Shown: positions 1 through 64,000 of the stretch, piece after piece
How the letters are laid out: each line of letters opens with the position of its first letter
Numbering within the stretch: position 1 is the first letter of the stretch
Source of the DNA: a virus
Reading direction: 5' to 3' (one strand)
IMG/VR virus record: IMGVR_UViG_3300047489_000453
Span: 1-64,000 of that record
DNA: 64,000 bases
The notes under the pieces: generated by a model
Database searches by the model: none
What the model saw: the letters and a program-made list of their open reading frames with translations, nothing else
What the model was told of the DNA's origin: nothing
Program-made: the position numbers and the translations under genes

Positions 1-1518
1 GCCGGACACATCCAACGTATCTTTTTGAAAGTCTAAAGACAACCAGTCTCCAGGTCCTATGCCGCTTATAACGCCGCTTGTTGCTATGGTTAAAAACTTA
101 AAGCCATCCCAGTATAATATCTTTAAACGCTTTGAGGCAAAGTCTATAGTACCCATCATATAAGTGTTAACGTACTTATCGCAGCTGGCAACGTAGGCTG
201 TAGTGAAGTCTATAACAACTCCAGCTGCTCCCTGTGTAGATAGTGGTTTAAAAGCTATAGTAGCTGATACTCTTACTCCTATTGAAACTTGATCATTGTC
301 TTTAGGGTAGGAGTGGTCATAGTTTGCGTAGTCATTCCATATTGCCAAAAACCTTGATCCAGGATTTTTAACCAATAAGGCGTTAGATGAAAAACCTGAT
401 GGAAACTGCCTGCTGTAGTTGCTGTTTTCGTAAACGTAAGAACCTTTTAAGAATTGAAAACTAAACGGAGGCGGAGAGGCCGGCGCATAGGCTAGTGTAT
501 CTAAATAAGGAAGAGCTGACGTGGTCGCTATCTCGCTTGATATGCCTTGGTCCGCGTATACATCATTATTGGTACCGGCTATTGCGTCAGGATCTCCTTC
601 AGCTGCAGCTACGTCAGCACAGACATCGGCATATTGATTAGGCAGATTTCCATATTGGTCTGGAAGATAATCGTCCCTTGTACAGGCCTCTGCCAGTCCT
701 AGTGGCATTTCCAGAGCTATGCCTGTCATTGAGGTGTAAACTAGTTCTTTTTGCTTAATTCCATTTTGAGTAAAGTTTATGTCTATGTTTCCATAACAAT
801 CTGGCTGAATGTTGTTTATGTACTCTACGCTTATCTTTTTACACGAGTCGCTTTCTGGCCTGCCTTGGCACTTGCCTAGGTACTTTTTATAAAGGTTAGC
901 GTCGTCAGACGGGCTAAATAGCTGGAAAACCAGAGCATTAACTGTTCCTAATCCTCTTATGCTTCTCTGCTCGACTGCTACCCTAAGGTCTCCTATACCT
1001 CTTAATGATACGTCACCTATAAGTTTTATGCTGTTATCAATAGTAGACAGTGAAGTAACAGGATAAGACCCGTACGAATACGCTAGCCTTGGAGAGATAA
1101 GAGCCTGATCAGAGTTGCTGAACCTGCCTGAGAATCTTTTTTCTACCCCTTCTCCAAAAACTATCCACCCAAATACTCCGCTGGATAATGCCTTTAACTT
1201 ATAAGGAGTATTAGCTGTCAGCGGCTTAGCGGCTGATATGACGGCTAAGGGTTGGAAGTTTTCCATGGAGCCGGACACATTACTTACACTTGGGTGATTG
1301 TCGTGTCCTACGATTGTAACCGTTACTATTTTGTCTGTGCAATTTATGCTGCTAATTGATGCGAAGCTTCCCAAAGATCTTGGAAATCTAAGTCTTATAT
1401 CTGTGATAATGTCATTAGGAAGATCAAACCCTTCGTCAGACTCCCCAGTGGCAAAATCATCAACAGGGTAGCGTCTGGTCGAGTTTAGATTAAACCAGTT
1501 ATTATTGATAATTGCCAT
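1..1518 (-). CDS. Partial (>506 aa) Cys-containing tail fibre/baseplate periphery protein; paralog of the next two genes; not in the ORF track because it runs off the window
   Basis: ATG at 1518 overlaps the stop of the upstream gene (TAATG). Manual translation gives MAIINNNWFNLNSTRRYPVDDF...VEYINNIQPDCYGNIDINF..., open to position 1. The N-terminus matches WLNANSQRSYPL of 2871..3821. Confidence 0.75.
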   Translation of the reverse strand, partial: MAIINNNWFNLNSTRRYPVDDFATGESDEGFDLPNDIITDIRLRFPRSLGSFASISSINCTDKIVTVTIVGHDNHPSVSNVSGSMENFQPLAVISAAKPLTANTPYKLKALSSGVFGWIVFGEGVEKRFSGRFSNSDQALISPRLAYSYGSYPVTSLSTIDNSIKLIGDVSLRGIGDLRVAVEQRSIRGLGTVNALVFQLFSPSDDANLYKKYLGKCQGRPESDSCKKISVEYINNIQPDCYGNIDINFTQNGIKQKELVYTSMTGIALEMPLGLAEACTRDDYLPDQYGNLPNQYADVCADVAAAEGDPDAIAGTNNDVYADQGISSEIATTSALPYLDTLAYAPASPPPFSFQFLKGSYVYENSNYSRQFPSGFSSNALLVKNPGSRFLAIWNDYANYDHSYPKDNDQVSIGVRVSATIAFKPLSTQGAAGVVIDFTTAYVASCDKYVNTYMMGTIDFASKRLKILYWDGFKFLTIATSGVISGIGPGDWLSLDFQKDTLDVSG

Positions 1519-2849
1519 TAGTCTCTAAGCCCTATCGAGTACGGGTCGGCCGTTCCTAGCAAGTCTCCTCCAGATATATCGATTGAAGCGCTTGCGGATA
1601 TCGCTAAATAGTCTGAACTATCTCCGCCGTCAATACTTACAAAGAACTTAACTTTCGCAGACCTGCCTGGATTTATATTGTCCCATTTAAATACATAGTT
1701 AGGCCAGGAGCCTTCAGCCTCTATAGACAAAGGGCTTGCTCCGTTTGATGGATACCAGATAGTTGAGTTATCTAATAGAACGCCGGTCTTTGCACCGGCG
1801 CTTAAACTAACGTCTATCCTCACAGGTCCTATGCTTGAATTTGAAACGTTACAAAACGTAACTAAGGCAGATGCTGTTCCTGCGCTTGCTGGAAGGGCGA
1901 ATATCCTTACAGCAGCATTTTGTCTGCAAGTTTTTCCGTCTAGCCATCTTTGAGTATTGGCGTAGTGCTGAGTCCTTACTTTCATAGCCCTATCGCCTAG
2001 ATCTTTAAAGCTAGTGTATAGGTTCTGAATAGCCCTATAGGTGTAGACGTAATCATCACACTCGCAGCATGGGAGGCAGTTATTTTTTAAATAAAGAGTA
2101 CTGTCCTGAAACGGCTCGTATCTCGTCGAGTCGCTTTCGCCGTCAATTCCAAACCAGTAACAATCTGTAGCCGCTAATAAGAAATCGCCGTTGTAAGCAG
2201 GCTTTACCGCGTTTATAGATAGAATGGCGTCTGATATGCAGTCTACCGGGCACTCTGGGTACACTCCTTGCCCGGCTCCGGGCACGACGCTTATCTGAAC
2301 TCTATTTGTTTTTCTAGTACCTTCAACGTCCTCAGTAGGTAACACTGACAAGACCATGTTATATCCAGAAACAAGTGATATATTGCCTTGGTACTTTGTT
2401 GCTCCTAGTTTAAAACTATTAACCTTGTAGGTTTCTTTTTGATAAGCCCTGGCGTCAAGATACCCATTAACCGGTGAAAATGACGGGCTTTTGTCGTAGG
2501 AGCTACCGCCGCCATAATACTTTACAGCTGTAAGGTACTTTTCGTCTTTTTCCCATACATAGATAACTCTATCAGCCCCCCACGATCTTTGGTCGGTAGA
2601 TGTAGCCGTAGAGGAATCAAATACAACATTATTATCGCTGTCAGAGATTACTATGTCGCCTGTAGCGTAAGACGCATACTGAAAGCCGGTTACTGCGCTT
2701 ATTTTTAATGGATAAGTATATGTTTCTCTGTCATCAAACGAGAAAAATAAGTCTTCAAACAATCCTTTTACGTCGGAAGACGGAGATGCGAATGGAAAAT
2801 CAGATCCATTTGGAAATACTCCCGATCCGTAGTTTGCTGATACAGCCAT
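1518..2849 (-). CDS. Cys-rich tail fibre/baseplate-associated structural protein
   Basis: Fibre-type motif SINAVKPAYNGDFLL and CLPCCEC followed by a coiled-coil-like stretch, shared with 2871..3821; lies at the distal end of the tail block. Confidence 0.55.
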   Translation of the reverse strand: MAVSANYGSGVFPNGSDFPFASPSSDVKGLFEDLFFSFDDRETYTYPLKISAVTGFQYASYATGDIVISDSDNNVVFDSSTATSTDQRSWGADRVIYVWEKDEKYLTAVKYYGGGSSYDKSPSFSPVNGYLDARAYQKETYKVNSFKLGATKYQGNISLVSGYNMVLSVLPTEDVEGTRKTNRVQISVVPGAGQGVYPECPVDCISDAILSINAVKPAYNGDFLLAATDCYWFGIDGESDSTRYEPFQDSTLYLKNNCLPCCECDDYVYTYRAIQNLYTSFKDLGDRAMKVRTQHYANTQRWLDGKTCRQNAAVRIFALPASAGTASALVTFCNVSNSSIGPVRIDVSLSAGAKTGVLLDNSTIWYPSNGASPLSIEAEGSWPNYVFKWDNINPGRSAKVKFFVSIDGGDSSDYLAISASASIDISGGDLLGTADPYSIGLRD

Positions 2850-2870
2850 TTAGACACCAGTTTAAAATTA

Positions 2871-3821
2871 TTAGCCTGAGCATGATTGTGGGCTGTCACC
2901 CAGCCTGCTTCCTAGTACAGTAAGGTTCATTCGGTTTACTGAGCCTTCAAGCCTGTTTAAAAAGTTTGTAAGGCTGGTTGCGGCATCCCCAAATCTGGCA
3001 AGATCGCTAGTAACGGCCTGCAACTCACTACACCCACAGCACGGCTTAGAGCATACGTCGTTTAGTTTTAACCCACTGTCAATATTATCTAATGTTATGC
3101 AGTCGTCGCCAACAAGTGTAAAGTTTCCGCTACCGTCAGGTTTTATACCGTTTATAGTCCTTATGCAGGCAGCTAAGTCATCGTCGTCTATACAGTTGCA
3201 GTCAACCGTAAGTCCAGCTCCACTTATAGCGTTAAACGTTATGCTGTAGTTTCCGGCTGAGCCTGCGGCGGTGATAGACATATTGGCCCCGGCCACAAAA
3301 CTTATATCACCTTGCAGTCTTTTTGAAGTTGCAGCGCCATTAACTAACGTAACACTGCTAACCCCTCTAATCATTGGCCTTATGGCGTCTGTATCAAGCT
3401 GCCCGGCTGAAAATGAAAAGTTGTAGGACCCGGCCGGTATTGAGTTTAGTTCATCAAGCTTACCAAAAACTATTTTACCAAAACAATCTATGAAGGTGCC
3501 TTCGCCTGCCAGCGAGTAAGTTTTGTATTCCGAATGCGCTGAGAAAGCTATTGTCGACGACGCCACCGTTATACCAGTAGCCCCGTCCCAATATCCTATT
3601 TCCACATTAAGACCGGTGGCAAATACCGATATAGATTTAACGTAAAAGTTTTCTGGATAAGCTACTATTCCTGAATGTATAGGAAGATACAGGCCTAATA
3701 TAAGGCTGTCAGGAATTGTAAACGTTCCAGTAGTGTCAACCTTGGTGGAAAACTCAGCCAAAGGGTAGCTTCTTTGGCTGTTAGCGTTTAACCACTCAAG
3801 ATTCCAAATACCTAGTGGCAT
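2871..3821 (-). CDS. Cys-rich tail fibre/baseplate-associated structural protein
   Basis: TINGIKPDGSGNFTL fibre-type motif, CSKPCCGC, C-terminal heptads; GGAGG RBS. Confidence 0.55.
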   Translation of the reverse strand: MPLGIWNLEWLNANSQRSYPLAEFSTKVDTTGTFTIPDSLILGLYLPIHSGIVAYPENFYVKSISVFATGLNVEIGYWDGATGITVASSTIAFSAHSEYKTYSLAGEGTFIDCFGKIVFGKLDELNSIPAGSYNFSFSAGQLDTDAIRPMIRGVSSVTLVNGAATSKRLQGDISFVAGANMSITAAGSAGNYSITFNAISGAGLTVDCNCIDDDDLAACIRTINGIKPDGSGNFTLVGDDCITLDNIDSGLKLNDVCSKPCCGCSELQAVTSDLARFGDAATSLTNFLNRLEGSVNRMNLTVLGSRLGDSPQSCSG

Positions 3822-3842
3822 TCAGAACGACCTCCATGTCGT

Positions 3843-5642
3843 TTATGTTAATACGCCTACGATTTCCAAAAGTCCAACTTCTCCGGCATAACCGTCTCCG
3901 CTGGCCCTTGATATCGTAAAAAATACTATATCCTCTCCGTCAACAGAGACAGGTCCGCTGTCTCTGCTAATATACTCGTCGGCGCTTATCGAGTAAGCAG
4001 TCGTTATACTTAGACTAGAATCTGTTGTAGGTAATGATTCGGCTGTATTTCCGTTAGGCTTTGGTACAACTCTATACGAAAGAGTAAGGGACGGCAAAGT
4101 ACCAGACGTCCTTCCCAGCACTCTAAGTCTTAACTTAAGTGTAGGCGTAGCCGACAAAGTATCAGCGTGCGGTACAAGTACTTTAAGTCTTAGCGAGCTT
4201 GCTTGGGACGGTGGAAGGGCCAGGTACATAACATCTTGATAATATCTTTCTTTGGCGTCGCTTAGTCTTACAACTTGAGGTTGAAGAAGTCTTTGGGATG
4301 TCTCTGACCCGGCAGATATTGTAACTATGCCTTGGTAGACAGTATCCGAATTAACATCGGACGGGTCTAAAAGACGAGTGTGAGTAGCCGTCATAGTGAC
4401 GCTGTTGTCGGCCGCCACCAGCCCTTCAAGAACACGGCCTCTTTTAAATTTGCTTGTTTCAACTTCTTTAAAAACAAGAGACCCCAAAGTTGTATCGTTG
4501 TCTATGGCTAGTCCAAGATCTAGGCCTATCTTAAGAGGTCCAGTATTGGCTGGCTTATTGTCATAGCACCCAACCACAGTTAAGCCAGATCCTTCAATAG
4601 GATCTAGACTGGTGACAACTGTTTTTTCAAGGCCGTAAGAGGCTTTAGCAAATCTCAGAATTAGTTTTCTTGTAATACTCCTGGGGCATTCTGGTGTCGC
4701 GCTTTGGGACATCGACGATGATCCCAGATAATTAGCCCACGGCACATCCTCATAGCAGTCTGACATCCACCATATGCCGTTGACATCAACCACAACCAGG
4801 CCAGTTTTACCTAATGGAAGCTCGACTCCGTTACCGTCTGACTCGCTTTTAAATAGAGTAAGGCTGGCTGACTCTGTCGGCATAGGCGGGAATACATTAT
4901 AAAGAGCTAGATGCTCTTTTATGTTATACCCAAATACGGCCCCTGTAGGCGCTAATCCATTAAAGGTAGAATGACTGGCAGGCAGCCATCCCCTTAAATT
5001 ATCGTCTGCGTTGATTACTGAATGTGTACCGCCAGGCCCAGGGCTAGGAGATTCTCCAGCAGGGTCTAGATCTAATTCAAACTCATAGTGTACATGATTG
5101 AACGGCCCGTCTCTAAGTTGGGGCTGGACATATACGTTACCGCTTTCGTCAGCGTGAAGGACAGCCACGTCGGCTATAGCCGGCTTTCTTGATAACTTGC
5201 CTTTAACTTTTCCAGAAAGAAAATATCTGCCTGCCGTTAGAGGTAGAGAATCATCTATTACAGATGCTATGTCGACAGCGTATCTGCCAAATAACACTAC
5301 GTCGGCTATAGTGGCTGTATGCTTATAACTAACTATACCTACGACATCAGAAAGTGGAGACGTCTCCAAAGCCCCATTTTCTCTATTAAATTTAAATTCC
5401 GCTAGAGCCCTCTCAAACCTTGAGGCGGCAGAGTTCCAGTAAACGGCCATTCCTATGGTTGCTTCTGATTCGATTGGAGCTTCAAATTGTACAAGGGCTT
5501 CCTTGCTTTCTATTCCGTCTATTCTATCTTTAAGATAACGGGACTGGTTTTCCAGAGCCCTAGTAGGACGGCTGTCTACTTTTGATTCTACTGCTTCTCC
5601 GTCCTTAACGTGCTCGACCTTATTTGTCCAAGATGATGCCAT
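3843..5642 (-). CDS. Putative tail fibre / baseplate-anchored protein
   Basis: N-terminal SRPTRALENQSRYLKDRID resembles the baseplate-attachment helix of myovirus tail fibres; follows the baseplate genes. Confidence 0.55.
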   Translation of the reverse strand: MASSWTNKVEHVKDGEAVESKVDSRPTRALENQSRYLKDRIDGIESKEALVQFEAPIESEATIGMAVYWNSAASRFERALAEFKFNRENGALETSPLSDVVGIVSYKHTATIADVVLFGRYAVDIASVIDDSLPLTAGRYFLSGKVKGKLSRKPAIADVAVLHADESGNVYVQPQLRDGPFNHVHYEFELDLDPAGESPSPGPGGTHSVINADDNLRGWLPASHSTFNGLAPTGAVFGYNIKEHLALYNVFPPMPTESASLTLFKSESDGNGVELPLGKTGLVVVDVNGIWWMSDCYEDVPWANYLGSSSMSQSATPECPRSITRKLILRFAKASYGLEKTVVTSLDPIEGSGLTVVGCYDNKPANTGPLKIGLDLGLAIDNDTTLGSLVFKEVETSKFKRGRVLEGLVAADNSVTMTATHTRLLDPSDVNSDTVYQGIVTISAGSETSQRLLQPQVVRLSDAKERYYQDVMYLALPPSQASSLRLKVLVPHADTLSATPTLKLRLRVLGRTSGTLPSLTLSYRVVPKPNGNTAESLPTTDSSLSITTAYSISADEYISRDSGPVSVDGEDIVFFTISRASGDGYAGEVGLLEIVGVLT

Positions 5643-5659
5643 TACTATTCACCTCAGTA

Positions 5660-6268
5660 TTATTTAAACTGCTCTGTCCAGCTTACTCCAATCTGGCTAG
5701 AAGCCTGCTTTAAGACCTGGTTCGCTGTCGGGTAATATTCTCTGGCGAATATAAGATCTTTTGTCCTGTCTTCCCACTTAGGCATAGCCACTAAAGCCAG
5801 CCCAAATACTTTACTGTTGGCGGCTACAGAAAACGTCTTGCCATGCACTCCTATGCTGCCGCTGGTTTGTGCAAAAAAAGTAAGCTGGTTTGTTAGCGTT
5901 GACGACCCCTCGTAACCGCTTATAAGCGAAGCTTTCGGAGATGATATAAGCTGTACTCTCAAAAAATCCCTGCTAGCGCTAGCTGACAAACCCGAGTAGT
6001 ACTCAATACCCTCTGACCTATCAAAAGACGGCGGAGTAACTGTGTCTCCTGAGGAGGCTAGGTTTTCAAACTCTATGTACATTCCCGACACCTTGTACTC
6101 AGTCAGCCCCTCTCCAAATAGCTTACATGCTATTTCCCCCCATCCCCATTGAATTTGATTGTGGAAAGAGCACTTAGGCGTCCATAGCCCGCTCTCTGAC
6201 ACCTCGTAGGTTTTTATAAACCCCTCTACATTTCCATTAAAGCCTGTGATCATTGTTACCTCACGCAC
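5660..6268 (-). CDS. Putative baseplate wedge / fibre-attachment protein (likely start ATG 6253)
   Basis: Beta-rich ~200 aa protein between a wedge-like gene and a fibre gene; GAGGT precedes the ATG at 6253. Confidence 0.4.
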   Translation of the reverse strand: MREVTMITGFNGNVEGFIKTYEVSESGLWTPKCSFHNQIQWGWGEIACKLFGEGLTEYKVSGMYIEFENLASSGDTVTPPSFDRSEGIEYYSGLSASASRDFLRVQLISSPKASLISGYEGSSTLTNQLTFFAQTSGSIGVHGKTFSVAANSKVFGLALVAMPKWEDRTKDLIFAREYYPTANQVLKQASSQIGVSWTEQFK

Positions 6269-7742
6269 ATGAGCTGCTTATGGACTTTACACTTATAGCC
6301 GAATTTAAAAAATAAATGGCGTCAAAACCTTCAAAGGTTTCAGCGGCAGTATATTGGTCTTCGCTAGATGATTGTACATTAAATGCGCTGTCAATTGCGA
6401 GTGGAGCTTCAAAAATGAAGAACACTCCGTCCCCGAGCGCAACTAAGTCTGGAATAAGGCTTATTCTTGGCAGGGTTGTGGTAATTGCAGAAACTTTTAT
6501 TGTTACTAGGGTAAAGCCACCAGGTATCATTTCATCTACAAGAAATCTTAATGGATTTATCTGATAAGGCAGATCAACCTTAGAAGGCTGCCCAATCTTT
6601 TCTACTCTTTTATCAAGCCCTTCTGCTAAAGTTTTGCCGTATGATTCACTGTTATTGTTTATAAGTTCCCAGAACATATCAACATCAAGAGGGTGGCCTC
6701 CAACGTAAAACTTAGCCTCCGTCTTTTGCCCCTCTGTTTCTTTTACTTGTAGATCTACGCTTTTATTAACAAAGCCTAGATCGTACATAAAATCATTGCT
6801 TATAAACCCTTTAGTCAGGTTTATGGCATTTATGCTGGATATGTCGCTGTTTCTTTTAAGTTCTTTTAAAACAAGAGCATCAGTTAGCGACTGCCCTTCT
6901 ATAACGACCTCGTCTGTAGTTACAGCAGCTGTCGCTGTAGGCGGCACAAAATACACATTTTTATTGGTTACTATTACTTTTCTTATCGAGCCGTGAACTC
7001 TCTCCACCGTTTCTGTGCCGGCAGCCACAGGTAATCCAAGAGAGGTTCCAAGTATGTGCCCTAGCCTACCAGACGACATTCCTATCATTATTGAATCGTA
7101 GACGTTGTTTATAAACGCTTTGTATGAGTCGTTAGAATCGCCGTCTACGCCAACCGGTATGCCATATATGTCTTGAATTGACCTTTTATCTATTTTAGGC
7201 CTGAACATCCACATGGATAGCTGAAAGTCGCTTGTTCCGTCTTTATTATTTACGTTCGTCTTAGCCAGAGATTCGTTTAAGAATGGATCTGAATTAAACA
7301 CTATTTTATTTAGCTTACTGTCTATTACAAAATCTATTCCTTCTATTAGGGATAACGAAGGATCGGCAACCCTATTATATATTTGACTTACGGAGGCTAC
7401 CCCTGATGGTAAATCCCAGGCGTATCCTACAGATTTACCATATAAGAAAGCGGAATCGCCGTAGTGCCTGTAACCGCCATAATTATCTTTTGTCGACGTT
7501 CCGTTTGATTTTAGTATAGGGAAATACAACCAGCTTTTAGTGCTAAGCGGGTTTATTAGCTGCCTGCTTTTAGTTCTATAGATCTCTTCCCAGTAATCTC
7601 TTATCTGCTGCCATAAAGTATTCCTGGCCGATACTAGGTCTGAAACTTGGTCTTTTCCCTCGTAAACTTCGTTCCAATAGCCACCAACCAACGAAGTAGT
7701 TTTCGATGGAACATCTAGATCATCTTTTGGAAACTTAAACAT
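6261..7742 (-). CDS. Putative baseplate wedge protein
   Basis: 493 aa, strong RBS; call is from position in the baseplate block only. Confidence 0.35.
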   Translation of the reverse strand: MFKFPKDDLDVPSKTTSLVGGYWNEVYEGKDQVSDLVSARNTLWQQIRDYWEEIYRTKSRQLINPLSTKSWLYFPILKSNGTSTKDNYGGYRHYGDSAFLYGKSVGYAWDLPSGVASVSQIYNRVADPSLSLIEGIDFVIDSKLNKIVFNSDPFLNESLAKTNVNNKDGTSDFQLSMWMFRPKIDKRSIQDIYGIPVGVDGDSNDSYKAFINNVYDSIMIGMSSGRLGHILGTSLGLPVAAGTETVERVHGSIRKVIVTNKNVYFVPPTATAAVTTDEVVIEGQSLTDALVLKELKRNSDISSINAINLTKGFISNDFMYDLGFVNKSVDLQVKETEGQKTEAKFYVGGHPLDVDMFWELINNNSESYGKTLAEGLDKRVEKIGQPSKVDLPYQINPLRFLVDEMIPGGFTLVTIKVSAITTTLPRISLIPDLVALGDGVFFIFEAPLAIDSAFNVQSSSEDQYTAAETFEGFDAIYFLNSAISVKSISSSCA

Positions 7743-7756
7743 GCGACTCCCTCTCC

Positions 7757-8851
7757 TTAGGGATTTTGATTATCGCATAATTTTTTAACAAAAGAAATGA
7801 GCTTCTCAAGGCCGTTCTTGGTAAAGTCAGCCGGGCTTAGAGTGATACTTGAGCCGGGGCCGAATTTTGATTTAGAACTGGTCTTATTTAATAGCTTCTT
7901 TGCTTCCCTTAGCGCGCTGTTGGGTTCTATTAAACCCCAGCCATAAGTCGTGTCTATTCCAGATTTTCCGGCATCTACTGCTGTTTTATAAAAAGTATCA
8001 GTAATCTTGCCAACAAGCGCCTTGTACTTTATGTTTTCTGCCTTTAAAGCTGACAAAACAAGGGCTAGAACCCCTGCTACAAATGGCGTCGCCATGGAGG
8101 TTCCTGACAGTTTGGCATATCCTTTGGGGGGCCAGCAAGAAGTAACGTCAACTCCTGGGGCCGCTATATTAACTTTTCCTCTACTAGAAAACTTAGCCGC
8201 TAAGTTAGACCTATCTACGGCTGCAACTGAAATGCACTCCTTCATATTAGCAGGATAGTCAGTTGTGTTTTCTCCAGGTCCTTCATTACCGGCGGCCGCT
8301 ACTAAATAACAACCTTTTGAGTAAGCGTATTTTATCGCCGCCATTATTGCTTTGTCTGCGGAGCTAGAGCCAAAGCTCATAGATATAATGTCAGCGCCGC
8401 TGTTAGCGGCCCATTTAATTCCTTCTGATATCCATGACGCACTTCCGGCACCTTCGTCGTTTAAAACTTTACCTACCAACAACTTACACTCAGGGGCCAC
8501 CCCTATTATGCCACTGTCGTTTTTATTGCCAGAAACAATACCGGCGCAGTGTGTACCGTGCCCGTTATTGTCATGCGGACCAGAGGAAGAGCCTGTAAAA
8601 TCTTTAGCTGTAAATATCTGCCCAATAAGGTCTGGATGATTAAGGGAAGCCCCTGTGTCTAATACCGCAACTTTTATGTTTTTTCCAGAGGTCGTCCTCC
8701 AGGCCTCAGGTATGTTAAACGCAGTAAGTCCCCAGTCTATTGTTTCTGAACAGGCTACGCTTAGGCTTTCAACATTAAAAGGAGGCAGTTTATAGGGAAG
8801 CTTATCCTTTCTTTTCATCTTTATTTCCCTCGGCAGGATAGTTATTTTCAA
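7757..8851 (-). CDS. Subtilisin-family (S8) serine protease (likely start ATG 8818)
   Basis: Catalytic motifs VAVLDTG, HGTHCAG and GTSMATP, plus oxyanion motif AAAGN. Confidence 0.95.
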   Translation of the reverse strand: MKITILPREIKMKRKDKLPYKLPPFNVESLSVACSETIDWGLTAFNIPEAWRTTSGKNIKVAVLDTGASLNHPDLIGQIFTAKDFTGSSSGPHDNNGHGTHCAGIVSGNKNDSGIIGVAPECKLLVGKVLNDEGAGSASWISEGIKWAANSGADIISMSFGSSSADKAIMAAIKYAYSKGCYLVAAAGNEGPGENTTDYPANMKECISVAAVDRSNLAAKFSSRGKVNIAAPGVDVTSCWPPKGYAKLSGTSMATPFVAGVLALVLSALKAENIKYKALVGKITDTFYKTAVDAGKSGIDTTYGWGLIEPNSALREAKKLLNKTSSKSKFGPGSSITLSPADFTKNGLEKLISFVKKLCDNQNP

Positions 8852-9200
8852 TCCACTTTAAAAGTAATTTTATAAGGATGGGCAGCAGCCATACAGGAAT
8901 TGTAAAACTTGACGCTTTAATTCCGCTACTGTTTTGATTTATTACGCTCTCAAGAGTATCTGCTACAAGTTTTTTTGAGGCTTTAGGAGCTCTTACCGCT
9001 TTAAGACTATAGCTGTCAGCAGCATAGCTCATCATGTATGTTATCAGCTCCAAGGCAGCATGAGCCGCTTTCCACTTATCAAATGGAATTTTGCCCCTAA
9101 TCATGCCTATTAATAATGTGGCTGATGCCGTAGGAAAACCTATAGCGGTAACTTTAAAAGTTTTTGTATTCTTAGATGCCATGTTACTCTTCCACTCCAT
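8802..9200 (-). CDS. Small membrane-associated hypothetical protein (likely start ATG 9182)
   Basis: Hydrophobic C-terminal helix IPVWLLPILIKLLLKWI; GGAG RBS before 9182. Confidence 0.55.
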   Translation of the reverse strand: MEWKSNMASKNTKTFKVTAIGFPTASATLLIGMIRGKIPFDKWKAAHAALELITYMMSYAADSYSLKAVRAPKASKKLVADTLESVINQNSSGIKASSFTIPVWLLPILIKLLLKWIENNYPAEGNKDEKKG

Positions 9201-9558
9201 CTATAATTAAGTTTACGTCTTTCTTTGATAACTTTGATGCGGCTGAGCTAATAGCTTTCTCTATAAGCACAAGACCTTCGTCGGCTGCCTTTGTCCTGGG
9301 AAGTGTTATTTTATTTTCCTTTAGACTCGCCCTTATAGCCTTTCTAATTTTTATCTTATCAAGAACATTTGGAGACTTAATGTGCTCCAAAGCCTGTTCA
9401 GAGTCATACTTACACATTTTTGAAAGCTTTACTAGATTAACTATTATGGATACCAAGGCCGATATGACTACTATAGTAGGCACTATAAAGCCTTTGCCGT
9501 TAAGGTCTTCTTGAAGTTTTGGGGCTATCTTTTGAGCTATTTTTTCAATATCAGTCAT
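9184..9558 (-). CDS. Small single-TM hypothetical protein (start reassigned to MTDIEK at 9558)
   Basis: TM-like FIVPTIVVISALVSIIVNLV; GGAGA RBS upstream of ATG 9558; this start removes a long overlap. Confidence 0.55.
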   Translation of the reverse strand: MTDIEKIAQKIAPKLQEDLNGKGFIVPTIVVISALVSIIVNLVKLSKMCKYDSEQALEHIKSPNVLDKIKIRKAIRASLKENKITLPRTKAADEGLVLIEKAISSAASKLSKKDVNLIIDGVEE

Positions 9559-9799
9559 TGGAGGCGTCTCCACTTTGTTTAAATTTGCAGTGGCTGCATT
9601 TACACTTATCACAACTGCACTTGCCACAGCAACTTACATCGAATGGGTCAGTTCCGCAACTCCTATCTACGCACTTATCTATGCGCCCCATAAAATATCC
9701 TACGCCCATTACAAATCCCATAATCATGCATATGGCGCAGGTGCCTAGCTCGTAAATCATTTTTTTCACCGTTTTAACCTCGTCGGCGACCGCCGACAT
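9551..9799 (-). CDS. Small membrane protein with Cys-rich C-terminus
   Basis: TM-like AICMIMGFVMGVGYFMG followed by CCGKCSCDKCKCSHC. Confidence 0.5.
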   Translation of the reverse strand: MSAVADEVKTVKKMIYELGTCAICMIMGFVMGVGYFMGRIDKCVDRSCGTDPFDVSCCGKCSCDKCKCSHCKFKQSGDASND

Positions 9800-9809
9800 G
9801 TTATTATCT

Positions 9810-10001
9810 TCAGCAATTACTGGATCTTATAGAATACCTTGCTCTTGTCGGCCTGGCTCCCTCAGAGGTTTGTTCTCTTACCTCTGCTGGCTTAGATGAG
9901 CTTATTATCATCTGTGGCGAAGAGCTTATAAGGTAAAACGAAGCCCTGTCAAGCTTTACGTCCTGACAGGGCATACAGATATACAAAATTAAAGATAGCA
10001 T
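9810..10001 (-). CDS. Small hypothetical protein with hydrophobic N-terminus
   Basis: Fills the gap in the operon; starts MLSLILYICMPC. Confidence 0.4.
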   Translation of the reverse strand: MLSLILYICMPCQDVKLDRASFYLISSSPQMIISSSKPAEVREQTSEGARPTRARYSIRSSNC

Positions 10002-10002
10002 T

Positions 10003-10947
10003 TTACACCAACATAAATAGGGCCTTATCTATAAGCTGCTCAGGGAATCCATCAAAGTTAGAGTAAGCGAATGTTTCTTGTTGTCTGATGTGCTTCTCCA
10101 TATCTTTTCTTCGAACTCTAAGAACGCCAACAGGCAAATCGTCGTTGGTATCAAAGTCCTTAAGGTGGCCGTGCGAATCTCCCCAGCTATTTAGAATTAT
10201 GGCGTATGGATCGCTGCCGTTTTTGTAGCCGTCATCTACGCCGATAACACACATTTGATGCCCCCAGCTAGTTGTCTGCCTGTGGAAACCATCGCTGCTG
10301 GGTTCCATATTATAACCTATGTCACTGGCTGTTGTACATGGATAGCCATTTACTACGGCATCAACTAAGTCGTCCCAGCTCTTAATAAGGGCCGCTGATT
10401 TTACTGGATGGGTTTTACCCTCGTCTACAAACTTCTTTTCAGGGCCTGGAGTGTCCCCCCATTTTTTTGCCACTCTACCTGAATATTTAGGAACGCCGTC
10501 AAAGTCGGCCCTAAGGACGCCGTATTTAATGACCGCGTCTGCCATCCAACTTCCAAGCGAGCCGTCGTCGCCATCGAACTGGCCTCGGCCAATTAGTACT
10601 CTACCGGTTCCGTATAAGTAAGGAGGGAATACTGGCGCCCACTTTTCTCTGTCGCCTTTCATAACTCTTTCTGCCGCCATAAGGTACTCGACGGCATTCT
10701 TCGCTCCAAAGCTAACGCAGTCGCCAATTTCTTGAGGATAATTATCTGTGTCCTTGCCTAGAACTTTACGAGTAACATCGTAAAGCATCATTTTTTTACC
10801 TTTAGAATCCCTGGTCTTGCTCCTAATAGAAAAGTCAAGAAACGAACCCTTGATAAGGTTAAACTGCTCTTCTACCAGCTCCGGGTTGTTTGTACCGAGC
10901 CAGCCATTAATATTTTTGTCTTGGTAAGCTTTTGCTATTTCGCTCAT
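10003..10947 (-). CDS. Papain-like (C1) cysteine protease
   Basis: QEIGDCVSFG (oxyanion Q, catalytic C), WGHQMCVIG (H), IILNSWG (N). Confidence 0.85.
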   Translation of the reverse strand: MSEIAKAYQDKNINGWLGTNNPELVEEQFNLIKGSFLDFSIRSKTRDSKGKKMMLYDVTRKVLGKDTDNYPQEIGDCVSFGAKNAVEYLMAAERVMKGDREKWAPVFPPYLYGTGRVLIGRGQFDGDDGSLGSWMADAVIKYGVLRADFDGVPKYSGRVAKKWGDTPGPEKKFVDEGKTHPVKSAALIKSWDDLVDAVVNGYPCTTASDIGYNMEPSSDGFHRQTTSWGHQMCVIGVDDGYKNGSDPYAIILNSWGDSHGHLKDFDTNDDLPVGVLRVRRKDMEKHIRQQETFAYSNFDGFPEQLIDKALFMLV

Positions 10948-10955
10948 GTCATCTC

Positions 10956-11750
10956 CTATTTTACTGACTTAAGACCTGTTGCCACTTCTCTCCAAGCCTC
11001 GGCAAAATCGTTAGCGTTTACCATTTGTTTTTCTTCGTAAAGGGTATACAGCACGTCCTGCATATACTTAAAAAAAGGCTCCCAATCAGCCCTGTAGTTA
11101 CCGACAGCTGCTCTATTAGCCTCAGTCGTCTTCTTAAGAATATCGTCTACTTGATTAAGCGCCCCGGCCGAAACGGCTGAAGCTATAGACTCAAATGACT
11201 TGGCTATATTTTTAGCCCCAGATTTTCTAGCCTGGCTAGTTACTTTTGACATAGCGGCTTTATAGGCTTTTGAATTTAAATTGTACCTAGATTCAGGAAA
11301 AGTAGGCTCAGGGTCTACAGGTGTTGGGTCAGGCCCTGGCTCAGGTGTGTCGGCTCCTATTACAACAGGAGTCGACAAAAGAACTGTCTTGGTGCCTACC
11401 TCGCTTATTTTGTCGCCTTCTTTAACTACGTACAGGTAGGTAATAGCTACAAGAGCGGTCATCTTTTTATTAACGACGCCGGCTCCAAAGAATATGCCGT
11501 CTTGATATTCTCTTACCCTTTTTTCTTTATCACCATCAAAGACCTTCCACGCTAGACTATAAGACACAAAATGCTTTGGCGGGTCTTTGATAGGTGAAAC
11601 CGATAAATCTACGAGTTCACCAAGAGGTATTGGCGTCTCTGCTCCTACAATTTTTTGCTGCGGAACGATAAAGTCAGCTCCAAACAAAGAGTTTGCGCAG
11701 ATTGTAATCGTGACCGCAATAGTAGCTAAAATTCTAATAAGCATTATCAA
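10956..11750 (-). CDS. Exported protein: signal peptide, beta-sandwich domain, Pro-rich linker, helical domain
   Basis: MLIRILATIAVTITICANSLFG signal-like N-terminus; PEPGPDPTPVDPEP linker. Confidence 0.6.
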   Translation of the reverse strand: MIMLIRILATIAVTITICANSLFGADFIVPQQKIVGAETPIPLGELVDLSVSPIKDPPKHFVSYSLAWKVFDGDKEKRVREYQDGIFFGAGVVNKKMTALVAITYLYVVKEGDKISEVGTKTVLLSTPVVIGADTPEPGPDPTPVDPEPTFPESRYNLNSKAYKAAMSKVTSQARKSGAKNIAKSFESIASAVSAGALNQVDDILKKTTEANRAAVGNYRADWEPFFKYMQDVLYTLYEEKQMVNANDFAEAWREVATGLKSVK

Positions 11751-11771
11751 TACCTCCGGGTTATGTGTCTG

Positions 11772-12026
11772 TTACTTATTCAACGCTGCTGACACCAGCT
11801 TAATGGCGTCATCTTTACTGATCGGCTTTTCTGGAGAGAAGGCGTCGATAAGTGTTAAAACAAGTTCAGCAAACCAGGGCTGCTCTGCGAACTGTTTTAA
11901 AATTGCCACGATCTTGTCATCCAGATCGCCAGGAATAACCTTAGTCATAGATTCTGAGATCTTAACAATAAGATCGATAGATTTTTGAACCTTTTCCAGG
12001 CTCAACTCAGTCTTAGCTGTACTCAT
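11772..12026 (-). CDS. Small helical hypothetical protein
   Basis: 84 aa, AAGGAG RBS, amphipathic helices. Confidence 0.55.
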   Translation of the reverse strand: MSTAKTELSLEKVQKSIDLIVKISESMTKVIPGDLDDKIVAILKQFAEQPWFAELVLTLIDAFSPEKPISKDDAIKLVSAALNK

Positions 12027-12065
12027 TTTATTTCTCCTTATGTAAGTACTTTGCCAGGTAATCTT

Positions 12066-13700
12066 TTATACACTTCTTACGGTTATTTCAATATCAGCCT
12101 TGTCTAAAAAGTAGCAGACTGTGTTAGGGGTAACCATGCTTGCAGGCTCGTCAGGTATATCAAGTCTCGTCTTCCCATTAATAAACCTTATACGGCCACT
12201 TGGATATATTATTCTTCCTCGCAGATCAATTGAGTGAATTGACTGATCATTAGTTAGGGTGTTTTGAATTACGGCTATGATATTAGACTCATAAAGACTA
12301 GCACCAAATCCTAGGTTGCTAACATAATTATATATGTTATCGCGTATTGTGTCAGTTAACACTGTGTAATCTTTATTTCTATTGTCTATAGTTATTGATA
12401 CGGCTACGTCAAATGGTATGGCCGCCTTTACAAGAATGTCAGAGCCTGACGGCCTAACACCCCTTCCACCAAGAAAAATTTGAAGGTCTGGTAAATTCTT
12501 TTGATACCTTAGCGTAAGTCTATAGTTAGCCTTTGCGCCTAACGCTACAGCCGCATCAGTGTCTGTATCTAAAAATTTGACTACGGCTGTTTGATAAGGT
12601 GAAAAAGCAGCTTCAACGCCCTTCTCTATTTCTGGAGAAAACCCGGTACCGTTGTCAGTAAGATCGTAAGCCCTGATAATACTTGTTACCTCGTAACCGT
12701 TTACTATAGATAGATTGTCTTTATCGGCCTCTCTAACTACCCTGGTTGCCTCGTAAAATCCAGGTGCTACGGTTCTAGGAAGAGACACCTGCCACGTGCC
12801 GCCCGCTATGCCCTGCTCTACAAGTGTAGCCACAACATCAGCATTTATTTTTGACGGCAGCCCTGTGTTTCTAATGTAGGCATCAACTCTTCCACCGTGA
12901 GCTACAGGAAACAGCCCATGATACCTGACCTGTTCTGGGTCGCCGTAGCCTATGCACGACACGTCATGAACTGAGGAGTAGTATGTCTTTATAAGAGATT
13001 CTAGTGCGTATTTATTAGAAAAGTTTTTACCGGCTATTCCTTCTTTGAGCCTGTTTATAAGCTCCAAGTTTGTCTCAGGACTAGTGCCTTCCGCAAAATC
13101 TACATTAACAGATGCATACAGGAATCCGGGTATTGGATTACTCATCTCAAGTCTATCGCCCTGTTTTAGGGCTGTATCTTCGCCCGTATTGACTGCCTCA
13201 ACATTTATATTAAATCCGTAAGTCCCATCTCCCAAAGAAAACATAAGTCTATCGGTAGGTATTACTAGGGATTGTGAGCTCAATTTAGCCGAGTACGTGG
13301 CCGTAGAAGCATATGACTTTCCAAAAGACGTAAACACAGCCCCTTCGGCTATCGATACGCTTTTAAACTCAGAAACAACTATGGTTATTTCACCGTTTGA
13401 TTTTGATCCTTCCTTTCTAGTTATAAGAAAATTGCTCAATACGGCGTCGACAAGAGCGTCGTCAGCAATAGTTGGATCTGCTTCAATGGCGCTTATAGAC
13501 CCAGCTTTTCTAAACTTGTCTGCGTACGTCTCCTGAGCCGCATGAACTACGCTCTCTAGGTATAAAAGCAGGTCATGTAAAACGCCTCGCCTGAAGTCCG
13601 CCGTCGGGCTTTTCTCCTGCAGCCTTTGAATAAGCAAAGCCCTAGCGGCAGTTACACTTGCCACGTCGAGATTAGTAAGTGACGGAAAACTTATGGCCAT
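12066..13700 (-). CDS. Baseplate J-like wedge protein
   Basis: ITRKEGSKSNGEITI, INVEAVNTG and FAEGTSPETNLELINRL match the baseplate J/gp47 pattern; directly follows a gp25-like gene. Confidence 0.85.
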   Translation of the reverse strand: MAISFPSLTNLDVASVTAARALLIQRLQEKSPTADFRRGVLHDLLLYLESVVHAAQETYADKFRKAGSISAIEADPTIADDALVDAVLSNFLITRKEGSKSNGEITIVVSEFKSVSIAEGAVFTSFGKSYASTATYSAKLSSQSLVIPTDRLMFSLGDGTYGFNINVEAVNTGEDTALKQGDRLEMSNPIPGFLYASVNVDFAEGTSPETNLELINRLKEGIAGKNFSNKYALESLIKTYYSSVHDVSCIGYGDPEQVRYHGLFPVAHGGRVDAYIRNTGLPSKINADVVATLVEQGIAGGTWQVSLPRTVAPGFYEATRVVREADKDNLSIVNGYEVTSIIRAYDLTDNGTGFSPEIEKGVEAAFSPYQTAVVKFLDTDTDAAVALGAKANYRLTLRYQKNLPDLQIFLGGRGVRPSGSDILVKAAIPFDVAVSITIDNRNKDYTVLTDTIRDNIYNYVSNLGFGASLYESNIIAVIQNTLTNDQSIHSIDLRGRIIYPSGRIRFINGKTRLDIPDEPASMVTPNTVCYFLDKADIEITVRSV

Positions 13701-13705
13701 AATTA

Positions 13706-14200
13706 TTACCTCGAGGGCACTACTGATACCGGTACAACAAATACTCTTGAAGCTCCGGCCAGACTATTAATACGAAGAGATATAGTTAACTTTGATCCTG
13801 CTACTACTTGAACTCCCAAAAGGTCTACGCTTCCATACTTCTCATCGTCTTGATAAGTAGTATTTAGATCCTCCTGCAGCAGGTTAAATTCAACTTCAGC
13901 TTTAGCTGAGTTAAATATTATTGCGGCGTCGAACTCTGTTCTTACCCTTCCTGATCTAACTAGGCTTAAAAACGATGATCCCCTGTCTGGAAGATACAGT
14001 AGCGATCCTTTTGGAGTTAAAAACTCAATAAGCCATCTTTGCACTAGCTTCTGTACACCTGAGCATACTTTTCCTGACGTATTATTTTTGCCGTACAAGT
14101 GCTGGTCGAGTTCAAATAGCTTGTCCGAAAACGTTCCGTCTAGGGCAAGAACATCCACCTTTCTATTTGTATAGTCAGTAGTTTTAGCGGTAGATGCCAT
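13706..14200 (-). CDS. Baseplate wedge gp25/W-like protein
   Basis: GVQKLVQRWLIEFLTPKGSLLYLPDRGS is a gp25-like signature; size and position next to J agree. Confidence 0.7.
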   Translation of the reverse strand: MASTAKTTDYTNRKVDVLALDGTFSDKLFELDQHLYGKNNTSGKVCSGVQKLVQRWLIEFLTPKGSLLYLPDRGSSFLSLVRSGRVRTEFDAAIIFNSAKAEVEFNLLQEDLNTTYQDDEKYGSVDLLGVQVVAGSKLTISLRINSLAGASRVFVVPVSVVPSR

Positions 14201-14212
14201 AACTCGCCCTCA

Positions 14213-14683
14213 CTATCTTTGCGACTTTTCAATTATTTTTTGGACGTAACCTAATACGCCGCTTGGACCTATAAAAGGTCCTTTTCCATCCCCTTGCCCT
14301 TTTCTTCTTCCTGCTGCCAGGGCTTCACTTTTGGCCAGTCCAGTGTATCTTAAATTCATCGCCCTTTCCATTGCCTGTAAATAAGCGGCCTGAAGCTTAA
14401 GAGCTTTTACGTCTCCGTCAGTTCCTGGAGACTCAACGTTAAATATTAGCCCGTAGTCCCTGTCTATTTTTTTTAATCTTGAGAATTCTTCTTTAGTATT
14501 AGCAGTGTTGTAAGGATTCTTTTTGTTTGTAAAAAGTAACGCCTGATTCCAGTCCCTAGACTCTCCTCCCTGAACCATATATTTGTGCATAGAGTCCGAC
14601 TGCTCTGACAGCTTTTTTATGTTGTCTTCAAAAGTTATGTCAGGGCCGCTTACTACAGACTTTCCGTAATATATTGAGCTCAT
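14213..14683 (-). CDS. Hypothetical protein
   Basis: 156 aa, translationally coupled (ATGA) to the sigma gene. Confidence 0.6.
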   Translation of the reverse strand: MSSIYYGKSVVSGPDITFEDNIKKLSEQSDSMHKYMVQGGESRDWNQALLFTNKKNPYNTANTKEEFSRLKKIDRDYGLIFNVESPGTDGDVKALKLQAAYLQAMERAMNLRYTGLAKSEALAAGRRKGQGDGKGPFIGPSGVLGYVQKIIEKSQR

Positions 14684-15744
14684 AGCACCCCTACCTTTTC
14701 TCTGCTATCAAGTTTCTTTTGAATTTCCGCTCTTATTTGACTTACTCTAGCCGGGGATATGCCCAGCTTCCTAGCTAAAGCCTCGTTGTCTAGTACTTCT
14801 TTTCCGTTCATACCAAACGTATGCTCCATGACCATTTGAGATCTTGGGTCAAGCCCGTCGTATACGAACCTTCTCCAAGCGTCTCCGCTGTCAGACGTCC
14901 CAGGAATGTTTACAGCTGGGTCATTAACATACTCGTCATCACCAGAAAACATAGCCTCAGTTGCGGCTCCTTCTGATATGCCTGGCTTAAATGACCTTAT
15001 GGTTTCTATTCTTTTTAGAGACATGCCAGTGTGGTCGGACAGCTCTTGGTCTGTAGGCTCTCTGCCAAGCTTATCCGTGAGCTCATTCATGGCCTGGTTT
15101 AAATGGTAACTGTCTATCTGCACTCTCTCTGGGACGTTTAAAATTTGGTTAGATTTAGCGTAAACCCTCCTAAGGCCTTGAAGGTGGGCCATAAGATGAG
15201 TCTTTAGCTTAGCTTGAGCAGGATCGTATGTATTTAAAGCCTCTAAAGCCATCCTATTGGCATGCAACCTTACACTTGGTGGGACATCTTGACCGACATA
15301 GCTTTTCAAAGCAGCTTCAATTATAGGCTGAATTTTTTGCAACATCATATCGTTGCTTTCTGGAGTTTGATTCTTCTTCCAGTTATTAAAAGACTCCTCA
15401 TATTCAGGCTCTATTTTGAGCTGGGATGATGGCTTCATATTAAATGGCTCATTTGCTTTTGAGCCATACGGGCTAGCTGGCTTGCTTGTACCGTCTTGAG
15501 GTTGGGCTGGAGCCATCAATGGAGGCTGTTGAGGCTGCGCCGGCGGCTGACCGAACATAGGGGCGGTGTTTTTAGGGGCTTCAGGCTCGCTAGAGGTGCC
15601 TGTAATAGCAGTATCGCTTAGGACAGAATTATTGTTATCGTCTGATGAGTCCAACAACGATTTAGGCTTGTTGGCCTGATTTTTTTGCCCCAAAGAAAAC
15701 ATAGTGGGGACGTCTCCAAAATTTTTCCTACCCATACTACTCAT
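14680..15744 (-). CDS. Sigma70-family RNA polymerase sigma factor (group 3-like) with a ~110 aa disordered N-terminal extension
   Basis: Region 2 ALEALNTYDPAQAKLKTHL, region 3 KLGREPTDQELSDHTGMS, region 4 HTH LDPRSQMVMEHTFG...EALARKLGISPARVSQI. Confidence 0.85.
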   Translation of the reverse strand: MSSMGRKNFGDVPTMFSLGQKNQANKPKSLLDSSDDNNNSVLSDTAITGTSSEPEAPKNTAPMFGQPPAQPQQPPLMAPAQPQDGTSKPASPYGSKANEPFNMKPSSQLKIEPEYEESFNNWKKNQTPESNDMMLQKIQPIIEAALKSYVGQDVPPSVRLHANRMALEALNTYDPAQAKLKTHLMAHLQGLRRVYAKSNQILNVPERVQIDSYHLNQAMNELTDKLGREPTDQELSDHTGMSLKRIETIRSFKPGISEGAATEAMFSGDDEYVNDPAVNIPGTSDSGDAWRRFVYDGLDPRSQMVMEHTFGMNGKEVLDNEALARKLGISPARVSQIRAEIQKKLDSREKVGVL

Positions 15745-15753
15745 AAATCACCA

Positions 15754-17379
15754 TTACTTTTTATCTAGTTCAGACCCTATCCATACATTGTCATATAATG
15801 GATGCTCAGCTAATGTAAATGACGAATTAGCTTCCTCAGCGTGCGTTCTTATGTGGGCCACGTTATATACCGTGCTTGCAACCGAAGAGTTAGCATCTAT
15901 TGAATATGATACTCTAACAACTACTCCGTAAAAATACTTATTGTCGCCCGCGTCAGGCAGGTGGTAATCCTCTGGTATTTCAAATTTTATTTGACTGCCT
16001 ACCCCTATGTCGAACCTAAGAGGCCCGGATATGGTGCCCTGTCTTCCTTTTATGACTTCCAGGCCATATACGCATTTGGCATAAGCATCTCTAATTCCTT
16101 TGTATTCTTTTATCATCTCCCCAACTGATTTTTTTGATGGGGGCTGTAACTTTTGAGGATTAGGCGCCCCGCCCAAGCTGTTTTTATCAGCGCTGCCAGC
16201 AAAGTATGAGTAGTCGATACTTAGCCAGCTAGGAGGGTGCTTAAACAACATAGTGCCTTTACATCCTAGAGCCTGATTTATATACACGCCGCCCATAGTA
16301 AGATCAGGAGGAAGGGGCTGCTCATGCGGACCAGCAAACGGCTGCACATTCTGAGGGAATACTATGGCTACGCCTCTTAGTGTCCTGGGACAATCTCCCG
16401 ACACAGATATTGAGTCAGCTTGGTCAGCTGTTATTGTTTTAAATGGTTTTTTGTTTTTACCGACCGCAACTGGGCAAAATGGCACCACCTCCGCCGATTC
16501 GACGTGCGGTATGACCGCAAACATATAGTTACCGCTGCAGGCTATAAGACAGTCCCACAATGTCTGGCCTGCTAGATTTTCCAAGTAAACATTAGATATG
16601 TCATTTACTATTGATCTGCCAACGTCAGATGCCTGGGCATCTAGTAAGGTTATTTTAAGCGGGGCGCCCGTACTAGTTATTTTTTTAAGAGCGCTGCTGG
16701 CCGCTTTGTTAAGTATATCGGCCTCGGTACAAGACCCTAGAGTTTGCCTATTTAGATCAGCCAGATTATCTGTGGTGGCTGCTGTGTTTAATATTTTTTT
16801 AAGACCACTTTCCCAAAAATCATCACACAAACCTCCAACACCGTCAGCAGCATTTATCATCCAGCTTGCCGCTAAAAACGCAGGCTTACCTCCTTGAGTG
16901 AATTCTGCTGAAGGACCATTTTTAAAAAGGGCGGCCCTTTGAAGATCAGCTGGAGTAGCGTAGTGCGTGCCAGTGCTTAACATCGTGGAAGCCGATAAGT
17001 CTGAAAGCCAGTGCTCCATTGATATGGTTAAAACAGCCGCTCCTGCTGTTCTTTGAAAACCAAACCCAGCTATATACCCGTCAAATATTAGTTTGCTATC
17101 AAATTGAGGTATTGGGTTAGTTACGCCCGAAGTGCTCTGCTCTTTGTAAGCGGCATATATTTTTATACCTTTTCTAAATAAAAATTTATCATTTATGGCG
17201 GCCGCCACGGCTTTATTTGAGTTTACGTCCCTGCCTAAAGCCAACGTAGCCGTAGCCGCTGGTATTCCATTAAGAGTAAACTCAGCATTAATATTAACGA
17301 CGTCAAGGACGTCGCTACTGCCGTCTATAACGGCATAGCATTTAACCAGCCTTTTAGAAAACGATTGATCTCTAAGCAC
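15754..17379 (-). CDS. Baseplate hub (gp27/gp44-like) protein
   Basis: N-terminal beta strands LIFDGYIAG and C-terminal GTISGPLRFDIGVGSQIKF...YFYGVVVRVSYSI hub pattern; position after the tape measure gene. Confidence 0.6.
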   Translation of the reverse strand: MLRDQSFSKRLVKCYAVIDGSSDVLDVVNINAEFTLNGIPAATATLALGRDVNSNKAVAAAINDKFLFRKGIKIYAAYKEQSTSGVTNPIPQFDSKLIFDGYIAGFGFQRTAGAAVLTISMEHWLSDLSASTMLSTGTHYATPADLQRAALFKNGPSAEFTQGGKPAFLAASWMINAADGVGGLCDDFWESGLKKILNTAATTDNLADLNRQTLGSCTEADILNKAASSALKKITSTGAPLKITLLDAQASDVGRSIVNDISNVYLENLAGQTLWDCLIACSGNYMFAVIPHVESAEVVPFCPVAVGKNKKPFKTITADQADSISVSGDCPRTLRGVAIVFPQNVQPFAGPHEQPLPPDLTMGGVYINQALGCKGTMLFKHPPSWLSIDYSYFAGSADKNSLGGAPNPQKLQPPSKKSVGEMIKEYKGIRDAYAKCVYGLEVIKGRQGTISGPLRFDIGVGSQIKFEIPEDYHLPDAGDNKYFYGVVVRVSYSIDANSSVASTVYNVAHIRTHAEEANSSFTLAEHPLYDNVWIGSELDKK

Positions 17380-18158
17380 TATGATACCTTCCTTATAACT
17401 GGCGTTTTAAGAATCTCTTTTGCCAGCACCAGGCTTATAGCCCCTAGCTTTTCGGGAAGAAAATCAGATGTTCTCCACAACTCTCTTAAATCTTTGTTAT
17501 CCGCAAATAGTAACAGCTCAACATCAGAGTCTTTTATAAGGTCGCAATCTACAGCAATCTGTCCAAGATCTTTTTGCGGTCTTCCGTAAGCAACTAACCT
17601 CCAGCTGCCATTTCCTATAACTAGCCTTATATCGTTTCCAAGGTCGTAGTAGCTTCCGCTTATATTAATTATCTTTGATTTCTTTGTAGCTTCGTCAACC
17701 AGTGTGCAGGTTCCGTTAGAAACAGCCAACTCATATATAAACTGAGACCTTCCGAGTGAATCATCAGCTACTGGTGTCTTTAAATACGAGTAGTCTGGAA
17801 CAGCTGAATTGTTTAGAGCTTCTACTGTAAGAGAGCCAAACTTAGACATATCAGCGGCATATTGGTTAGGCCAATAGGTTAATCTAGTATCCTGATCGGT
17901 TGCTACCTCGTTAAGTAGGCTATCGTGCCATAGAGTTGTAATCTGGCGCAGTCTATAGTTAATGTAGGCTCTGTCAGGCTGCTCGCCAAAAATAAGTCTT
18001 CTTACTGTGTTTAGGTGGGACGGCAGCGTCCTAGTCGCATAGAGCGGGTCAACTAGCTCTTCTCCTGGAAATTCAAGACCAGGCCAGTTAGATCCGCTTA
18101 TGTTTAACAAGGCTGTTCTGTAGTGATTTATCATTTTACACCGTAGTCTTAGGGACAA
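17379..18158 (-). CDS. Hypothetical baseplate-region protein (likely start ATG 18134)
   Basis: Position between a tube-like gene and the hub gene. Confidence 0.5.
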   Translation of the reverse strand: MSLRLRCKMINHYRTALLNISGSNWPGLEFPGEELVDPLYATRTLPSHLNTVRRLIFGEQPDRAYINYRLRQITTLWHDSLLNEVATDQDTRLTYWPNQYAADMSKFGSLTVEALNNSAVPDYSYLKTPVADDSLGRSQFIYELAVSNGTCTLVDEATKKSKIINISGSYYDLGNDIRLVIGNGSWRLVAYGRPQKDLGQIAVDCDLIKDSDVELLLFADNKDLRELWRTSDFLPEKLGAISLVLAKEILKTPVIRKVS

Positions 18159-18618
18159 CAGCCAAAGTCATAGTAAACTGCCCAAGAGATGTTTGAGCAT
18201 CCGCTATACCAAAGTTAAATCCAAGTATGAATGTTTTAAGTGTTATGCTTTTTCCAATCTGTACAACGACTGGATTAGGATTACCAACTGCATTTTTCTG
18301 AGTAAAGTAGTTATAAAATTTATCCAAACCACCATCCTGCTTTCCGCCGCCGGCAATACAAACGTCGCCTAAAAAAATTATTCCAGACAATGTCATCTGC
18401 CCTATTCTGTTACCAAATACATTTATGTAGATAGTGTCCCTAAGGGTATGCATAAACTGAACATTAGTCTCTTGACCAAATGTCACACCAGTAACTATTC
18501 CTTTTATAGTTTCATTATTTAAAGCTGCGTTATCCACGCTAATTGCAAACGGAACCGGAGCATTTCCAGCTGGATTTATAATACTTACTGTTCCTTGTGA
18601 TGATTCTAGTAGTTTCAT
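18136..18618 (-). CDS. Tail tube-fold baseplate/tube initiator protein
   Basis: 160 aa beta protein directly after the tape measure; TIYINVFGNRIGQMTLSG resembles RYYVLGKPSGTFSI of the tube genes. Confidence 0.55.
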   Translation of the reverse strand: MKLLESSQGTVSIINPAGNAPVPFAISVDNAALNNETIKGIVTGVTFGQETNVQFMHTLRDTIYINVFGNRIGQMTLSGIIFLGDVCIAGGGKQDGGLDKFYNYFTQKNAVGNPNPVVVQIGKSITLKTFILGFNFGIADAQTSLGQFTMTLAVVPKTTV

Positions 18619-18630
18619 GGTTTCTCTTGG

Positions 18631-21600
18631 CTACGTGGTAGCCTTGTTAGGAACGTCGGTAGTCATTGACCCGTCAACTTTTCCTGAGAATGCCAGCTTT
18701 CCTGTTATTTCAAATTTAGTATTCTTAGGAAGCACGGCGACTATTTCTTTTGGCTGTCCAGGTTGCGAAGGATCACCTGGCTTTCCTGTCAAAGACGCCG
18801 ACTTAGGCATTCCCTTCTGTGCTTCAGACACTAGATTTTTAAGGCCTGTAGTGCTAAATCCACCGCTTCCGGCAAATATCTTATCTGTTATCCCTTCCTT
18901 CTCTAAACCTTGTTTAAACGCCTTTTCTTCTGCCGTTAGCTTGCTATCTTCTTTGCTTAGAACAGTTCTAAGTTGTTTAAGCTTATCTTCGTCTGAAGCC
19001 TTAGCGTCTAACTTGCCTAACTTAGCGGCTTGGTTGGCGGCAGCATTGATATCGCTAGCCACTTTCATTAAAGCCGGCTGGTCACCTTGGGTAAATTTGC
19101 TCTGGTCGACGCCTATGTTTCTTAAGTAAGCCGTACCTATTCCGCCGGTATTGTTCCTAATAAATAACTTTTCTTTTTCTTCATCACTCAACTTAGCGCC
19201 TGAAGGAGAGGTAAGAGCGCCTGATAGTTTGCCGGTAAGGTCAATCATGCTTTTCTTGCTTGCTTCAATTAGTTGTTTAAACCCGCCTTCTCCCATTTTT
19301 GATAAAAGGTTAGTTGGGTCGTATTTATCTAATGCAGCAATTGACCCCGAGACTCTAACAGCAGCTTTATCTGATTCTTTTTTGGCGTCTATCAGCTTCT
19401 TAGCGTTATCGGCACCAATCCTTTTTTCTTGTGTCGATACCGCGTCTTCATGCCTATTAGCGGCATCCAGTGACGTCTGCCCGGCTTTCTTTGTAAGCTC
19501 AAAAGTTTTTCTAACGTCAGCCTCTGACTGCTTAGACTTATCGACTATTGTCTTGATACCTTCATCAAACTGTTTGCTCTTAAGCTCATAGTCCTCGGCT
19601 GAGCTGGCACCTGACTTACTAATAAGTTCTTGGGCCCTAGCTTGCTTAGAACGATCACCTTTTATTCCCTTAAGTTCTTTAGCCTCGTCTTCTGATAGCT
19701 TAGTAAATGATTTATTAAGCTCTTGGAGCTGACCGTATTCAGCCCCAGCTTTTGATTTTATGGACTCTTCTGATTTAAGTAACCGCTTAGTTTCAGCCCT
19801 TTCATCCGCAGTTAGCTTATGCTCCTGGGTGAACATATTAATATTGCCGGCAATATCAGTGATACCAGTAGTCTTTGATATATTCTTAATCAAAGAGTCT
19901 AACTGAGTATCAGCTTTCTTTTGGGTATCCAGGCTATCAGTAAATTCTTTAACAGCCGAGTCTATTACTCCGCTTTCAAGTTCTTTTAAAGTTTTTTCTG
20001 TGCCTTCTCTCTTTGTCTTAAGCTGATCCTTTGACATGCCGGATATTGATTTTAATTCCGATATCCTTTGCTCATTTCTTGCCTTTAACGCTGGCTTAGT
20101 TTTTATTTCTTCTTCTAAATTTTTTATAGATACGTTTTCTATGTTTTCTCTGGCTACCTGAGCCCTAGACTTCTTTACGCTTATAGTTTTCTTGGGGTCG
20201 TTAGGGTCTGGTACGTCTACGTCTATAGTATCTTTTTCATTTAAAAGATCGTTTATAAGGCCTATGTCGCCCTTTTTAACGCCTTTTAGATACTCAGTAT
20301 CTACCCCTACCATAGTCTCAGGAGTTTTCCCGGACATTAAATCGGTTATACTTGAACCCGTAGCTCCCGCAAGGTTGTATAACACATCGGTTATTCCCCT
20401 TGCCTGGTTCATAGCGCGAGCGCCTTCTACGCCGCCTGTTTCTATCATTTGTTTTGACGAGCCGTAGATATCTGTAAATCTTCTAAGGGCCTCTATACCA
20501 TACTGAGTGTCTTGGCTTTCAGTCGAAGTTAGCTGGTTATAAGCCTCGTTTAGCTCTTTAAATCTTGACCCACCTTGAGCAGTTTTACCAAACTTATCAA
20601 GAACCTCAAACCCGCTACTTGACGCTGCTTTACGTAAAGTGTCTAAAGCATTAGCTCTTCCAGCTGTAGTTAAATCGTTAAGATCAAGGTCTCTGGCCTG
20701 CTTGGCAGTAACCCCGTGTCTCTTTTGAAAATCTTGCAATATTTCTTTTGATCTGGTTCTGGCTTCTTCTTTGGTTCCAACGCCCTTGTATTCTTCCTTG
20801 TACTTACTGTAGTCGGCGAATTCTGAAAATCTCTTTTCAGCGTCATCCATATCCTTTGCTAATCCAGCCTGAACTATTTGAGTTTTTATATTTTCCTTAT
20901 TTTCCTGGTTTTGTTTCTTCTGGTCTTCAGTAAGATTCTGCTGCTCAGAATCCAACTTGTTTTCTACGGCAGCGTTTCTTATGTAAGCTTCTTTTACTTT
21001 TCTTGCATCAAATGATGAGAATATTCTAGAAGCCTCTCCCATAGCCTCTATCTCTGGCCCTAATAACCCTAGCATTTCATCTTTATTTTGGAATCCAAGT
21101 ATGGCGGCAGCCCCTTCTTTGAATTCAGTATTGGGCCCGGCTGTCTTAATAAAATCTACTAATCTTTGAGTAACATCTGTCTTAGCTACTCCTCTTAGAG
21201 TTTCTTGGAATTGACTTTCCTGCTCAACTTGTGCCCCGGTTACAGCGGCTTCTTTTAATATCCTAGGACTTAGCGTGGCTTGCATATTTGATAAGTATTG
21301 GAACCCGGCTCGGTTAGCATAGCTCTTGGCGTTGTCTGCCAGGCCTGCCGACATGCTATTAACTAGCTGCTTATCCTTATCGCTAAGAACAAGGCCTTTT
21401 GATTTGAAGTGGGCTTCCAGAGACTTCTTTACAACGTCCTCAGGGTTATTAAGCTCTTCCTTACTTGCATTCATAAGGGCTCTGGCCGATATCTCGCTTA
21501 GCTTTCCAGAGTTTTCTTCCATCTCTTTTTTCAACCCAGCGGACGCGTCTCCGGCGTCCTTGGCGTATCTTCCTACGACGTTTCTTCCAAACCCAGTCAT

Positions 21601-23193
21601 TTCAACCACAGCCCTTTCAGCCTGTAAGTTTCTGCCTATTTTGTTGCCTATATCGTATTTACTTATAAATTCAGCGTTAGCTGACTGATTAGCCGCCAAG
21701 TCCTGTATTACGGCGCCTGATACGCCCTGGTCCTTTAGAAACGCGGCCATTCCGCCTGGTCTCATATGGATGCCCATTATCATTTTTGTATCAGCTTCAG
21801 TGGCCGGCTTTTTACCAGTTATAACGTCGTATACCTTGGAAAGCTCAGACCCTTGCTTAGGCTGAAACTTATACTGATCAACCAGTCTGGCTATAGCCCC
21901 AAGTTGCTGGGTTCTAAAATCTTTTACAGAATCCACGCCAAGCTGTTGTTGTATATTCATTAACTTATCGTGCGAGGCCAGGCCAAAAGCTCTAGCCCCT
22001 CCAAACATGCGCTTAGATGCCTCGTTTTCTCTCATTGCCTGCATGGTAATTTCTGGGGCAAATATTCTATCTACGCCGGCTCTATCGGTCATAGCCGCAG
22101 TTGCGCCCATCAACTTAAACGTAGTAGGCATGTCTATGCCTACAGCTTTAGCTGTATTAGAGGTATTACGTATCATCCTTTCTAGTTTTGCGGGCTCCAT
22201 AGAAGGTATATTAGCCTGGGTTAGAGACTCTATAGCTCCCACTAATTCCTGTATTGGGGCGTCTGGCTGGCCCATCTCTCCAAATATCTCTTTCATGGCA
22301 GAGACTGCCTTGGACATGTCCTTAAGTCGACCAGATATTCTGTCGGCGTCTATTTCTCGTATCTTTGTATCCACTTCTGGCAAGGCAGTAGCCTCTGCCA
22401 CAGTTATATTCATATCCTTCGCTATCTTTTGTATTGCTTCTGACCTAGGTCTAGCTCCGCCCATTAAGCCGCGTCTTTGCATATCGTCGTACAGAGCCCC
22501 AGCCTCGCCGGCCCTTAATCCGCCCATTTGCGAAATATCTTTACCAGGCCCGTACAAGTTTTCAAATACTCTTGTTGTTATGGCCGAGGTTGACTCTGGC
22601 GTAAGACCTCGTCTACCAGTTAAAGGGTCGGTAGCGTATCTGCCGCCCATGTACATGTTCTGAGCCATGACAGTAGCAGACCCTGTAGATCCTCCGAGCC
22701 TGTCCACTAAGTCTGGGTTGGTAGCGGCTATAAAAGGTAAAAATCCACTAGCCGATGAAGCAAAAGCTCTGGCAGCTTCTTGTTGTCTAGGCCCAAACTC
22801 GGAGCCTGTCATCCTAGCTGAGCCGCGAATCATCTCATATATGGTTCGACTGTCGGCCTTAGAAGCATCCCCTACTGACTTACGAAACCCGCCTAAGGCT
22901 TCCCTTGCCCTCATCTGGTTATGCATATTTACGCCTGGCGTGAAGTTGGCAGGAACGAAATTATTACCTACCATGCTTTGAAGCACGCCGCCCATAACCA
23001 TATCTATGATCATCTTTGTTCCAGGATCACTTATACCTACTAATCCTGAAATATTGGCAACCCCGTACTGCATACCTTGCTGAAGTGGGTATCCTCCAGC
23101 TAAAGGGGGCTGCGCTATGGCGTTGGCAAATGAATTAGGGAATGGTGAAAATTCACCAAACGTCATAGGTCTAGGAAATGTTAATGCTGACAA
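18631..23193 (-). CDS. Tail tape measure protein
   Basis: 1520 aa, helical and A/K/G-rich with no Cys or Trp; directly downstream of a frameshifting chaperone pair; TTG start with AGGAGG RBS. Confidence 0.8.
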   Translation of the reverse strand: MSALTFPRPMTFGEFSPFPNSFANAIAQPPLAGGYPLQQGMQYGVANISGLVGISDPGTKMIIDMVMGGVLQSMVGNNFVPANFTPGVNMHNQMRAREALGGFRKSVGDASKADSRTIYEMIRGSARMTGSEFGPRQQEAARAFASSASGFLPFIAATNPDLVDRLGGSTGSATVMAQNMYMGGRYATDPLTGRRGLTPESTSAITTRVFENLYGPGKDISQMGGLRAGEAGALYDDMQRRGLMGGARPRSEAIQKIAKDMNITVAEATALPEVDTKIREIDADRISGRLKDMSKAVSAMKEIFGEMGQPDAPIQELVGAIESLTQANIPSMEPAKLERMIRNTSNTAKAVGIDMPTTFKLMGATAAMTDRAGVDRIFAPEITMQAMRENEASKRMFGGARAFGLASHDKLMNIQQQLGVDSVKDFRTQQLGAIARLVDQYKFQPKQGSELSKVYDVITGKKPATEADTKMIMGIHMRPGGMAAFLKDQGVSGAVIQDLAANQSANAEFISKYDIGNKIGRNLQAERAVVEMTGFGRNVVGRYAKDAGDASAGLKKEMEENSGKLSEISARALMNASKEELNNPEDVVKKSLEAHFKSKGLVLSDKDKQLVNSMSAGLADNAKSYANRAGFQYLSNMQATLSPRILKEAAVTGAQVEQESQFQETLRGVAKTDVTQRLVDFIKTAGPNTEFKEGAAAILGFQNKDEMLGLLGPEIEAMGEASRIFSSFDARKVKEAYIRNAAVENKLDSEQQNLTEDQKKQNQENKENIKTQIVQAGLAKDMDDAEKRFSEFADYSKYKEEYKGVGTKEEARTRSKEILQDFQKRHGVTAKQARDLDLNDLTTAGRANALDTLRKAASSSGFEVLDKFGKTAQGGSRFKELNEAYNQLTSTESQDTQYGIEALRRFTDIYGSSKQMIETGGVEGARAMNQARGITDVLYNLAGATGSSITDLMSGKTPETMVGVDTEYLKGVKKGDIGLINDLLNEKDTIDVDVPDPNDPKKTISVKKSRAQVARENIENVSIKNLEEEIKTKPALKARNEQRISELKSISGMSKDQLKTKREGTEKTLKELESGVIDSAVKEFTDSLDTQKKADTQLDSLIKNISKTTGITDIAGNINMFTQEHKLTADERAETKRLLKSEESIKSKAGAEYGQLQELNKSFTKLSEDEAKELKGIKGDRSKQARAQELISKSGASSAEDYELKSKQFDEGIKTIVDKSKQSEADVRKTFELTKKAGQTSLDAANRHEDAVSTQEKRIGADNAKKLIDAKKESDKAAVRVSGSIAALDKYDPTNLLSKMGEGGFKQLIEASKKSMIDLTGKLSGALTSPSGAKLSDEEKEKLFIRNNTGGIGTAYLRNIGVDQSKFTQGDQPALMKVASDINAAANQAAKLGKLDAKASDEDKLKQLRTVLSKEDSKLTAEEKAFKQGLEKEGITDKIFAGSGGFSTTGLKNLVSEAQKGMPKSASLTGKPGDPSQPGQPKEIVAVLPKNTKFEITGKLAFSGKVDGSMTTDVPNKATT

Positions 23194-23216
23194 CTTTCAG
23201 CCCTCCTGGCTAGTTA

Positions 23217-23507
23217 TTAGCTGTCTTTTTCTCGCCAAGGTAGGGCCGATTCCATATAGTTTTCAAAAAGACCTGTCATGCCGTCCCAAGCCTCATTAAA
23301 CATTTCTGCGGTACCGTAGCCCAGGGCTCCAGTATACCTTAAGATTGCCAGCTTAACCACATCAGCGTTCTTACGCGCCATGTAAGATTTTGCCAGCCAT
23401 TTTAATCTAAGCTGCCACTTGCGATCGAGTAAATTGGCGTTTTTAAAGTCTACAACGCCATTGGCTGATAGCTCAACAAGTAGAGCGGCTACGCGATCGC
23501 TTTCCAA
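23217..23507 (-). CDS. Tail assembly chaperone, frameshifted C-terminal (GT-like) segment
   Basis: Lies in the -1 frame of the upstream ORF, starting exactly at an A-AAT-TTT heptamer; no RBS before its TTG. Confidence 0.7.
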   Translation of the reverse strand: MESDRVAALLVELSANGVVDFKNANLLDRKWQLRLKWLAKSYMARKNADVVKLAILRYTGALGYGTAEMFNEAWDGMTGLFENYMESALPWREKDS

Positions 23508-24718
23508 AAATTTGGCGACTCCGCCATAACTTGAAGCTTATCACACAATGATTGGAACTCAAAGTACGCATGTCCTATTACGGACCTTGTACTTTCTAGC
23601 GGTAAAAATGTATCTAAAACATAATTGAGGAATGGAATAAGCCTGGCTTGAGCATCTTTTCCCGAGACGCCATCTAACTCGGCCTCTGCCAAGGTAGGAA
23701 TTTCAAGAGTACCGTACTCTACAGAAGTTATGCTTTCTAAAGACATTACCATTCTGTAAGCCTGGAGATTTCTCCAGTAAAAATCTGTACCAGCCAAGGC
23801 TCTGTCTTGAAAGTCTTTTTGCCCGTCTAAAACTATTTGCCTAAAAGCCATGTCTGATTCTTTAGACGTAAGTGCCCTAAATACGATCTTATACTTACCG
23901 TTAAACATGTCGTAGGATTTTTTAAATCTTATGTTGCCTAGTATTGATTGAACAAAGTCGTATTTATCGTCATCAGAAGGCTCGGTCAGGTCTGTCTTCT
24001 TTAGATCCCATCCGCAATGAGGGCAATTATCTAATATGCTTATGGTTTGCGTTGGATCGGGCGGGTTAGGCATAGGATCATAAGCAAAGCTTTGCTGCTG
24101 GTTTACCGGCTCTTCTTTTGGTTTCATAGCTTCCTTAGCAGGAGACGATATATCATTTATGAACGTAAGCTTATCGGCAGGATTCTCTGTGTTAGGTTTT
24201 TGAGGGGCTGCCGGAGCCTCAATAGGTTTTGGCTTTGCTTCTTCTTTTTTAACAATTATGGGGACGTCTCCACTTTTCTCTTCGGCATCTGGCATCATAA
24301 GTTCAGGGGGCAACACAGGCTTTTTTATAACAGAAGCCCCTTCAGACTTTTCAAACGCAGCCATGTGTACTTTTCTTAATTCTTCTAGCTTTTCTTTATC
24401 ATCCAGTATGGACTTAAGAAGGCTGATTCCCTCTTCTATCTCGGCCCTATATTTGGGCGGCACTTGGTCCATAGGTATAGGGTTACTGATGGACTGCCTA
24501 ATTTGCTCGTATGACCGCATTTCCTCTTCGGTCATTCCGACCTGGGCTGGCGGCTCTTCTTCTTTAACTTCTTTTATAAGACCTCTACGCTCTATTTCTT
24601 TTTGGACTTCGTCGCCTTTTCCTTCTTTTTGAAGTTTTAAGGCTTTTATTTCAAAGTCGGTCAAGGACGACACCTTAGGCTTATCAGCCAATGGTGGGTC
24701 CTTTTCGTTATCAGCCAT
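23489..24718 (-). CDS. Tail assembly chaperone (G-like) with a long low-complexity N-terminal extension and a CxxC motif
   Basis: Position upstream of the tape measure; KIVFRALTSKESD chaperone-like motif; ends at the slippery site. Confidence 0.65.
   Translation of the reverse strand: MADNEKDPPLADKPKVSSLTDFEIKALKLQKEGKGDEVQKEIERRGLIKEVKEEEPPAQVGMTEEEMRSYEQIRQSISNPIPMDQVPPKYRAEIEEGISLLKSILDDKEKLEELRKVHMAAFEKSEGASVIKKPVLPPELMMPDAEEKSGDVPIIVKKEEAKPKPIEAPAAPQKPNTENPADKLTFINDISSPAKEAMKPKEEPVNQQQSFAYDPMPNPPDPTQTISILDNCPHCGWDLKKTDLTEPSDDDKYDFVQSILGNIRFKKSYDMFNGKYKIVFRALTSKESDMAFRQIVLDGQKDFQDRALAGTDFYWRNLQAYRMVMSLESITSVEYGTLEIPTLAEAELDGVSGKDAQARLIPFLNYVLDTFLPLESTRSVIGHAYFEFQSLCDKLQVMAESPNFWKAIA
23507..23513 (-). 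other. Programmed -1 ribosomal frameshift slippery site A AAT TTT
   Basis: Frame 0 reads CCA AAT TTT TGG AAA GCG ATC GCG TAG; the -1 frame reads AAA TTT TTG GAA AGC GAT CGC into the next ORF; fits X XXY YYZ. Confidence 0.75.
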
Positions 24719-24734
24719 CGTATCCTCTTTTCTT

Positions 24735-27368
24735 TTATCCTATGATTTTATAATTACCATCAGGAGGCGTACCGTTTTCAGACCCAGGGTTTTTTTGATC
24801 TTCTATTCTTTGAGAAGGTTTTAAGTCATAAAACATTAAATCAACTTCTTTCATAGAAGGATCTTCCGTCCAGGCCTGCCTACCAGGATAAGGATAAGTA
24901 TCTTCGCTTAAATACACAACAGGATTTTCCGTCCATGCGGACCCTCCTCCGCCAAACAGCCTATCTCTTTGTTGCCACCTGCTTTCGTATAGTTTGAATG
25001 CAGTCGCCTTGTACTCTTCTGTAGATTTAAATTTAAAGGCGTTTTTACCCCATCCACCAGACGTATCAGCGTCTCCTATTTGACCACCTTCTGTAAATGG
25101 ATTTTTTATAAAGGCCTCATATAGATCATCTCCAAGCTTATTAATGTTCTCAACATACTCTTTTATCTTCTCAAGAGAGTCCTGAGCCTTTTGTTTGGCC
25201 GAAGTTCCAGAGTCATCTACTTCGTCGCTAAGTTCGCCGACAAAATAGTTGAAGGTCTTGGCCTGGCCTGTGGCTATGTGGCCTTCTACAGCTATTACGT
25301 ACCGTTTACATATAAGGTTTCCAAGCCCACCAATATCTCCGTCTGCGTATATTGGAGAACCGGTAACAGTAGTTGTCCCTGTAAAAGAGTTAGACGAGGT
25401 GGCCGCCCCAGGAGATCCAAAGAAGTCATATCTGCCTTGGTTAACAAATACCCCCATTCTTTCTGAGGATATGCACACGTCGCCACTTCCTTCACTACCA
25501 GCATCTATAATTACATTTCTAGCTGAGCCGTCGGCGCCTGATCTTAAATAAAGGTCTTCAACTGATAAGAGATTGATGCCCCCAGCGGACCTCAGCACTA
25601 TGCCCTTTTCTACCCTGCTTTTATTTTCAATTATAAGGTTGCCTTCAGATTCTCCATTACCGGCCAGTATCATAGTATTCTTTTCAGCTTTTAACCTGAC
25701 ATCGGCGTCTGTAGAGCTTACGTCTATATCTTCTTTGGATCTTATGGCCGTAGACCTACCGGCTAGGGATATAAGATTTCTTCCTGGTCTAAGTTGAATG
25801 TCGCCTGGGCAGCTTATCTCTATAGATCCGCCCACCATTCTTATTTCTTCGCCATGCGGGCCAGCTATTACTATGGCTCCGTCAGGCATAATCTTAAAAT
25901 AAGACAGCAGATTATTGTATTTAGCGTCGTATCTGTGATCCACTTTCTTAGTGGTTCCAGTGGGAGGAGTTATATACCATTGCCCTGAAAGCTGGCCGTA
26001 AGCCGGTGAGTCTTCTGTCTCAGGGTCTTCATAGGTTATAAAGTCATTTTGATGGTAGACAAACGGATGTTCGTTTCTCCATGCAAAAGAGTACGCAACA
26101 TCGTCATCGGCTATTAATACTCTTGCTGGAAATTCTTGGGCGTCTATTGGAGTGTCGGTAATCTTGTGATCCTCGCCGCCGCCTACCGAACCAGAAAACT
26201 TATAATTATCCTTGGTATCTCCGCTTTCCTCGTCCTCCATTCTTCTAACTCTAGCTGGAGATTTGTATAGAGGCGAGTGAGCTATGGTGATTCCTTGGGA
26301 GGACCTTATATGGTAATTGCCGTCAAGCGCAAGGTGCTGCTCCCAGGCTATATCTCCGCCTCTTTTACCTAGCTCATTAATGCCGCCGCCCTCAGGAGGT
26401 AGCCTCAAAAACTGCCTAAACCCTTGGCCTAGGTATCCTGTAAATGATTGCAGCCTGTGATATGGCACTTGGGTTTCTAGGCCTATGTCTTTAGCCGCAT
26501 CCGTATATCCGTCATCTTTTAACTGGGCGGTCCTTGTACCGCTTTCCAGAGCACCAAGTCCTTCCCACGGGTATGTAGCATACCCTACGTATCCAACGCA
26601 CTCAGAAGTGTCATTAAAGAACTCTTGCTCATGGGCGCACGACCTTATCTGTATGTTGTGGCCTTGCATTCTGGCTACTTGGTCAAAGTGAAAGGCCCAG
26701 AAGCCGCAATTCTCGTCTGACTTTATAAATGACATAAACGGGTCTATGAATATAGCTGTGCCAGTTTCACATACCCAACCTCTTTCTCCAACTAAGGTAG
26801 AATCTACAGGGGAACCTCTGGAGAAATCTCCCAAGCATTCTTTGTCAAATAAAGTAAGACTATTATTGGTGCCTTCAGCCGTTGTGAAAAAATTAGTGGC
26901 CATCGATATCACTTCTGGAATAACATCGCCCATGTAGGGCATGGCGTCTGGCTCTACGCCTATTATGGTTCCAGTAGTGCCGCTATATGGCTTAATGTAA
27001 TGCACTTTTGTATGCGGCTGAATACTACCTATTCTTCTGGCGCCAATAGGAGTATTTGAGCAATCCGACATTAGGTTACATACGACGGCATGGCCACCAT
27101 TAAAAGATATAACCTTATACCATCCATAAAACGGAAGCACCTCGGCAACTATACCGAGATATACGTTATTTGAGTTAGACAGATCTTGATAGCTTACAGC
27201 AGTAGACGAATAAGGGTCTGAGTTAGACTTTGTAGGCCTAATAGGATTATCGCGTGAAATAATGGAAGCTACGTTTCTTACGGCCTCGTTTACTTTTGGA
27301 AAAAACGAATTAACTATGTCACCAAAATTAAACTCGTCTGGGGAATGCGACATCATGTCTCCAATCAT
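24735..27368 (-). CDS. Baseplate central spike (gp5/VgrG-like) protein (start probably ATG 27356 or 27353)
   Basis: N-terminal OB-like region and beta-helix repeats (GSIEISCPGDIQLRPGRNLISLAGRSTAIRSKEDIDVSS...). Confidence 0.6.
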   Translation of the reverse strand: MIGDMMSHSPDEFNFGDIVNSFFPKVNEAVRNVASIISRDNPIRPTKSNSDPYSSTAVSYQDLSNSNNVYLGIVAEVLPFYGWYKVISFNGGHAVVCNLMSDCSNTPIGARRIGSIQPHTKVHYIKPYSGTTGTIIGVEPDAMPYMGDVIPEVISMATNFFTTAEGTNNSLTLFDKECLGDFSRGSPVDSTLVGERGWVCETGTAIFIDPFMSFIKSDENCGFWAFHFDQVARMQGHNIQIRSCAHEQEFFNDTSECVGYVGYATYPWEGLGALESGTRTAQLKDDGYTDAAKDIGLETQVPYHRLQSFTGYLGQGFRQFLRLPPEGGGINELGKRGGDIAWEQHLALDGNYHIRSSQGITIAHSPLYKSPARVRRMEDEESGDTKDNYKFSGSVGGGEDHKITDTPIDAQEFPARVLIADDDVAYSFAWRNEHPFVYHQNDFITYEDPETEDSPAYGQLSGQWYITPPTGTTKKVDHRYDAKYNNLLSYFKIMPDGAIVIAGPHGEEIRMVGGSIEISCPGDIQLRPGRNLISLAGRSTAIRSKEDIDVSSTDADVRLKAEKNTMILAGNGESEGNLIIENKSRVEKGIVLRSAGGINLLSVEDLYLRSGADGSARNVIIDAGSEGSGDVCISSERMGVFVNQGRYDFFGSPGAATSSNSFTGTTTVTGSPIYADGDIGGLGNLICKRYVIAVEGHIATGQAKTFNYFVGELSDEVDDSGTSAKQKAQDSLEKIKEYVENINKLGDDLYEAFIKNPFTEGGQIGDADTSGGWGKNAFKFKSTEEYKATAFKLYESRWQQRDRLFGGGGSAWTENPVVYLSEDTYPYPGRQAWTEDPSMKEVDLMFYDLKPSQRIEDQKNPGSENGTPPDGNYKIIG

Positions 27369-27372
27369 GTAT

Positions 27373-27418
27373 AAAACAAAAAATCTGCCGCACAGTATTT
27401 TGCGCTGTACGGCAGATT
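27373..27418 (-). terminator. Rho-independent terminator after the tube genes
   Basis: Minus strand AATCTGCCGTACAG...CTGTGCGGCAGATT followed by TTTTGTTTT. Confidence 0.75.
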
Positions 27419-27438
27419 AATTCAATACATTAATAGGC

Positions 27439-27457
27439 TAAGTATTACTAATACTTA
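27439..27457. promoter_or_regulatory. Perfect palindrome TAAGTATTA-C-TAATACTTA (operator-like)
   Basis: 9-bp inverted repeat in intergenic DNA. Confidence 0.4.
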
Positions 27458-27461
27458 TATT

Positions 27462-27926
27462 TTAGGTGTATTCCAGTTCAGTCATCATGCCCTGAACTTG
27501 TGAATTAATAAGATTGTCCTGAGACGCTACTGTAAATCCTACGCTCTGCAATAGTACGCCCTTAAGAGTAAGGCTTAAGCTTTCTCCCCCGCCGCCGCCT
27601 TTTCTACAGAAAGAATTTGGAAAAGTAACTACCATAGTTCTGTCGCCAGTACACGGATCAGCTAGCGTAGTTACTTGAGACAATACTTGCTTACCAAATC
27701 CAAGTATTTGGGCTATAGAAAAGGTTCCACTTGGTTTGCCTAAAACATAGTATCTTTTATTTGAGCCTACTTCAAACAAGTTCTGAATAGGCTGCTGATG
27801 AGATACCTGCAGATTTTGAATGAGCGATACCCCATCTTGCTGCCCATTAAAGGTTACGCCTTTACCTGCGACTGTTCTAAAAGTGCCCTGGTAATCAGCC
27901 GTATTTTGACCAAAAATAGCTGCCAT
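27462..27926 (-). CDS. Tail tube protein, paralog 2
   Basis: LIQNLQVSHQQPIQNLFEVGSNKRYYVLGKPSGTFSIAQILG; highly similar to the adjacent gene. Confidence 0.8.
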   Translation of the reverse strand: MAAIFGQNTADYQGTFRTVAGKGVTFNGQQDGVSLIQNLQVSHQQPIQNLFEVGSNKRYYVLGKPSGTFSIAQILGFGKQVLSQVTTLADPCTGDRTMVVTFPNSFCRKGGGGGESLSLTLKGVLLQSVGFTVASQDNLINSQVQGMMTELEYT

Positions 27927-27938
27927 TTATCACCTCTC

Positions 27939-28415
27939 TTACTTAAAGGCGACTGTGGAGTATTCAAGGTCGACCATTACGCCTGAAAGATTAGAATTAA
28001 TAAGGTTATCCTGAGCTGCAACGCTGAATCCGACCTGCTGCAGAAGGGTGCCCTTAAGGGAAAGACTTAAAGTACCGCCGTTAGAGCCACCTAATTTACA
28101 GAATGAATTAGGGATAACAAGATTGAGCTGCCTGTCGCCTTGGCATGGATTAGCCAAGTCAGTTACGCCGCTCAAGGTTTCGTTGCCGAAGCCGAGGATT
28201 TGGCCAATGGTAAAAGTACCACCAGCTTTGCCTACCACATAAAACCTCTTCTGTGAACCTACTTCGAAGAGAGGCTGAACAGGCTGAGAGTGCGATACCT
28301 GAAGGTTTTGGACAAGGGTAACGTCCTTGCCTGCAAACCTAAGTGCGGTGCCTGCCGTTGAACGGAAGGCACCTTGATAATCACCTCTTGTTGCGTCGCC
28401 AAAAATAGAAGCCAT
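27939..28415 (-). CDS. Tail tube protein, paralog 1
   Basis: Immediately follows the sheath; LVQNLQVSHSQPVQPLFEVGS tube motif. Confidence 0.8.
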   Translation of the reverse strand: MASIFGDATRGDYQGAFRSTAGTALRFAGKDVTLVQNLQVSHSQPVQPLFEVGSQKRFYVVGKAGGTFTIGQILGFGNETLSGVTDLANPCQGDRQLNLVIPNSFCKLGGSNGGTLSLSLKGTLLQQVGFSVAAQDNLINSNLSGVMVDLEYSTVAFK

Positions 28416-28433
28416 AATTAACCTCCGATTGGG

Positions 28434-31199
28434 TTATACAACCAACTTAAGTTCAATGTTATTAAGAGGATAAGGAATAGTAAGGTTAACGATAGCAACA
28501 ACGTGGTCCTTAAGAACAGCGTGCTGCCTGAGTTCTACGATTTCGTATTCAAGCAGCTGAGGCCCAATGCTATTGGTAGCAACATCTGTCTTAAACCCAT
28601 CGCCAATTCCCCTGAGGGTAATTTCGATGTTAGTCAAAGTTGTAGGGGTTACGTTGCTTCTTCCGATATAAGGCACGAGACCTCGACGGAAAGCGTAGCT
28701 CATGTTATCAACGTTGCTGCGGACCTGTTCTTCACGACGATTAAGGTCAGTGTTGTCGGTCGTTACAGCGTGCCTGTTAATAAAGCTACCGTCTTCAGCC
28801 TTCATAATAATCCAGCCGCCATCTCCAGCGATAGAGTTAAGCTGGGATACGTTGAAGCCGTTGACTGCGTCGCCTACATAGTCGATACCAGACAATGAGA
28901 CACTGGTGAGGCCTTGGTGAGGATTAACACCGGACCTTAGGCCTGCTACGGCTGCAGCAGCGTAGTAGCTTGGCTGGCTGGTATACGCGCTCAGAGTTAA
29001 GTAGTCGTTTGCTACAGCTACAACTCGCCTTGAGCTATACTTACCGCACTTTTCGCCGATAAGGTTGGAGTACTCAGTGTTATTCTGGCTTCTCCAAATT
29101 TCGACTTTTTGTGCGACAGCCACTGGGATAGCTGGGCCCGATTTAAGCCTAATAGAGTTTTCTGAAATAACAGCGTCGACTGTGTATTCAGTGTAAGTTA
29201 CTCGGCTAAAACCGTCAGTGGTGTAGAAGTATCTTACTTTATCGCCAGCCCTTACAGCGTTGGTCACAAATCTAGCGTTATTGGCTGGAACGCTAAGTCT
29301 TGTGTACTGGGTGCCGCTTGTTAAAGGATCATCGGAAATAGTCGCCAAAACTTCTTCTTTATCGGTTGAAGTAGATGCGTCGATTACGGCGATGTCCCGT
29401 GCTACTCTTACGCCAAAAACAACTGCTCGCCATCGACCTACTTCTTCGCCTGACTGATCTTCAGCATGGGCTTTATATGCATCCAAAACAGTCTGGTTGA
29501 AAGTAAGGGGCACAAGGTTGTACAGATCTTCACGATCAGCGACAACATCAAGCGCTACTAGCCAAGCGTCTGGGTCATTAGGGTTAGATATGGCAGTAAA
29601 CTTGACGTCCTGACCATTTGAATTTTGAAGCGCCATGTAAACGCCCCAAGCTAAAGGATTGTCAGGATGCAAGGTTCCAAGGGTAGATGGGATGTCGGCG
29701 GTGTCATTGATACTGCCAAAATCGCCAACGTAGGTCTGCAACCAGGTTCTGTAGTTAAGATAAAGAGTCGCTGATTCGATTGGCAGAGCTACTTTTACTC
29801 CGCCATCAGTCCACTCAGAATCAAACGCTGTGGCATTTTCTTTAGTTATGAACTCAGTGGTGCTTGCCACATAGTTAACATTAGGAGCGCTTTCTTCACG
29901 ATATCGTGGAATTTCCAAGTTCCTAATGATAAATAGCTTGATATCAAGGTCAGCGGCAGACTGAATCTCGGTAGGAAGGTCATCGGCAAGAACCAAAGTT
30001 CTGATATACCCTTCAGCTACAGCAGTAACAGTGATGTAGTACTTGTCGCCTTTGCACAAGCCTGTTCCGCTAAAACTTACGGTAACTCCTTCGTTGCCGA
30101 CGTTAAAAGCAGTGCTAGCAGCGTTTACCACCAGCGGGGCTGCAAAGTCTACACCGTTAGTCGAAGAAACAGTAATCTCAGGTGAAGCGGCAAAAGCGCC
30201 ACCTTTTGATACTTCTACGATATAGGTGGTGTTTTTGGTTCCCGTATAAGTTCCGCCAGAAGTAGCGGTTGATGGAGAGAACAGTTGTACTACGTGAATT
30301 CTCCACTTTTGACCTACAACCAAGTCATTAGCGCTAACATCGCCAAGGCTGGCTGCGGACGAAGCGGAGGCTGTAGCGTTGATATCGAACTCAACTTTAA
30401 GACCTCTTGTCCCAATCAAGGTGTAGCCACCTGCGCCGGCTGGAGTCACAGATGCAACGTTATCAAGACCAGAGCTAGTGGTAACGCGAAGCTTACCAGT
30501 AGTAAGGTCGCCATCTCTTGAGCTCTGAATTACTTCGACGGTATAGTACTCGTCGATTGCTCCGTCTTCCCTGCCGTCATAGTCAGTGGCGTCTGCTGTG
30601 ACAGTTATGGTATTTTTAACCGAACCAAGGTCATCTACGCTTATAGCAAAAGATTGAGAGGCCTTATTAGTTGATGCAGCAGAAGCAGAGTCTACTGTAG
30701 CAGCAACTGAGTCTCCTATGAATCCAGAAATCTTGGTGTTCAACTCATAAGTGGTACCGCCACTTACGCCACGAATGTAAACTCCGTCACCAATCTTTGC
30801 TCCCCTGTCTTTAAACGCAGCTGACTTAGGGTAGCTGGAGCCGTTGCTTGTGAAGGCAACTCCGCTAGCTCTTACTCGATTAGTATGACCGGACACTGGC
30901 TCTACAACTCCGCCGACACCGGCGTCGTTTTGATAATATTTAAGCTTTACGTCTTCTCCATAAAGCTTAACGTAATCAAGGTCTACCAAGCCGCCAGTAG
31001 GATTACCAGGCCAGCTGAAAGACGTGTCATTTAAGTAGTCATAAGAGCCGATAAGAATCGACTGCTTCTCAGTTGCGTCTGAGTAGCGGAAAAGTTCGGC
31101 ATGGCCGCCGCTAATATGAGCGTTAAGCACGCCAGCAGTAGCTACTGGTGCAATTCTGAATTCTTGAAAAACTTTAACTTGTGGCAGAACATACGCCAT
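28434..31199 (-). CDS. Contractile tail sheath protein
   Basis: N-terminal MAYVLPQVKVFQE; C-terminal INRHAVTTD...EEQVRSNVDNM...NLTIPYPLNNIELKLVV, typical of sheath proteins. Confidence 0.9.
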   Translation of the reverse strand: MAYVLPQVKVFQEFRIAPVATAGVLNAHISGGHAELFRYSDATEKQSILIGSYDYLNDTSFSWPGNPTGGLVDLDYVKLYGEDVKLKYYQNDAGVGGVVEPVSGHTNRVRASGVAFTSNGSSYPKSAAFKDRGAKIGDGVYIRGVSGGTTYELNTKISGFIGDSVAATVDSASAASTNKASQSFAISVDDLGSVKNTITVTADATDYDGREDGAIDEYYTVEVIQSSRDGDLTTGKLRVTTSSGLDNVASVTPAGAGGYTLIGTRGLKVEFDINATASASSAASLGDVSANDLVVGQKWRIHVVQLFSPSTATSGGTYTGTKNTTYIVEVSKGGAFAASPEITVSSTNGVDFAAPLVVNAASTAFNVGNEGVTVSFSGTGLCKGDKYYITVTAVAEGYIRTLVLADDLPTEIQSAADLDIKLFIIRNLEIPRYREESAPNVNYVASTTEFITKENATAFDSEWTDGGVKVALPIESATLYLNYRTWLQTYVGDFGSINDTADIPSTLGTLHPDNPLAWGVYMALQNSNGQDVKFTAISNPNDPDAWLVALDVVADREDLYNLVPLTFNQTVLDAYKAHAEDQSGEEVGRWRAVVFGVRVARDIAVIDASTSTDKEEVLATISDDPLTSGTQYTRLSVPANNARFVTNAVRAGDKVRYFYTTDGFSRVTYTEYTVDAVISENSIRLKSGPAIPVAVAQKVEIWRSQNNTEYSNLIGEKCGKYSSRRVVAVANDYLTLSAYTSQPSYYAAAAVAGLRSGVNPHQGLTSVSLSGIDYVGDAVNGFNVSQLNSIAGDGGWIIMKAEDGSFINRHAVTTDNTDLNRREEQVRSNVDNMSYAFRRGLVPYIGRSNVTPTTLTNIEITLRGIGDGFKTDVATNSIGPQLLEYEIVELRQHAVLKDHVVAIVNLTIPYPLNNIELKLVV

Positions 31200-31233
31200 G
31201 ATAGTTGGCCTCCATGCCTTTGTTAGTTACCCT

Positions 31234-31857
31234 TTAGGGTAGGTAAGAAGATAAGTTAATCCTCTTGAGAACCGGTCCTTGTTGCGCTATAGTCCAAACT
31301 TCCTGTCCAGTGTACTGTACAACTATGGGTGCTGCATAGTTCTCTTTTCCTTCTTCAACCTGAAAAATAGCACCTAGCTCCACTGCTTCAAATTTAACTA
31401 AATTTAGAATATTTGCAATAACCAATCCATAAGTATTTAAGTCCTTGAAAACTTCGCCGGCTAATACCTCGGCCTGTATGCCTGAATTTGCTATGCAGAA
31501 CAAAGTATGAGAACCCGTCATTAACCTGCCAAACTTCTTTGACCCTAGGAATTCATTGTCAGTATTTGAGAAGTCGTTAAGCACCAATCTGCTTGAAGTC
31601 CAGTTTCCTCTTTTAATTATTATTGCCGGCCTAGTCTCGGTTGTTTCAGGCTTCCATCTGGTAATTGACTCTATAAGAATTCCGGTAGGTTGAGTAGCCT
31701 TCCAGATCAACCCTCTAAACTTCTCGTTCTCTATATTGTTTTCATCGGAGAACCTGTTTGTCAACCAATCTCTTAAAAATCCAGTAACCAAATGAGGCAT
31801 TATCCCTAATGCATTAAGGTTATTGCATTCTTCAAATGCTGGTTGCGGATCTGACAT
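31234..31857 (-). CDS. Putative tail terminator / head-tail completion protein
   Basis: RPAIIIKRG motif; position between neck and sheath. Confidence 0.55.
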   Translation of the reverse strand: MSDPQPAFEECNNLNALGIMPHLVTGFLRDWLTNRFSDENNIENEKFRGLIWKATQPTGILIESITRWKPETTETRPAIIIKRGNWTSSRLVLNDFSNTDNEFLGSKKFGRLMTGSHTLFCIANSGIQAEVLAGEVFKDLNTYGLVIANILNLVKFEAVELGAIFQVEEGKENYAAPIVVQYTGQEVWTIAQQGPVLKRINLSSYLP

Positions 31858-31868
31858 TAAATATGCCC

Positions 31869-32108
31869 TTATTTAAATTTGTGCATTTTATAAGGTTTAA
31901 GCGGCTCCATAGGCTCCTGCCCGTCATGCATTTTATATGGCTTAGGAGGCTCTACGGGGTTTTGATTTATGTTAGTGTCTTTCTTTTTGGAGACGTCTCC
32001 ACCATGTAATTCTTTTACGTGGTTAGCTATCTTGTCAAAAGTTGGAACGTGGTCTCTTAAAGACATTTTTTCCATAAACACTGGTGACGGGGCTCTTTTT
32101 TCCATCAT
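31869..32108 (-). CDS. Small hypothetical protein with an internal PxEPxKPYKMH repeat
   Basis: 79 aa; repeat present twice; K-x-A motifs (EKRA, DKIA). Confidence 0.5.
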   Translation of the reverse strand: MMEKRAPSPVFMEKMSLRDHVPTFDKIANHVKELHGGDVSKKKDTNINQNPVEPPKPYKMHDGQEPMEPLKPYKMHKFK

Positions 32109-32911
32109 ATGCCATTCTCCGGTATAAGGTATACAGCGTCAGAAAAAGGTGCCAGTCTTATATTAACATTAGTTACTATATTGAAGCTTCTTACAGTAAC
32201 TACTTCTGATGTCTCGTGAACTATGTACCTTCTGCCGCTACCTTTGTCCCAGATGACATCCTGGCTTACAACTGGGTCACCTATAACTCTACAGTTTTGA
32301 GTGGTCCCTTGGCTAGTCATTCCAGCGTAATCCACGTTTATTTTCTCTATTTCATTTGAAATAGGAAACTCTACTAGTAAGGGGATAGCGCTAAAATAGC
32401 CGTTAACTTTACCTGTGCCCAGGCATACAGGGCACCTTCCATCGATAGGCTCATCTAGTAATGGGTCGGCACATCTTGTGCATTTAGGCCCAAATCTTTT
32501 TCTTTTAAATAAATAGGCCTCTGGTACTCCTACGTACTTTGAAAGCCTAAGTTTCTCTTTTCTAAGAATCTCCCTGGCTATTCTCCAAGTCCTGTAATCT
32601 ACTTTTGAATCAAGCGTTATTGATGGGGAATAGTATGTGCGAATACCAGTCTGTAGTTTTATTCTATAAAACCAGTCCAGCTCTTTTCCAAATAATCTGG
32701 TCTCGTCATCTATAAGAAAATAAGCATTAATTACCGGCGGCCCTATGTCTACAAAACTTGCCGTCTCTACCGGATGGTTTGACCCTTGTAGTGTGAATAT
32801 GTATGGACCTTTATCAGTAAATAAAGGATTAAGATCCCATTCTACCTTGCTAACTCCTAGCGGGGAGTATGATGCAGTCAGCTTCTCAAACGGCTCTATA
32901 CCGTATGGCAT
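32105..32911 (-). CDS. Neck / head-closure protein with a zinc finger
   Basis: KRKRFGPKCTRC...RCPVCLGTGKVNGYF pattern of large-phage neck proteins; position. Confidence 0.6.
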   Translation of the reverse strand: MPYGIEPFEKLTASYSPLGVSKVEWDLNPLFTDKGPYIFTLQGSNHPVETASFVDIGPPVINAYFLIDDETRLFGKELDWFYRIKLQTGIRTYYSPSITLDSKVDYRTWRIAREILRKEKLRLSKYVGVPEAYLFKRKRFGPKCTRCADPLLDEPIDGRCPVCLGTGKVNGYFSAIPLLVEFPISNEIEKINVDYAGMTSQGTTQNCRVIGDPVVSQDVIWDKGSGRRYIVHETSEVVTVRSFNIVTNVNIRLAPFSDAVYLIPENGI

Positions 32912-33207
32912 GGTCTGCTCCTGACCTTTTTCAGGTGCTCTTCACAATCCTTTCTAACGTTATCGTTCCAGGATACATAGGAATGAAGGTGACCAAATAC
33001 AAAATGACAAGTTCCACACAAAGTCATGCAGTTGGTCTCTTCAAGCTCTTTAGTACTATCGACACTTACCGGTATTATATGGTGTACTGTAAGTTTTTTC
33101 TTTGTACCACAGGCGCAGCAAGTAGGGTTCTTTTCTAAAAATTCTTTTCTAAATTTAGGCCATCTGCTGGATCTGTCACTTAATATCCAGGCGAACATCT
33201 TAAACAT
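32896..33207 (-). CDS. HNH endonuclease
   Basis: CCACG...LTVHHIIP...NCMTLCGTCH. Confidence 0.9.
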   Translation of the reverse strand: MFKMFAWILSDRSSRWPKFRKEFLEKNPTCCACGTKKKLTVHHIIPVSVDSTKELEETNCMTLCGTCHFVFGHLHSYVSWNDNVRKDCEEHLKKVRSRPCHTV

Positions 33208-33231
33208 GGTAGCCTCTTTAATGGTTTAGTC

Positions 33232-34173
33232 TTATCTGTATCTTCCAAAACCATCGTAGGTAGATCCAAAAGAGCCGTCCCAGGCTTCTTTGTTGATGGC
33301 CACTTTGGTCATCTTACACCATTTAAGGTAGTCCTGTAACATTCTATCGCCTGTTACTTCATATTCTTGGGCCTTGTTCTTATCATCAACAGATAATCCA
33401 CCAGCACTGTAGGTCAACTGGTTTCGTCTGTAATGCTTAGCCGCTATAAGGTAAAGCTCGCCTATTACACCGTTAATTAGGGCGGTTGGATTGAAGAAGT
33501 TGTTGGTGTTAAAGAATCTTCTAACTGTAGGCTGCATAGTATTCCAATGCTCTACGCATTTGAGCATACATAAGATTATTTCTGAGTCATCAAACTCAAA
33601 GGTATTTAACAATGGATTATCTTCTGGAGCATTATCTCTAAGTGCTATTCTTATTGCGGATATCTGAGGCACGCCGGATGCTTTACCTGATATAGCTGTA
33701 ACTGAACCAAATTGGCTCTTGTCAACCAAGACGTAAAGCCTTGATACATGAATAAGTTCGCCAATAGTGGAGACAACTCCACAATTTAGTTCAAGTATCT
33801 GATGAAGACTTGTGGCAGTGGCTGGAATCTTTGCCCTTACAACTCCTGCCGCTGCGTCAATAAACGCAGCCTCGGTGTCTACAATGTAGATACCGTTAGA
33901 CGTGTCTAAGGCTTCTCTGCCCTTTAATAATACCTTTCCGCTTGGAGACCCAGACGACGAGCTCAATGAGCTTGACGTTATGCTAGAAAACCCACAGGTT
34001 TCAAAGTTTATAGGCCTGCCGCGATCGTCCCGCAATACTAGTTCTACTACTGGGGCAGTGCCCTGAGGTATGGCTACAGCCGGTACTTTGGCCAAAATAG
34101 GTCTGTTGTCTACTGTCGTTACCGCAGGCCTTACTACCAGCTGGTCAGAGCATTCTATTATTGAGGGGTCCAT
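33232..34173 (-). CDS. Head-tail adaptor / neck protein with an N-terminal Ig-like domain
   Basis: C-terminal LRDNAPEDNPLL...RNQLTYSAGGLSVDDKNK neck-like region; N-terminal beta-sandwich. Confidence 0.55.
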   Translation of the reverse strand: MDPSIIECSDQLVVRPAVTTVDNRPILAKVPAVAIPQGTAPVVELVLRDDRGRPINFETCGFSSITSSSLSSSSGSPSGKVLLKGREALDTSNGIYIVDTEAAFIDAAAGVVRAKIPATATSLHQILELNCGVVSTIGELIHVSRLYVLVDKSQFGSVTAISGKASGVPQISAIRIALRDNAPEDNPLLNTFEFDDSEIILCMLKCVEHWNTMQPTVRRFFNTNNFFNPTALINGVIGELYLIAAKHYRRNQLTYSAGGLSVDDKNKAQEYEVTGDRMLQDYLKWCKMTKVAINKEAWDGSFGSTYDGFGRYR

Positions 34174-34181
34174 GCCGGCTC

Positions 34182-35444
34182 CTATATTTTACATATACCT
34201 GGTTGGTGCTGTCCTTTCAAAGCACATAGGTCTGCGTAAACATACAAAATGTTGTGAGCCCTATGAAATTCCGATGGATGAGAAGTCCAAACTCTTACAT
34301 CCTGGAACCTACACTCTATCTCAGGCACAAACTTTGAGTAGTTCCTGTCTGTATAGTACCAGAAAGAGTTTTGATTGATAAAGTTAATATGTGTTGGATC
34401 TTGGTAAGCTCCTCTGCCGTCAGAACTTGGAGTCCCAGAAAGTATCCAACCACCAGGGGCTAGTACCCTATAAAAGTCATTCATGCACTGGACAAATTTT
34501 TCTCTTGGAAGATGCTCAAAGAAATCAAACGCCCTTAATATACCGACGGAATTATCGTCAAACGGTAGAGGAGATTCTCCTACTCTGTGAATAATCTCAG
34601 CGTTTCTAATATCCAGGCTTTTGTACTGCTTTGGAGAATTAAAGCCTCCTCCAAGGTCTATCATTAAAAGCTTTTCTCTTCGGCTCCATTCTTCGCACAT
34701 TCTATGTAAGAATCTATTGAAGGTATTGTTTTGAGTCTTGGCTATTAGTTCTCTCTTTTTAACAAACGAGTTGCTCTTTTTGGGGTCTAATATCCTTCGG
34801 TACAAGTATAGGCACTCTGGGTGATGCACAAACTTGCACCCGGCCAAATAAGTACGGCATACAAGATCATGATCATCTCCAACTTCCAAAGTAGCATCAT
34901 GCCCGCCTGCAGCGTAATAGACATCTCTGTGCCAGGCCCTTACGTGGTTAGGCGCGTACCATATCTCGCCCAGAGCCCTAGGAGTAGCAGCGAATGCCCT
35001 GTGAGCGGCGTATTTCTTGTCGTCTAAAGTAAAGTCATAAGTCTTCCAGCCATGCTGGTGATTGTAAAGCTCTGGAGACCCGTTTGGAAAAAAGCTAGCA
35101 AAGTCAGAATAATGAAAGGCTGGTCCTATCTCTTGATGCTTGTCGTAGATCTTTTCCAGGGCTGTAGGCACCAGCATATCATCATGGTCTAGCTCTACAT
35201 AAATGTCACCGGTTGCTTGGTTACATGCATAGTTTTTTAGATAACCTATTTTATCGCTAGATACCGGTCTGATTAAAACCCTAGGGTCGTTAACTATTTC
35301 AGCCGGCATCTGGAGGCTTTCCGCCCCGTTTGGGACTATTACCCACTCCCAGTCTTTATAGGTTTGTTTTAATAAGCTTTTATATGTTTCAAGAATCCAA
35401 GTTGGGTCATTTGTTGGCGTGAATACGCTAAACTTTATCGACAT
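34182..35444 (-). CDS. GT2 glycosyltransferase fused to a class I SAM-dependent methyltransferase
   Basis: GT2: FSVFTPT, SLLKQTYKDWEWVIV, ELDHDD, GDDHDL. MTase: IDLGGG, LPFDDNSV, FFEHL, YRVLAPGG, QDPTH. Confidence 0.85.
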   Translation of the reverse strand: MSIKFSVFTPTNDPTWILETYKSLLKQTYKDWEWVIVPNGAESLQMPAEIVNDPRVLIRPVSSDKIGYLKNYACNQATGDIYVELDHDDMLVPTALEKIYDKHQEIGPAFHYSDFASFFPNGSPELYNHQHGWKTYDFTLDDKKYAAHRAFAATPRALGEIWYAPNHVRAWHRDVYYAAGGHDATLEVGDDHDLVCRTYLAGCKFVHHPECLYLYRRILDPKKSNSFVKKRELIAKTQNNTFNRFLHRMCEEWSRREKLLMIDLGGGFNSPKQYKSLDIRNAEIIHRVGESPLPFDDNSVGILRAFDFFEHLPREKFVQCMNDFYRVLAPGGWILSGTPSSDGRGAYQDPTHINFINQNSFWYYTDRNYSKFVPEIECRFQDVRVWTSHPSEFHRAHNILYVYADLCALKGQHQPGICKI

Positions 35445-35522
35445 ATTTTCCTTCTTTCTGTGTTAGACAATAACAACGAAGTAAGGATAACTATATTGAA
35501 AAAAAGTTTCTAGTGTAGAAAT

Positions 35523-35553
35523 AAAAAAGCCCCGGACTGCTCCGGGGCTTTTT
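35523..35553. terminator. Bidirectional Rho-independent terminator ending the capsid operon
   Basis: AAAAAAGCCCCGGA-CTGC-TCCGGGGCTTTTT. Confidence 0.9.
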
Positions 35554-35567
35554 AGTACAAGCCAAGC

Positions 35568-35900
35568 TTAGATTGAGCTTGAGTATGTTACGCCGCAAGG
35601 ATCTGCGACAGTTACGCTGCCATTGTCGATAGCCACGGTTTTCGTGACGTCAAGGGTAGCGTCATACAGGAAGGGCGTTGGGCTGCTAACTACAACAATA
35701 TCACCATTCTGAAGAGCGTTTTGAAACGCAGTTCGCTTCCTTTTGGAAGTAATAGCCTGCAGCAGAGCTGGTAGGCTACCGAAGAAGGTGTATTCTTGAC
35801 CAGCAGTCAAAGTCTTACCATGAGGAGGCAAAAAACCAAAAGTGGCAGTTGCTCCAGTCATGTTACGAACTTTGGTTTCCAAACAAGTAGTGTTAGCCAT
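35568..35900 (-). CDS. Putative head-associated protein
   Basis: 110 aa, last gene of the capsid operon, GGAGG RBS. Confidence 0.55.
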   Translation of the reverse strand: MANTTCLETKVRNMTGATATFGFLPPHGKTLTAGQEYTFFGSLPALLQAITSKRKRTAFQNALQNGDIVVVSSPTPFLYDATLDVTKTVAIDNGSVTVADPCGVTYSSSI

Positions 35901-35917
35901 TTTAAATTAAACCTCCG

Positions 35918-36310
35918 TTATTCAGCAGCCATCTGCTTAGCGATAGCGCCGTGATATGTGAGGACGGCATTAATCAAGTCTTCCCTATTGGCAAGCTCGT
36001 TAGATGCTTGCTTAATAGTCTGCTGCAAGTGTACATCTCCCGCAGGTCCACCTACCAAATTACCCAATTGCTGATTTGCAGCCTTAAGGAAGTTGGTTTG
36101 AGTGGAGGCGCTCTTTACTTGCTCCTGTGCATGGGCTTCGCCAAGACGGGCAGCAATTTCAAGGAGGCTGCCGACTTCTTCATCATTTTGTGGAACGATG
36201 CCGTAGTCGCTTGCGAGCTTTTCCAAGAAAACGGGAACAAAGACTTCCCGAATAAGAGTTGCATGTGCAGCTTGAGCCTGATTAAGCTCGTCGTGCGTCA
36301 AATTAGCCAT
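35918..36310 (-). CDS. Putative internal head/scaffold-type protein with K-x-A motifs
   Basis: Helical; EKLAS, VKSAS, LKAA, IKQAS. Confidence 0.5.
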   Translation of the reverse strand: MANLTHDELNQAQAAHATLIREVFVPVFLEKLASDYGIVPQNDEEVGSLLEIAARLGEAHAQEQVKSASTQTNFLKAANQQLGNLVGGPAGDVHLQQTIKQASNELANREDLINAVLTYHGAIAKQMAAE

Positions 36311-36335
36311 GATAGCCTCCGAAGCCTATTGAAAT

Positions 36336-36357
36336 TGGGGCCTCGTTAGAGGCCCCA
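36336..36357 (-). terminator. GC-rich hairpin directly after the major capsid gene (weak terminator or mRNA-stabilising stem)
   Basis: TGGGGCCTC-TAAC-GAGGCCCCA followed by only ATTTC. Confidence 0.55.
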
Positions 36358-36363
36358 TGCCCA

Positions 36364-37293
36364 TTACGCAAAGTCAGCTCTAGCGATTGCGTTGGTGTTA
36401 CCAATTGCACCGCCGAGGGTTTCATAGGCGAAAAATTCGAGCATATACGCCTTACGATCGATATAAAGCGTGGTATCCTCTAAAATGAAACTTTTGCCTA
36501 CAAATTTAGGGTCAGCGAACATAAAGATGCTGTCCGTAGGAACCAAATCCTGCTTGATGGAGATAATCCAACGAGCATTCATGAAGTTCTGTTCGGTCCA
36601 ACCGTTCTTGAATACGTCCTGGCTGAAGTCACCGCCCATTTCTTCACGACCGAATTTCATCAGTTCGCGAATAGTAAGGTTGTTGATCAAGCAGGTGCCT
36701 ACTTCAAGGCGGCTGATGGTGCGAGGCAGAATCTTGAAAGCATCTTGAAGGGTATCACGAGTGATACCGCCGTAGATGGTTTCCCACTGTACCAAACCGG
36801 ACTGGGATACAGTAGTGTTAGCTGCGCTGCCCATAGCTGCGTTGCAAGCGGCGATGAACTTGCGATCTTCTTCCGCTAACATGTCCTTTATGGCGTTATC
36901 AGACAGGATCTGCCTGATGTCCATACGATAAGTGCGAAGTTCATCAACGTCCTTCGTGAATCGTGGGGTCACGATTCGGTCAAAGGTAACGCGATACTTC
37001 TGGCCACGAACATAGAGGTTCATAGGCAGAGTAGCGAAGGGAATGGAGATAGCAGCTGGGCTATCAGGTTCCCTTTCGATGATCTTAACAGGCTTATCGG
37101 TATCTACCTGTTGATCGAGATCGTCGTTGCTTACCTGGATTGGAGGAAGAATTCGTCGATAGAATCCTTCTTCACGCATCCTGTACCTGGTGTAGTCGAC
37201 CACTGCGTCGAGTGCTCGCTTTTCCATTCCAGGGGTTTCAAGGTAGCTGAGGAATGTTTCGTTCATCAGCTTAGTGTCGTTGTCGTAAGACAT
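36364..37293 (-). CDS. Major capsid protein (HK97-type fold)
   Basis: 309 aa; follows protease, scaffold and decoration genes; RMREEGFYRRILPP, IKDMLAEEDRKFIAAC and FFAYETLGGAIGN resemble large-phage capsid proteins; strong RBS. Confidence 0.75.
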   Translation of the reverse strand: MSYDNDTKLMNETFLSYLETPGMEKRALDAVVDYTRYRMREEGFYRRILPPIQVSNDDLDQQVDTDKPVKIIEREPDSPAAISIPFATLPMNLYVRGQKYRVTFDRIVTPRFTKDVDELRTYRMDIRQILSDNAIKDMLAEEDRKFIAACNAAMGSAANTTVSQSGLVQWETIYGGITRDTLQDAFKILPRTISRLEVGTCLINNLTIRELMKFGREEMGGDFSQDVFKNGWTEQNFMNARWIISIKQDLVPTDSIFMFADPKFVGKSFILEDTTLYIDRKAYMLEFFAYETLGGAIGNTNAIARADFA

Positions 37294-37316
37294 TTTGTAT
37301 GGCCTCCTTATGCCTA

Positions 37317-37874
37317 TTAGTATCCGGTCTTACCTGGTTTGTAAATAGGCCAGAACGCCAACACGTTGTTGCGATCTGACTGGCGCTTACGGACGCCTCT
37401 GGAAACTACGCCTACGATAGCGGTGGGGTTAGAGCCACCATCTTCGAGGACAGAAACGCTGGCGTTGGTCAGGAGACCGCCGTCTGTGCTGCTGTTCGAG
37501 CTGCTCTTGCAACGAAGATATTCGTTAGGAGCATAGGTATTGGCAGAGTCGAACTCGGTAGTTTCGAGTTCATAGGCACCTTTAGCGACCAAACCGGTAA
37601 TATTACCAGCAGGCCCGATTGGATACCAACGAGTGCCCCCAGAATTGGAGACGTCGTTGTCGTCACTGTTCTGCAGCAAGAAGATCGGCATCTGGGAACC
37701 AGTGCAGCCGAGCTCGAACTCACCGCTAGAGTTGAGATGAACGCAGCGGCCTGCGTACACAACGTCAACAGTAACGTTGCTTGACAGCTTGGCGGTAAAG
37801 TCCAGAGCTGCCATGTGGAACCAACCCTTGATTGCGTCTAGGGTATGGTCAAACATTTGGCGTGTAGTTGCCAT
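37317..37874 (-). CDS. Capsid decoration/cement protein
   Basis: 185 aa beta-rich protein directly upstream of the capsid gene. Confidence 0.55.
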   Translation of the reverse strand: MATTRQMFDHTLDAIKGWFHMAALDFTAKLSSNVTVDVVYAGRCVHLNSSGEFELGCTGSQMPIFLLQNSDDNDVSNSGGTRWYPIGPAGNITGLVAKGAYELETTEFDSANTYAPNEYLRCKSSSNSSTDGGLLTNASVSVLEDGGSNPTAIVGVVSRGVRKRQSDRNNVLAFWPIYKPGKTGY

Positions 37875-37918
37875 TCTTAAAGACCTCCGTGTCTTTTAAA
37901 CTATCAACCTAGCGCGAG

Positions 37919-38308
37919 TTATGCCAAACCAAGATGTTGGCGGAAACGACGATCGGACTCGCGCTCGGAAGTAGTCCGTCGTCCTACATAAGGATCATTC
38001 ATAGAGTCTGATGCACTGGCTGATTTCTCAGTTTTGCCGATAGCTTTCGGCCTCACAGTGCGGTTAACGTCAGCTGCCTTGATAAGGATCTCCAAGGCTT
38101 TAGCATGATTTGTAAGGGCTTCAGCAGCCTTTTCCCTGTCGGCTGGGTCGATCCTATCGAATTGGATAAGAGCGTCTACAGCTTTAGGAAGCAAGTCGTT
38201 GACTTTAGCGTCGCTGGCTTGCTTTTCATTCAACTGCTTATCAGCAGCAGCCAAGGCTGCCTCGACACATTGAACGTAGTCAATTGTCTTTTCGTACAAG
38301 TTAGACAT
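37919..38308 (-). CDS. Putative scaffold-type helical protein with K-x-A motifs
   Basis: EKQAS, EKAA, IKAA, EKSAS; head operon position. Confidence 0.5.
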   Translation of the reverse strand: MSNLYEKTIDYVQCVEAALAAADKQLNEKQASDAKVNDLLPKAVDALIQFDRIDPADREKAAEALTNHAKALEILIKAADVNRTVRPKAIGKTEKSASASDSMNDPYVGRRTTSERESDRRFRQHLGLA

Positions 38309-38323
38309 TAAAGTGGCCTCCTA

Positions 38324-39622
38324 TTAACCAATTATGTCACGAATGCATGATTTAATCTGGTCACGGAGAGCCCTCTGCTGAGCAGTCTTGGCTTCTGTAA
38401 CCCTAAACTTACCAGCTTTAATCTGGTTGTCCCTAACAGACTTGGCTTGCTTAATTAACTTAATAAGCCCAACTGTTTCGGGGTCAGATTTTTTAGCTGA
38501 TCCCATTTTAGGCATTGCTGCGGCGTCTGCGCCTGCTTCTGGCCCGCCTGCACCGCCTTCAACCATTTGAAGCAACTGGGCAGGGTCGACGCCTTGTTCC
38601 TGAAGAGCCATAAGAAGTTCTTGAACAGCGTCTCCTTCTGGAGCGCCTTCAGGCATACCGCCAGGAGCGGCTTCTTCGCCGGCCATCTGAGAAAGTAGCG
38701 CTGGATCAATGTCCATGCCGCCTTCTTCAGAAGCGTGCTCAGCGGCTTCTTCTTCTGGGCTTTCAGAGCTTTCTTGTTCTGGCGATTCATGGGTCTCTTC
38801 GCTAGAGCCACCGGCTGCCTCGCCCTCAGCGGCGGCTTTGTAAAAAGACTGGAGGTATGCTCCTACCATTGCAGCCTTTTCAAGCCCATCAGCGATAGTC
38901 GACTCTAAAGAACCAGATACAGCGGCATGAGCAGCTTTAACTAGCTCAGCTTGATCTTGTTCTGTCAAAGAAGCGGCGGCCTGGCCAGCTCTAGCAGCTG
39001 CCATCTTAGGTTCTTCTTTCTTCTTGCCTGCCCTGAGTGCAGCAAGGTCAGAACCTTCGATTTTGCCGTTATTATTCACGTCGAGCTTGGGCTGATCGCC
39101 TTTAAGCTCTTTTTTTTCTTCTGCCTTTTCTTCTGCAGCAGATTCTTCAGCGCTCTTGATGATATCAGCAAGAATGTTGTTGGCCTTATCTGCGGCTAAT
39201 TTTCGAAGTTGACCGTAGCTAAGCGAGCTATATTTTTCGCCTTCGCCAGCCTTGGCAGCATGATCAGTGCCTGGGTCATCTTTCTTTTCTTTATAGTTAT
39301 CTTCGTTAGAAGGATCTTCACCAGTAGCGGTGCTGGTAATACCAACATTGTGCTGCTGGTCTGCTTGGGCAGGAGCCTTGTCTGCAGCAGAGTCTACTCC
39401 GCCTGCAGGAATGGTGTCCTTAACGTCACCAGTATTTTCTTGTGACCTTTTTCCTTCCGAGGCTGGAAGGGTACCGTCGTCCTGGCTTTTGCTAGGATGA
39501 GTAGTAGGTCCGCCTTGAGCGGTTGTCTCGGTGTTGGCCTCTGCACGTTTCTTAACAGAAGCTTGTTTTTCATTTTCAACTTCTGCTAAAAAATCTCGCA
39601 GCTGATCGAATAGCTGAGGCAT
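38324..39622 (-). CDS. Putative prohead scaffold/core protein (acidic, low complexity)
   Basis: Directly after the protease; many K-x-A sites; EF-hand-like LDVNNNGKIEGSDLAALR motif. Confidence 0.55.
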   Translation of the reverse strand: MPQLFDQLRDFLAEVENEKQASVKKRAEANTETTAQGGPTTHPSKSQDDGTLPASEGKRSQENTGDVKDTIPAGGVDSAADKAPAQADQQHNVGITSTATGEDPSNEDNYKEKKDDPGTDHAAKAGEGEKYSSLSYGQLRKLAADKANNILADIIKSAEESAAEEKAEEKKELKGDQPKLDVNNNGKIEGSDLAALRAGKKKEEPKMAAARAGQAAASLTEQDQAELVKAAHAAVSGSLESTIADGLEKAAMVGAYLQSFYKAAAEGEAAGGSSEETHESPEQESSESPEEEAAEHASEEGGMDIDPALLSQMAGEEAAPGGMPEGAPEGDAVQELLMALQEQGVDPAQLLQMVEGGAGGPEAGADAAAMPKMGSAKKSDPETVGLIKLIKQAKSVRDNQIKAGKFRVTEAKTAQQRALRDQIKSCIRDIIG

Positions 39623-39736
39623 GTTAAATTTACTCCTATATCGTCGCCGGCATGACCTAACGTTAAGGGTTCCCTTAACTTATTGCTAGTACTGTAATGT
39701 CACGCCTTTTCAAATTGTGTACAGTACTTCAAAAGT

Positions 39737-39762
39737 GTGCAAGACCATCTTGCACTTTTTTT
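39737..39762. terminator. Hairpin terminator downstream of the prohead protease
   Basis: GTGCAAGA-CCA-TCTTGCAC followed by T7 on the + strand and by ACTTTT on the - strand. Confidence 0.6.
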
Positions 39763-39775
39763 GGTGCTTTTGATG

Positions 39776-41215
39776 CTATTGCATATTATTGTAAGCCACG
39801 ACAGCCCTTCCGAAACCTAATTCTTGGTCTTCGGATTTAGCTGCGGCTTTGATCCATTGTAGCTGATTAATAGCGTATGCCTTGGCTAATTCAGCGTATT
39901 TCTCAGAGTATTCAGCTTCTTTTTCTAAACCTGTGTTAGCCTTTGGAGCTGAAGTTCCCGACAATATCAGTTTAGATATACCGGCTGACAGGGCTGCTGT
40001 CTTTATAGAAAGAGAATTAGATGCCTTAGCGGCTTCTAATTGCTGCCTTTCACTGGAAATAAGATTATATGGGTTAGATCTCCTGTCCGAAGCCGCCTTC
40101 TCAATAGTGGAGACGTCTCCAATAAGCTTGCTAAAAATATTAGGAAGATATTTTTTAACTTCAGACGCTACTTTTTCGTGTCCTTTAGCTAGCAGCCAGT
40201 CCTCTAAGGAAATCATAATACCGTTCGAGGCACAAGCAGCCCAGGGGTAGGAAACGCTTGCTGAGGCTTGTTTCCAGAAAGTTATAGGCTTAATTCTGTC
40301 TTTGATGGCGCTGTAAAAGGCCGAATGACCTTCCATGCACTTCTTTTCAAGCTCAGCGAGCTTTCTTGACAGGCTGGCTAGTTTTATTGATTCGCCGGTA
40401 AGATCACTTGCCCAAACTCCATCAGGAGCTTCTATTCCAGCCATTTCGGCCAGCTCAGCTCCGCCAGCTACATATAACCCAGAAGCTGCCTTATAATGAC
40501 CAACAACCCAAGCGATTCTATCAGCAGGCCTATAAACATCGCTGATATCAAACCAAGTAGGGTTAGGGTTGTCGACATGCAGTACATGACCGTCTTCGGC
40601 GACTTTTGTGAGGTTAATCCTGCAACCACCATAATCGCAATTATCTTCAGTACAGTACTCATCCCTATTTCTCGCCTTGTTTCCACAGCCTGAACATACG
40701 TCGTAGGCTACTTTACAAGCCATACTTACGCCCCAGTTATCATCACCTGAGGCAATCTTCTGCATTTCTTTATCTGCTAATAAGCCACCATTTCTAGCTG
40801 CCGCTTCTTTTGTGGCGTTTAAAGCAACTATCAGCTCAACTCTTTTCATCTTATCGTTGAACATCGAGGCTTTAACTAAGCCATAACTTGTTTTAGGGTC
40901 TTTATTCTTATGGTTTCTATACCACCTGGCGTGCTTTACAAAAGTGTCGTGGTATTTACGGCAGGTAGCTTCTTTGAACCCGTCGCCATTACGATTAGGG
41001 CCGTAGGCCTCTGTAGCACCGATGGCGATCATATGAATAGGCTGTTCGCCTGGCTTAAACTCTATACCTTTAAGCATGTGGGCGGCTTCTGCTCCGGCTC
41101 TTTTTACAAAGCTGGACAAGTCTGTTCCTACCAAACCTTTTGATGATACTTTTATCAACGAGCTTACAGAGTCACCAAAGTCTTGTGAATGAGGCGTTAT
41201 AACCTTGATCATCAT
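39776..41215 (-). CDS. Prohead (capsid maturation) protease
   Basis: NRNGDGF, YRNHKNKD, GVSMACKVAYDVCSGCGN, WFDISDVYRPADRIA; upstream of scaffold and capsid genes; C-terminal half is rich in K-x-A. Confidence 0.75.
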   Translation of the reverse strand: MMIKVITPHSQDFGDSVSSLIKVSSKGLVGTDLSSFVKRAGAEAAHMLKGIEFKPGEQPIHMIAIGATEAYGPNRNGDGFKEATCRKYHDTFVKHARWYRNHKNKDPKTSYGLVKASMFNDKMKRVELIVALNATKEAAARNGGLLADKEMQKIASGDDNWGVSMACKVAYDVCSGCGNKARNRDEYCTEDNCDYGGCRINLTKVAEDGHVLHVDNPNPTWFDISDVYRPADRIAWVVGHYKAASGLYVAGGAELAEMAGIEAPDGVWASDLTGESIKLASLSRKLAELEKKCMEGHSAFYSAIKDRIKPITFWKQASASVSYPWAACASNGIMISLEDWLLAKGHEKVASEVKKYLPNIFSKLIGDVSTIEKAASDRRSNPYNLISSERQQLEAAKASNSLSIKTAALSAGISKLILSGTSAPKANTGLEKEAEYSEKYAELAKAYAINQLQWIKAAAKSEDQELGFGRAVVAYNNMQ

Positions 41216-41244
41216 GGCGGTGTCTCCTTTTGATACCTATTTAA

Positions 41245-41967
41245 TTAGTAAGGAAGTCCTATAAAATCTATGCCAGGGTTTCGTTTACTTGGCTTAGTAA
41301 TGTCTATAGGTTCAGGAGGCGCGACCAACTTATTATTTTTTTTAATTACTGGCGGAAGCATATTATTGCCTCGACGACCGAGTTTATTTGGAGGCAAATC
41401 GTCGGCTGTAAAAGGATCAGCAGTGTCTGGGTTTTGACCTAGTAATTTACCTCTAGACGGATTGCCTTCTGGTAAATTTTTGTATTTATCACTAATTTCT
41501 TGTTTTTGAGTTTCTTTTCGTATTTTCTCAGCTTCTTCCTGCATTTTCTCATTAGTGTCAAATTTCTTTGGAGGAGGTGTTTCTTCTGGTTCCTTTTTCT
41601 CGAACAATGACTTCTTTAATTCTTTTGCTTTTTCTCTTAGTTTACTAAACCCAGAAGTAATTTCTGAGCCTGGGTCAATATTGAATAAAGACTTAGACAT
41701 GTATCCAGCTGTAGCGCCTGGAACTGCGCCCAATAAGGCCCCTTTTAATATATCATTAATTGTAACTTTGTTACGGTTCTTTGCTGCAGAAATGGCGCCC
41801 CCAATTCCTCCAGCGCCTGACCCTAGCAAAGCGCCAACTAAGGCAGCCTTAAGATCTGGATTGCTTAGAATAGAAAGGTCTAGAGCTTGCTTCTCAGCGT
41901 AAGCCTCATTAATAATCCTAATAGCCTCTTCAGGAGTTTTATCGACAATCTTGTCAACCAGGCTCAT
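41245..41967 (-). CDS. Glycine-zipper protein (putative internal/ejection protein)
   Basis: EKQA followed by ALVGALLGSGAGGIGGAI and GALLGAVPGATAG. Confidence 0.55.
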   Translation of the reverse strand: MSLVDKIVDKTPEEAIRIINEAYAEKQALDLSILSNPDLKAALVGALLGSGAGGIGGAISAAKNRNKVTINDILKGALLGAVPGATAGYMSKSLFNIDPGSEITSGFSKLREKAKELKKSLFEKKEPEETPPPKKFDTNEKMQEEAEKIRKETQKQEISDKYKNLPEGNPSRGKLLGQNPDTADPFTADDLPPNKLGRRGNNMLPPVIKKNNKLVAPPEPIDITKPSKRNPGIDFIGLPY

Positions 41968-42002
41968 GTCAGTCTCCGTTAAATAAATTAGAACTTGTAG
42001 TT

Positions 42003-43457
42003 CTATCTTCTGAACTTGGGTCTAATAGTTCTTACTGGGTAGGCCGCTTCTCTTTCCGGTCTCTTGTAAGACTCCATCTCTAACATCTGGCTTACATCAA
42101 ATGGATCAATAGCGGCAGTTCCGCCTTCTAGTCTTTTTCTAAGAAGGGGGCGCATAATAGCAGTGTTATGGATCGACTCAGGCATTATTTTGCCTATTTC
42201 ATTAAAATGAAAAGTAACATCTTCTGGATGATGAGACGATATGATTTCATCGTTTGTAAGAAGATCTGCTAATGCTGAGGTCGCCCTAATATTTTTAAGG
42301 GCCTGGTTTTGCATAAGCTGATCAACATCGAACTTATAATCGTCTGCATCTTTACCGGAATTGCTGTCTAGTTTAGAAGTCATACCTGTCAGGCCTTTAA
42401 AGGCACCGCCATATATCTTGTTAAGGCCTCTATTATACTTACTTTCACTACCAAACGTGTCAGTAAGTTCTGGATAAATTTTCCTATTTTCGGTGCCGTA
42501 TTCCCACCATGTTCGTTCTCGTGGTCGTCGTCTGGCTTCTTTATTAATTCCGTCTAATACGGACCCATTGCTATCAAGGTCAGGCAAAGAGTCTTTATAC
42601 CCCTCGGTAAGGGCAGATTTAGCCAATCCGTTTAAAAACTCTGATGAGGCTTTTTTATTTACATAAACATCAGCGGTTTCTATGCAGTTCTTAATTGATT
42701 TATATGGCTCTTCGTCAATGTTTACAGGAGCCATAATATCATTAACTGTGCCTGCTTGCTTTTTTAGATGCCTATTAGACGACTCAATAATATCAAGCAA
42801 GGACGAAGCTTTCTTTCCAAATAGCCTTTGGCTGTTATCTTTTACCACTAGAAATGGCTTAGATCCAAATGATCTAAAATAACTGGCAAGCTTGGATATG
42901 CCCTCCATTATCTTGTCTCTTTCCCTGGCAGACTCAGATCTCATCTTATCTGCCGCGCTTCCAAGCTTTTCTATTAATGAATTAATTGTTCTGATGTTAA
43001 CTTCGTCTGCTTGAATTTCTTTTTTGGCCGCTTCTTTTACCAATGGAGGTAAGTTAGGAAGAGTATGGCTTGCTGTTTTTTCTGGCGGCCTGCTGTACGC
43101 ATCTGATACAGATTTATCTTTTAAAGCCTCTGCAGCAGATTTGATTTTGGAAGGATACATGATATCCATAACGGTCTTTGGATCGGCTAGCTCAAATTCA
43201 GCTAGCTTTTCATGCGGCTCGGCGCCAGATTGCCTTTGGGCCTCGCTTCTTCCAACGTTAAAAGCCCTAACCATGAGCTCCACGTGGCCCACGGGAATTC
43301 CGTTTGCCGAAGCTGTTTTGGCTATTGCCTCATTAGGGTTTTCGCCAGAGTTTACAAGCTCGGCTACCTCACTTAATGAGTTGGTAATTTTAACTTCCGC
43401 TTCCTTGCTGAGCCTAGATGTTGCCATCGGCCTTGGCCTCCGGTAATTTAATGCCAA
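42003..43457 (-). CDS. Putative internal head protein with many K-x-A motifs (likely start ATG 43427)
   Basis: SKEA, AKTAS, IKSAA, EKTAS, VKEAA, SKLAS, KKAS, KKQA, NKEA. Confidence 0.55.
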   Translation of the reverse strand: MALNYRRPRPMATSRLSKEAEVKITNSLSEVAELVNSGENPNEAIAKTASANGIPVGHVELMVRAFNVGRSEAQRQSGAEPHEKLAEFELADPKTVMDIMYPSKIKSAAEALKDKSVSDAYSRPPEKTASHTLPNLPPLVKEAAKKEIQADEVNIRTINSLIEKLGSAADKMRSESARERDKIMEGISKLASYFRSFGSKPFLVVKDNSQRLFGKKASSLLDIIESSNRHLKKQAGTVNDIMAPVNIDEEPYKSIKNCIETADVYVNKKASSEFLNGLAKSALTEGYKDSLPDLDSNGSVLDGINKEARRRPRERTWWEYGTENRKIYPELTDTFGSESKYNRGLNKIYGGAFKGLTGMTSKLDSNSGKDADDYKFDVDQLMQNQALKNIRATSALADLLTNDEIISSHHPEDVTFHFNEIGKIMPESIHNTAIMRPLLRKRLEGGTAAIDPFDVSQMLEMESYKRPEREAAYPVRTIRPKFRR

Positions 43458-44352
43458 CTAATTTATCCAAAACCTCTTCGTTTCCGTTAGCGATCATTAG
43501 TGCTTCGCTAGCTCTCGGTTCTGCGGCATTGCTGTCATTAGCAATCCAGTCAATCGCAGAGTTCTCTTTAACCTGAGATCCAGTAGTAACCACTGACGAT
43601 ATAGCGTCCATAAAGCTTCCAAGGATATTAGCGTTAGAAGCTTTTGAGCTAATAGAAGGCGCAGTGAGTGTAATCTCTTTATTTTTTTGATGTAACTGCA
43701 ATATCTGAACTTGGTTCCAGCTATTAGTGGAAACAATTTTAGAGCTTTGCAGTGCTTTTCTAAGCATGTTCACATCAATTTCCTTTTCGGCCCAGGCTAT
43801 GGCTTCGTCACTATCTTTAGAGTGTAGCAGCCAATCTAACTTTTCAGAGCCGTGAAAGTATCCGCATAGCTTCCAAATAATATCCAAATCTCTTTCAGTA
43901 GCACCTATAAACGCCGCCTTGCCCATGGCGTGGTGTACAATCCATGACGCATTGTCCAGTCTATCAGAAACATTAAAGAATAAACTCTCAAACCACTTTA
44001 TAACTTTCTTGGATAAAGACATATGCCTGCTTATGGTAGCTATATCTTCTCTGGCAAGAATGCGGGCCTCTAATTCCCATCTTGTTAATCTACCGTCTGG
44101 TTGGGAATAAATGGCGTAGGCGTCGGCAAGGCTCTGATTAAATATGCATTTTGTAACATATTCCCATGGGCTATCGACGTCATTCATTAGGTGAATAAAC
44201 TTCCAGGCTGCAGCAACCAGCTTATCTTCTGAAAACCTGTCTGGAGTTCTACCGGCTTCTATAATTGCTGAAGCGCGCCGCCAGCGCCAATCTACCGGCC
44301 TTAACGGGCTAGACTTCCTATAGTTACCAAGTTCAGCTACTACTACTTCCAT
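43414..44352 (-). CDS. Hypothetical protein (start reassigned to ATG 44352)
   Basis: TAATG coupling to the upstream gene. Confidence 0.6.
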   Translation of the reverse strand: MEVVVAELGNYRKSSPLRPVDWRWRRASAIIEAGRTPDRFSEDKLVAAAWKFIHLMNDVDSPWEYVTKCIFNQSLADAYAIYSQPDGRLTRWELEARILAREDIATISRHMSLSKKVIKWFESLFFNVSDRLDNASWIVHHAMGKAAFIGATERDLDIIWKLCGYFHGSEKLDWLLHSKDSDEAIAWAEKEIDVNMLRKALQSSKIVSTNSWNQVQILQLHQKNKEITLTAPSISSKASNANILGSFMDAISSVVTTGSQVKENSAIDWIANDSNAAEPRASEALMIANGNEEVLDKLVGIKLPEAKADGNI

Positions 44353-44783
44353 TAACCAACGTCGCTCCAGCCTGACAGAGTTATATCCCAAGTAGCTTCT
44401 CCGCTACCTTCTGGCGCAATAGATAGATAAATCTTTCTTTTTCTATCAGATAGCGGGCCGTCCTGATTCTTATAGGCTCGGCCGAACTCGTCTATAAGAG
44501 TTAAATACTCGCCTGCGGTGCCTGCAACACTATTAAAAACTTTATAGGATTCCGGGTCAGCCGAGTAATTGCCTTCTGTGTCAAGGCCGCCAGAAGACGA
44601 GGCTGCTAGAAAGGCCTTCTTAGAATTAAATACGTTTAGTGTAAAGTTTTGAAGGCTATCTCCGCCTACTTGCTTTACTACTATCTTTTTTATGAATCCT
44701 TCTGAAAAGAATCCAAGCTCTAAGTCGGTAGATTCTCCCAACCGGGCAGGAATACTTCTATAGGTTTTTTCATATATACGCAT
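44352..44783 (-). CDS. Hypothetical beta-rich protein
   Basis: 143 aa ORF in the operon, with RBS. Confidence 0.6.
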   Translation of the reverse strand: MRIYEKTYRSIPARLGESTDLELGFFSEGFIKKIVVKQVGGDSLQNFTLNVFNSKKAFLAASSSGGLDTEGNYSADPESYKVFNSVAGTAGEYLTLIDEFGRAYKNQDGPLSDRKRKIYLSIAPEGSGEATWDITLSGWSDVG

Positions 44784-44799
44784 GATTTACCCCTATTTG

Positions 44800-47178
44800 T
44801 TAGTCTGCTTCCAAGCTGATGCCTTCATCAGGATAGGCATCGATAGTTTTTTGTTTTAAGAACAACATAAGGTCGCCTAGCTGCTCAAATGAATTTCTTA
44901 GGCTGTCTTCTAGCTCTGGAAGGTCTTTCTTTCCGTATCTGTCTTCAAACTTGTCTTTATGCCAGTAGAAACTAAACAGTATACGGCCTATTTTATCAAG
45001 ACCTTTCATAAGATCGCCAAGATGATTATCTACCATCGAATCGTCTCTTACAGACTTTACTAAAGATCCGATCATAGAGGTATCAAATACATCTTTCTGG
45101 CCTGCTGTGGCCGCGTTGTATCCGATAGCCATAGTCTTAGGATCAGGAATTTTAGGGTCATACACCGCCGAGTTAGCCTGTAAAGACTGGCTGGACATGG
45201 CTGGAAGAGCTTGCTGCAGAGGATAAGTTGACTTAACGCTGCCAAGCAAGGTCTGCTCCATGCCAGTAGGTTCTACTGGGAATGCCGGGGAAGCGGTTCC
45301 GCCGATCATACTAGGATCGATATTGTCACCCGGCGCTGCTGACTTAATAAGGTCACCAGCATCCTCTTTGATCGGTTTATGTACTCTGTATTCGGCTACT
45401 TTATTAGCCTTAGCTTCGTCCAAAATAATCCTGGCTTGTTTTTCTGTTAACGATACGTCTCTGACTAGGTGAATTAGAGCGCTTTGAGGATCTAATACCC
45501 TGCCGTTAACGTTTACTTCTGACCCAGTATGTCTGACGTTCAAGGACGCTGTTTTTTGATAAATAGCGTGCTGAAGGTCTGTGAGACTTCCTGGAGTTAT
45601 AGAGCCGTTGCCGCAGCAATCATCGTCGTTAAGTTTAATTACCTTAAAATTACCTGGAATATAGAGTTCGCCCTTTATAGCTTTAATTCTTACTCCGGGC
45701 TTATCGGTAACGTAAAGCTTTTTGCCGCCGCCAATAACGCTAAGGTTATCCATATTAAAGTCGCCGTAGGACCCTTTTCGAATCACATGCGGCAAATAGC
45801 TAGGTTTTGACTGAGAAGCCCAGTCATAATACTTAACTCTAAAATTGTTTGTTCCGTCAGAGTTTCCTTCGACTTTTAGAACTTCAAAAGGCACTGAGGC
45901 ATCGCCGCTTTCGCTTACTGCCATGTATACGTTGCCTTTGGTCATAGATTTGATTTCAGACAGGCCTTCAAAGAACTTTTCATAGCTTTGGCCGCTAGTC
46001 TTACTCTCTGGAGCATCTTGCCCCTTATCCCTTGGAGGACGGGTAAAAAGGTTACCTGGGTGACTGTTTATCCAGTTCTTTTCGCCTTCGTAGCTTACAA
46101 CAGTGGCAAATTCCTGTCTGCCTGTTGGGCCGTGCGGCATTAGGAATATTACTGTTTTGAGCATAGAGAAAGGCGAAATAAGAAGATCGTATACGCCAGT
46201 AGTTGGAGGGTTTTCAAGGCTGGTAGGCGCCTGAACTCTATAAGCTATAGCGGTGTCGTCTTTTGTTCTAGCGTCTTGAAAAATTACTCCATCAGTCAAA
46301 AGCTTTTGCTTATCAGCTTCTGGAGAGTCCATTACGCCGTCTGAGGAGGCCGAAAAACTTCTTACTACGATCGTAAGGGCTTTCTTTTCTACATGGCCTA
46401 CAGATGCTGCGCCGTCTAATACGCCTGGGTTCTTAAGTGACTTAAACGTATCTACCGCTTTCTTAAGGAAGTCTTTTCCATAGAACTTATCAATAGCCTC
46501 TGCAATTTTAGGAAACTGCTGGCATGTTTCGATAAGGGCGGTTACCGCTTTTTTATAGCCTTCTTTGCCTCTATTAGCCTCTTTCTTAAAGAAAGAATCT
46601 AAAGTAGTAAGGTTTTTATACTTGGCGTCGTGTTCAGGGTTAGAGCAGGCGTGTTTTGCAAGCTGCCTAAGGCCTTCTCTCATTTCTTTTAAATCGTCAT
46701 TAACAGACGCAAACTTGGCCGGAGGACGGCTAAATGCCTGGAGATCTGGGGAAAGAAATCCAAGTCGAGCCATATTCTGATCGGTTTTCTTGCCTAGGCT
46801 GGCTGGTTTTCTTCGCAGAATATAATTGAGCCAGTTTTCTTTGAGGGGGACAAACTGATCTTGGTCTTTAAGATATAAAAGCTCATGGCCTTTAAGGTCA
46901 CCATTAGAAAAGAAGACAGGAGCATACAGCCACTGTGATCCTACCTTAAACCCAAATATGCCTACAGCCTTGGTGTTATCTTCGTTTCTTTCGAGAAGTT
47001 CAAATCCAACTTCGTAATCTAAAAGGCCTGGCGCTTTATCTTTTAGATAAGCGTGAGCCAGATTGCTAAACGATTGTTCAAATTGCGTATCATTACCTAA
47101 ATCACTTCCGCCCGCTTTTTTTACGAATCCATTAATTGGAGGAAGCTCTACTAAAAACTTATCAGTGTTCTGGCTCAT
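44800..47178 (-). CDS. Large putative virion head protein with K-x-A motifs
   Basis: 792 aa; VKKAG, AKFAS, AKHA, KKEA, EKKA, QKTAS, IKSAA. Confidence 0.5.
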   Translation of the reverse strand: MSQNTDKFLVELPPINGFVKKAGGSDLGNDTQFEQSFSNLAHAYLKDKAPGLLDYEVGFELLERNEDNTKAVGIFGFKVGSQWLYAPVFFSNGDLKGHELLYLKDQDQFVPLKENWLNYILRRKPASLGKKTDQNMARLGFLSPDLQAFSRPPAKFASVNDDLKEMREGLRQLAKHACSNPEHDAKYKNLTTLDSFFKKEANRGKEGYKKAVTALIETCQQFPKIAEAIDKFYGKDFLKKAVDTFKSLKNPGVLDGAASVGHVEKKALTIVVRSFSASSDGVMDSPEADKQKLLTDGVIFQDARTKDDTAIAYRVQAPTSLENPPTTGVYDLLISPFSMLKTVIFLMPHGPTGRQEFATVVSYEGEKNWINSHPGNLFTRPPRDKGQDAPESKTSGQSYEKFFEGLSEIKSMTKGNVYMAVSESGDASVPFEVLKVEGNSDGTNNFRVKYYDWASQSKPSYLPHVIRKGSYGDFNMDNLSVIGGGKKLYVTDKPGVRIKAIKGELYIPGNFKVIKLNDDDCCGNGSITPGSLTDLQHAIYQKTASLNVRHTGSEVNVNGRVLDPQSALIHLVRDVSLTEKQARIILDEAKANKVAEYRVHKPIKEDAGDLIKSAAPGDNIDPSMIGGTASPAFPVEPTGMEQTLLGSVKSTYPLQQALPAMSSQSLQANSAVYDPKIPDPKTMAIGYNAATAGQKDVFDTSMIGSLVKSVRDDSMVDNHLGDLMKGLDKIGRILFSFYWHKDKFEDRYGKKDLPELEDSLRNSFEQLGDLMLFLKQKTIDAYPDEGISLEAD

Positions 47179-47217
47179 ATTCGCAACCTTCCGTGGTTTG
47201 GAAAATGTTATAGAGCT

Positions 47218-47246
47218 ATTATGCTCTTAATTTTTCAATTGCGCAA
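47218..47246 (-). promoter_or_regulatory. Candidate sigma70-type promoter TTGCGC-N17-CATAAT
   Basis: Exact 17-bp spacing in the intergenic region upstream of 47178; the -10 lies within a small inverted repeat AGAGC-ATAATA-GCTCT. Confidence 0.35.
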
Positions 47247-47260
47247 CGATTACGGCGACT

Positions 47261-47680
47261 TTAAGAGTCATAATCCGTAATATTTACATTTAGCAGGCTT
47301 CTAGCCGCTACTCCGCTCTTTATAAAATTTAGGAAGTTTTGAAGATTCCTAATTTCAGCCATCTTAGCATAATTAGTTTGTGAATTAATAGTGGAGACAT
47401 CTCCACGATTAATTTGTTGTACAGGAGAAGGAGGCTGAATGACTGGCTGGGGATTATTAGATTGGGTCGTCACTATAGGCTGACTCTGTACTCTAGGCTG
47501 TATATTAGGGCTAGTATCTACTGACTTTACAGCCACTTCAGAAGGCGGCTTACCCTTAGTGGCCTCGTTTACTTGCAAAGGTTTTAGTGTTTCTTTTTCT
47601 GTTTTAGACTGGGACCCTTCAAGTTTTAAAGACTTGTCGGCCTGCTTCCAGGTAGCCCACTTTTCTAAAAAGGTTTGCAT
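47261..47680 (-). CDS. Low-complexity hypothetical protein with K-x-A motifs
   Basis: TAATG-coupled to the RNAP beta'-C gene; EKWA, WKQA, AKMA. Confidence 0.55.
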   Translation of the reverse strand: MQTFLEKWATWKQADKSLKLEGSQSKTEKETLKPLQVNEATKGKPPSEVAVKSVDTSPNIQPRVQSQPIVTTQSNNPQPVIQPPSPVQQINRGDVSTINSQTNYAKMAEIRNLQNFLNFIKSGVAARSLLNVNITDYDS

Positions 47681-49590
47681 TATAGTACGCCCTTGCTCTG
47701 TTCAGGCACTTTGCCAAGCTCATTAACGTCAAATCCTTTTACCTTACCTTTACGACCAAAATCAACAGCTTTTGCCAATGATGGCACATATGATGTGCCA
47801 GCTTCGTCGCTTATGGCGCCTCTATGCACAGCTTGTAAGGTAGATTTTCTTAGATTGCTCCCCAGCATTCTAGTCATCCAGTCAGGGTCATGCTGAAGAT
47901 TTTCTAGACCTCTGACAAAATGGGGCTCAAACGGTGGAGGTTCTTTGTGGACTGTAATATCTTTTATGCCAAATTTTTCAAACTCTCTAACCATAGACGG
48001 CCTTATAGGCGTGCCTATCGTATAGTGAAGAACAGGTTTTTCCAAATAGCTTCCTACTCCTTGATTAGGCTTAACCGTTCTACTGTCTTGTCTAGGCTCC
48101 CATACGCTTTCAACTGAGTCATAAGGTATGACGTCGTCAGGGTTAAACTGATTATATTCGTCATTCATGATGACATGGTTGATAAGGCCTTTGGACATTA
48201 CCTCTATATTTCTGCGATGGCCGTACATGCCGGCCTCTTTCATTGCAGTCCTAAAAGAATTAACGAATTGGCGACGGCCCTCGCCTATTCCCCTAAACTT
48301 AGTAAATTGAGCAGGGTTGGGAATACCAGAGGATATGACATCTCCGGCTTCTACAGTATCGCCTACCTTTACTGAAGCGGAAGCCTCAGGGCTGACGTAA
48401 TGTTCTACGCCGTCTATAGTTACAAATACACCACCAGTAGGCGCAGGTTTAATATTTGATACTCTACCGTCCTTTTGTGCATGAGTAGCCCAGAATGGAG
48501 ACTGCTTAGGGATTTGCACTAATTGATTGAGGTGCCTAAAACCAGACACAGACGCGGACGCTCCTGCGATACCGCCAGTGTGTTTAGAGTTTAGCTGCCC
48601 TTGAGAAATGGGCTCTGATAAAGCCTGCATAGCAGCAATTCCAACAGCATCTCCTATAGGTGCAAGACCTGATCTTTCTCTAATTCCTAGGTCCCTTGCA
48701 TATAGCCCTCCACCGGCAGCTCCCGACGCTATTGGGCTCCTGATGACTATTCTGTCTATGTTCTTTGATTTTAAATCTTTAAGAACTCTAGGCGTGAGCA
48801 CAGTGTTTCTTCCGTAACCTCCGGCAGGCATTCCTAATAGTGCGCCTTCGTTTTCCTCGTCATCCGTGTCTACCGGCATCCCCCTGTTCTCTATTGATTT
48901 AGGGTCGTCAGCATCTTCGCCAGTAACTATCATCCTGTGGCCGATTTGATTTAATTGCTTGGAAAAGAAGCCTGCGTCCATAACTGAGAACTTGGTATCT
49001 GTGATACCTTTTCGTGTACCAAAGCTCCCTGCGAAGTATTCAGACGGAGTTAGTCCTTTTGAATAAGAGTTAAATACTGGTATTGGTATTTCTCTATCGT
49101 GATGATCGGTATATAAAATGTCGCCGCCTCTAAGGCTTTTGAGGTTTTTAGGCTTACCTCTGGACCCGGACTGAATTTGCCTAGCTAACTGATTTCCTTC
49201 AGCGCTAGCTTCATCAAATATACCTTTTTCTAGATCTTTTTGAGAATTAGCTAAGATAGCTACAATTTGTTTATTCTTATCGTCATCAGTGAGCTGTCTA
49301 TTTGAAATAATTGAGTCTATAGCTGCTTTAAGTTTTAGTTTTCTGTCGTGATAAAATTTTGATTCCCTAAGATCGCTAAGACCAAAAGAGAAGCCACCAG
49401 AGTTATATGACACGTCTCTACCGACGTCCATAAGCCCTTTGGCTATCTGTCTGTATTTGTCTGGGTGATTTTCTGCTACCGTCTGAAGAATACCTTGAAC
49501 TGCTTTGGTATCTAGAACTCTAGAGTAGTCCTTAAGCTCGTCAGGAAGCGCGTCATTAACCATGATTTGACCTATAGTGGTCTTTAACAT
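47680..49590 (-). CDS. Phage multisubunit RNA polymerase, beta' C-terminal half (bridge helix, trigger loop)
   Basis: TTIGQIMVN, QSGSRGK, bridge helix GLTPSEYF...GTRKGITDT...AGFFSKQL, trigger loop GDAVGIAAMQALSEPISQGQLNSKHTGG. Confidence 0.92.
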   Translation of the reverse strand: MLKTTIGQIMVNDALPDELKDYSRVLDTKAVQGILQTVAENHPDKYRQIAKGLMDVGRDVSYNSGGFSFGLSDLRESKFYHDRKLKLKAAIDSIISNRQLTDDDKNKQIVAILANSQKDLEKGIFDEASAEGNQLARQIQSGSRGKPKNLKSLRGGDILYTDHHDREIPIPVFNSYSKGLTPSEYFAGSFGTRKGITDTKFSVMDAGFFSKQLNQIGHRMIVTGEDADDPKSIENRGMPVDTDDEENEGALLGMPAGGYGRNTVLTPRVLKDLKSKNIDRIVIRSPIASGAAGGGLYARDLGIRERSGLAPIGDAVGIAAMQALSEPISQGQLNSKHTGGIAGASASVSGFRHLNQLVQIPKQSPFWATHAQKDGRVSNIKPAPTGGVFVTIDGVEHYVSPEASASVKVGDTVEAGDVISSGIPNPAQFTKFRGIGEGRRQFVNSFRTAMKEAGMYGHRRNIEVMSKGLINHVIMNDEYNQFNPDDVIPYDSVESVWEPRQDSRTVKPNQGVGSYLEKPVLHYTIGTPIRPSMVREFEKFGIKDITVHKEPPPFEPHFVRGLENLQHDPDWMTRMLGSNLRKSTLQAVHRGAISDEAGTSYVPSLAKAVDFGRKGKVKGFDVNELGKVPEQSKGVL

Positions 49591-49599
49591 GGTACTCTC

Positions 49600-49812
49600 C
49601 TATAAATTAATCTTCCTGATAACTGGTTTATCCAGCCCGTGATCTTCTAGAACTTTTAAAAAATCATCATCGCCTGCAGTGGCGCAGACGATGATGTTTT
49701 TATCATTCTCAATAAAAACAGCTATAGGATTATTCATATTGTCGTAAACCACCAGCCTGGTAGCGGGCGACAGCCTATGATTTAAAAGATTATTATGATA
49801 ATCCAATAACAT
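49600..49812 (-). CDS. Small hypothetical protein
   Basis: 70 aa, TAATG-coupled, directly upstream of the beta'-C gene. Confidence 0.55.
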   Translation of the reverse strand: MLLDYHNNLLNHRLSPATRLVVYDNMNNPIAVFIENDKNIIVCATAGDDDFLKVLEDHGLDKPVIRKINL

Positions 49813-50456
49813 TATTTTTTCTTTCTAAGCAAGTACATCATTCCAGCGGCTTTCTCAGCTACAGAGATTTTAGCCGACTTAATTGGAGAGGTGTCTTGCG
49901 AAGAAGCGCTCGTAGCATCTTCACCATCTTTAGCTGGCGACGATACGTCATCTAGAATGTCATGAGGAAGGTTAAGCCCTAACGATGAATACAGGTGTGT
50001 CAAAAGCTTCTGTATTCTATGCATGTACAGCTCAACTTGCCCATTATCGTTTTTCTTTGAGGCTTTACCGGTGCCTTTGGCCCCGGCTAAAGCTTTTTGA
50101 AGCTCTTCCTGTACCACAGTTCTAATTTGCTCAGTAGGATCAGCTGGAGGGGATGCTCCGGCCGCAGCTGGATCCATAGGAGGCGCTCCGCCCATCATAG
50201 CTGGGTCCATAGGAGGCGCTCCGCCCATCATGGAGGGGTCCATAGGAGGTGCGCCGCCTGGAGGCATGCCGCCCATCATGGAGGGGTCCATAGGGGCTCC
50301 ACCTGGAGGCATGCCCCCCATCATAGATGGATCCATAGGAGGCGCTCCGCCCGGAGGCATACCGCCCATAGCTGCTGGGTCGCCGCCTTGGGTAGGAACA
50401 AAAGCACTTTTAATGCTATTTTTTGCTGATTGAAGCAGGAATCTATTAACTGCCAT
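49812..50456 (-). CDS. Met/Gly/Pro-repeat protein with K-x-A motifs
   Basis: GGMPPGGAPPMDPSMM-type repeats; IKSA twice, EKAA. Confidence 0.65.
   Translation of the reverse strand: MAVNRFLLQSAKNSIKSAFVPTQGGDPAAMGGMPPGGAPPMDPSMMGGMPPGGAPMDPSMMGGMPPGGAPPMDPSMMGGAPPMDPAMMGGAPPMDPAAAGASPPADPTEQIRTVVQEELQKALAGAKGTGKASKKNDNGQVELYMHRIQKLLTHLYSSLGLNLPHDILDDVSSPAKDGEDATSASSQDTSPIKSAKISVAEKAAGMMYLLRKKK
50170..50370 (-). repeat. Coding tandem repeat (about 5 imperfect units of (GGMPP)GGAPPMDPxMM)
   Basis: Recurring CCATAGGAGGCGCTCCGCCCATCAT units on the + strand. Confidence 0.85.
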
Positions 50457-50500
50457 TGTATTTTATCTCCGTTTTAAGCCCCAGTATATGCATCGCGTGT

Positions 50501-51397
50501 TTATATTTTTCCAGAATCGTCAGTATGCATTTTGTCGAATAGTATTGGGCTATCTCCAATATTATCAGAAGTATGACTAAAGTCAGGTTGCACAAGTTGT
50601 TTATATGGATCGTGCAATCCAGTAGAACCTGGAAACTTACCAGTATAAGGATTAGGCCTTACAGGTATAAGAGGAGCAGAGTTTTTAGCTGCTTCTCTTT
50701 CTGCTAACATTTTGCCTAAAATAGAGCTTAAACTTCCAGCTCCTGCACCTATTACACCGCCGCCCAGCGCGCCTGTTGCAAATCTGTTTAACATCCCTTT
50801 TCTTTTGCTGCCTAAAGCTAAGTTTCCTACGCCGCCTACACCGGCTCCAATTAGAGAACCCATAATAGCTTTTTGAACTCTTGGGTCTAATTGTCCATAA
50901 GCCGACATAATATCAGATACCGCAGCACTTTTATTAAAGGCTCTGAGAACATGATTAGCGTTATTAAAGCCTGATTCTTTTATGCTCATTTCTTCAACTC
51001 CTAAAGTATCTGCGCTTCCGCATTTCCATTTTCTTAAAGACTTGTTAATCCTGCTGTCCGGGTCATTAGCCGTCTCAGATGAAGTAAGTTTTGACTTCAT
51101 GCCTTTCATTCTGGCGCAGAAGCTATCTTTGCGCGCCCCGCCTTCCGGCTGAGGCCTCTTTATATCATGCCCTTGCGCCTTTAAGCTAGCCCTGCCTTTT
51201 TCGTTTAATCCGCCTTCTGGATTCTTACCTTCGGCTTTTTGCCAGGCGGCTGTGCCTTTTTTCTCTGATATTGATGTTACTTTCTTCCAGTTTTTTGCAT
51301 CTGGATAGTCTTTATCGCCTGGCTTGGCTGGAGCCTCGCCTCTCTCTTTTTTAGCGTGAATATTAGCCCACAACCCCGGCTTAGACTTATCTGCCAT
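50501..51397 (-). CDS. Mosaic protein: small basic phage modules (DUF6321-like) plus a glycine zipper
   Basis: AAWQKAEGKNPEGGLNEKGRAS...SFCARMKGMK...DPDSRINKSLRKWKC, then NKSAA and GSLIGAGVGGVG / GALGGGVIGAGAG. Confidence 0.65.
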   Translation of the reverse strand: MADKSKPGLWANIHAKKERGEAPAKPGDKDYPDAKNWKKVTSISEKKGTAAWQKAEGKNPEGGLNEKGRASLKAQGHDIKRPQPEGGARKDSFCARMKGMKSKLTSSETANDPDSRINKSLRKWKCGSADTLGVEEMSIKESGFNNANHVLRAFNKSAAVSDIMSAYGQLDPRVQKAIMGSLIGAGVGGVGNLALGSKRKGMLNRFATGALGGGVIGAGAGSLSSILGKMLAEREAAKNSAPLIPVRPNPYTGKFPGSTGLHDPYKQLVQPDFSHTSDNIGDSPILFDKMHTDDSGKI

Positions 51398-51415
51398 TTT
51401 TAACTCCTTTTAAAA

Positions 51416-51510
51416 CCAGTTAAAAGCCTTCATCTACTCTGTCGCACTTCCGCTTCGAGTGATGATTAGTCCCAGGAAAGTGCTAAAACGGGCCCTAGGC
51501 TTTCAACTGG
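51416..51510 (-). ncRNA. Candidate structured RNA: 14-bp outer stem, 13/14-nt internal bubble, 8-bp inner stem
   Basis: CCAGTTGAAAGCCT pairs with AGGCTTTTAACTGG and GCACTTTC pairs with GGAAGTGC; both mismatches are G-U pairs only on the minus strand. Confidence 0.4.
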
Positions 51511-51521
51511 ATCTATAGATA

Positions 51522-53009
51522 CTAACGCTTAGAGCCTATCTCTTTAAGCAAATTCAAGAACTTTTCATTAAGTTCTTGCTTCTTTTGTGCTGCTGCCATC
51601 AAGTATTCGTCAGTGGCAGGATCGCCTTCAGGTTTAAACCCTATTAGTCCTAGCAGCGATTTTAGCCTACTTGGAGCCGTTCTCGCCAGATATCTTTCTA
51701 TTTTTACTTTTCTCTCTTCAGGTGGAAGGTGCTCATGGCTGTCAAACCTTAAAGCTCTTCCTTCGCTTTGCGACCCTCTGCTGGTATTCCAGTGCGGGTC
51801 CAGTAGCTGCACTAGCTTTGTGCCTTTAAACGATAGCCCCTCTGTTCCGGCTGGGCCTAGCAGAGCCACCTTTAACTTATCAGCATTAAAATCATCTACT
51901 AGTTTTTTCCTTTCCTTGTCGCTTAACGCCCCTGTAAAGGAGGCGGCAGGTATACCAGCTTTATTTAATGCAGCCAGGTAAGGAGACAAGCCGGCGTCAA
52001 CAAAATTAGAAAATACTAACGCCTTGCCTCTTGGGTCTGTCTTAAGAAGGGTATTAAGCCTATTAAACGCCTCGTTTAGTTTTGGAGACTCTTTGAACGC
52101 CTTCATAGGGTCGGCATTATCTTTCATAAATGGAAGAGTGGATAAGCCTACTTGTCTTGGTCCTGTTAAAAAGCTTACTAACTTTTTTGACTCCTCATCT
52201 GTGAGAGGGTAGTTAAGTTGTAGCTTCCATTTAAGAAGAGTCGGCAGCTTTCCAAACAATTGATTATATAAATCTGTCTGGTCTCTGCTCATCTCTACTA
52301 TTACGTCTTCTCTGTTAATGTCAGCTCTTGGTTTTAAAGGAGCAAAGTAATCTACCTTACCTTTTAATGATTTTTTTAGCTCTTCCACGTTTTTTAATTC
52401 TGGGTCGTGGGCTTTTACATTTAGAAGCAGCTTATACCATGGGGCCTTTTCTGGTTTGCTTACGTACCTTTCAGAGAAGGCCTCAGGCGTCATTTCGCTA
52501 TCGGTAAGTACGTTATAAGGTACGGCAAAGTCGGCTGGGCTATTAACTATGGGGGTTCCAGTAAGAAGAACAGCTTGTCTAGCCTTCCTTGCTGCCTCTA
52601 AGAGATTCTTAGTCTGGGCTGACTCCATATTTCTAAATCTATGAGCCTCGTCTACTAATAAAGATTCGGGATGCTCTATAGGCTTGCCCATAGCCAGTCC
52701 CGTATGGCTCATTATTGATGACGGGGTAGCAGTTGCAGGATCTATAAATTTTTCCTGCTCTTTTTTAAGATTAGTTCTAAGAGCTGCCGGCACTATGGCC
52801 GTGTAAGGAATTTTAGTAGCATCAGCGGCCGCCAGACCGCTTAAAGTCTTGCCCGACCCAAGACTATGATAGAGCAGCATTCTAGCTCTATCTTTTTTAT
52901 CTATCTGTTCTTGAACCTTGTCTACAACGGCCTGCTGATGCGGCTGTAGATTTACGCCTTGAGCTAAGTCGGCCTGCTTACAAATTGTGGAGACGTCGAC
53001 ACTACTCAC
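51522..53009 (-). CDS. SNF2-family (SF2) helicase/ATPase
   Basis: LQPHQ, HSLGSGKT, VDEAH, LLTGTP, ALVFSNF, GTEGLSF, QSEGRALR; coupled (GTGA) to the RNAP fusion gene. Confidence 0.92.
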   Translation of the reverse strand: MSSVDVSTICKQADLAQGVNLQPHQQAVVDKVQEQIDKKDRARMLLYHSLGSGKTLSGLAAADATKIPYTAIVPAALRTNLKKEQEKFIDPATATPSSIMSHTGLAMGKPIEHPESLLVDEAHRFRNMESAQTKNLLEAARKARQAVLLTGTPIVNSPADFAVPYNVLTDSEMTPEAFSERYVSKPEKAPWYKLLLNVKAHDPELKNVEELKKSLKGKVDYFAPLKPRADINREDVIVEMSRDQTDLYNQLFGKLPTLLKWKLQLNYPLTDEESKKLVSFLTGPRQVGLSTLPFMKDNADPMKAFKESPKLNEAFNRLNTLLKTDPRGKALVFSNFVDAGLSPYLAALNKAGIPAASFTGALSDKERKKLVDDFNADKLKVALLGPAGTEGLSFKGTKLVQLLDPHWNTSRGSQSEGRALRFDSHEHLPPEERKVKIERYLARTAPSRLKSLLGLIGFKPEGDPATDEYLMAAAQKKQELNEKFLNLLKEIGSKR

Positions 53010-56000
53010 TTTCCTGTCTCCATTATCACGACTCTATCGTTAATATCTATGTCGCCAGATCTGTAAGCTCTTATAGCGTCAGCTTTGGTCTTAAAGTATT
53101 TCTCTGGTCTTTTTGAAGGAGCAGCGGATGCAGCGTATAGCCCGCCCTGATACTCGTTAGCTGGAAGCTGATGAACTTTAAATGACTTAGCTGCCATAAG
53201 GTTACGACTTGGCAACATCTTTTCCATCGCGTCTTTTACAGCCTCGTCCGTGCTTGGAACGTGATAGTTCATGGCATCGCCATCAAAGTCGGCATTAAAA
53301 CCTTTTACTATTATTGGAGACACCTGTAGCGTGCTACCTTTTACCAGCTTAGGCTTAAACGCCATTACACCATATCTGTGAAGAATAGGCGCCCTTGTCA
53401 CTATTACGGGCCTTGCGTCCATCTCGGCAACCATGGCGTCTCTGGCCATGTTGTCTTTCTTATCAATCATGTCGGCAGCTTTAAACCTATCAACGCCTCT
53501 ACGAATAAGACGCCTCATTATAAACGGTTTATATACTGACCAGGCTCTATCCTCTGGAAGGCCTACTTCGTCCATGTCCAGATCAGGGTTAGGAGTAATT
53601 GCCGCCCTTCCTACCATATCAACTTGAGAGCCTAAAAGTTTTCTTTGAACAACGCCAAACTTAGGATTATCTCCGAATACTTGCTTTAATATTCCTTTTA
53701 CGTTTTTCTTTTCAAGCTTTGGATTAACAGAATCTCCAAGGCCAGTTATAGCCTTAAATGAGTCATAAAGAGCTAGTCTGTGTTGAGACAAGTCAGAAAA
53801 TGACTTTGAAGCTTCTCTGAACTCATTATTAACGTCGATAAGTTCCTTGTATAGGTAGTTAGCATCTCCGACCATCGGTAGACCGTTGTTAGACATTATA
53901 CTTACAGGTCTAAACACTGGAGGCAAAACGGGTACTTTTGTAAGCATCCATTCTGATGGGTGTATCTTAAGGTTCTTAGCGCTCTTAAGATAACTAAGCT
54001 TTCTTACAGCGTCGTCCCTGTACGACTTTTTACCGGACGCAATTATAGCTCTGGCTTTGGCTATTTCTTGATCCACGTTCATGGATTTGAGCGCATTAGC
54101 TATGGCTGAGGGCCCAGAGGCACCTCCAAGCTGCTCTTTTCCAGCTAGTACGTCTCTAAATTTATTCTCAGTTAGACCTAGAACTCTTCTTATAGGGTCT
54201 TCCATAACAGGGTTAGGCATTGCCTCGTGAAGCTTTATATGGCTCCACATGTTGCCGCCATGCCCGCCTGTAAGAGATACGTCAAATAGACCGCCACCAG
54301 CAGGCTCAAGACCTTTGCCCCAGTCTACTGTATCTGATTTTTTGATTTCCCTATTTCCTGACAGGGAATCTATATCCTTGTCAGTAAGGGCCATAAGTTG
54401 TGTCTTAGTTCCACTTCTTACAGGGTTTATTCCAGACGCCTGGAGCTGAGCCATGAACTTTCTGTAAGTCAGTGGGACTCTAGGTATTGGAAGAGGTCCG
54501 CCTGTCATAAAGGACGCCCAGTAATCTTCGTTCTTCTGGCCCCTTATAGCGCCGGCATCCCTAAGTACTTCGTGAGCGCCGTGTGACAATAAAGCGTTAA
54601 CGTCCATTAATGATACGCGCTTGCTTCCTTCTTCACCGCCCTTGGCCGGAGTCTCTTCAGAGGTATATCCGCCGCTGCCTATACCTCTACCCTGGCCTTT
54701 AGACTCCGAGGTATGGTGTAGCTTTAAAAAGAACCTGTTTCCTGTGAATATGCCTTTTATTTTTCTTCCAGTCTCCGGGTCTTCAATATCTTCCTTGTCG
54801 CTCATGTTATTTTTTTTAAGTTCATTAAGAGCAAACTCGGTAAGATCCTGGATGTTTTCAAAATCTTTTACCGCGTACCTTTTTCCAGTCTTTGCAGCTA
54901 TCTTTCCTAGAGCAGCCTCAATCATCTGACTTGGGTTTGTTCTAGATATAACGCCAAGGGGATTAAGAAGAATGTCAAAAGGATTGCCCTCTGAATCTCT
55001 AGGCATTTTTGAATCTGGAATAACGGCGGATATAACTCCCTTATCGCCATATCTACCTGACAGCTTGTCGCCTTCTTTTGAACTGCTAAGGCTTTTTACA
55101 GTTACTGATACTCCCTTATTTGTCTTGGTAACATCTGTAACTACGCCATCGTTTTCGTGGTCCCAGGTAATAGATGCATTACTAAACCCAGTCTTTGACC
55201 TGCCTATCTGTTGATTGTGTGACCTTGAAAGAATTTTGGCCTGTAAAAATAAAGGGTCTCCCTTTCTTACTACAGTGCCTGGCTTTATGGCGCCGTCATC
55301 GTCCAGAGAGTCAACTACCTGTCTAGAATAGTCTGAAGGAAATAATGTTAGAAATCCTCTTTTGCCTTCTTTAGTTTCCTTGCCAAATTCAGCTTGGTGC
55401 TGATACATGTGCTCTGACGTTAATTTTTTAGCGGCGCTTTCAGATATAACTACAGCGTCTTCAAAGTTATAGCCTTTATAAGGAATGTAGGCGGTTCTAA
55501 GATTAATGCCCAGAGCAGCTGTACCTTTTTCATCGGTATAGTTTGACCTTGCTAACAGCCCGCCTTTTTTTACCATATCGCCAACTTTTACAGTTGGAGT
55601 GTTGTGTAAAAAGGTTTTTCTATTAAAAGGTAAATTGTTGTATATCTCTTGCTTGTAAAGCTTTCCGTCTGTTCCTCTAATTCTAACCTCGTCGTTGTCG
55701 GCATAAATTACTTGGCCATCAACATCAGAGTAGGCTGCGCCCATATGCTTGCCGTATTCCTCTTCATATGATTTATCCTCTTCGCCAAGCTTACCGGACT
55801 GCACAAGTGGGGCCTCTGGATTTTTCAGAGGCAGAGCCTGGGTAAGCATTCTTGAACCCATCACTACTCTTTGGCCAAATGTAGCGCTCTTAAGCGGAAC
55901 CATGTTGGCAAGGTGATTAAAGGCGCTGTCCATTCTAGGCAGTTCGAAGTCAACATCTTGTCTATCAACATATTTAATCTTACCGCCGGCCATAGCGGCT

Positions 56001-57457
56001 ACTTTAGTCTTTGATTTATCTATGAGCTGGTTTGGAAACGCTATTACTGACTGGGCCATCTCTTGCGGAGTTTTCCAAACTTCATCACCTGTTCTTACAT
56101 CTCTAAACTTAGAATAAACTTTTCCGTCTACGCCTTTGCGGGCGTTTGTAGCTATTCTGCTATCAATACCCACCTTAAGTGACTCTGGCGTAAGCAGAGG
56201 ATCTATGTAGCCAAAGTGAGATGGCTGAACGTTTCTAGCTTCTTCTGGAACAGCTTGCAAGGAAGGAATGCCGCCTTCGCCGAGACGACTTACTCTGGTG
56301 ATTTGATTTAATAAATCAGCTGGATTTACTTCTTCAAGAGGCTGGCCCAAGCCGCTTTTCATAATAGCGGAATTAACCTGTGAAGATAAAAATCCAGGAG
56401 CAAATGGCGATAAGTTTTGTTTAAAGCTGGCCTTCCACAGCAGAGGGCGCATAACTTTATAAGCAGCCCTAATTCTTTCAGTAAATAAATCTTCAGGGCC
56501 ATACAGATTCTGATAGGCCATGGCGTCTCTGTCGTCTGGATCTGCCTCTTTTCTATGCACAGCTAATATTCTTTTTGTGGCTGCCAACACTGAATCAACT
56601 GACAAGTTAGAGAAGCCTTTACCTAAAGTTGCAGCCGTAACTTCTGGATCAAGCTCCATTTTTGTCATGGCAGCTGCTACGGCTTTAGCTTTACTTTCTT
56701 CGGTCATGGCCTCGCCAGGCTGTAGTCTTCCTATCTTTTTGAAGATCTTGTCTAGGTATTGAGGATCATTTTTAACTGCGTTTGAAGCGTATATCTCATT
56801 TCCCCACGCTTCCCTAATCTGCTTATCGCTAGCGCCCATAGCTTTAAGAACTGGCATAAGAGGCACATTAGACTGGCCAAATGAAATATTAAACACGCCC
56901 TTTTCTGGGCTTAAAGAGTATCTATGAGATAGCCCCTTGCCAGGCATTACGTTTACGTGGCTTTCAACGTCGCCGCTATTTGTTATTCTTGTAAATACAC
57001 CCGGCCTTAGCCTCATCTGGTTAGCCAAGGTATACTCAGTGCCGTTTACTATATAAGTTCCTCTATCTGTTAGGTAGGGAATCTTAGCTATAGTTGTCCT
57101 CTTGCTTTCAAGCACCTTGCCCGTACTATTATCGATTAGATTTATTGTACCTTTGAGGCCGCGACTGAGAGTTTCGCCTTTTAATATGGCTTCTTTTTGA
57201 GTCTTTATAGGCTTTACCTCTTCAGGGTCGCCCCAGCCTACATCTGTAATTGATAGAGTGTGTCTCTGGTTACTGAGAGGCTGTAACGACGAGGCTGCTG
57301 TCTGAACTCCGTTAAATATTGCAGCTCTAGTAGCCTTTATGTCATCAAACCCTCTCATGGAAGGGGCTTGCATAGAAGGAACTAAGCCGACCATTTTATT
57401 GGCCGGCTTAGGAATGAGGCCGCTGCTATCTGGCTGATCGGGAAGTACGCCGGCCAT
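53006..57457 (-). CDS. Phage multisubunit RNA polymerase: beta subunit fused to the beta' N-terminal (catalytic) half
   Basis: Beta motifs GTYIVNGTE, SRLGEGG, GYNFEDA, GDKLSGRYGDKGVIS, LKLHH; junction after LQASGINP near 54420; beta' motifs PVLPPVFRP, LLGSQVD, RAPILHR, and NADFDGD at 53276-53296. Confidence 0.95.
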   Translation of the reverse strand: MAGVLPDQPDSSGLIPKPANKMVGLVPSMQAPSMRGFDDIKATRAAIFNGVQTAASSLQPLSNQRHTLSITDVGWGDPEEVKPIKTQKEAILKGETLSRGLKGTINLIDNSTGKVLESKRTTIAKIPYLTDRGTYIVNGTEYTLANQMRLRPGVFTRITNSGDVESHVNVMPGKGLSHRYSLSPEKGVFNISFGQSNVPLMPVLKAMGASDKQIREAWGNEIYASNAVKNDPQYLDKIFKKIGRLQPGEAMTEESKAKAVAAAMTKMELDPEVTAATLGKGFSNLSVDSVLAATKRILAVHRKEADPDDRDAMAYQNLYGPEDLFTERIRAAYKVMRPLLWKASFKQNLSPFAPGFLSSQVNSAIMKSGLGQPLEEVNPADLLNQITRVSRLGEGGIPSLQAVPEEARNVQPSHFGYIDPLLTPESLKVGIDSRIATNARKGVDGKVYSKFRDVRTGDEVWKTPQEMAQSVIAFPNQLIDKSKTKVAAMAGGKIKYVDRQDVDFELPRMDSAFNHLANMVPLKSATFGQRVVMGSRMLTQALPLKNPEAPLVQSGKLGEEDKSYEEEYGKHMGAAYSDVDGQVIYADNDEVRIRGTDGKLYKQEIYNNLPFNRKTFLHNTPTVKVGDMVKKGGLLARSNYTDEKGTAALGINLRTAYIPYKGYNFEDAVVISESAAKKLTSEHMYQHQAEFGKETKEGKRGFLTLFPSDYSRQVVDSLDDDGAIKPGTVVRKGDPLFLQAKILSRSHNQQIGRSKTGFSNASITWDHENDGVVTDVTKTNKGVSVTVKSLSSSKEGDKLSGRYGDKGVISAVIPDSKMPRDSEGNPFDILLNPLGVISRTNPSQMIEAALGKIAAKTGKRYAVKDFENIQDLTEFALNELKKNNMSDKEDIEDPETGRKIKGIFTGNRFFLKLHHTSESKGQGRGIGSGGYTSEETPAKGGEEGSKRVSLMDVNALLSHGAHEVLRDAGAIRGQKNEDYWASFMTGGPLPIPRVPLTYRKFMAQLQASGINPVRSGTKTQLMALTDKDIDSLSGNREIKKSDTVDWGKGLEPAGGGLFDVSLTGGHGGNMWSHIKLHEAMPNPVMEDPIRRVLGLTENKFRDVLAGKEQLGGASGPSAIANALKSMNVDQEIAKARAIIASGKKSYRDDAVRKLSYLKSAKNLKIHPSEWMLTKVPVLPPVFRPVSIMSNNGLPMVGDANYLYKELIDVNNEFREASKSFSDLSQHRLALYDSFKAITGLGDSVNPKLEKKNVKGILKQVFGDNPKFGVVQRKLLGSQVDMVGRAAITPNPDLDMDEVGLPEDRAWSVYKPFIMRRLIRRGVDRFKAADMIDKKDNMARDAMVAEMDARPVIVTRAPILHRYGVMAFKPKLVKGSTLQVSPIIVKGFNADFDGDAMNYHVPSTDEAVKDAMEKMLPSRNLMAAKSFKVHQLPANEYQGGLYAASAAPSKRPEKYFKTKADAIRAYRSGDIDINDRVVIMETGK

Positions 57458-57459
57458 GC

Positions 57460-58560
57460 TTATCTCCCTAGATGTGCGATAGGATTATTATTTTCTTGTT
57501 TTTTAGCACTAGGAATAGGCGTAGGAGTGACGTAAATAGGAGACCCTTGCTCCTGCTGCCTTTGCAGAAACTCAGCTAAATACCTATTAGATTCGTACGG
57601 CTCTGTATCTTCTGCTTTAGCTCTTCTTAGACCATGGTATGTGCCTATTCCACCACCAATGAGCCCTAATGCCCCAGTCAAGCCTAAAGCGGCTCTTCCT
57701 TGTTGAGTACCTAGAAGAAAGTTATTAGTTCTGCCAGCTACGTCCATAAGAGCCTTAATCCCTTTAGACAGGCCTGTGCTAGCTAGGTCCCATGGCGACA
57801 TTCCATTTCTCGCTATATCATCTATTTCTTGCTGGCTCTTTCCGGCTAGGCCGAGCCGCCCAGCCCACCGTTCAAGCGTAGGAGCGCCTGCTAAAGGGTC
57901 ATTAGACACATCTACGACCCCTTTACCGCCAGCAGCTTTCTCTATGTACAATTCTGATAGTTCGTCTAAATCATTAATTATCTCTTCAGAGACGGAAGCA
58001 GCTTTTGCTCGAACGGCCTCAACTGGATTATTTAACTTACTGGCACTAGTCTCCACTAGAGTCTTATTAAACGCCTCTCTAGCTATGTCTTGGTCATCTT
58101 GTACGTCTTTTTTTCGTTTATTTTTTAAAAGTTGGCTTAAGGTCAAGTAGCTAAGTAGTCCTGGTCCGCCCATAGCAGTGACGACGCCAGGTAAAAAATA
58201 TGGATTAGTAAGATTCTTCCAGTCGTATAAGTTAGAGACTGGAGCAGATGCAGTGTCTCCTGCCTTCTTTTCATTTTTAGGTTTAACTTCGTAGTCTTCC
58301 CCTGGACTAAAGTCTCTTAATTTATCAGATCTTTTGTCTGGTTTTCTCCCCATTTCTTTGGAAAGGTCGACTCCTTCTGGCTCAGAATCCATTCCAACAA
58401 CAGGAAGATACGCAGAATACCCTAAAGATTCCGGTAAAACAGCTGGGGTGGACCCGCGCAGTAAATGCTTAATAGCAGGTATACTAGACCCTACTCCAAG
58501 AGATATAAGGCCAAGCTTTTTAAGATAATCCCACTGCTGCGGCGTATACATGTCAGACAT
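57460..58560 (-). CDS. Membrane/glycine-zipper protein (putative ejection protein)
   Basis: Hydrophobic Gly-rich helices separated by EKKAG, AKAAS, EKAAG; no Cys. Confidence 0.55.
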   Translation of the reverse strand: MSDMYTPQQWDYLKKLGLISLGVGSSIPAIKHLLRGSTPAVLPESLGYSAYLPVVGMDSEPEGVDLSKEMGRKPDKRSDKLRDFSPGEDYEVKPKNEKKAGDTASAPVSNLYDWKNLTNPYFLPGVVTAMGGPGLLSYLTLSQLLKNKRKKDVQDDQDIAREAFNKTLVETSASKLNNPVEAVRAKAASVSEEIINDLDELSELYIEKAAGGKGVVDVSNDPLAGAPTLERWAGRLGLAGKSQQEIDDIARNGMSPWDLASTGLSKGIKALMDVAGRTNNFLLGTQQGRAALGLTGALGLIGGGIGTYHGLRRAKAEDTEPYESNRYLAEFLQRQQEQGSPIYVTPTPIPSAKKQENNNPIAHLGR

Positions 58561-58568
58561 TAGATCAC

Positions 58569-58919
58569 CTATTTCCTATTAACAATTTGACCCTTAACTT
58601 CTGCCCATTCCATATGAACGGATATCGTTTTATTATCCTCTGATATTAGCTTGGTTCTATCAAGCTGAATACAGGCCTTATTGGCTATGAGGTCCCTAAC
58701 CTTAGTATACTCGTCAAGGTCCTCTTTCTTAGTTAAATCAAATATCCTTACCTTAACGTCCAACTGCAACGGAATATTTTCATACTCCTCTTGCGTCGTA
58801 TTAGGCGCCATAGGTCCGCCTAATATAGGATACCCCTGGGATGTAGTTCCTGTTTTCTGCCTGTACTTAACTCCAACTCCGCCCAGGCCAAATTGGTTAA
58901 GTATTCCTAATTCCCTCAT
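58569..58919 (-). CDS. Hypothetical protein
   Basis: 116 aa ORF in the operon. Confidence 0.6.
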   Translation of the reverse strand: MRELGILNQFGLGGVGVKYRQKTGTTSQGYPILGGPMAPNTTQEEYENIPLQLDVKVRIFDLTKKEDLDEYTKVRDLIANKACIQLDRTKLISEDNKTISVHMEWAEVKGQIVNRK

Positions 58920-58933
58920 GTTTTAGCGTCTTT

Positions 58934-59842
58934 CTAATATCTGGTTATGCCGGATATATTCTTAGATCTTTCTTTTCTTCTTTTAGCTAGTTCCGTGTTC
59001 TTTTTGAGCATGTCAGCTTGTCTTTCATACTCTCTAGTCAGCTCTTCTTTTAGTATTTCATCCCTGTTTGGCAGGTTGGGCTTAGTTACATTATGGATCA
59101 TGGGGCCTAGTCCGTAGTAGCCAGCGGCGGTAGGGAGAGCTATAGCGCCTAGCCCGAAAAGACCGTACGCCTTTCCAAGAGTCTTTAAAACGTCAGCTCC
59201 AAACCCTATTAAGTCTGTAAGAGCTTTCTTTTCAAAAGAAGCTTTAACTTTTGCAGTATGAAGGGCTGTTTTAACTCTCTCAGAAATCTGGTCTATGCTA
59301 AGGCCGTCTTCAACACACTTAGCTAAAAAGGCTGCTTTAAACATTTGTTTTTCGTCCATAGCACTCCCCTGCTTACGAGAAAGCCCAGGCTGAGCTGTAG
59401 TCGTGCCCATTTGAGGCTGCCCGCCAGTCCTGGTTATAGTACCCTTGTTCAAATCAACAGTTGCTCCGCCTTGAACAGGCTTGATCTGTGCGCCTGACAT
59501 AGATGTCAAAGGAAGACCAGACAGGCCTCCAGTAGAAGCTCCTAACATATTTCCTACAAAGCTGCCGACATTAGTTGAGGCCGTTGTGGCTCTAGGGTCT
59601 ACGGTAGGCTTAAGCCTTCCTTGTGCAGCCATTTGCTTTACTGCCGGCAAAGGATACCTGTTAACAGCTTCCCTTAGGTTAGCTGGCTGCTGCATCCAAT
59701 TGGTGCCTTTTTGGTCGACTCCAAAGTTCTCTACCAAGTACTTTTGGGTGCTTGGATGAAGCTGGTTCCAGCTGCCTACCGGGTTAGTATTCCTAACTCC
59801 AGGAGATATATTAATTGATTCGTACGGGCCTGGTTGTGGCAT
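58934..59842 (-). CDS. Putative ejection/internal protein with a C-terminal hydrophobic helix
   Basis: FEKKA followed by GLFGLGAIALPTAAGYYGLG and a basic coiled tail. Confidence 0.5.
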   Translation of the reverse strand: MPQPGPYESINISPGVRNTNPVGSWNQLHPSTQKYLVENFGVDQKGTNWMQQPANLREAVNRYPLPAVKQMAAQGRLKPTVDPRATTASTNVGSFVGNMLGASTGGLSGLPLTSMSGAQIKPVQGGATVDLNKGTITRTGGQPQMGTTTAQPGLSRKQGSAMDEKQMFKAAFLAKCVEDGLSIDQISERVKTALHTAKVKASFEKKALTDLIGFGADVLKTLGKAYGLFGLGAIALPTAAGYYGLGPMIHNVTKPNLPNRDEILKEELTREYERQADMLKKNTELAKRRKERSKNISGITRY

Positions 59843-59844
59843 GA

Positions 59845-60207
59845 TTACCCCAGAATAATACCTGACTTAGTGACACCTTTTACAGCGCCTGATGACCATA
59901 TTTTACGGTTATCGTGTGCAAGCTGCTCGGCCACCTTTGGGTCAGTAGGATCGCCTTGTTCTTTAGCTTCTTGAATGCAGAGCATGATGTCTCTGGCTGC
60001 TTCAATAAGCTTCTTCTTCTCATCCTGGTAGGTGGCCCTTGAAGCCTCTTCAAACAAGGCTTTGGCCCTAGGCCTCATAACAGAGGTAAGCTCTGCTTTT
60101 TGTGAGCCATCCCTTCCGTCATATATCTGCACAAACCCATCTTCTGCCCAGAATTCAATCTGGTTGTACTTGTAAATCTTCTTCGTATGAATCTGCGGCG
60201 CTTCCAT
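59845..60207 (-). CDS. Hypothetical protein
   Basis: 120 aa with a GGAAGGA RBS. Confidence 0.6.
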   Translation of the reverse strand: MEAPQIHTKKIYKYNQIEFWAEDGFVQIYDGRDGSQKAELTSVMRPRAKALFEEASRATYQDEKKKLIEAARDIMLCIQEAKEQGDPTDPKVAEQLAHDNRKIWSSGAVKGVTKSGIILG

Positions 60208-60294
60208 GACGGTCCTTCCAGGTTAATACTAACAATATTAATATAATGCAGCCACGCTGTCATCTGATCTTTTGACTAAGCATTATAATGTTTG

Positions 60295-61821
60295 CTACTG
60301 GCCGAACAAGCCCGGAACAACTGATTTAACAGCCCCGGCTATAACTCCAGCTGTTTGTAACGTTTTTTGAGCTTCTGGAGTGAGCCCGGCTAGAGCCCCC
60401 AAGACTTTTCCGCCAATCGTAGCCTGTACGTATCCTGCGCCCATTCCAAGACCTATTCTGGCTATGTCCATAGGACTTACGTATCTAGACGGACCGCCTA
60501 TATTGCTGGCAGCGTTTACAACTCCAAGTGTAGCCGCCTGCATTGGAGGTGCTATAAATGGGTCGTTTAAAACTAGCCTATTAAACGCGTCTACAGGAAT
60601 GGGCTCAAGGCTTATTGAAGGCGCGCCAAACCCGCCGCCGAAGCCTCCACCAAACATGTCGGCCGCTTTTTGCATCTCTTCTGATATCTCAGGCTGAATA
60701 GCTTTTAGGCAGGCACTTGCTTTGTTTATAAATGAATTGCCTTGGGCATTAACTGGATTGCCGTATATAACGTTAGGTCGTATAAACGCTCTCCAGCTTC
60801 CTTTGTCCCTTTCGGGATTATATTTACTATCCCAGGTAGAGACGCCTAAAGCGCCTAGCCCGGCTCCAGGTAGAGTTCCAAGAGCGCCAGCCAGCATAGC
60901 CAGCCTCTTTCTTGATTTGTTCTTTTCAAACACGCCTGGAGCTAAGGATTCGGCTATAGTGCCTGCTCCATATCCTACTCCTGCGGATAAAAGTCCGCCT
61001 GCTAGCATAGCAGCTAGTGGGGTAGGTCCTCCTATGGCGTTTGAGAACCTAGACGGCTTAAGCATAAGCATTTTGGCAGCCGGGCCAAATACGTCTGACA
61101 TTAACAAGTCTCTGGCGCTCTTGACCATGATCCATGGTGGGCCTTCAGTAAGACTGTCTTCAGGCTGACAAATATCGTGAGCTATGGCTTCTTTCTCAAG
61201 ACAAGTGGAGACGTGTCCACTTTTCTCTACGACTACCCTGCTATCGAACGGATTAATCCAGGCGTATGTCCCTGGCAGCAAAGCATTTGCGACTTTATAG
61301 TAGGTGTCTCTTACAGCATTGGCATACACCAAAACCTGGTCTGGTACATCATCCCAAGTTAAATTATTTGCAGATTTCATTGTTGGTACTTGCCACTTTA
61401 CGGAAGGCGGAATAATATTCCTAGGTACATGAATTTTAAAAGACGTAGGTACGTGAGTTATGCCAACATATTTGTTATTCAATACTGAATCAATTACAAA
61501 CTCATCAGGGTACTGTTCCATCATACCCCTTAGTATCTTGTTCTTTTCCTCGTAGTTTTTCTCATCAGAAAACTTTTTTGCCTTAAGCAAAATATTAAGT
61601 GCTGATTTGGGGTCTCTTTTTTTAGATTCCTCAGAGGCAGGCTCAGGTAACGGCTGTTGCTCAGTCTGTTGCTCAGTGCCTGGTTGGCTGACTGGTTTTG
61701 GTGGATCTAGTGGTTCTGGCGGAGGTTCTTGTTGTGTTACGGGAAGAGGAGGTTCCTCAGGCTTAGGTGGCGCCGTGGGTACTGGCGGGGTAGACGGTGG
61801 TAACGGTAGTTCTGCCTGCAT
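60295..61821 (-). CDS. Multi-module glycine-zipper protein (start reassigned to ATG 61821)
   Basis: GGAGGA RBS before MQAELP; Pro-rich N-terminus; several Gly-zipper helices; MKSA, YKVA, EKEA, VKSA, NKAS, QKAA. Confidence 0.6.
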   Translation of the reverse strand: MQAELPLPPSTPPVPTAPPKPEEPPLPVTQQEPPPEPLDPPKPVSQPGTEQQTEQQPLPEPASEESKKRDPKSALNILLKAKKFSDEKNYEEKNKILRGMMEQYPDEFVIDSVLNNKYVGITHVPTSFKIHVPRNIIPPSVKWQVPTMKSANNLTWDDVPDQVLVYANAVRDTYYKVANALLPGTYAWINPFDSRVVVEKSGHVSTCLEKEAIAHDICQPEDSLTEGPPWIMVKSARDLLMSDVFGPAAKMLMLKPSRFSNAIGGPTPLAAMLAGGLLSAGVGYGAGTIAESLAPGVFEKNKSRKRLAMLAGALGTLPGAGLGALGVSTWDSKYNPERDKGSWRAFIRPNVIYGNPVNAQGNSFINKASACLKAIQPEISEEMQKAADMFGGGFGGGFGAPSISLEPIPVDAFNRLVLNDPFIAPPMQAATLGVVNAASNIGGPSRYVSPMDIARIGLGMGAGYVQATIGGKVLGALAGLTPEAQKTLQTAGVIAGAVKSVVPGLFGQ

Positions 61822-61909
61822 AGTATCCTCCAACACAAATAGTACCAATTCTTGAGGGTCCAATCTATAGTTTAGGTTTAACAATTTTACCTTTAGGAGG
61901 GTAGTTTCA

Positions 61910-64000
61910 ATGTCGAGTTCAAAGAAGTCAAGTGCCGTGGCAACTCAAAAAGTAAAAAAGAGAGACGGCAGAATAGACGAGTTCAACGAAAACAAGATAG
62001 CATCTGCAATCGAGAGATGCTTTAAAAACGGGCTAGGTTGGTCAGACGACGACGCTGCCACGGCTACTGCCAAGGTAACCAAGTCAGTTGTCAACATTCT
62101 CAGCAAAAAAACTGACTCTAATTACGAAGTCGAGGACATCCAAAAGGTAATAATTCAGCAGTTATGGGCCAGAGGATACGACGACGCAGCCACTCAATAC
62201 ACTTTGTTTAAAGAAAAAAGGCGCAATGAGCGACTAGAGACTCCGGTAGATCCCGAGCTTAGAAAAATGGTCGATGACGACAATAAATACTTTCCATCAG
62301 CCCTTCAGTATTACCAGTTTTTAAGTAAGTTTGCCAAATGGAACGAAGAGCTTGGCAGGCGTGAAACGTGGGGCGAGTGTGTTGATAGGGTCATGGATTT
62401 CTTTGCCAAGAACAACTTTTACAAAAAGCTATCAGAGCAAGACAAGAAAGACCTTAAAGAATACCTTCATAGAATGGATGCGACTCCAGCCATGCGCGTC
62501 ATTCAAATGGCAGGACCAGCCTTGGACAGGTGTAACGTAGGTGTTTATAACTGCAGCTATCTTACCATCTCTGACACCAAGTCATTCAGCGAACTGCTTT
62601 ATATCCTAATGCAAGGTACTGGTGCAGGCTTTTCAGTCGAGCGTCAATACGTTAATCAGCTTCCTCCTGTCAGGCGGCAAACTGGCAAGGCTCCAAAGAA
62701 GCTGACTATTATTGACGACACTGAGGGATGGTGTGACGCCCTGACCGCTGGTATTGATGCCTGGTTCAATGGCGAAGACATTGAGTTTGATTACTCAAAA
62801 ATTCGACCAGCTGGAACAAGGCTCAAAACCAAAGGCGGCAGGGCTAGTGGGCCTGGTCCACTTATGGAGCTTATGTCATTCGCTCGTAACCTTATCCTGT
62901 CTAGACAGGGCCAGTCCCTTACTGACATCGACTGCCATGATCTTGCTTGCAAGGTAGGCAAGATAGTACAGGTGGGAGGTGTAAGGCGTGCCAGTGAGAT
63001 CTCTTTAAGTGATCTAAACTCTGTGGAAATGCGTAACGCCAAGGCTGGTTCCTGGTGGACGAATAACCTGCAGAGGACGATGGCTAATAACTCTGCCGTG
63101 TATACAAAGAAGCCGGGAACTATTGAGTTCGTGGAGGAGTGGCTTGCGCTGGCTAAAAGCGGTTCAGGCGAACGAGGTATCTTTAATAGGGAAGGTGTTA
63201 ATAAGGCCCTTCCTGAAAGAAGGAAGCCTTGGACTTTCGGAACAAATCCCTGCGCCGAAATAATTTTGAGACCTTACCAGTTTTGCAACCTTTCCATTGT
63301 AGTTGCCAGGGAAAACGACACGCCTGAAAGCCTTGCTAAAAAGGTTCGTATCGCAACTATCTTTGGAACCATGCAGTCTTGCCTGACAAACTTCAAGTAC
63401 ATTCGTAAAGAATGGAAAGACAACTGTGAGGAAGAAAGACTTCTTGGCGTGGACATTACTGGTCAAATGGACTGCCCTATACTTAGGCCTGGCGCCAAGG
63501 GAAGGGCTGAGCTGCTTGAGAAGCTTAGAGGTATCGTCAACAAGACCAACGAAGAGTACGCAAAGAAGTTCGGTATTCCCAAGTCAGCAGCCGACACATG
63601 CGTTAAGCCGTCAGGTGATAGCGCTGTTATGTTCGGATGCTCTTCGGGTATTCACGCCAGGTTCGCCCAGTACTACATAAGACGCGTTCGTGAGCGAGCA
63701 GACAGCCCAATTGCACATATGCTTATTGACGCTGGTGTGCCTTGGATTGTGGCTCCAGAAGATGCTTCGCTTGTTGCTTTTGAGTTTCCCTGCGCTTCAC
63801 CTAAGGGCGCTATTATCAAGACTCAGCAGACCGCTATTGATCAGCTTGATAATTGGCTTGATTGGAAGCGCCACTGGGCTGAGCATTCTGTGTCTGCTAC
63901 TGTCTATATGGAACAGGATGAATGGCTAGACGCTGGCACCTGGGTTTATAAAAACTTTGATGAGATCTCTGGTATAAGCTTCTTGCCTAGGGACAACGGA
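61910..64000 (+). CDS. nrdJ: Class II (adenosylcobalamin-dependent) ribonucleotide reductase with N-terminal ATP cone, partial
   Basis: AGGAGG RBS. Manual translation: VKKRDGRIDEFNENKI (ATP cone), RRETWGECVDR, YNCSY, LMQGTGAGFSV, GGVRRASEISL, GTNPCAEI..FCNLS, TCVKPSG; open to the window end. Confidence 0.92.
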   Translation, partial: MSSSKKSSAVATQKVKKRDGRIDEFNENKIASAIERCFKNGLGWSDDDAATATAKVTKSVVNILSKKTDSNYEVEDIQKVIIQQLWARGYDDAATQYTLFKEKRRNERLETPVDPELRKMVDDDNKYFPSALQYYQFLSKFAKWNEELGRRETWGECVDRVMDFFAKNNFYKKLSEQDKKDLKEYLHRMDATPAMRVIQMAGPALDRCNVGVYNCSYLTISDTKSFSELLYILMQGTGAGFSVERQYVNQLPPVRRQTGKAPKKLTIIDDTEGWCDALTAGIDAWFNGEDIEFDYSKIRPAGTRLKTKGGRASGPGPLMELMSFARNLILSRQGQSLTDIDCHDLACKVGKIVQVGGVRRASEISLSDLNSVEMRNAKAGSWWTNNLQRTMANNSAVYTKKPGTIEFVEEWLALAKSGSGERGIFNREGVNKALPERRKPWTFGTNPCAEIILRPYQFCNLSIVVARENDTPESLAKKVRIATIFGTMQSCLTNFKYIRKEWKDNCEEERLLGVDITGQMDCPILRPGAKGRAELLEKLRGIVNKTNEEYAKKFGIPKSAADTCVKPSGDSAVMFGCSSGIHARFAQYYIRRVRERADSPIAHMLIDAGVPWIVAPEDASLVAFEFPCASPKGAIIKTQQTAIDQLDNWLDWKRHWAEHSVSATVYMEQDEWLDAGTWVYKNFDEISGISFLPRDNG

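Follow-up and report, generated by a model that had tools for sequence, protein, structure and literature searches.

Near-absence of cysteine from the RNA polymerase, sigma factor and SNF2 ATPase of an uncultured phage: a candidate virion-packaged, injected transcription holoenzyme

Introduction

In the literature that we surveyed, characterised virion RNA polymerases (RNAPs) are of two kinds: the single-subunit enzyme of N4, and the multisubunit enzymes of phiKZ and AR9, which are very divergent and have no sigma70-family factor. Two reviews describe jumbo phages that encode a polymerase as being without a sigma factor (PMC7824862, PMC7598289). The locus analysed here raises the question of why a phage would keep a near-bacterial RNAP, a sigma factor and a SNF2-family ATPase almost free of cysteine, and whether these proteins travel in its particle. 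An earlier note on this DNA had proposed that they are packaged and injected. If true, a particle delivering a near-bacterial core together with a true sigma would represent a third virion-polymerase solution.

The phage and its virion gene block

The source record (IMGVR_UViG_3300047489_000453) spans 136,787 bp and is estimated to be 67% complete, which implies a genome of about 200 kb; the window, to which all coordinates below refer, is the stretch from position 1 to 64,000. The phage is an uncultured, myovirus-like member of a large environmental clade that is distantly related to Salmonella phage Arash (OQ632216.1; PMC10585845). This clade holds more than 100 clusters of the polymerase fusion protein described below (90% identity clustering), with identities from 53% up and many of them on contigs of about 200 kb. 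Only one polymerase set is found per genome, as judged by a single PF00562 match in the record itself and in 5/5 relatives, four of which are at least 90% complete.

A gene for the major capsid protein (36364..37293, minus strand), with 29% identity (E 2.5e-40) to Arash gp226, annotated as the major capsid protein, provides the context that places the polymerase genes in a virion gene block; the protein itself has no Pfam match. The morphogenesis block seen in the earlier note is in fact borne out by homology to the Arash virion proteins gp226, gp218, gp222 and the wedge protein gp13, and the glycine-zipper neighbours that it mentioned are recognisable as glycine-zipper-like stretches in a 366-aa and a 298-aa protein. 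Traits of the mReC clade, in which a PF07068-type capsid and a PF03237-type terminase occur together with beta/beta' (Weinheimer and Aylward, 2020; PMC7481178), were also sought, and neither PF07068 nor PF03237 was found in the 67%-complete record, with the PF07068 control matching nowhere.

A two-chain RNA polymerase close to the bacterial enzyme

The larger polymerase chain (53006..57457, minus strand) is a 1483-aa protein with 0 Cys, characterised by its Pfam and PDB matches, its catalytic motif and its mapping to RpoB and RpoC. Since Rpb2_6 and Rpb1_1/Rpb1_2 occur in one chain (Rpb2_6, PF00562, E 2.3e-54, 185 bits against a cut-off of 23.4; PF00623, E 1.7e-24), we assign it as a beta-beta'N fusion. 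Mapped to the Salmonella proteins, it comprises the whole of beta, followed by the part of beta' that spans bacterial residues of approximately 160 to 548, and its PDB matches include beta chains at E 6e-72 and, at E about 1e-47, beta'/gamma chains. The catalytic NADFDGD loop lies at residues 1387-1394 (DFDGD at 1390), and Asp1390, Asp1392 and Asp1394 are invariant in 42 aligned fusion homologues. The second chain, beta'C (47680..49590, minus strand; 636 aa, 0 Cys), corresponds to bacterial beta' from about residue 572 onward, carries Rpb1_5 (PF04998, E 1.1e-17) and aligns with residues 945-1384 of Thermus beta' (E 1.9e-30). With the beta barrel, the NADFDGD loop and Rpb1 domain 5 all present, the two-barrel features agree with the closely bacterial-type RNAP of the earlier note.

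While the beta and beta' domains align with those of bacterial RNAP along their length, the phage enzyme differs in having beta fused to beta' and in lacking Cys. Its beta' is broken where the cyanobacterial gamma subunit ends, with the 624-625-aa gamma chains in the PDB matching fusion residues 1113-1478. Relative to the bacterial holoenzyme, some 159 N-terminal beta' residues, including the zinc ribbon, are unaligned, and neither alpha nor omega was found: the 67%-complete record has no PF01000 or PF01192 match, though both were matched in 14/14 control genomes. By alignment, both Cys4 zinc sites of beta' are missing from the phage enzyme. RpoC residues 1-159, with the first site (Cys70, Cys72, Cys85 and Cys88), are without an aligned counterpart in the phage chains, and at the second site Cys814, Cys888, Cys895 and Cys898 are replaced by Ala227, Ser289, a gap and Leu296 of beta'C. 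If this reading is true, the enzyme would be a natural minimal RNAP of two chains, without zinc and with alpha and omega not found, and hence a tool for finding out which parts are essential to a bacterial polymerase for its assembly and for starting transcription.

The sigma factor and the SNF2 ATPase

The sigma70-family factor (14680..15744, minus strand; 354 aa, 0 Cys) is encoded two genes upstream of the baseplate-wedge gene, and occurs once in each of five polymerase-bearing relatives. Region 3 is recognised by Pfam (Sigma70_r3, PF04539, 38.2 bits against a cut-off of 25.3), region 4 stays under its cut-off (17.8 against 24.1 bits) and region 2 has no Pfam match, while phmmer aligns residues 78-346 with residues 79-358 of Bacillus subtilis SigA, a group-1 sigma (E 1.4e-6). 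The protein also holds a Pro/Gln-rich insertion of about 80 aa that is missing from its roughly 275-aa homologues. The earlier note had suggested predicting a complex of both chains with sigma; the pair run here, sigma with beta'N, gave weak support, with a score of 0.42 against 0.00 for the best of three controls. In the benchmark, the mark was reached by 58/80 solved complexes and 2/110 mismatched pairs, and scores of 0.60 or below included only 7/80 solved complexes along with both of the passing mismatches. At least 52% of the contacts agreed between runs, with partner pLDDT values of at least 69, though the pass may stem from a likeness to solved structures, as this is a textbook pair.

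The SNF2-family ATPase (51522..53009, minus strand; 495 aa) has a single Cys, at residue 10, and its gene start overlaps the fusion gene stop by 4 bases. Pfam recognises Helicase_C, SNF2-rel_dom and ResIII, and the AF2 model (pLDDT 86.7, pTM 0.81) shows little beyond the ATPase core. Its fold matches include ISWI, Chd1, Mot1, INO80, CSB and vaccinia NPH-I (E about 1e-21 to 1e-19). The RapA-like ATPase of the earlier note thus stands at the level of the SNF2 superfamily, by Pfam and by fold, but not as a specific likeness to RapA, which is neither among the 20 PDB sequence hits listed nor among the 50 fold hits listed. RapA carries N-terminal RNAP-binding domains. The best PDB sequence match is instead vaccinia NPH-I (6rfl_Y, E 1.7e-11), a likeness confined by sequence to the C-terminal helicase lobe (residues 326-445) and ranking 28th among the fold matches. 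NPH-I serves early transcript release. Poxvirus cores likewise package a multisubunit RNAP and a SNF2-family ATPase in a virus particle, but these are eukaryotic viruses whose enzyme is Pol II-like and whose initiation factors are unrelated.

Cysteine exclusion in the phage and its homologues

A recount found 0 Cys in the fusion, beta'C and sigma chains, as the earlier note had claimed, and one in the helicase (context ...STICKQADL...), at a position that is not conserved, being Ser or Asp in the nearest homologues. The Cys background is 0.82% in the window (169 in 20,723 aa; 56 window ORFs) and 1.22% in the whole 136,787-bp record (523 in 42,801 aa; 153 greedy ORFs). The four proteins together thus have 1 Cys in 2968 aa where 36.3 would be expected at 1.22%, with a joint Poisson P of 6.6e-15 at this background and of 7.6e-10 at that of the window. 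Taken singly, the probability of zero Cys at 1.22% is 1.2e-8 for the 1483-aa chain, 4e-4 for the 636-aa chain, 1.3e-2 for sigma and 7.7e-9 for a 1520-aa protein.

This 1520-aa protein (18631..23193, minus strand) is free of both Cys and Trp and is encoded between hub-like and baseplate genes. It had been noted as a Cys-free tape measure: the absence of Cys holds, while the identity is that of a tape-measure-like candidate by position and Ala/Lys/Gly/Ser/Glu-rich composition only, with no Pfam or PHROG match. That other proteins of the phage carry Cys was seen for RNR (15 in its window part) and the baseplate-wedge homologue (2), and the hub-like 877-aa protein has 10; cytoplasmic replication enzymes in the same genomes have 1.2-2.5% Cys.

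Counting across the genome and in homologues, as the earlier note had suggested, revealed a strong depletion that is conserved among relatives. Among fusion homologues of normal length (53-100% identity), 95/108 have 0 Cys, 10 have one and three have two, which comes to 16 Cys in 159,312 aa (0.010%). All 48/48 sigma homologues are Cys-free (12,712 aa), as are 108/120 helicase homologues overall (92/99 of those of normal length) and 13/19 beta'C homologues in related loci. By comparison, none of the 17 homologues of a neighbouring 792-aa control protein is Cys-free (0/17; 0.91% Cys), and RNR homologues, as a second control family, have 2.5%. We also ranked 105 orthologue families from three genomes, namely the phage itself and the relatives G002 (190 kb) and G004 (203 kb with terminal repeats), against backgrounds of 1.22%, 1.38% and 1.57%, respectively. 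Here, the fusion ranked 1st for depletion, the helicase 3rd, beta'C 4th and sigma 6th (P from 1.5e-27 to 4e-6), with the 1520-aa tape-measure-like family 2nd; its G002 orthologue has 1730 aa and 0 Cys.

Of the 95 Cys in 11 fusion homologues that bear inteins, 78 fall beyond the polymerase-aligned regions, within inserts that splicing would remove, and all 7 Cys of Salmonella RpoB and 15 of RpoC are either substituted or in parts without a phage counterpart. The rule is kept least strictly in the two cultured relatives, with 1 Cys in Arash gp206 and 4 in gp216, and 2 and 4 in the corresponding proteins of Vibrio phage D69. The exclusion of Cys is real, strongly conserved and specific to the transcription protein set, and not due to chance. 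By term search, cysteine is mentioned neither in the Arash paper (PMC10585845) nor in PMC7481178 or PMC7598289.

Comparison with the virion polymerases of N4 and phiKZ

The precedent raised in the earlier note, that of coliphage N4, is published: N4-type virion RNAPs are reported to lack Cys, and this is tied to entry or periplasmic passage (PMC11445570, PMC2784036), with homologues of gp71 from DEV, an N4-like member of the Schitoviridae, reported at 0.00075% Cys against a background of 0.865% (PMC11445570). N4-like gp50 and DEV gp71, with its ejection operon, resemble the present case as packaged and ejected polymerases with near-total Cys exclusion across a family. However, the N4 enzyme is a single giant polypeptide whose catalytic domain is of the T7-like single-subunit type, and it has no sigma; the phage protein is instead a beta/beta' homologue, and the resemblance is a convergent property rather than homology.

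The phiKZ/AR9-type virion RNAP is described as a multisubunit two-barrel enzyme without alpha or omega, packed in the head and injected for early genes (PMC8287921). The phiKZ enzyme (gp178, gp149, gp180 and gp80) thus shares the two-barrel multisubunit design, but phiKZ encodes two sets of polymerase chains that are divided in another way, and is reported to have no sigma70-family factor (PMC7824862). BLASTP of the phage chains against 10 phiKZ RNAP subunits and two helicases gave no match at E of 0.01 or below. The single polymerase set and this lack of sequence matches set the phage apart from this type; its enzyme, which matches beta chains at E 6e-72, is far closer to bacterial RNAP than that of phiKZ. 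A SNF2-type helicase is reported to co-occur with jumbo-phage polymerase genes (PMC7824862), and the phiKZ record labels its helicase gp203 a structural protein. The established virion RNAP of phiKZ has 16 Cys in 2614 aa (0.61%) and its non-virion RNAP 33 in 2850 aa (1.16%), so that freedom from Cys is not a general mark of packaged multisubunit RNAPs. The Cys rule offers an inexpensive way to flag candidate ejected cargo from sequence, albeit with false negatives, since the phiKZ virion polymerase retains Cys.

Salmonella phage Arash and its virion proteome

Arash likewise encodes a beta-beta'N fusion (gp206), beta'C (gp216), a SNF2 helicase (gp217) and a sigma factor (gp10), with identities of 32% over the whole length (E 0), 24% (E 2e-41), 32% (E 3e-66) and 28% (E 3e-16), respectively; the wedge homologue matches at E 2e-16. 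Also shared are the sigma gene beside a baseplate-wedge gene, polymerase genes among virion genes and a single polymerase set. In Arash, however, portal and fusion genes are adjacent and beta'C is followed by the helicase gene, whereas in this phage the helicase gene comes after that of the fusion, with the portal gene some 45 kb distant. A second Arash sigma, gp196, was not found in this record nor in four near-complete relatives. Further homologues, unstudied, occur in Vibrio phages D69, D181 and D148.

The published Arash proteome reports homologues of all four proteins in gradient-purified virions (PMC10585845). In its Table 2 (unique peptides/spectra), gp206 is the most-detected protein (128/3516), and gp216 (40/1210), the helicase gp217 (38/1148) and sigma gp10 (24/467) have peptide counts similar to those of the portal (32/877) and capsid (30/1333) proteins (PMC10585845). 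Ligase, primase and two other helicases are given 2 peptides each, and gp4 and gp229, in which we count 0 and 2 Cys, rank second and third by detection among the virion proteins (PMC10585845). The earlier note knew of no characterised phage with this combination, which does not hold: the 2023 paper includes all four (beta, beta', sigma and helicase) among the virion proteins, and the combination is thus already in print (PMC10585845), though unstudied.

A candidate injected holoenzyme and its alternatives

We consider it probable, by analogy with Arash and N4, that the phage packages and injects a stripped-down RNAP with its sigma and a SNF2 motor, Cys being excluded for the passage; packaging is proposed by analogy, its experimental support coming from Arash homologues that are 24-32% identical. 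The most likely reason for the exclusion would be that the proteins ride in the particle and reach the host cell together with the DNA. Position and a shared strand suggest that the four genes are expressed alongside virion genes. Their products may then be built into the particle, as mass spectrometry has shown for the Arash homologues only, and, as for N4-type enzymes, would exit through the tail with the DNA, with Cys excluded because extracellular or periplasmic disulfides would prevent the chains from unfolding, passing or refolding. Once in the cytoplasm, sigma and both chains would assemble into a holoenzyme that reads early genes independently of host RNAP and of newly made protein. 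The SNF2 motor may act on the polymerase-DNA complex in release, recycling or termination, as in the case of poxvirus NPH-I, or possibly helps to draw in DNA. More tentatively, and with rather less than even chances in our judgement, the whole infection could run on this one alpha-less, zinc-free, beta-beta'-fused polymerase, delivered by the virion as a sigma70-type holoenzyme with its SNF2 motor, and early transcription would then require neither host RNAP nor fresh protein synthesis; motor and polymerase might also help to pull the genome in, and the strict exclusion of Cys would mark cargo that has to cross the envelope unfolded.

An ordinary intracellular RNAP for middle or late genes, Cys-free for some other cause and carried over into Arash virions as a very abundant late protein, is unlikely, though the best of the alternatives. 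The enzyme might, for instance, have lost its zinc sites, with oxidation-sensitive residues then selected against, or have evaded a thiol-directed factor from host or phage. Carry-over of abundant proteins is an alternative that the Arash authors raise themselves; their preparation is described as a 0-45% sucrose gradient and pelleting, with 116 proteins scored that include RNR, ligase and primase (PMC10585845). Moreover, Cys content does not strictly track packaging in phiKZ, the N-terminal leader common to a second cluster of Cys-free proteins, a capsid-targeting one, is absent from polymerase, sigma and helicase, and with one polymerase set per genome the enzyme may function, in addition or exclusively, as an ordinary intracellular polymerase. 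Carry-over sits poorly, however, with a fusion protein that tops the Arash spectra with 128 unique peptides against 2 for evident contaminants. The other extremely depleted families are candidates for virion or ejected proteins (the tape-measure-like protein, Arash gp4 and gp229), replication enzymes in the same genomes keep their Cys, and of the two Arash sigmas the one in the virion, gp10, has 0 Cys, while gp196, which the paper never names (PMC10585845), has 3.

It is less likely still that the sigma redirects host core RNAP rather than partnering the phage polymerase. Jumbo phages without their own RNAP are reported to encode sigma factors that likely act with host core (PMC7598289), none is reported for the phiKZ group (PMC7824862), and the sigma-beta'N prediction is weak; but the absolute exclusion of Cys from the polymerase extends to the sigma (48/48), its Arash homologue is listed in the virion together with the polymerase, and each of the five polymerase-bearing relatives has one copy. 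Least probable is a packaged set that does not serve as an injected early-transcription machine, being instead internal or DNA-organising cargo, or delivered while host RNAP reads early genes: the genes do sit in a late block and a phage-specific early promoter was not found (23 sigma70-type matches around the genes against 24.6 +/- 5.5 by chance), but the active-site motifs invariant in 42 homologues, the full sigma and the intact ATPase core argue for enzymatic use, and the known packaged polymerases of N4 and phiKZ are described as injected and transcribing early genes. With Arash as a cultured and published relative, the proposed packaging and injection can be directly tested.

Other proteins around the polymerase genes

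Directly upstream of the fusion gene lies that of the 366-aa protein (57460..58560, minus strand), which is Cys-free, of no known family (no Pfam or PHROG match) and has glycine-zipper-like hydrophobic stretches; it might be a co-packaged or membrane-active ejection protein, and a single Cys occurs among the 355 aa of its G002 orthologue. Directly downstream of beta'C, a 139-aa Cys-free protein (47261..47680, minus strand) has no Pfam or PHROG match, and its homologues are Cys-free in 4/4 cases. Between the helicase and beta'C genes, a 214-aa Cys-free protein of low complexity, with MMGGMPPGGAPPMDPS repeats (49812..50456, minus strand), has homologues in related loci that are Cys-free in 5/6. 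A 298-aa DUF6321 protein (50501..51397, minus strand; PF19846, E 1.7e-16) with a C-terminal glycine zipper lies inside the polymerase cluster yet carries 2 Cys.

Domain architecture of the phage polymerase

The window covers the initial 64 kb of an IMG/VR virus record (136,787 bp; 67% complete by CheckV), with nearly all of the window genes on the minus strand. Here, a beta-beta'N fusion chain of 1483 residues (53006-57457, minus strand) matched Pfam Rpb2_6 (E 2.3e-54) and then Rpb1_1 and Rpb1_2, and a 636-residue beta'C chain (47680-49590, minus strand) matched Rpb1_5, the beta' C-terminal domain. Pfam also identified a 495-residue SNF2/Helicase_C ATPase (51522-53009, minus strand), whose start overlaps the stop of the fusion gene, and a 354-residue sigma factor with Sigma70 region 3 (14680-15744, minus strand). 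Among PDB sequences, the nearest to the phage chains were bacterial beta (E 6e-72) and beta' (E about 1e-47 and 2e-30), and the break in beta' coincides with the end of the cyanobacterial gamma subunit. The catalytic NADFDGD motif is located at fusion residues 1387-1394, with its aspartates invariant in 42 aligned homologues. Moreover, the alignment revealed that all cysteine positions of Salmonella RpoB (7) and RpoC (15) are substituted or lack a counterpart in the phage chains. The second zinc site (RpoC C814/C888/C895/C898) aligns with A227/S289/gap/L296 of beta'C, and RpoC residues 1-159, including the zinc ribbon, align to nothing in the phage chains. The phage enzyme has thus lost its zinc sites.

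Our record and each of five relatives (four of them at least 90% complete) gave just one match to beta and one to sigma region 3. Pfam Sigma70_r2, used for a second sigma factor, was unmatched in our record and four relatives. Neither alpha (PF01000) nor omega (PF01192) was found in our 67% complete record, using models that both matched 14 of 14 control genomes; their absence is not proven, because the record is incomplete.

Cysteine content in this phage

Our recount agreed with the earlier note, which had read the fusion, beta'C, sigma factor and a 1520-residue protein (18631-23193) as free of cysteine and the helicase as having a single one, at residue 10. Together, the four transcription proteins contain one cysteine in 2968 residues versus 36.3 expected (Poisson P 6.6e-15) from the background of 1.22% over the 153 ORFs of the whole record, while against the window's own background (0.82% over 56 listed ORFs) the same count gave a P of 7.6e-10. 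These proteome counts come from a greedy ORF caller rather than a gene finder (longest ORFs from 50 or 60 residues upward, overlapping by up to 60 bases), and the set includes a few spurious or mis-started ORFs, such as 35951-36349 (plus strand) instead of 35918-36310 (minus strand). The lone helicase cysteine is not conserved, with serine or aspartate found there in the nearest relatives. Without a match in Pfam or PHROG, the 1520-residue protein is rich in Ala, Lys, Gly, Ser and Glu, lacks both Cys and Trp, and is flanked by hub-like and baseplate genes; we call it tape-measure-like after the earlier note's unverified label. At the opposite extreme, two small ORFs in the virion block are very rich in cysteine (9551-9799, minus strand, 82 residues with 11 Cys; 32896-33207, minus strand, 103 residues with 8 Cys) and may encode zinc-ribbon proteins.

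Conservation of cysteine exclusion

The strongest result of our analysis is that cysteine exclusion is conserved among the homologues. We listed 120 fusion homologues (53-100% identity), comprising 108 of normal length, 11 long and one short. Cysteine is absent from 95 of the 108, occurs once in 10 and twice in 3 (16 in 159,312 residues, or 0.010%), and the short homologue (1350 residues) is Cys-free too. The 11 long homologues (P0021, P0025, P0032, P0034, P0038, P0039, P0046, P0048, P0089, P0092 and P0112) bear intein-type inserts and have 4-16 cysteines each, 95 altogether, with 78 of them beyond the segments that align with polymerase; of the remaining 17, nine are within five residues of a segment edge, four in P0025 fall where two alignment segments overlap, and C1560 of P0089 is clearly in the polymerase body. 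These inserts, also present in three helicase homologues (P0287, P0289 and P0292), match Pfam LAGLIDADG_3 and Intein_splicing, occupy several different sites in the polymerase and helicase genes, and hold most of the cysteines.

The phage sigma clade has no cysteine in any of its 48 members (12,712 residues), versus 9 in the 3,332 residues of the 10 lowest-ranked proteins of that match list, which are bacterial-like sigmas. Among the helicase homologues listed, 108 of 120 have no cysteine (92 of the 99 with up to 560 residues). Of the 19 beta'C homologues at 26 related IMG/VR loci, 13 lack cysteine altogether (overall content 0.19%). As controls at related loci, a neighbouring 792-residue family was Cys-free in 0 of 17 cases (0.91%), and RNR had 2.5%.

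We also ranked cysteine depletion over 105 orthologue families of three genomes, namely our own and those of two related phages, G002 (190 kb, 92% complete) and G004 (203 kb, terminal repeats), with backgrounds of 1.22, 1.38 and 1.57%, respectively. Foremost was the fusion (0/4443 residues, P 1.5e-27), followed by the tape-measure-like protein (0/3250, P 3.7e-19), the SNF2 helicase (1/1826, P 1.4e-10), beta'C (3/1937, P 7e-9), a 921-residue homologue of Arash structural protein gp236 (12/2925, P 1e-7) and, in sixth place, the sigma factor (0/902, P 4e-6). Cysteine density is otherwise stable per family (Spearman 0.90 between our phage and G002, 87 orthologues).

A homologous module in the Arash virion

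Megablast matched no deposited phage at the nucleotide level, and the 9 clusters with an NCBI source, out of 120, gave only metagenomic or MAG entries as closer relatives. The best named protein relatives were Salmonella phage Arash (OQ632216.1) and Vibrio phages D69, D181 and D148, with about 32% identity for the fusion at 95-99% coverage. By local BLAST against all Arash ORFs, we paired the fusion with gp206 (E 0), beta'C with gp216 (E 2e-41), the helicase with gp217 (E 3e-66) and the sigma factor with gp10 (E 3e-16), as well as the wedge, capsid and portal proteins with gp13, gp226 and gp204; homologues of Arash virion proteins gp218, gp222 and gp236 are likewise present. From these pairs it follows that in both phages the polymerase genes lie within the virion gene block and the sigma gene adjoins the wedge gene.

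Purification of the Arash virions used a 0-45% sucrose gradient and pelleting, and in the published proteome (PMC10585845) gp206 was the most-detected protein (128 unique peptides, 3516 spectra). Counts for gp216 (40 peptides, 1210 spectra), helicase gp217 (38, 1148) and sigma gp10 (24, 467) are reported next to those for the portal (32, 877) and capsid (30, 1333). The same preparation scored 116 proteins, RNR included, and the ligase, primase and helicases gp193 and gp197 gave 2 unique peptides each (PMC10585845). An ordinary intracellular polymerase, carried over into the Arash preparation, is an unlikely explanation beside the peptide counts of the four homologues. The virion presence documented there is that of the homologues, and by homology the polymerase set of our phage would be packaged too. 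Probably, the four proteins form a late-made, virion-packaged holoenzyme with its motor, which would be ejected into the host and, once delivered, would carry out early transcription.

Cysteine is sparse in the Arash module (gp206 1, gp216 4, gp217 0, gp10 0). The second and third most detected virion proteins, gp4 and gp229 (locus L009:3821-11467), have 0 cysteines in 1097 residues and 2 in 2548. The other Arash sigma, gp196, has 3 cysteines and is unnamed throughout PMC10585845; its homologue was not found in our record and four relatives, in a search run without a positive control. The D69 polymerase chains have 2 and 4 cysteines. Near the D69 polymerase genes is a sigma factor with 2 (VPHD69_0246; locus L069:1906-2682), which BLASTP did not match to our sigma and whose position resembles that of gp196.

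Comparison with N4 and phiKZ

The N4 precedent invoked in the earlier note is in print: the virion RNAPs of N4, a roseophage and DEV lack cysteine (PMC2784036, PMC11445570), and in a survey of 191 Schitoviridae the homologues had 0.00075% Cys versus a background of 0.865% (PMC11445570). This lack has been suggested to reflect passage through the periplasm (cited in PMC2784036 and PMC11445570), and the reason for cysteine exclusion in our phage may be of this sort. As a general rule for virion RNAPs, Cys-freeness fails for phiKZ. With subunits taken from PMC8287921, its virion RNAP (gp178, gp149, gp180 and gp80) has 16 cysteines in 2614 residues (0.61%) and its non-virion RNAP 33 in 2850 (1.16%); helicase gp203, "structural" in its record, has 6. 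Hence, Cys-freeness is not necessary for packaging, nor is it sufficient proof of packaging on present evidence. Two giant tail-associated proteins of other phages are nearly Cys-free as well, namely Arash gp229 and phiKZ gp181 (locus L040:21334-28047; 1 cysteine in 2237 residues), and a low cysteine content may hold in general for long proteins exiting through the tail.

Our chains had no BLASTP match to the phiKZ subunits, and, unlike phiKZ, our record and the five relatives hold a single polymerase set. Two reviews describe the phiKZ group as lacking a sigma factor and its SNF2 helicase as co-varying with the polymerase genes and possibly acting like RapA (PMC7824862, PMC7598289).

Sigma factor and helicase

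The sigma factor aligns with B. subtilis SigA across residues 78-346 and has an insertion of about 80 residues after its conserved N-terminal peptide, the homologues being about 275 residues long. This insertion (15400-15640, minus strand; about residues 36-115) is of low complexity, rich in Pro, Gln and Ser, and absent in the 47 other clade members. The conserved peptide, RKNFGDVPTMFSL (residues 6-18; 15676-15714, minus strand), resembles the N-terminal motif RKDFG......DVPYLLSI of Salmonella RpoB, of which the phage's own beta retains only R-x-F-x-D; the likeness may be coincidence.

For the holoenzyme proposed in the earlier note, we predicted a complex between fusion residues 1084-1483, its beta' part, and sigma residues 100-354. 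The score was 0.42 (runs 0.44, 0.42 and 0.37) versus 0.00 for the best of three controls, with at least 52% contact agreement between runs and a partner pLDDT of at least 69. Among 80 solved complexes 58 pass the same mark, as do 2 among 110 mismatched pairs, but scores of up to 0.60 are given by only 7 of those 80 and by both passing mismatches. As this is a textbook pair, the pass may mirror likeness to solved holoenzymes, and it lends weak support to the pairing. That the sigma factor acts on the host core instead is quite improbable.

AF2 models the helicase (pLDDT 86.7, pTM 0.81) as a bare SNF2 two-lobe core preceded by a disordered peptide (residues 1-11, pLDDT below 50). Foldseek matches to ISWI, Chd1, Mot1, INO80, CSB and vaccinia NPH-I were of similar strength (E 1e-21 to 1e-19). 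By sequence, NPH-I is the best solved relative, with a match (E 1.7e-11) confined to the C-terminal lobe. Neither the 50 Foldseek matches listed nor the 20 sequence matches include RapA, so the "RapA-like" of the earlier note holds only for the SNF2 superfamily and as a plausible function; the ATPase would serve as the motor of the delivered polymerase. That the set is packaged cargo but no early transcription machine is very unlikely for chains with invariant catalytic aspartates.

A virion-borne multisubunit polymerase is a known kind of system, and this specific module has one prior listing, the 2023 Arash proteome, without follow-up. The word "cysteine" appears nowhere in the Arash paper (PMC10585845). 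In their 2020 study of polymerase-encoding Caudovirales, Weinheimer and Aylward mention neither cysteine, sigma, virion nor helicase, and a jumbo-phage RNAP review leaves cysteine unmentioned. A limited full-text search found no further study of a virion multisubunit polymerase with sigma, or of the Arash virion RNAP and sigma.

Short motifs and regulatory signals

Outside the window, at 79270-89797 of our genome (loci L002:15270-20000 and L003:1-5797), is a second Cys-free cluster of nine proteins (237, 208, 175, 280, 567, 418, 137, 271 and 321 residues). Pfam and PHROG annotated neither 7 of 10 proteins of this cluster nor most virion-block proteins. Six cluster proteins contain A-x-x-F-G-x-x-M-G-K-x-A, N-terminal in five; this motif may act as a leader for the capsid targeting or processing of internal or ejected cargo. 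It is missing from the polymerase, sigma factor and helicase, and was rejected as a shared packaging signal. Another candidate, GDV.T, occurs within the first 40 residues in our sigma and the G002 helicase only, and was discarded for this reason.

Of the 126 proteins of at least 100 residues in our record, four have an N-terminal KQA[DE], three of them Cys-free and one with cysteine (Fisher P 0.017), a weak enrichment without replication (one match in G002, none in G004), and as a mark of the Cys-free set it is unproven. In the helicase, K-Q-A-D (residues 11-14; 52968-52982, minus strand) is part of the disordered, conserved N-terminal peptide with consensus K-x-A-D-L, and a 139-residue Cys-free protein has it at residues 12-15 (47635-47646, minus strand); both echo two leader proteins that begin with KQAEEFG. 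Between 46.5 and 62.5 kb, sigma70-consensus promoters were at chance level (23 vs 24.6 +/- 5.5), and terminator-like sites slightly exceeded the expected number (26 vs 17.2 +/- 3.9).

Follow-up and report, generated by a model that had tools for sequence, protein, structure and literature searches.

Zinc features are described as common to all multisubunit RNA polymerases (PMC7618050), and both zinc sites of β′ are regarded as universal and as important to structure. How, then, did a tailed phage of ~200 kb, along with a large natural clade of relatives, come to carry an RNA polymerase (RNAP) with neither site? The question arises from the window, by which we mean the whole stretch of 64,000 nucleotides analysed here (positions 1 to 64,000 of IMG/VR virus record IMGVR_UViG_3300047489_000453, itself 67% complete).

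The window RNAP is a bacterial-type multisubunit enzyme of two chains, in which β is fused to the N-terminal half of β′ (β-β′N) and the C-terminal half (β′C) is encoded separately:

53006..57457, minus strand: β fused to the N-terminal half of β′ (1483 aa, 0 Cys), from Pfam and PDB phmmer matches
47680..49590, minus strand: β′ C-terminal half, β′C (636 aa, 0 Cys), from Pfam, phmmer, AF2 and Foldseek
53276..53296, minus strand: intact β′ catalytic motif NADFDGD, fusion residues 1388-1394, from the translation

Above the Pfam cut-offs the fusion ORF matches Rpb2_6 (E 2.3e-54), Rpb1_2 (E 1.7e-24) and Rpb2_3, and in phmmer searches against the PDB its residues ~50-1040 align with β chains and ~1083-1479 with β′ chains. 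The β′C protein matches Rpb1_5 (E 1.1e-17) and residues 945-1384 of Thermus β′ (phmmer, E 1.9e-30), and the best Foldseek matches of its AF2 model (mean pLDDT 80.6) are bacterial β′ chains (E ~3e-23). Membership in the β′ family is indicated by Rpb1_2 at 87.4 bits (cut-off 25.3), Rpb1_5 at 64.9 bits (cut-off 28.5) and the catalytic motif, which reads NADFDGD in the window and GADFDGD in most relatives. A single long block of minus-strand genes holds the RNAP genes together with those for head, baseplate and protease. The β locus is single in 31 of 32 relatives' genomes, and searches for α (PF01000) and ω (PF01192) found neither in five complete relatives' genomes (0/5 each; controls 14/14). 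The lack of two supposedly common features might point to decaying or non-functional gene copies, a reading that is scarcely credible given that both frames and the catalytic motif are intact, dozens of columns are invariant across 62-69 relatives, AF2 gives confident folds that match those of bacterial β′, and this is the sole RNAP found in the relatives' genomes.

Both zinc sites were located by MAFFT alignment to E. coli rpoC (from NC_000913.3), using Cys 70, 72, 85 and 88 of the N-terminal site and 814, 888, 895 and 898 of the second site as reference:

54233..54295, minus strand: deleted N-terminal zinc ribbon, with GGLFDVSLTGGHGGNMWSHIK in place, from translation and MAFFT
48904..48930, minus strand: IVTGEDADD, with Ala227 at the position of E. 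coli C814 (first ligand of site 2), from translation and alignment
48685..48750, minus strand: IVIRSPIASGAAGGGLYARDLG, with Ser289 at C888, C895 deleted and Leu296 at C898, from translation and alignment

An initial annotation of this DNA had reported the ribbon as deleted and the second site as substituted, and its coordinates and strings proved correct on both counts. A gap of ~32 residues between GLF(D) and (W)SHIKL takes away all four ribbon Cys (C70, C72, C85 and C88), and the conservation in relatives that the annotation had proposed to look for was found in all 11 clade members aligned with MAFFT as well as in phage Arash. A pattern match to the short replacement-loop motif was obtained at six of the eight loci screened in more divergent IMG/VR relatives. 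At site 2, where C895 falls inside a deletion of 3-4 residues, the fates Ala, Ser, gap and Leu were repeated by an independent phmmer alignment to Thermus β′. The AF2 model is confident there (pLDDT 88-95 over β′C residues ~220-300), and the fold of the old site is predicted to be held by a Gly-rich turn and hydrophobic packing.

Could the Cys ligands simply have been swapped for others, so that a structural metal is still bound at one or both places by His/Asp of the loop or carboxylates of site 2? The initial annotation had itself named an alternative His/Asp site as one finding that would overturn its claim, and the alignments do hold candidates: in the replacement loop D60, H67 and H78 occur in 62, 61 and 55 of 62 rows, and near the old site 2 D226 is invariant, with D/E at 228 in 55 of 69 rows and at 293 in 50 of 69. 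Arash, however, has P and M at the H67 and H78 positions despite the same deletion, and the acidic residues that precede C814 occur in E. coli too (TEDDC) and are therefore not a replacement. Over 69 rows the C814-equivalent column is mixed (A28, D21, S9, H6, G3, L1, T1), the C888 equivalent is mostly Gly (G43, S15, T6, M3, V1, L1), the C898 equivalent varies only among Leu, Val and Ile (L36, V29, I4) and C895 is deleted, so that no more than one of these four places could still bind a metal. Even with the conserved loop residues, we consider a retained metal improbable.

The initial annotation understated the change, as all Cys are gone and not just the eight zinc ligands. The fusion and β′C have 0 Cys in 2119 aa, where the window average of 0.81% over 53 ORFs would give ~17 (Poisson P(0) ~3.5e-8), so the absence is not due to chance. 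It is also maintained among relatives: of 100 intein-free fusion homologs, 94 lack Cys altogether and six have one each (6 Cys per 147,488 aa), and 106 of 108 β′C homologs have 0 Cys and the other two have one each (2 Cys per 68,811 aa). All Cys are confined to the intein in 23 of 25 intein-bearing alleles, and the residue after the mapped intein end is Ser/Thr in 25 of 30 insertions and never Cys (of the other five, two are mis-mapped and three read N or F). Orthologs of neighbouring genes retain Cys, with 0.87% in the family of a 792-aa ORF and 2.03% in that of a 479-aa ORF.

Two further genes of the window belong to families that share in this loss:

14680..15744, minus strand: sigma70-like factor (354 aa, 0 Cys), from Pfam, inside the tail/baseplate gene block
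51522..53009, minus strand: SNF2/Rad25-like helicase (495 aa, 1 Cys), between both RNAP genes, from Pfam Helicase_C, ResIII and SNF2-rel_dom

The sigma-like ORF matches Sigma70_r3 at 38.2 bits (cut-off 25.3) and region 4 at 17.8 bits, under the cut-off of 24.1, and the Pfam search returned no match to region 2. All 32 relatives' genomes encode the factor, and its orthologs are free of Cys in 30 of 30 cases (7273 aligned residues). Structure prediction places sigma residues 127-167 on the β′N clamp helices in a region-2-like manner (ipSAE 0.76 vs 0.00 for the best control), a complex that may reflect resemblance to solved holoenzymes. It is likely that this protein is the specificity subunit of the window RNAP. 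The helicase turned up in only 17 of the 32 relatives' genomes, and all 17 orthologs have 0 Cys (7650 aligned residues) against one in the window copy. The loss of Cys is thus specific to the transcription proteins and conserved across relatives.

If the window RNAP were an ordinary intracellular enzyme, its losses would have to be ascribed to relaxed constraint or to an adaptation that has nothing to do with ejection, for example to oxidative or thiol-reactive stress in the course of infection, to metal scarcity or to drift in a fast-evolving lineage. Drift fails in the face of just 8 Cys in ~216,000 residues of homologs that are 51-100% identical, and of the same purge in the sigma factor and helicase while adjacent genes have a Cys content of 0.35-2.0%. 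Nor is sulfur economy the cause, since there is no shortage of Met: the fusion contains 3.30% and the sigma factor 4.24%, vs 2.04% in the window.

Relatives of the window phage show how the losses were ordered. In the β′C of Arash and of Vibrio phage D69, and in six IMG/VR relatives, the only Cys are four that fall in the site-2 pattern; in Arash and D69 these are at positions 232, 284, 291 and 294. Both phages likewise have a β-β′N fusion and a separate β′C (Gp206 and Gp216 in Arash), the gene architecture of D69 being the same as in the window, and both are almost Cys-free outside site 2, with fusions 31.6-31.7% identical to that of the window over 95-99% of the length. Arash further resembles the window in its ribbon deletion, in an adjacent helicase gene and in an ortholog of the window sigma factor (Gp10, the best Arash match, 0 Cys); its helicase, Gp217 (472 aa, 0 Cys), is encoded next to β′C and is taken as orthologous by position and annotation only. 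The difference lies in the four site-2 Cys, which Arash and D69 keep and the window clade has lost. A single loss is enough: in a FastTree phylogeny of 81 rows with SH-like support, one branch (support 94) separates the 73 rows lacking site 2 from the rest. With four site-2 Cys retained in the basal relatives, these sequences show an order in which the ribbon was lost first and site 2 later.

What would remove every Cys from a polymerase and its partners? A precedent exists in proteins that are known from experiment to be ejected, whose Cys pattern the window proteins match. N4 has 0 Cys in gp50 (3500 aa), gp51 (644 aa) and gp52 (150 aa), 4294 aa jointly, and T7 has 0 in gp15 (747 aa) and gp16 (1318 aa), with 12 in the 883 aa of T7 RNAP. 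According to a study of Schitoviridae, Cys suppression is conserved in their ejection proteins, with a frequency of 0.00075% in gp71 homologs vs 0.865% in proteomes, and is tied to periplasmic passage (PMC11445570). The window RNAP has two traits of ejected polymerases, namely conserved Cys suppression and a structural-gene neighbourhood on the same strand; in Arash the portal gene is directly upstream of the polymerase gene. Virion proteomics comes solely from Arash, a relative outside the close clade of the window phage whose fusion is 31.7% identical. In its purified virions the fusion Gp206 has the highest spectral count of all (3516), above the capsid protein, followed among the transcription proteins by Gp216 (β′C, 1210), Gp217 (helicase, 1148) and Gp10 (sigma ortholog, 467) (PMC10585845). 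The authors list 116 virion-associated proteins and allow for carry-over of abundant enzymes (PMC10585845), which leaves room for an intracellular role; the rank of the fusion ahead of the capsid protein tells against it, and we judge a purely intracellular enzyme unlikely.

The initial annotation had proposed that a zinc-independent core would suit unfolding and refolding during ejection. The Cys purge, the parallel with ejection proteins and the Arash virion data support this idea indirectly, from several sides. The rationale in print is the passing of periplasmic disulfide-forming enzymes and not unfolding as such (PMC11445570), and the virion RNAP of phiKZ keeps site 2.

The best explanation is probably that of an injected holoenzyme that was purged of Cys, with the loss of the zinc sites as the final step. 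The RNAP, sigma70-like factor and SNF2 helicase would be produced late, alongside the structural proteins, and loaded into the head. Ejection through the tail would bring them into a Gram-negative host (a periplasm being assumed), where they would transcribe early genes; later transcription would fall to the same RNAP gene product as well. Ejected proteins would be under strong selection for the absence of Cys, perhaps because they are unfolded or only loosely folded as they pass the envelope and the disulfide-forming enzymes of the periplasm, and because a Cys4-zinc centre cannot travel with them, and such selection would therefore have driven a stepwise loss in this lineage. The N-terminal ribbon would first have been deleted and all non-ligand Cys removed; then, on a single occasion in the ancestor shared by the crown clade, to which the window belongs, the site-2 ligands would have given way to Ala/Asp/Ser, Gly/Ser, a deletion and Leu/Val. 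For the window phage itself we infer packaging and ejection, the selective cause and the absence of bound metal. The fuller picture of an ejectable holoenzyme of fusion, β′C, sigma70-like factor and SNF2 helicase, both metal-free and Cys-free and delivered through a contractile tail, is one on which we are evenly divided.

If true, no natural bacterial-type multisubunit RNAP before this one would have been shown to fold, assemble and work without structural zinc, α and ω, and a series of two, one and zero zinc sites would be preserved in living relatives. The clade and its one-site relatives offer a ready test of the purpose of the zinc sites and of what makes up for their loss, the β-β′ fusion and the Gly-rich turn being possible candidates. 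A polymerase with neither Cys nor metal that can refold would hold practical interest as well. Conserved zero-Cys content would, if this is right, be a genome-wide predictor of a phage's injected proteome. The same measure also flags a 1520-aa ORF at 18631-23193 and a repeat protein at 49812-50456.

Compared with E. coli RpoC and Thermus β′, the window enzyme has the same domain order, NADFDGD motif, clamp helices, and bridge-helix and trigger-loop region, and its predicted N-half aligns with E. coli β′ ~20-555 in VIA-align (Z ~22, rmsd 12-19 Å, ~380-440 aligned residues). It differs from bacterial β′ in being split after the catalytic domain, with the N-half joined to β, in the deletion of the Cys4 ribbon and replacement of Cys4 site 2, and in having zero Cys. 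The genes for head, baseplate, protease and β/β′ fit the mReC phages by description only; these are Caudovirales contigs whose β and β′ homologs are recognised by cellular profiles and branch in a distinct RNAP clade (Weinheimer & Aylward 2020, PMC7481178). AR9 and phiKZ resemble the window in phage-encoded RNAPs without α or ω, split β/β′ and an SNF2-type helicase gene (PMC7824862), but they carry two enzymes, virion and non-virion, whereas the window group has one locus per genome, and their specificity subunits are non-sigma70, unlike the sigma70-like protein of the window phage. The site-2 Cys are kept in the three enzymes checked (AR9 chain 7S00_D, phiKZ gp74 and phiKZ gp80), none of which is Cys-free. 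The phiKZ virion RNAP has 17 Cys in 2856 aa and the non-virion enzyme 33 in 2850 aa; with site 2 kept in the former, a multisubunit RNAP need not lose zinc to be packaged. The AR9 non-virion RNAP is without an N-terminal zinc domain (PMC7618050), so zinc-site status does not map cleanly onto packaging. Taken together, these states favour the intracellular alternative to the extent that zinc-site loss neither requires packaging nor follows from it.

The closest parallel to an injected, Cys-purged holoenzyme is that of N4 gp50 and DEV gp71, virion-carried polymerases in which Cys suppression is full and reaches co-ejected partners, as in the window set. Those polymerases are single-subunit and T7-like, belong to short-tailed phages, have a fold unrelated to that of the window RNAP and had no multisubunit-type Cys4 zinc sites to lose. 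The Cys-suppression rule, known for N4-like single-subunit polymerases and podovirus ejection proteins, appears to be extended here to a multisubunit holoenzyme and to myovirus-type phages of ~200 kb, and if the rule does extend so far, injected proteins would be predictable from sequence alone.

The window covers the first 64 kb of an IMG/VR virus record of 136,787 bp, whose completeness CheckV puts at 67%. Almost all of its genes lie on the minus strand, in a single long block that carries genes for a major head protein, for baseplate proteins and for a protease, and within which three RNA polymerase (RNAP)-related genes are adjacent. These and a sigma70-like ORF make up the following list.

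Transcription-related genes of the window.
53006-57457 (-): RNAP beta fused in frame with the N-terminal half of beta', 1483 aa (the fusion protein; Pfam Rpb2_6, Rpb2_3, Rpb1_2)
51522-53009 (-): SNF2/Rad25-like helicase, between both RNAP genes (Pfam)
47680-49590 (-): C-terminal half of beta' (beta'C), 636 aa (Pfam Rpb1_5; Thermus beta' residues 945-1384, E 1.9e-30)
14680-15744 (-): sigma70-like ORF (Pfam Sigma70_r3 above cut-off)

The fusion protein matches beta chains of the PDB over residues ~50-1040 and beta' chains over ~1083-1479, with its NADFDGD catalytic motif intact; by its domains the window enzyme groups with bacterial-type beta/beta', and it would work in the manner of these. A second RNAP set as in phiKZ was not found: the window's own record has one RNAP locus (PF00623), and a single PF00562 locus was seen in 31 of 32 relatives (two adjacent pieces in genome G004, no match in G032). 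Homologues of alpha and omega were each found in none of five complete relatives' genomes, as in other phage multisubunit RNAPs. The block ends at a ribonucleotide reductase large subunit (61910-64000 (+), 2.15% Cys), the only long plus-strand gene, and its structural part also holds an HNH endonuclease with 8 Cys in 103 aa (32896-33207 (-)) and a glycosyltransferase-methyltransferase fusion (34182-35444 (-)). The protein at 50501-51397 (-) carries a DUF6321 domain (Pfam E 1.7e-16), a domain also matched at the C termini of several large PHROG families that have no assigned function. Portal-position proteins of the cultured phages Arash (Salmonella) and D69 (Vibrio) had no BLAST match among window ORFs at E<=1e-3.

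The initial annotation held that both beta' zinc sites, i.e. the N-terminal ribbon (E. coli C70/C72/C85/C88) and site 2 (C814/C888/C895/C898), had been eliminated; its coordinates and peptide strings proved exact on translation, and alignment bore out both losses. Against E. coli rpoC (from NC_000913.3, whose cysteines include positions 70, 72, 85, 88, 814, 888, 895 and 898), MAFFT placed a ~32-residue gap between GGLFD and WSHIKL, so that the whole ribbon is gone, and at site 2 it paired C814 with Ala227, C888 with Ser289 and C898 with Leu296, with C895 in a short deletion. An independent HMMER alignment to Thermus beta' reproduced the site 2 fates, and we hold with very high confidence that both sites are gone and that no cysteine remains.

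Across 69 aligned beta'C rows the former ligand columns have diversified, to A28, D21, S9, H6, G3, L1 and T1 at C814 and to G43, S15, T6, M3, V1 and L1 at C888, and every row has Leu, Val or Ile at C898; the former site now has the consensus SP.VGGPPDGG(L/V)Y, a Gly-rich turn. An AF2 model of beta'C built from this alignment (mean pLDDT 80.6, and 88-95 over residues ~220-300) predicts a folded domain without metal in the site 2 region, and finds bacterial beta' in Foldseek at E ~3e-23. The model of the N-terminal half of beta' (mean pLDDT 78.6) superposes on E. coli beta' with Z about 22 and an rmsd of 12-19 A over ~380-440 aligned residues, its residues 20-484 covering residues 20-555 of the E. 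coli chain. The replacement loop at the ribbon site is strongly conserved (LTGGHxGN(R)W), and over 62 rows D60 is invariant, H67 occurs in 61 and H78 in 55; it may hold a small non-cysteine metal site. Both loop histidines are missing from Arash.

The loss of cysteine in the RNAP is wider than the zinc ligands alone. The two RNAP proteins contain no Cys in 2119 residues versus a mean of 0.81% over those ORFs of the window that reach 100 aa (n=53), a composition under which about 17 would be expected and none would occur with a probability of about 3.5e-8. The best 120 homologues of each protein, binned by length, share this state. Six Cys occur in the 147,488 residues of the 100 fusion homologues of 1400-1520 aa (94 with none, six with one), the remaining 20 of the best 120 being truncated or bearing intein-sized insertions, and two in the 68,811 residues of the 108 beta'C homologues of 560-700 aa (106 with none, two with one), the other 12 of the best 120 being longer.

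The cysteines of longer homologues might count as counter-examples to this pattern. One or two intein-sized insertions, at several distinct sites, occur in the RNAP genes of many relatives (homologues P0019-P0107 and P0161-P0226), and none in those of the window. Pfam domains on the insertions are LAGLIDADG_3, Hom_end_hint and Intein_splicing. All Cys of the longer alleles are confined to the insertion, of 169-409 residues, in 23 of 25, which rules these alleles out as counter-examples; the other two have a single Cys outside it (P0046 at 1454, P0212 at 571). The insertions mostly start with Cys and finish in Asn, and the residue that follows (n=30) is Ser or Thr in 25, Asn or Phe in three and Cys in none, two boundaries having been mis-mapped by pairwise alignment (P0043 and P0212); where cleanly mapped, insertions are thus never followed by Cys and the mature RNAP protein therefore stays cysteine-free. 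Read from these sequences, the arrangement is that expected of inteins whose host protein has no cysteine.

The beta'C genes of relatives also vary at their ends. In many 50%-cluster representatives (P0243-P0380) beta'C runs on into a C-terminal extension of 400-1100 aa; the six whose cysteines were counted have next to none (0-1 Cys in 604-871 aa). The window beta'C ends without such an extension, and in the region 44800-47680 (-) come a 139-aa ORF that overlaps its stop and a 792-aa ORF. The extensions showed no BLAST similarity to either of these ORFs; two of ten tested resembled part of ORF 60295-61884.

We compared orthologues at 80 IMG/VR loci of relatives, within +/-10 kb of beta'C, after filtering by length to exclude fused forms and those that carry inteins. 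Cys makes up 0.078% of beta'C and 0.027% of the fusion protein, and 0.87% (792-aa ORF), 2.03% (479-aa ORF), 0.58% and 0.35% of the flanking families, and this retention of 0.35-2.0% by the neighbours rules out a gene block that is low in cysteine in general. In whole-record searches (locus scans with single proteins gave no sigma loci and only six close helicase loci), a sigma70-like protein was found in all 32 relatives' genomes and an SNF2 helicase in 17. The sigma orthologues have no Cys in 7273 aligned residues (30/30), at only 34-60% identity, and the helicase orthologues none in 7650 (17/17); the window helicase has one. As judged from these compositions, the purge singles out the transcription proteins. 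A sparing of sulfur is rejected as the cause because methionine is undepleted, at 3.30% in the fusion protein and 4.24% in sigma versus 2.04% for the window.

Three further observations concern neighbouring or related frames. ORF 18631-23193 (-), which adjoins tail and baseplate genes and lacks Pfam and PHROG matches, encodes 1520 aa with no Cys; at 29 of 30 loci the longest open frames in the corresponding position together have 4 Cys in about 29,500 residues (at the thirtieth a different ORF, with 18 Cys, was picked), and we regard it as a candidate tape measure or other injected protein. Between the RNAP genes, a 214-aa protein of tandem MGGMPPGGAPPMDPSM repeats (49812-50456 (-)) is also without Cys, and 12 length-matched orthologues have one in 2699 residues. 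Helicase matches in genomes G004, G001 and G030 (loci L130, L127 and L143) lie within far longer frames of 2984, 1163 and 1315 aa, which suggests fusions with other domains.

Cysteine suppression is known for phage-injected proteins, and the DEV paper attributes it to periplasmic passage past disulfide-forming enzymes, with 0.00075% Cys in N4-gp50-type polymerases versus 0.865% in proteomes (PMC11445570). Public records of N4 agree (gp50, 0 in 3500 aa; gp51, 0 in 644; gp52, 0 in 150; replication enzymes, 1.1-1.4%), as do those of T7 (gp15, 0 in 747; gp16, 0 in 1318; gp14, 1 in 196; T7 RNAP, 12 in 883). In gradient-purified virions of Arash, LC-MS detected the fusion subunit Gp206 more than any other protein (3516 spectra), with 1210 spectra for beta'C (Gp216), 1148 for Gp217 (a helicase, equated with the window's by position and annotation) and 467 for the sigma Gp10, among 116 virion-associated proteins for which the authors allow carry-over (PMC10585845). 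Among Arash proteins the window sigma matches Gp10 best, and both Gp10 and Gp217 have no Cys; thus the Arash virion transcription proteins correspond to the cysteine-free set of the window clade. Arash has a second sigma-like protein, gp196 (locus L003, 2564-3601), with 3 Cys; the text of the Arash paper, including its virion table, lists the cysteine-free Gp10 and leaves Gp196 unmentioned (PMC10585845).

A fold-based test predicted contact of the beta' clamp helices with the window's sigma-like protein, which may sit there (ipSAE 0.77, 0.76 and 0.75 vs 0.00 for the best control; at least 51% of contacts common to runs; partner pLDDT at least 72). In calibration, 58 of 80 solved complexes reached the mark of this test, as did 2 of 110 mismatched pairs, and since sigma-core complexes have already been solved the pass may reflect resemblance rather than demonstrate binding.

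Some comparisons weigh against ejection. The phiKZ virion RNAP keeps site 2 and, in 2856 aa, 17 Cys, the phiKZ non-virion enzyme has 33 in 2850, and the AR9 non-virion RNAP lacks the N-terminal zinc domain (PMC7618050) and retains site 2; zinc-site status is therefore no simple tracker of packaging in multisubunit phage RNAPs. That virion RNAPs probably traverse the tail unfolded has been suggested earlier (PMC7598289), and the proposal of the initial annotation, that a zinc-independent core would suit unfolding and refolding in ejection, gains support from indirect but convergent evidence. For the window phage we consider it likely that the RNAP is packaged in the virion and ejected. The whole is most likely a virion-delivered multisubunit holoenzyme purged of cysteine, which would have lost its zinc sites because cysteine was purged.

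Arash and D69, whose fusion proteins are 31.6-31.7% identical to that of the window, have the same beta-beta'N fusion and separate beta'C. Alignment confirmed that Arash has lost the ribbon (D69 was unmatched by the loop motif pattern), and their fusion proteins have only 1 and 2 Cys. Their beta'C proteins, however, have exactly four, at 232, 284, 291 and 294, in site 2 spacing, whereas the window beta'C has none. Six IMG/VR relatives with beta'C 40-43% identical to the window's likewise have exactly four (about 226, 280, 287 and 290), and four of these, those whose fusion gene matched the pattern, share the short loop that lacks the ribbon. When 81 beta'C rows were placed on a FastTree, one branch (SH-like support 94) set apart the 73 that lack site 2, and a single change is therefore enough. 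The most economical history on these alignments would have two steps: deletion of the ribbon together with a purge of non-ligand cysteines, and then a single loss of site 2, in the common ancestor of the crown clade to which the window belongs.

Compared by description, the window phage fits the mReC phages (PMC7481178). The words zinc, cysteine and virion are absent from the mReC paper, and zinc and cysteine from the 2020 jumbo-phage RNAP review (PMC7598289). Within the literature covered by our searches, no multisubunit RNAP is described as zinc-free or cysteine-free, and no paper links such enzymes of phages with a loss of cysteine.

Zinc sites of beta' in phage multisubunit RNAPs.
phiKZ non-virion RNAP: N-terminal ribbon kept; site 2 kept
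phiKZ virion RNAP: no ribbon-type cysteine cluster among Cys positions; site 2 kept
AR9 non-virion RNAP: N-terminal ribbon lost; site 2 kept
Arash and D69 RNAP: ribbon lost (Arash; D69 not confirmed); site 2 kept
Window clade RNAP: ribbon lost; site 2 lost

Among the phage enzymes inspected, only that of the window clade has lost both zinc sites, and the window beta/beta' thereby lacks two features that have been described as universal.

Follow-up and report, generated by a model that had tools for sequence, protein, structure and literature searches.

A phage RNA polymerase with β fused to the N-terminal half of β′ and a separately encoded β′ C-terminal half

Organization of the polymerase genes

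The window analysed here comprises 64,000 nt of viral DNA (positions 1 to 64,000 of the IMG/VR record IMGVR_UViG_3300047489_000453). The polymerase genes belong to a large freshwater phage with a genome estimated at roughly 200 kb. Two polypeptides, P0001 and P0002, carry the recognizable parts of a multisubunit RNA polymerase, and their coordinates are given in Table 1 together with those of the intervening genes and of a sigma-70-family gene.

Table 1. Features of the RNA polymerase locus and the associated sigma-like gene
Feature	Position (nt)	Strand	Description
Fusion gene P0001	53006..57457	−	1483 aa; full β, 8-residue linker and β′ N-terminal half
β moiety	54422..57457	−	Residues 1-1012; conserved C-terminal motif ...SGINP at its end
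Linker VRSGTKTQ	54398..54421	−	Residues 1013-1020; β end to β′ start
β′ N-terminal half	53009..54397	−	Residues 1021-1483; lacks the N-terminal zinc ribbon
SNF2/SF2 helicase	51522..53009	−	495 aa; start overlaps stop codon of the fusion gene
DUF6321-module protein	50501..51397	−	298 aa; module N-terminal; Pfam DUF6321 61 bits
Pro/Met/Gly-rich repeat protein	49812..50456	−	214 aa
70-aa protein	49600..49812	−	Function unassigned; just upstream of the β′ C-terminal gene
β′ C-terminal half P0002	47680..49590	−	636 aa; bridge helix, trigger loop, C-terminal clamp
Sigma-70-family protein	14680..15744	−	354 aa; within the baseplate gene block

The fusion gene consists of 1483 uninterrupted codons. 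Alignment to the Pfam Rpb1 and Rpb2 domains, proposed as a check in an earlier note on this DNA made from the sequence alone, identified Rpb2_2, Rpb2_3 and Rpb2_6 within residues 194-928 of P0001, Rpb1_1 and Rpb1_2 within residues 1161-1412, and Rpb1_5 in P0002. Rpb2_6, which covers the β catalytic barrel region, scored 185.4 bits (cut-off 23.4) over residues 610-928. Rpb1_2 scored 87.4 bits (cut-off 25.3) and contains the catalytic loop NADFDGD at residues 1388-1394 (nt 53276-53296), beyond which the chain continues for 89 residues. Rpb1_5, covering the bridge helix and trigger loop region, scored 64.9 bits (cut-off 28.5). Chance similarity is excluded by E values of 6e-72 and 7.5e-48 for P0001 against bacterial β and β′, respectively, and of 1.9e-30 for P0002 against bacterial β′, the latter aligned to residues 663-1182 of Mtb β′.

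The earlier note had placed an in-frame passage from the β C-terminal motif into the β′ N-terminus near position 54420. The last residue of the motif is residue 1012, ending at nt 54422, and the alignment of the β moiety to bacterial β reaches nearly to the C-terminus; from about residue 1021 onwards the conserved β′ N-terminal block follows, which matches β′ residues 24-50 in alignments with bacterial enzymes of known structure. β thus continues in frame into the β′ N-terminal half, and both double-psi barrels share one chain. The sequence of the linker varies among homologues at the start of the alignment. The region of the N-terminal zinc ribbon is reduced to ~31 residues, compared with ~99 in Escherichia coli β′.

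P0002 begins with MLKTTIGQ, which places the β′ cut just before the TTxG motif and, as the earlier note also held, ahead of the cyanobacterial split. On the NCBIfam rpoC profile P0001 covers positions 157-534 and P0002 positions 548-1049; the two chains are therefore collinear. On the cyanobacterial rpoC1 profile P0001 stops at position 552 of 619 (165 bits against a cut-off of 976), so that the cut precedes the cyanobacterial one by about 67 profile positions. It falls in a variable surface loop.

P0001 and P0002 are separated by 3415 nt with four open reading frames, matching the gap of about 3.4 kb and four genes reported previously. The helicase (Pfam Helicase_C, ResIII and SNF2-rel_dom) is a homologue of Gp217 of Salmonella phage Arash (E = 2e-63). 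It was considered as an obligate neighbour of the polymerase and rejected: it adjoins the polymerase only in the subclade of the window and in Arash, and in five relatives its homologue lies at another genome site (three) or was not found (two). The DUF6321 gene occupies a variable spot; in relative L010 the module is located elsewhere, and loose contig ends occur at 51021-51232 (runs X12 and X16), with others close by in X19. The Pro/Met/Gly-rich protein has no Pfam or PHROG match, but a member of its family lies in the polymerase gap at 147 of 147 loci, i.e. in all main-clade relatives. It was set aside as a candidate alpha-like subunit, being a low-complexity repeat protein whose family profile has no match in the Arash or D69 loci. 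The 70-aa protein is conserved in L003, L004, L007 and L013.

Conservation of the layout

The fused and split layout is genuine and is common to a large group of phages. Contigs of four runs from four studies span both nt 54398-54424 and nt 53006, the two points at which the earlier note had called for a check of the assembly, and zero indels were reported in the bridging contigs over the region 47000-58000. All 120 homologues of near-full length to the fusion comprise β and the β′ N-terminal half, with ends within 12 residues of a common point. β and the β′ N-terminal half are absent from all 150 second-chain representatives, 149 of which share the same N-terminal start residue. The junction lies in a single open frame at 80/80 IMG/VR loci and at 75/80 metagenome loci (155/160 combined); the remaining five are truncated at a contig end, and no stop codon occurs in any of them. 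In these loci the first chain stops 0-17 codons beyond the homologous region and the second begins at residue 1-5. The gene for the second chain follows downstream in the same orientation at 14/14, 72/80 and 61/80 loci of three locus sets, the last two being the IMG/VR and metagenome sets. The fusion is retained in every relative examined, even where the gene is broken elsewhere by inteins or splits.

It is accordingly very improbable that the layout is an artefact of assembly or annotation, that it marks a pseudogene, or that protein splicing reunites the parts. Five short database proteins (459-464 aa) begin exactly at the junction and could be taken for an unfused lineage. They are, however, scattered rather than forming a lineage: the nearest fused protein differs for each, and one falls into the same 90% cluster as a fused form of 1821 aa. 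When one of them was used to seed two scans, every locus returned was open at the junction. An unfused lineage was rejected in favour of gene-calling or fragment effects, as these proteins are interspersed among fused relatives. The independent contigs across the junction and the absence of stop codons there argue against an artefact. Protein splicing across the cut was rejected, since there are no intein halves at the cut and neither chain end carries extra segments.

Alpha and omega subunits, cysteine content and sigma factor

Searches were made with Pfam profiles in the whole 136,787-nt record of the window, which is 67% complete, and in the full records of four relatives. RNA_pol_A_bac, RNA_pol_L and Rpb6 each gave no match in any of the five at E ≤ 1, with positive controls in 14/14 genomes; such profiles would fail to recognize a scaffold subunit that is highly divergent or non-homologous. 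The apparent lack of alpha and omega genes noticed in the window therefore extends to the rest of the record. Each of the five records has one Rpb1_2 locus and one Rpb2_6 locus. A second polymerase set was sought and not found in these records, nor was there a paralogue in G000.

β′ normally has two cysteine-based zinc sites. Neither is present in this enzyme, because both chains lack cysteine: there is none in their 2119 residues, whereas cysteine makes up 1.2% of the proteome (P about 6e-12). Cysteine is likewise absent from the sigma-like protein and from a giant protein of virion type (1520 aa).

The sigma-like protein matches Sigma70_r3 (38.2 bits, cut-off 25.3) and the SigA chain 7ckq_F over residues 78-346 (regions 2-4), and is homologous to the Arash virion protein Gp10 (E = 2e-17). 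A Sigma70_r3 match was found in all five records, with one sigma-70-family gene per genome. This protein is likely to be the initiation factor of the polymerase. A search for a promoter motif by 8-mer enrichment over 50 intergenic regions yielded only T-runs. Two of the runs are labelled RNA-Seq but are probably DNA.

Cultured relatives and association with the virion

Four isolates, Salmonella phage Arash (OQ632216; Gp206/Gp216) and the Vibrio phages D69, D148 and D181, have the same fusion, cut and strand order as the window. Residues 1-1524 of Arash Gp206 align in one piece to residues 15-1478 of P0001 (31.7% identity), and residues 7-593 of Gp216 align to residues 5-602 of P0002 (23.9% identity). 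The ends of Arash Gp206/Gp216 and of D69 0261/0264 are as in P0001/P0002. Isolates of the Arash/D69 type resemble the window phage in that a sigma-like gene is present and neither alpha nor omega was detected. The contents of the gap differ from those of the window, with nine genes in Arash and two small genes in D69. The polymerase genes of the window head a block that is collinear with the structural genes of Arash, down to the major capsid protein.

In the excerpted text of the Arash report (PMC10585845), the highest spectral count among the virion proteins belongs to Gp206 (3516 spectra, 100% coverage), above the major capsid protein; Gp216, the helicase Gp217 and the sigma-like Gp10 have 1210, 1148 and 467 spectra, respectively. 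Reductases, ligases and a primase were also detected in the particles, and the authors note that abundant enzymes may be carry-over in particle preparations (PMC10585845). In the same excerpts Gp206 and Gp216 are called β and β′, and the fusion is not remarked upon.

The earlier note held that a described phage lineage with the same fusion and split would reduce the novelty of the layout. Our literature search found no published account of it, but Arash, D69, D148 and D181 and very many metagenome sequences share it. PMC1931444, retrieved for the phrase 'fused rpoB', concerns plastid rpoB pieces joined in silico and not this layout.

Proposed mode of action

The 1483-residue chain brings β and the β′ N-terminal half, and hence both active-centre barrels, while the 636-residue chain adds the bridge helix, the trigger loop and the C-terminal clamp. 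The two chains should fold into a normal core, because the cut is placed in a surface loop of variable sequence and the fusion joins termini that are neighbours in bacterial enzymes. The core would then assemble without an alpha dimer, with the β-β′ tether taking part of the scaffolding role of alpha. Together with sigma, the enzyme would be packed in the virion and enter the cell with the DNA, and phage genes could then be transcribed independently of the host polymerase. We put the probability of this reading, a virion-carried, sigma-dependent, two-polypeptide core without alpha in which the covalent tether partly replaces the alpha scaffold, at about 0.7; packaging is suggested by way of a relative that is only 24-32% identical. 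A broader proposal is more tentative and, on balance, less likely than not: that widespread phages of roughly 180-235 kb inject a minimal machine, consisting of a two-chain core with no alpha, omega, zinc or cysteine and with its own sigma, which acts as the sole phage polymerase for the whole transcription programme, its tether replacing the alpha dimer.

A different role for the junction would follow if the fused chain were a precursor cut nearby by a phage protease to give ordinary separate β and β′ N-terminal chains. Virion proteins of phiKZ-type phages are trimmed by a head protease, an indirect parallel, and the linker sequence is not conserved; yet the fusion is kept in all relatives examined despite inteins and splits elsewhere, and a link that served no purpose would hardly be worth keeping. 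Its purpose might nevertheless be co-translation and stoichiometry, but we consider processing of this kind improbable. Somewhat less doubtful, though still unlikely, is that the enzyme is not packaged but is synthesized once infection is under way and serves middle or late genes alone, as the non-virion polymerase does in phages of the phiKZ type, with the host polymerase reading the early genes. Each genome has a single polymerase set, leaving no separate virion copy as in phiKZ, and the clearly non-structural enzymes in Arash particles fit the carry-over raised by the authors of that study (PMC10585845, in its excerpted text). Against this stand the spectral count of Gp206, exceeding that of the major capsid protein, and the detection of Gp216, sigma and the helicase alongside it; the location of the polymerase genes, which open the structural block and share its strand; and the lack of cysteine in core and sigma, which the giant virion-type protein shares. 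We therefore retain packaging of the enzyme with its sigma factor as the preferred reading.

The division of cellular RNA polymerases into subunits is commonly regarded as almost invariant, and phage enzymes show otherwise. As this enzyme aligns end to end with bacterial β and β′, it offers a natural test of whether a covalent tether can replace the alpha scaffold; the dispensability of the zinc sites and the working of a sigma-70-type factor with such a core are testable in the same way. Cultured members of the group, Arash on Salmonella and D69 on Vibrio, make direct tests possible. The GenBank names of these genes are wrong, and screens built around separate β and β′ genes of the usual size will miscount or misalign the clade.

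Comparison with known RNA polymerases

The layout represents a third, undescribed division of the same polymerase core, with fusion and split combined in one enzyme. The earlier note set it apart from the complete fusion of Helicobacter and Wolbachia and from enzymes of the phiKZ type, and this distinction holds. The full-fusion models NF007172 and NF011417 are the best-scoring NCBIfam models for P0001, which shares with these proteins the in-frame passage from the β C-terminus to the β′ N-terminus, but the scores of 371.4 and 297.3 bits lie far below the cut-offs for membership (5372 and 4632 bits, respectively). The Helicobacter/Wolbachia chain holds the whole of β′, whereas P0001 extends only to position 1943 of the 2890 in the model, the remainder being a separate gene. 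The cyanobacterial and plastid rpoC1/rpoC2 likewise divide β′ into two genes, the first with the catalytic loop; there, however, the cut coincides with the end of the gamma subunit, the two genes are adjacent and rpoB is separate, whereas in the window a 3.4 kb gap intervenes, the cut is earlier and the first piece is fused to β.

The best PHROG matches of the window polymerase are families 24349 and 25354. Rhizobium phage RHph_Y65 (Kleczkowskaviridae) has a bacterial-type β′ with 29.6% identity over the catalytic half, but as a single unsplit protein of 1127 aa that is not fused to β. Enzymes of crAss-like phages and of P23-45 (the latter fused to the tape measure) carry both barrels on one polypeptide and are carried in the virion, according to the abstract of PMC10770324 and, for crAss, also a mention in PMC7481178. 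They are too divergent to align with cellular β and β′, whereas the window enzyme aligns over its full length with the bacterial subunits and uses a second chain. Weinheimer and Aylward (2020) define the mReC clade by matches to COG0085 and COG0086 that span 800 aa or more, the motif NADxDGD, a tailed-phage contig and tree placement; P0001 has the required length and motif. One metagenome named in their paper is also the source of loci L118 and L163.

The closest parallels to the cut are found among split phage enzymes. Those of the phiKZ/AR9 type and of phages RP13, Ab1-TPeters, IME392 and YerA41 are, like the window enzyme, phage-encoded and without alpha or omega. In Ralstonia phage RP13 the second piece begins within 2 residues of the P0002 start, and other genes also lie between the halves; in Escherichia phage IME392 and Acinetobacter phage Ab1-TPeters it begins about 16 and about 34 residues before that start, respectively. 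The phiKZ-type PHROG profiles 2986, 2987 and 3015 place the cut about 35-45 residues earlier than in the window. In YerA41 it lies 40-90 residues further downstream, and the gene order is β′ N-terminal half, β′ C-terminal half, β. According to PMC13282480 and general background, phages of the phiKZ type carry two sets of polymerase genes and lack a sigma-70 homologue; the window phage has one set and a sigma-70-family gene. In the phiKZ/AR9-type and other split phage enzymes the β′ N-terminal half stands alone and β is separate or itself split, whereas in the window β is unsplit and fused. The cut site is thus shared with other phage polymerases: in RP13, Ab1-TPeters, IME392 and the phiKZ-type PHROG families β′ is cut in the same loop (within about 45 residues), and the derived feature of this enzyme is therefore that an unsplit β is fused to the β′ N-terminal half.

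Organization of the polymerase genes

A record of 136,787 nt, without terminal repeats and estimated to be 67% complete, begins with the 64 kb of the window; nearly all genes lie on the minus strand. The polymerase is encoded by a fusion gene, whose product (P0001) comprises β and the N-terminal half of β′ (β′N), and by a separate gene for the C-terminal half (P0002, β′C). In P0001, Pfam matches to Rpb2 domains 2, 3 and 6 cover residues 194-928 and those to Rpb1 domains 1 and 2 cover residues 1161-1412; Rpb2_6 (185 bits), Rpb1_2 (87 bits) and Rpb2_3 (29 bits) score above the Pfam cut-offs, and Rpb1_1 and Rpb2_2 below them. Alignment to solved structures matches residues 50-1037 to bacterial β, nearly as far as its C-terminus, and residues 1083-1479 to residues 143-562 of β′ and also to residues 186-555 of the cyanobacterial γ subunit (624 residues). 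Both analyses place the two regions in one ORF, as an earlier note on this DNA had read from the sequence. The β C-terminal motif ends at residue 1012 (nucleotide 54422), so that the junction placed by that note near 54420 is exact; the β′ N-terminal block begins at about residue 1021, which leaves a tether of about eight residues.

Table. Polymerase genes and associated features of the window
Feature	Position	Strand	Remarks
Fusion gene (P0001)	53006-57457	-	1483 residues; β and β′ N-terminal half (Pfam, structure alignments)
β′C gene (P0002)	47680-49590	-	636 residues; Rpb1_5 (Pfam)
SNF2/SF2 helicase			In the 3415-nt gap; start overlaps the fusion-gene stop codon
298-residue protein	50501-51397	-	In the gap; DUF6321 module
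214-residue protein	49812-50456	-	In the gap; Pro/Met/Gly-rich repeats
70-residue protein			In the gap
ORF after P0002	47261-47680		139 residues
ORF just upstream of fusion gene	57460-58560		Cysteine-free
Sigma-70-family gene	14680-15744	-	Sigma70_r3 38 bits (cut-off 25); region 4 weak
Baseplate_J	12066-13700		
Giant protein	18631-23193		1520 residues; cysteine-free
Capsid protein	36364-37293		
Glycosyltransferase family 2 domain fused to methyltransferase domain	34182-35444	-	Within the structural gene block

The motif NADFDGD occupies P0001 residues 1388-1394, and the C-terminus follows 89 residues further on. P0002 aligns with residues 663-1182 of mycobacterial β′. On the NCBIfam rpoC profile the chains cover positions 157-534 (P0001) and 548-1049 (P0002), and on the Helicobacter fused model positions 1573-1943 and 1946-2310; they are therefore collinear on the profile models, with neither loss nor duplication at the cut. 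P0001 ends at position 552 of 619 on the cyanobacterial rpoC1 profile, so the cut falls about 67 positions before the cyanobacterial one, in keeping with the slightly earlier split that had been proposed. The β′C gene had been described as lying about 3.4 kb downstream after four other genes, and the gap is indeed 3415 nt with four ORFs. The layout as first observed is confirmed, and its interpretation is supported.

Support in independent sequence data

Of the sampled words of the stretch, half or more were found in each of 20 sequencing runs from 14 studies, all of them freshwater, lake or aquatic metagenomes apart from one crustacean metagenome. Contigs were checked in four runs, each from a different study and none marked as a possible source. 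The junction is bridged by contigs from runs X12 (record 6), X14 (record 13), X19 (record 30) and X16 (records 21-23), and the fusion-gene stop by contigs from X12 (record 6), X16 (record 20) and X19 (record 29). The earlier note had called for reads across positions 54420 and 53006; independent contigs span both, and no inserted or deleted letters were reported across 47000-58000 in the four runs.

Distribution among relatives

A word-indexed search with P0001 residues 900-1483 scored 7999 candidates, of which 2417 proteins reached E ≤ 1e-10, a figure that takes in cellular β′ too. All of the best 120 carry β and β′N, and all end within 12 residues of a common point; the contigs extend up to 234 kb. 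When P0002 was searched exhaustively, 3899 representatives matched at E ≤ 0.001 and 1031 at E ≤ 1e-30. None of the best 150 (P0243-P0392) contains β or β′N, and 149 begin within 30 residues of a common N-terminus, the remaining one being truncated. A C-terminal extension of more than 200 residues (median 481) is present in 104 of these 150 and absent from P0002; the window has a 139-residue ORF in its place.

The fusion gene precedes the β′C gene on one strand in 14/14 IMG/VR loci found with P0002. One open frame spans the junction in each of 80 IMG/VR loci, and in ten of these it is interrupted on the upstream side, near residue 619, 800-836 or 945. The fusion frame stops 0-17 codons past the homologous region, and in 72 of these loci a β′C gene beginning at query residue 1 or 2 lies 889-4238 nt downstream on the same strand. 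Of 80 metagenome loci, 75 keep the frame open for at least 60 codons into β, five lose it at the contig end and none has it ended by a stop codon; a β′C gene follows in 61. The two sets overlap in contigs (L031 is L117) and do not represent 160 independent phages.

Among cultured phages, Salmonella phage Arash (Gp206, 1525 residues; Gp216, 606 residues) and Vibrio phage D69 (0261, 1527 residues; 0264, 609 residues) have chain ends as in the window; Vibrio phages D148 and D181 carry an additional homing-endonuclease insertion. Five database proteins of 459-464 residues begin exactly at the junction. An unfused lineage was considered and rejected, the nearest fused protein differing for each and one clustering with an 1821-residue fused form, and the five are taken as calling artefacts. 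Separately, phage-collection records H5-H13 match P0001 in three or four pieces at 26-27% identity, like ordinary bacterial rpoB-rpoC; such records, among them the unannotated 'Staphylococcus phage SA 1306 Kay' and 'Listeria phage LM 4-11-1' and Salmonella enterica contigs, are probably bacterial DNA.

Insertions and further breaks

In-frame insertions of about 330-790 residues interrupt the polymerase genes of some relatives (L006 540-6059; L015 14-3556 and 5537-12283; L014 8201-12814), at P0001 residues 399 and about 916-919 and at P0002 residues about 196-210 and 325-334. The LAGLIDADG domain PF14528 occurs in database homologues of 1800-2200 residues, and the insertions are probably inteins. 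In locus L016 (341-7161; also L083, L084, L087, L089 and L090) a break at residue 945 divides the fusion gene into two ORFs, which are separated by a 637-residue ORF. The upstream piece is longer by about 100 residues at its C-terminus, and in about 33 database proteins of 578-589 residues a conserved N-terminal stretch of about 38-46 residues precedes residue 945; this break looks like a split intein. In L055 (about 7000-7400) a one-base frame change occurs near the β motif GRYGDKG, after an intein-like segment, and 17 cluster representatives of 662-669 residues begin at P0001 residue 818. This may be a true further β split in one subclade or a recurrent calling effect.

Subunits, sigma factor and cysteine content

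Five full records were searched at E ≤ 1 for α (RNA_pol_A_bac, RNA_pol_L) and ω (Rpb6): the full record of the window, two IMG/VR genomes rated 100% and 94% complete, Arash and D69. Each family gave 0/5 (controls 14/14), which extends the earlier failure to recognize either gene from the window to its whole record. Rpb2_6 and Rpb1_2 have exactly one locus apiece in every one of five full records (Arash, D69 and three rated as 100% complete), and no polymerase paralogue was found in the full record of the window. A sigma-70-family gene is present in 5/5 records. In the window it lies among baseplate and tail genes; its product aligns with SigA over regions 2-4, and its Arash homologue is Gp10 (E 2e-17).

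The two polymerase chains contain no cysteine in 2119 residues, compared with 1.2% in the phage's proteins (chance about 6e-12), and the median count among 102 fused relatives is zero. Only 10 of 65 proteins of at least 250 residues are cysteine-free; these include both chains, the sigma-like protein, the product of the ORF just upstream of the fusion gene and the giant protein. Elsewhere in the full record, 81780-89797 encodes five consecutive cysteine-free proteins of at least 250 residues. Bacterial β′ binds two zinc ions via cysteines, so both sites must be gone; at the N-terminal site, about 31 residues take the place of about 99 in E. coli β′.

Genes in the gap

The helicase, whose Arash homologue is Gp217 (E 2e-63), is a direct neighbour of the polymerase genes in the window's subclade and Arash only; of five other genomes, three have it elsewhere and in two none was found. 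In the main clade, where the gap is mostly just 0.9-1.1 kb, a member of the Pro/Met/Gly-rich family occupies it in all 147 loci showing both gene ends. The family forms 72 clusters at 65% identity, and its profile gave no match in the Arash or D69 loci. The window's member (alignment A1) has PMDPSMMGG-type units and a helical tail, and may be a packaging or tethering factor. The DUF6321 gene is a strain-variable spot, where loose contig ends occur at 51021-51232 in X12 and X16 and nearby in X19; its N-terminal module is found upstream of the fusion gene in L010 and also terminally in many unrelated PHROG families.

Proposed assembly and site of action

Every catalytic module is present and collinear with its bacterial counterpart; β′ is cut within a variable loop, and the short tether joins β to β′N. 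The β C-terminus lies beside the β′ N-terminus in the enzyme, β-β′ fusions both engineered and natural are active, and E. coli β′ split in the same general region reassembles. The two chains would thus form a normal core using the phage sigma factor, with the tether making up for the absent α scaffold.

We favour an enzyme carried in the virion, at a probability of roughly 55-60%, the best evidence on where it acts being indirect. In Arash virions Gp206 gives the most spectra (3516, 100% coverage), followed by Gp4 (1952), Gp229 (1345), the capsid protein Gp226 (1333) and Gp216 (1210), and Gp217 (1148) and Gp10 (467) are also detected (PMC10585845, accessible text). These counts speak against an enzyme that is not packaged in the virion, a reading that we consider rather unlikely although the same authors allow for carry-over of abundant enzymes. 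That the fused chain is a precursor to be cleaved appears more improbable still. The polymerase genes of the window head a block collinear with the Arash structural genes, down to the capsid protein. The lack of cysteine common to core, sigma factor and giant protein would fit exit of a virion-carried enzyme from the particle via the tail, although this is only a hint. With cultured members at hand, an α-free, zinc-free, tethered core is directly testable.

Comparison with known polymerases

The earlier note had held that a described lineage with this layout would reduce its novelty. Public sequences (Arash, D69) do carry the layout, but no published description was found in full-text literature searches. 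In its accessible text, the Arash paper names the two proteins β and β′ (PMC10585845), and the mReC paper treats β and β′ as two subunits and mentions fusion solely for crAss phages (PMC7481178). The selection rules of the mReC paper would admit P0001, and a metagenome that it names is also the source of L118 and L163. The accessible parts of a jumbo-phage comparative paper and of a 2026 review (PMC13282480) cover phiKZ-type splits only. The sequences are public and abundant, and the object itself is not new.

The junction of P0001 also occurs in the full fusions of Helicobacter and Wolbachia, but β′ is whole there and split here, and P0001 scores far below the NCBIfam full-fusion cut-offs; the distinction drawn from the sequence alone thus holds. 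In cyanobacteria the cut is later, the genes are adjacent and β is separate, and the archaeal A′/A′′ cut is far later. Phage RP13 has a free-standing β′N (517 residues) that begins where the P0001 fusion joins and ends about 38 residues ahead of the P0001 end; its β′C starts within two residues of the P0002 start, with five ORFs between the halves. The β′C start lies about 34 residues before that of P0002 in Ab1-TPeters and about 16 before it in IME392, and phiKZ-type PHROG profiles place the cut about 35-45 residues earlier. In YerA41 the cut is 40-90 residues later and the gene order is β′N, β′C, β. All of these cut in the same loop, so the β′ cut is a common phage trait. In Rhizobium phage Y65 β′ is unsplit. 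The contrast with phiKZ-type phages also stands: they have two polymerases, whereas the window's clade has one. The clade is defined by an unsplit β fused to β′N, a sigma-70-type factor and a single polymerase set.
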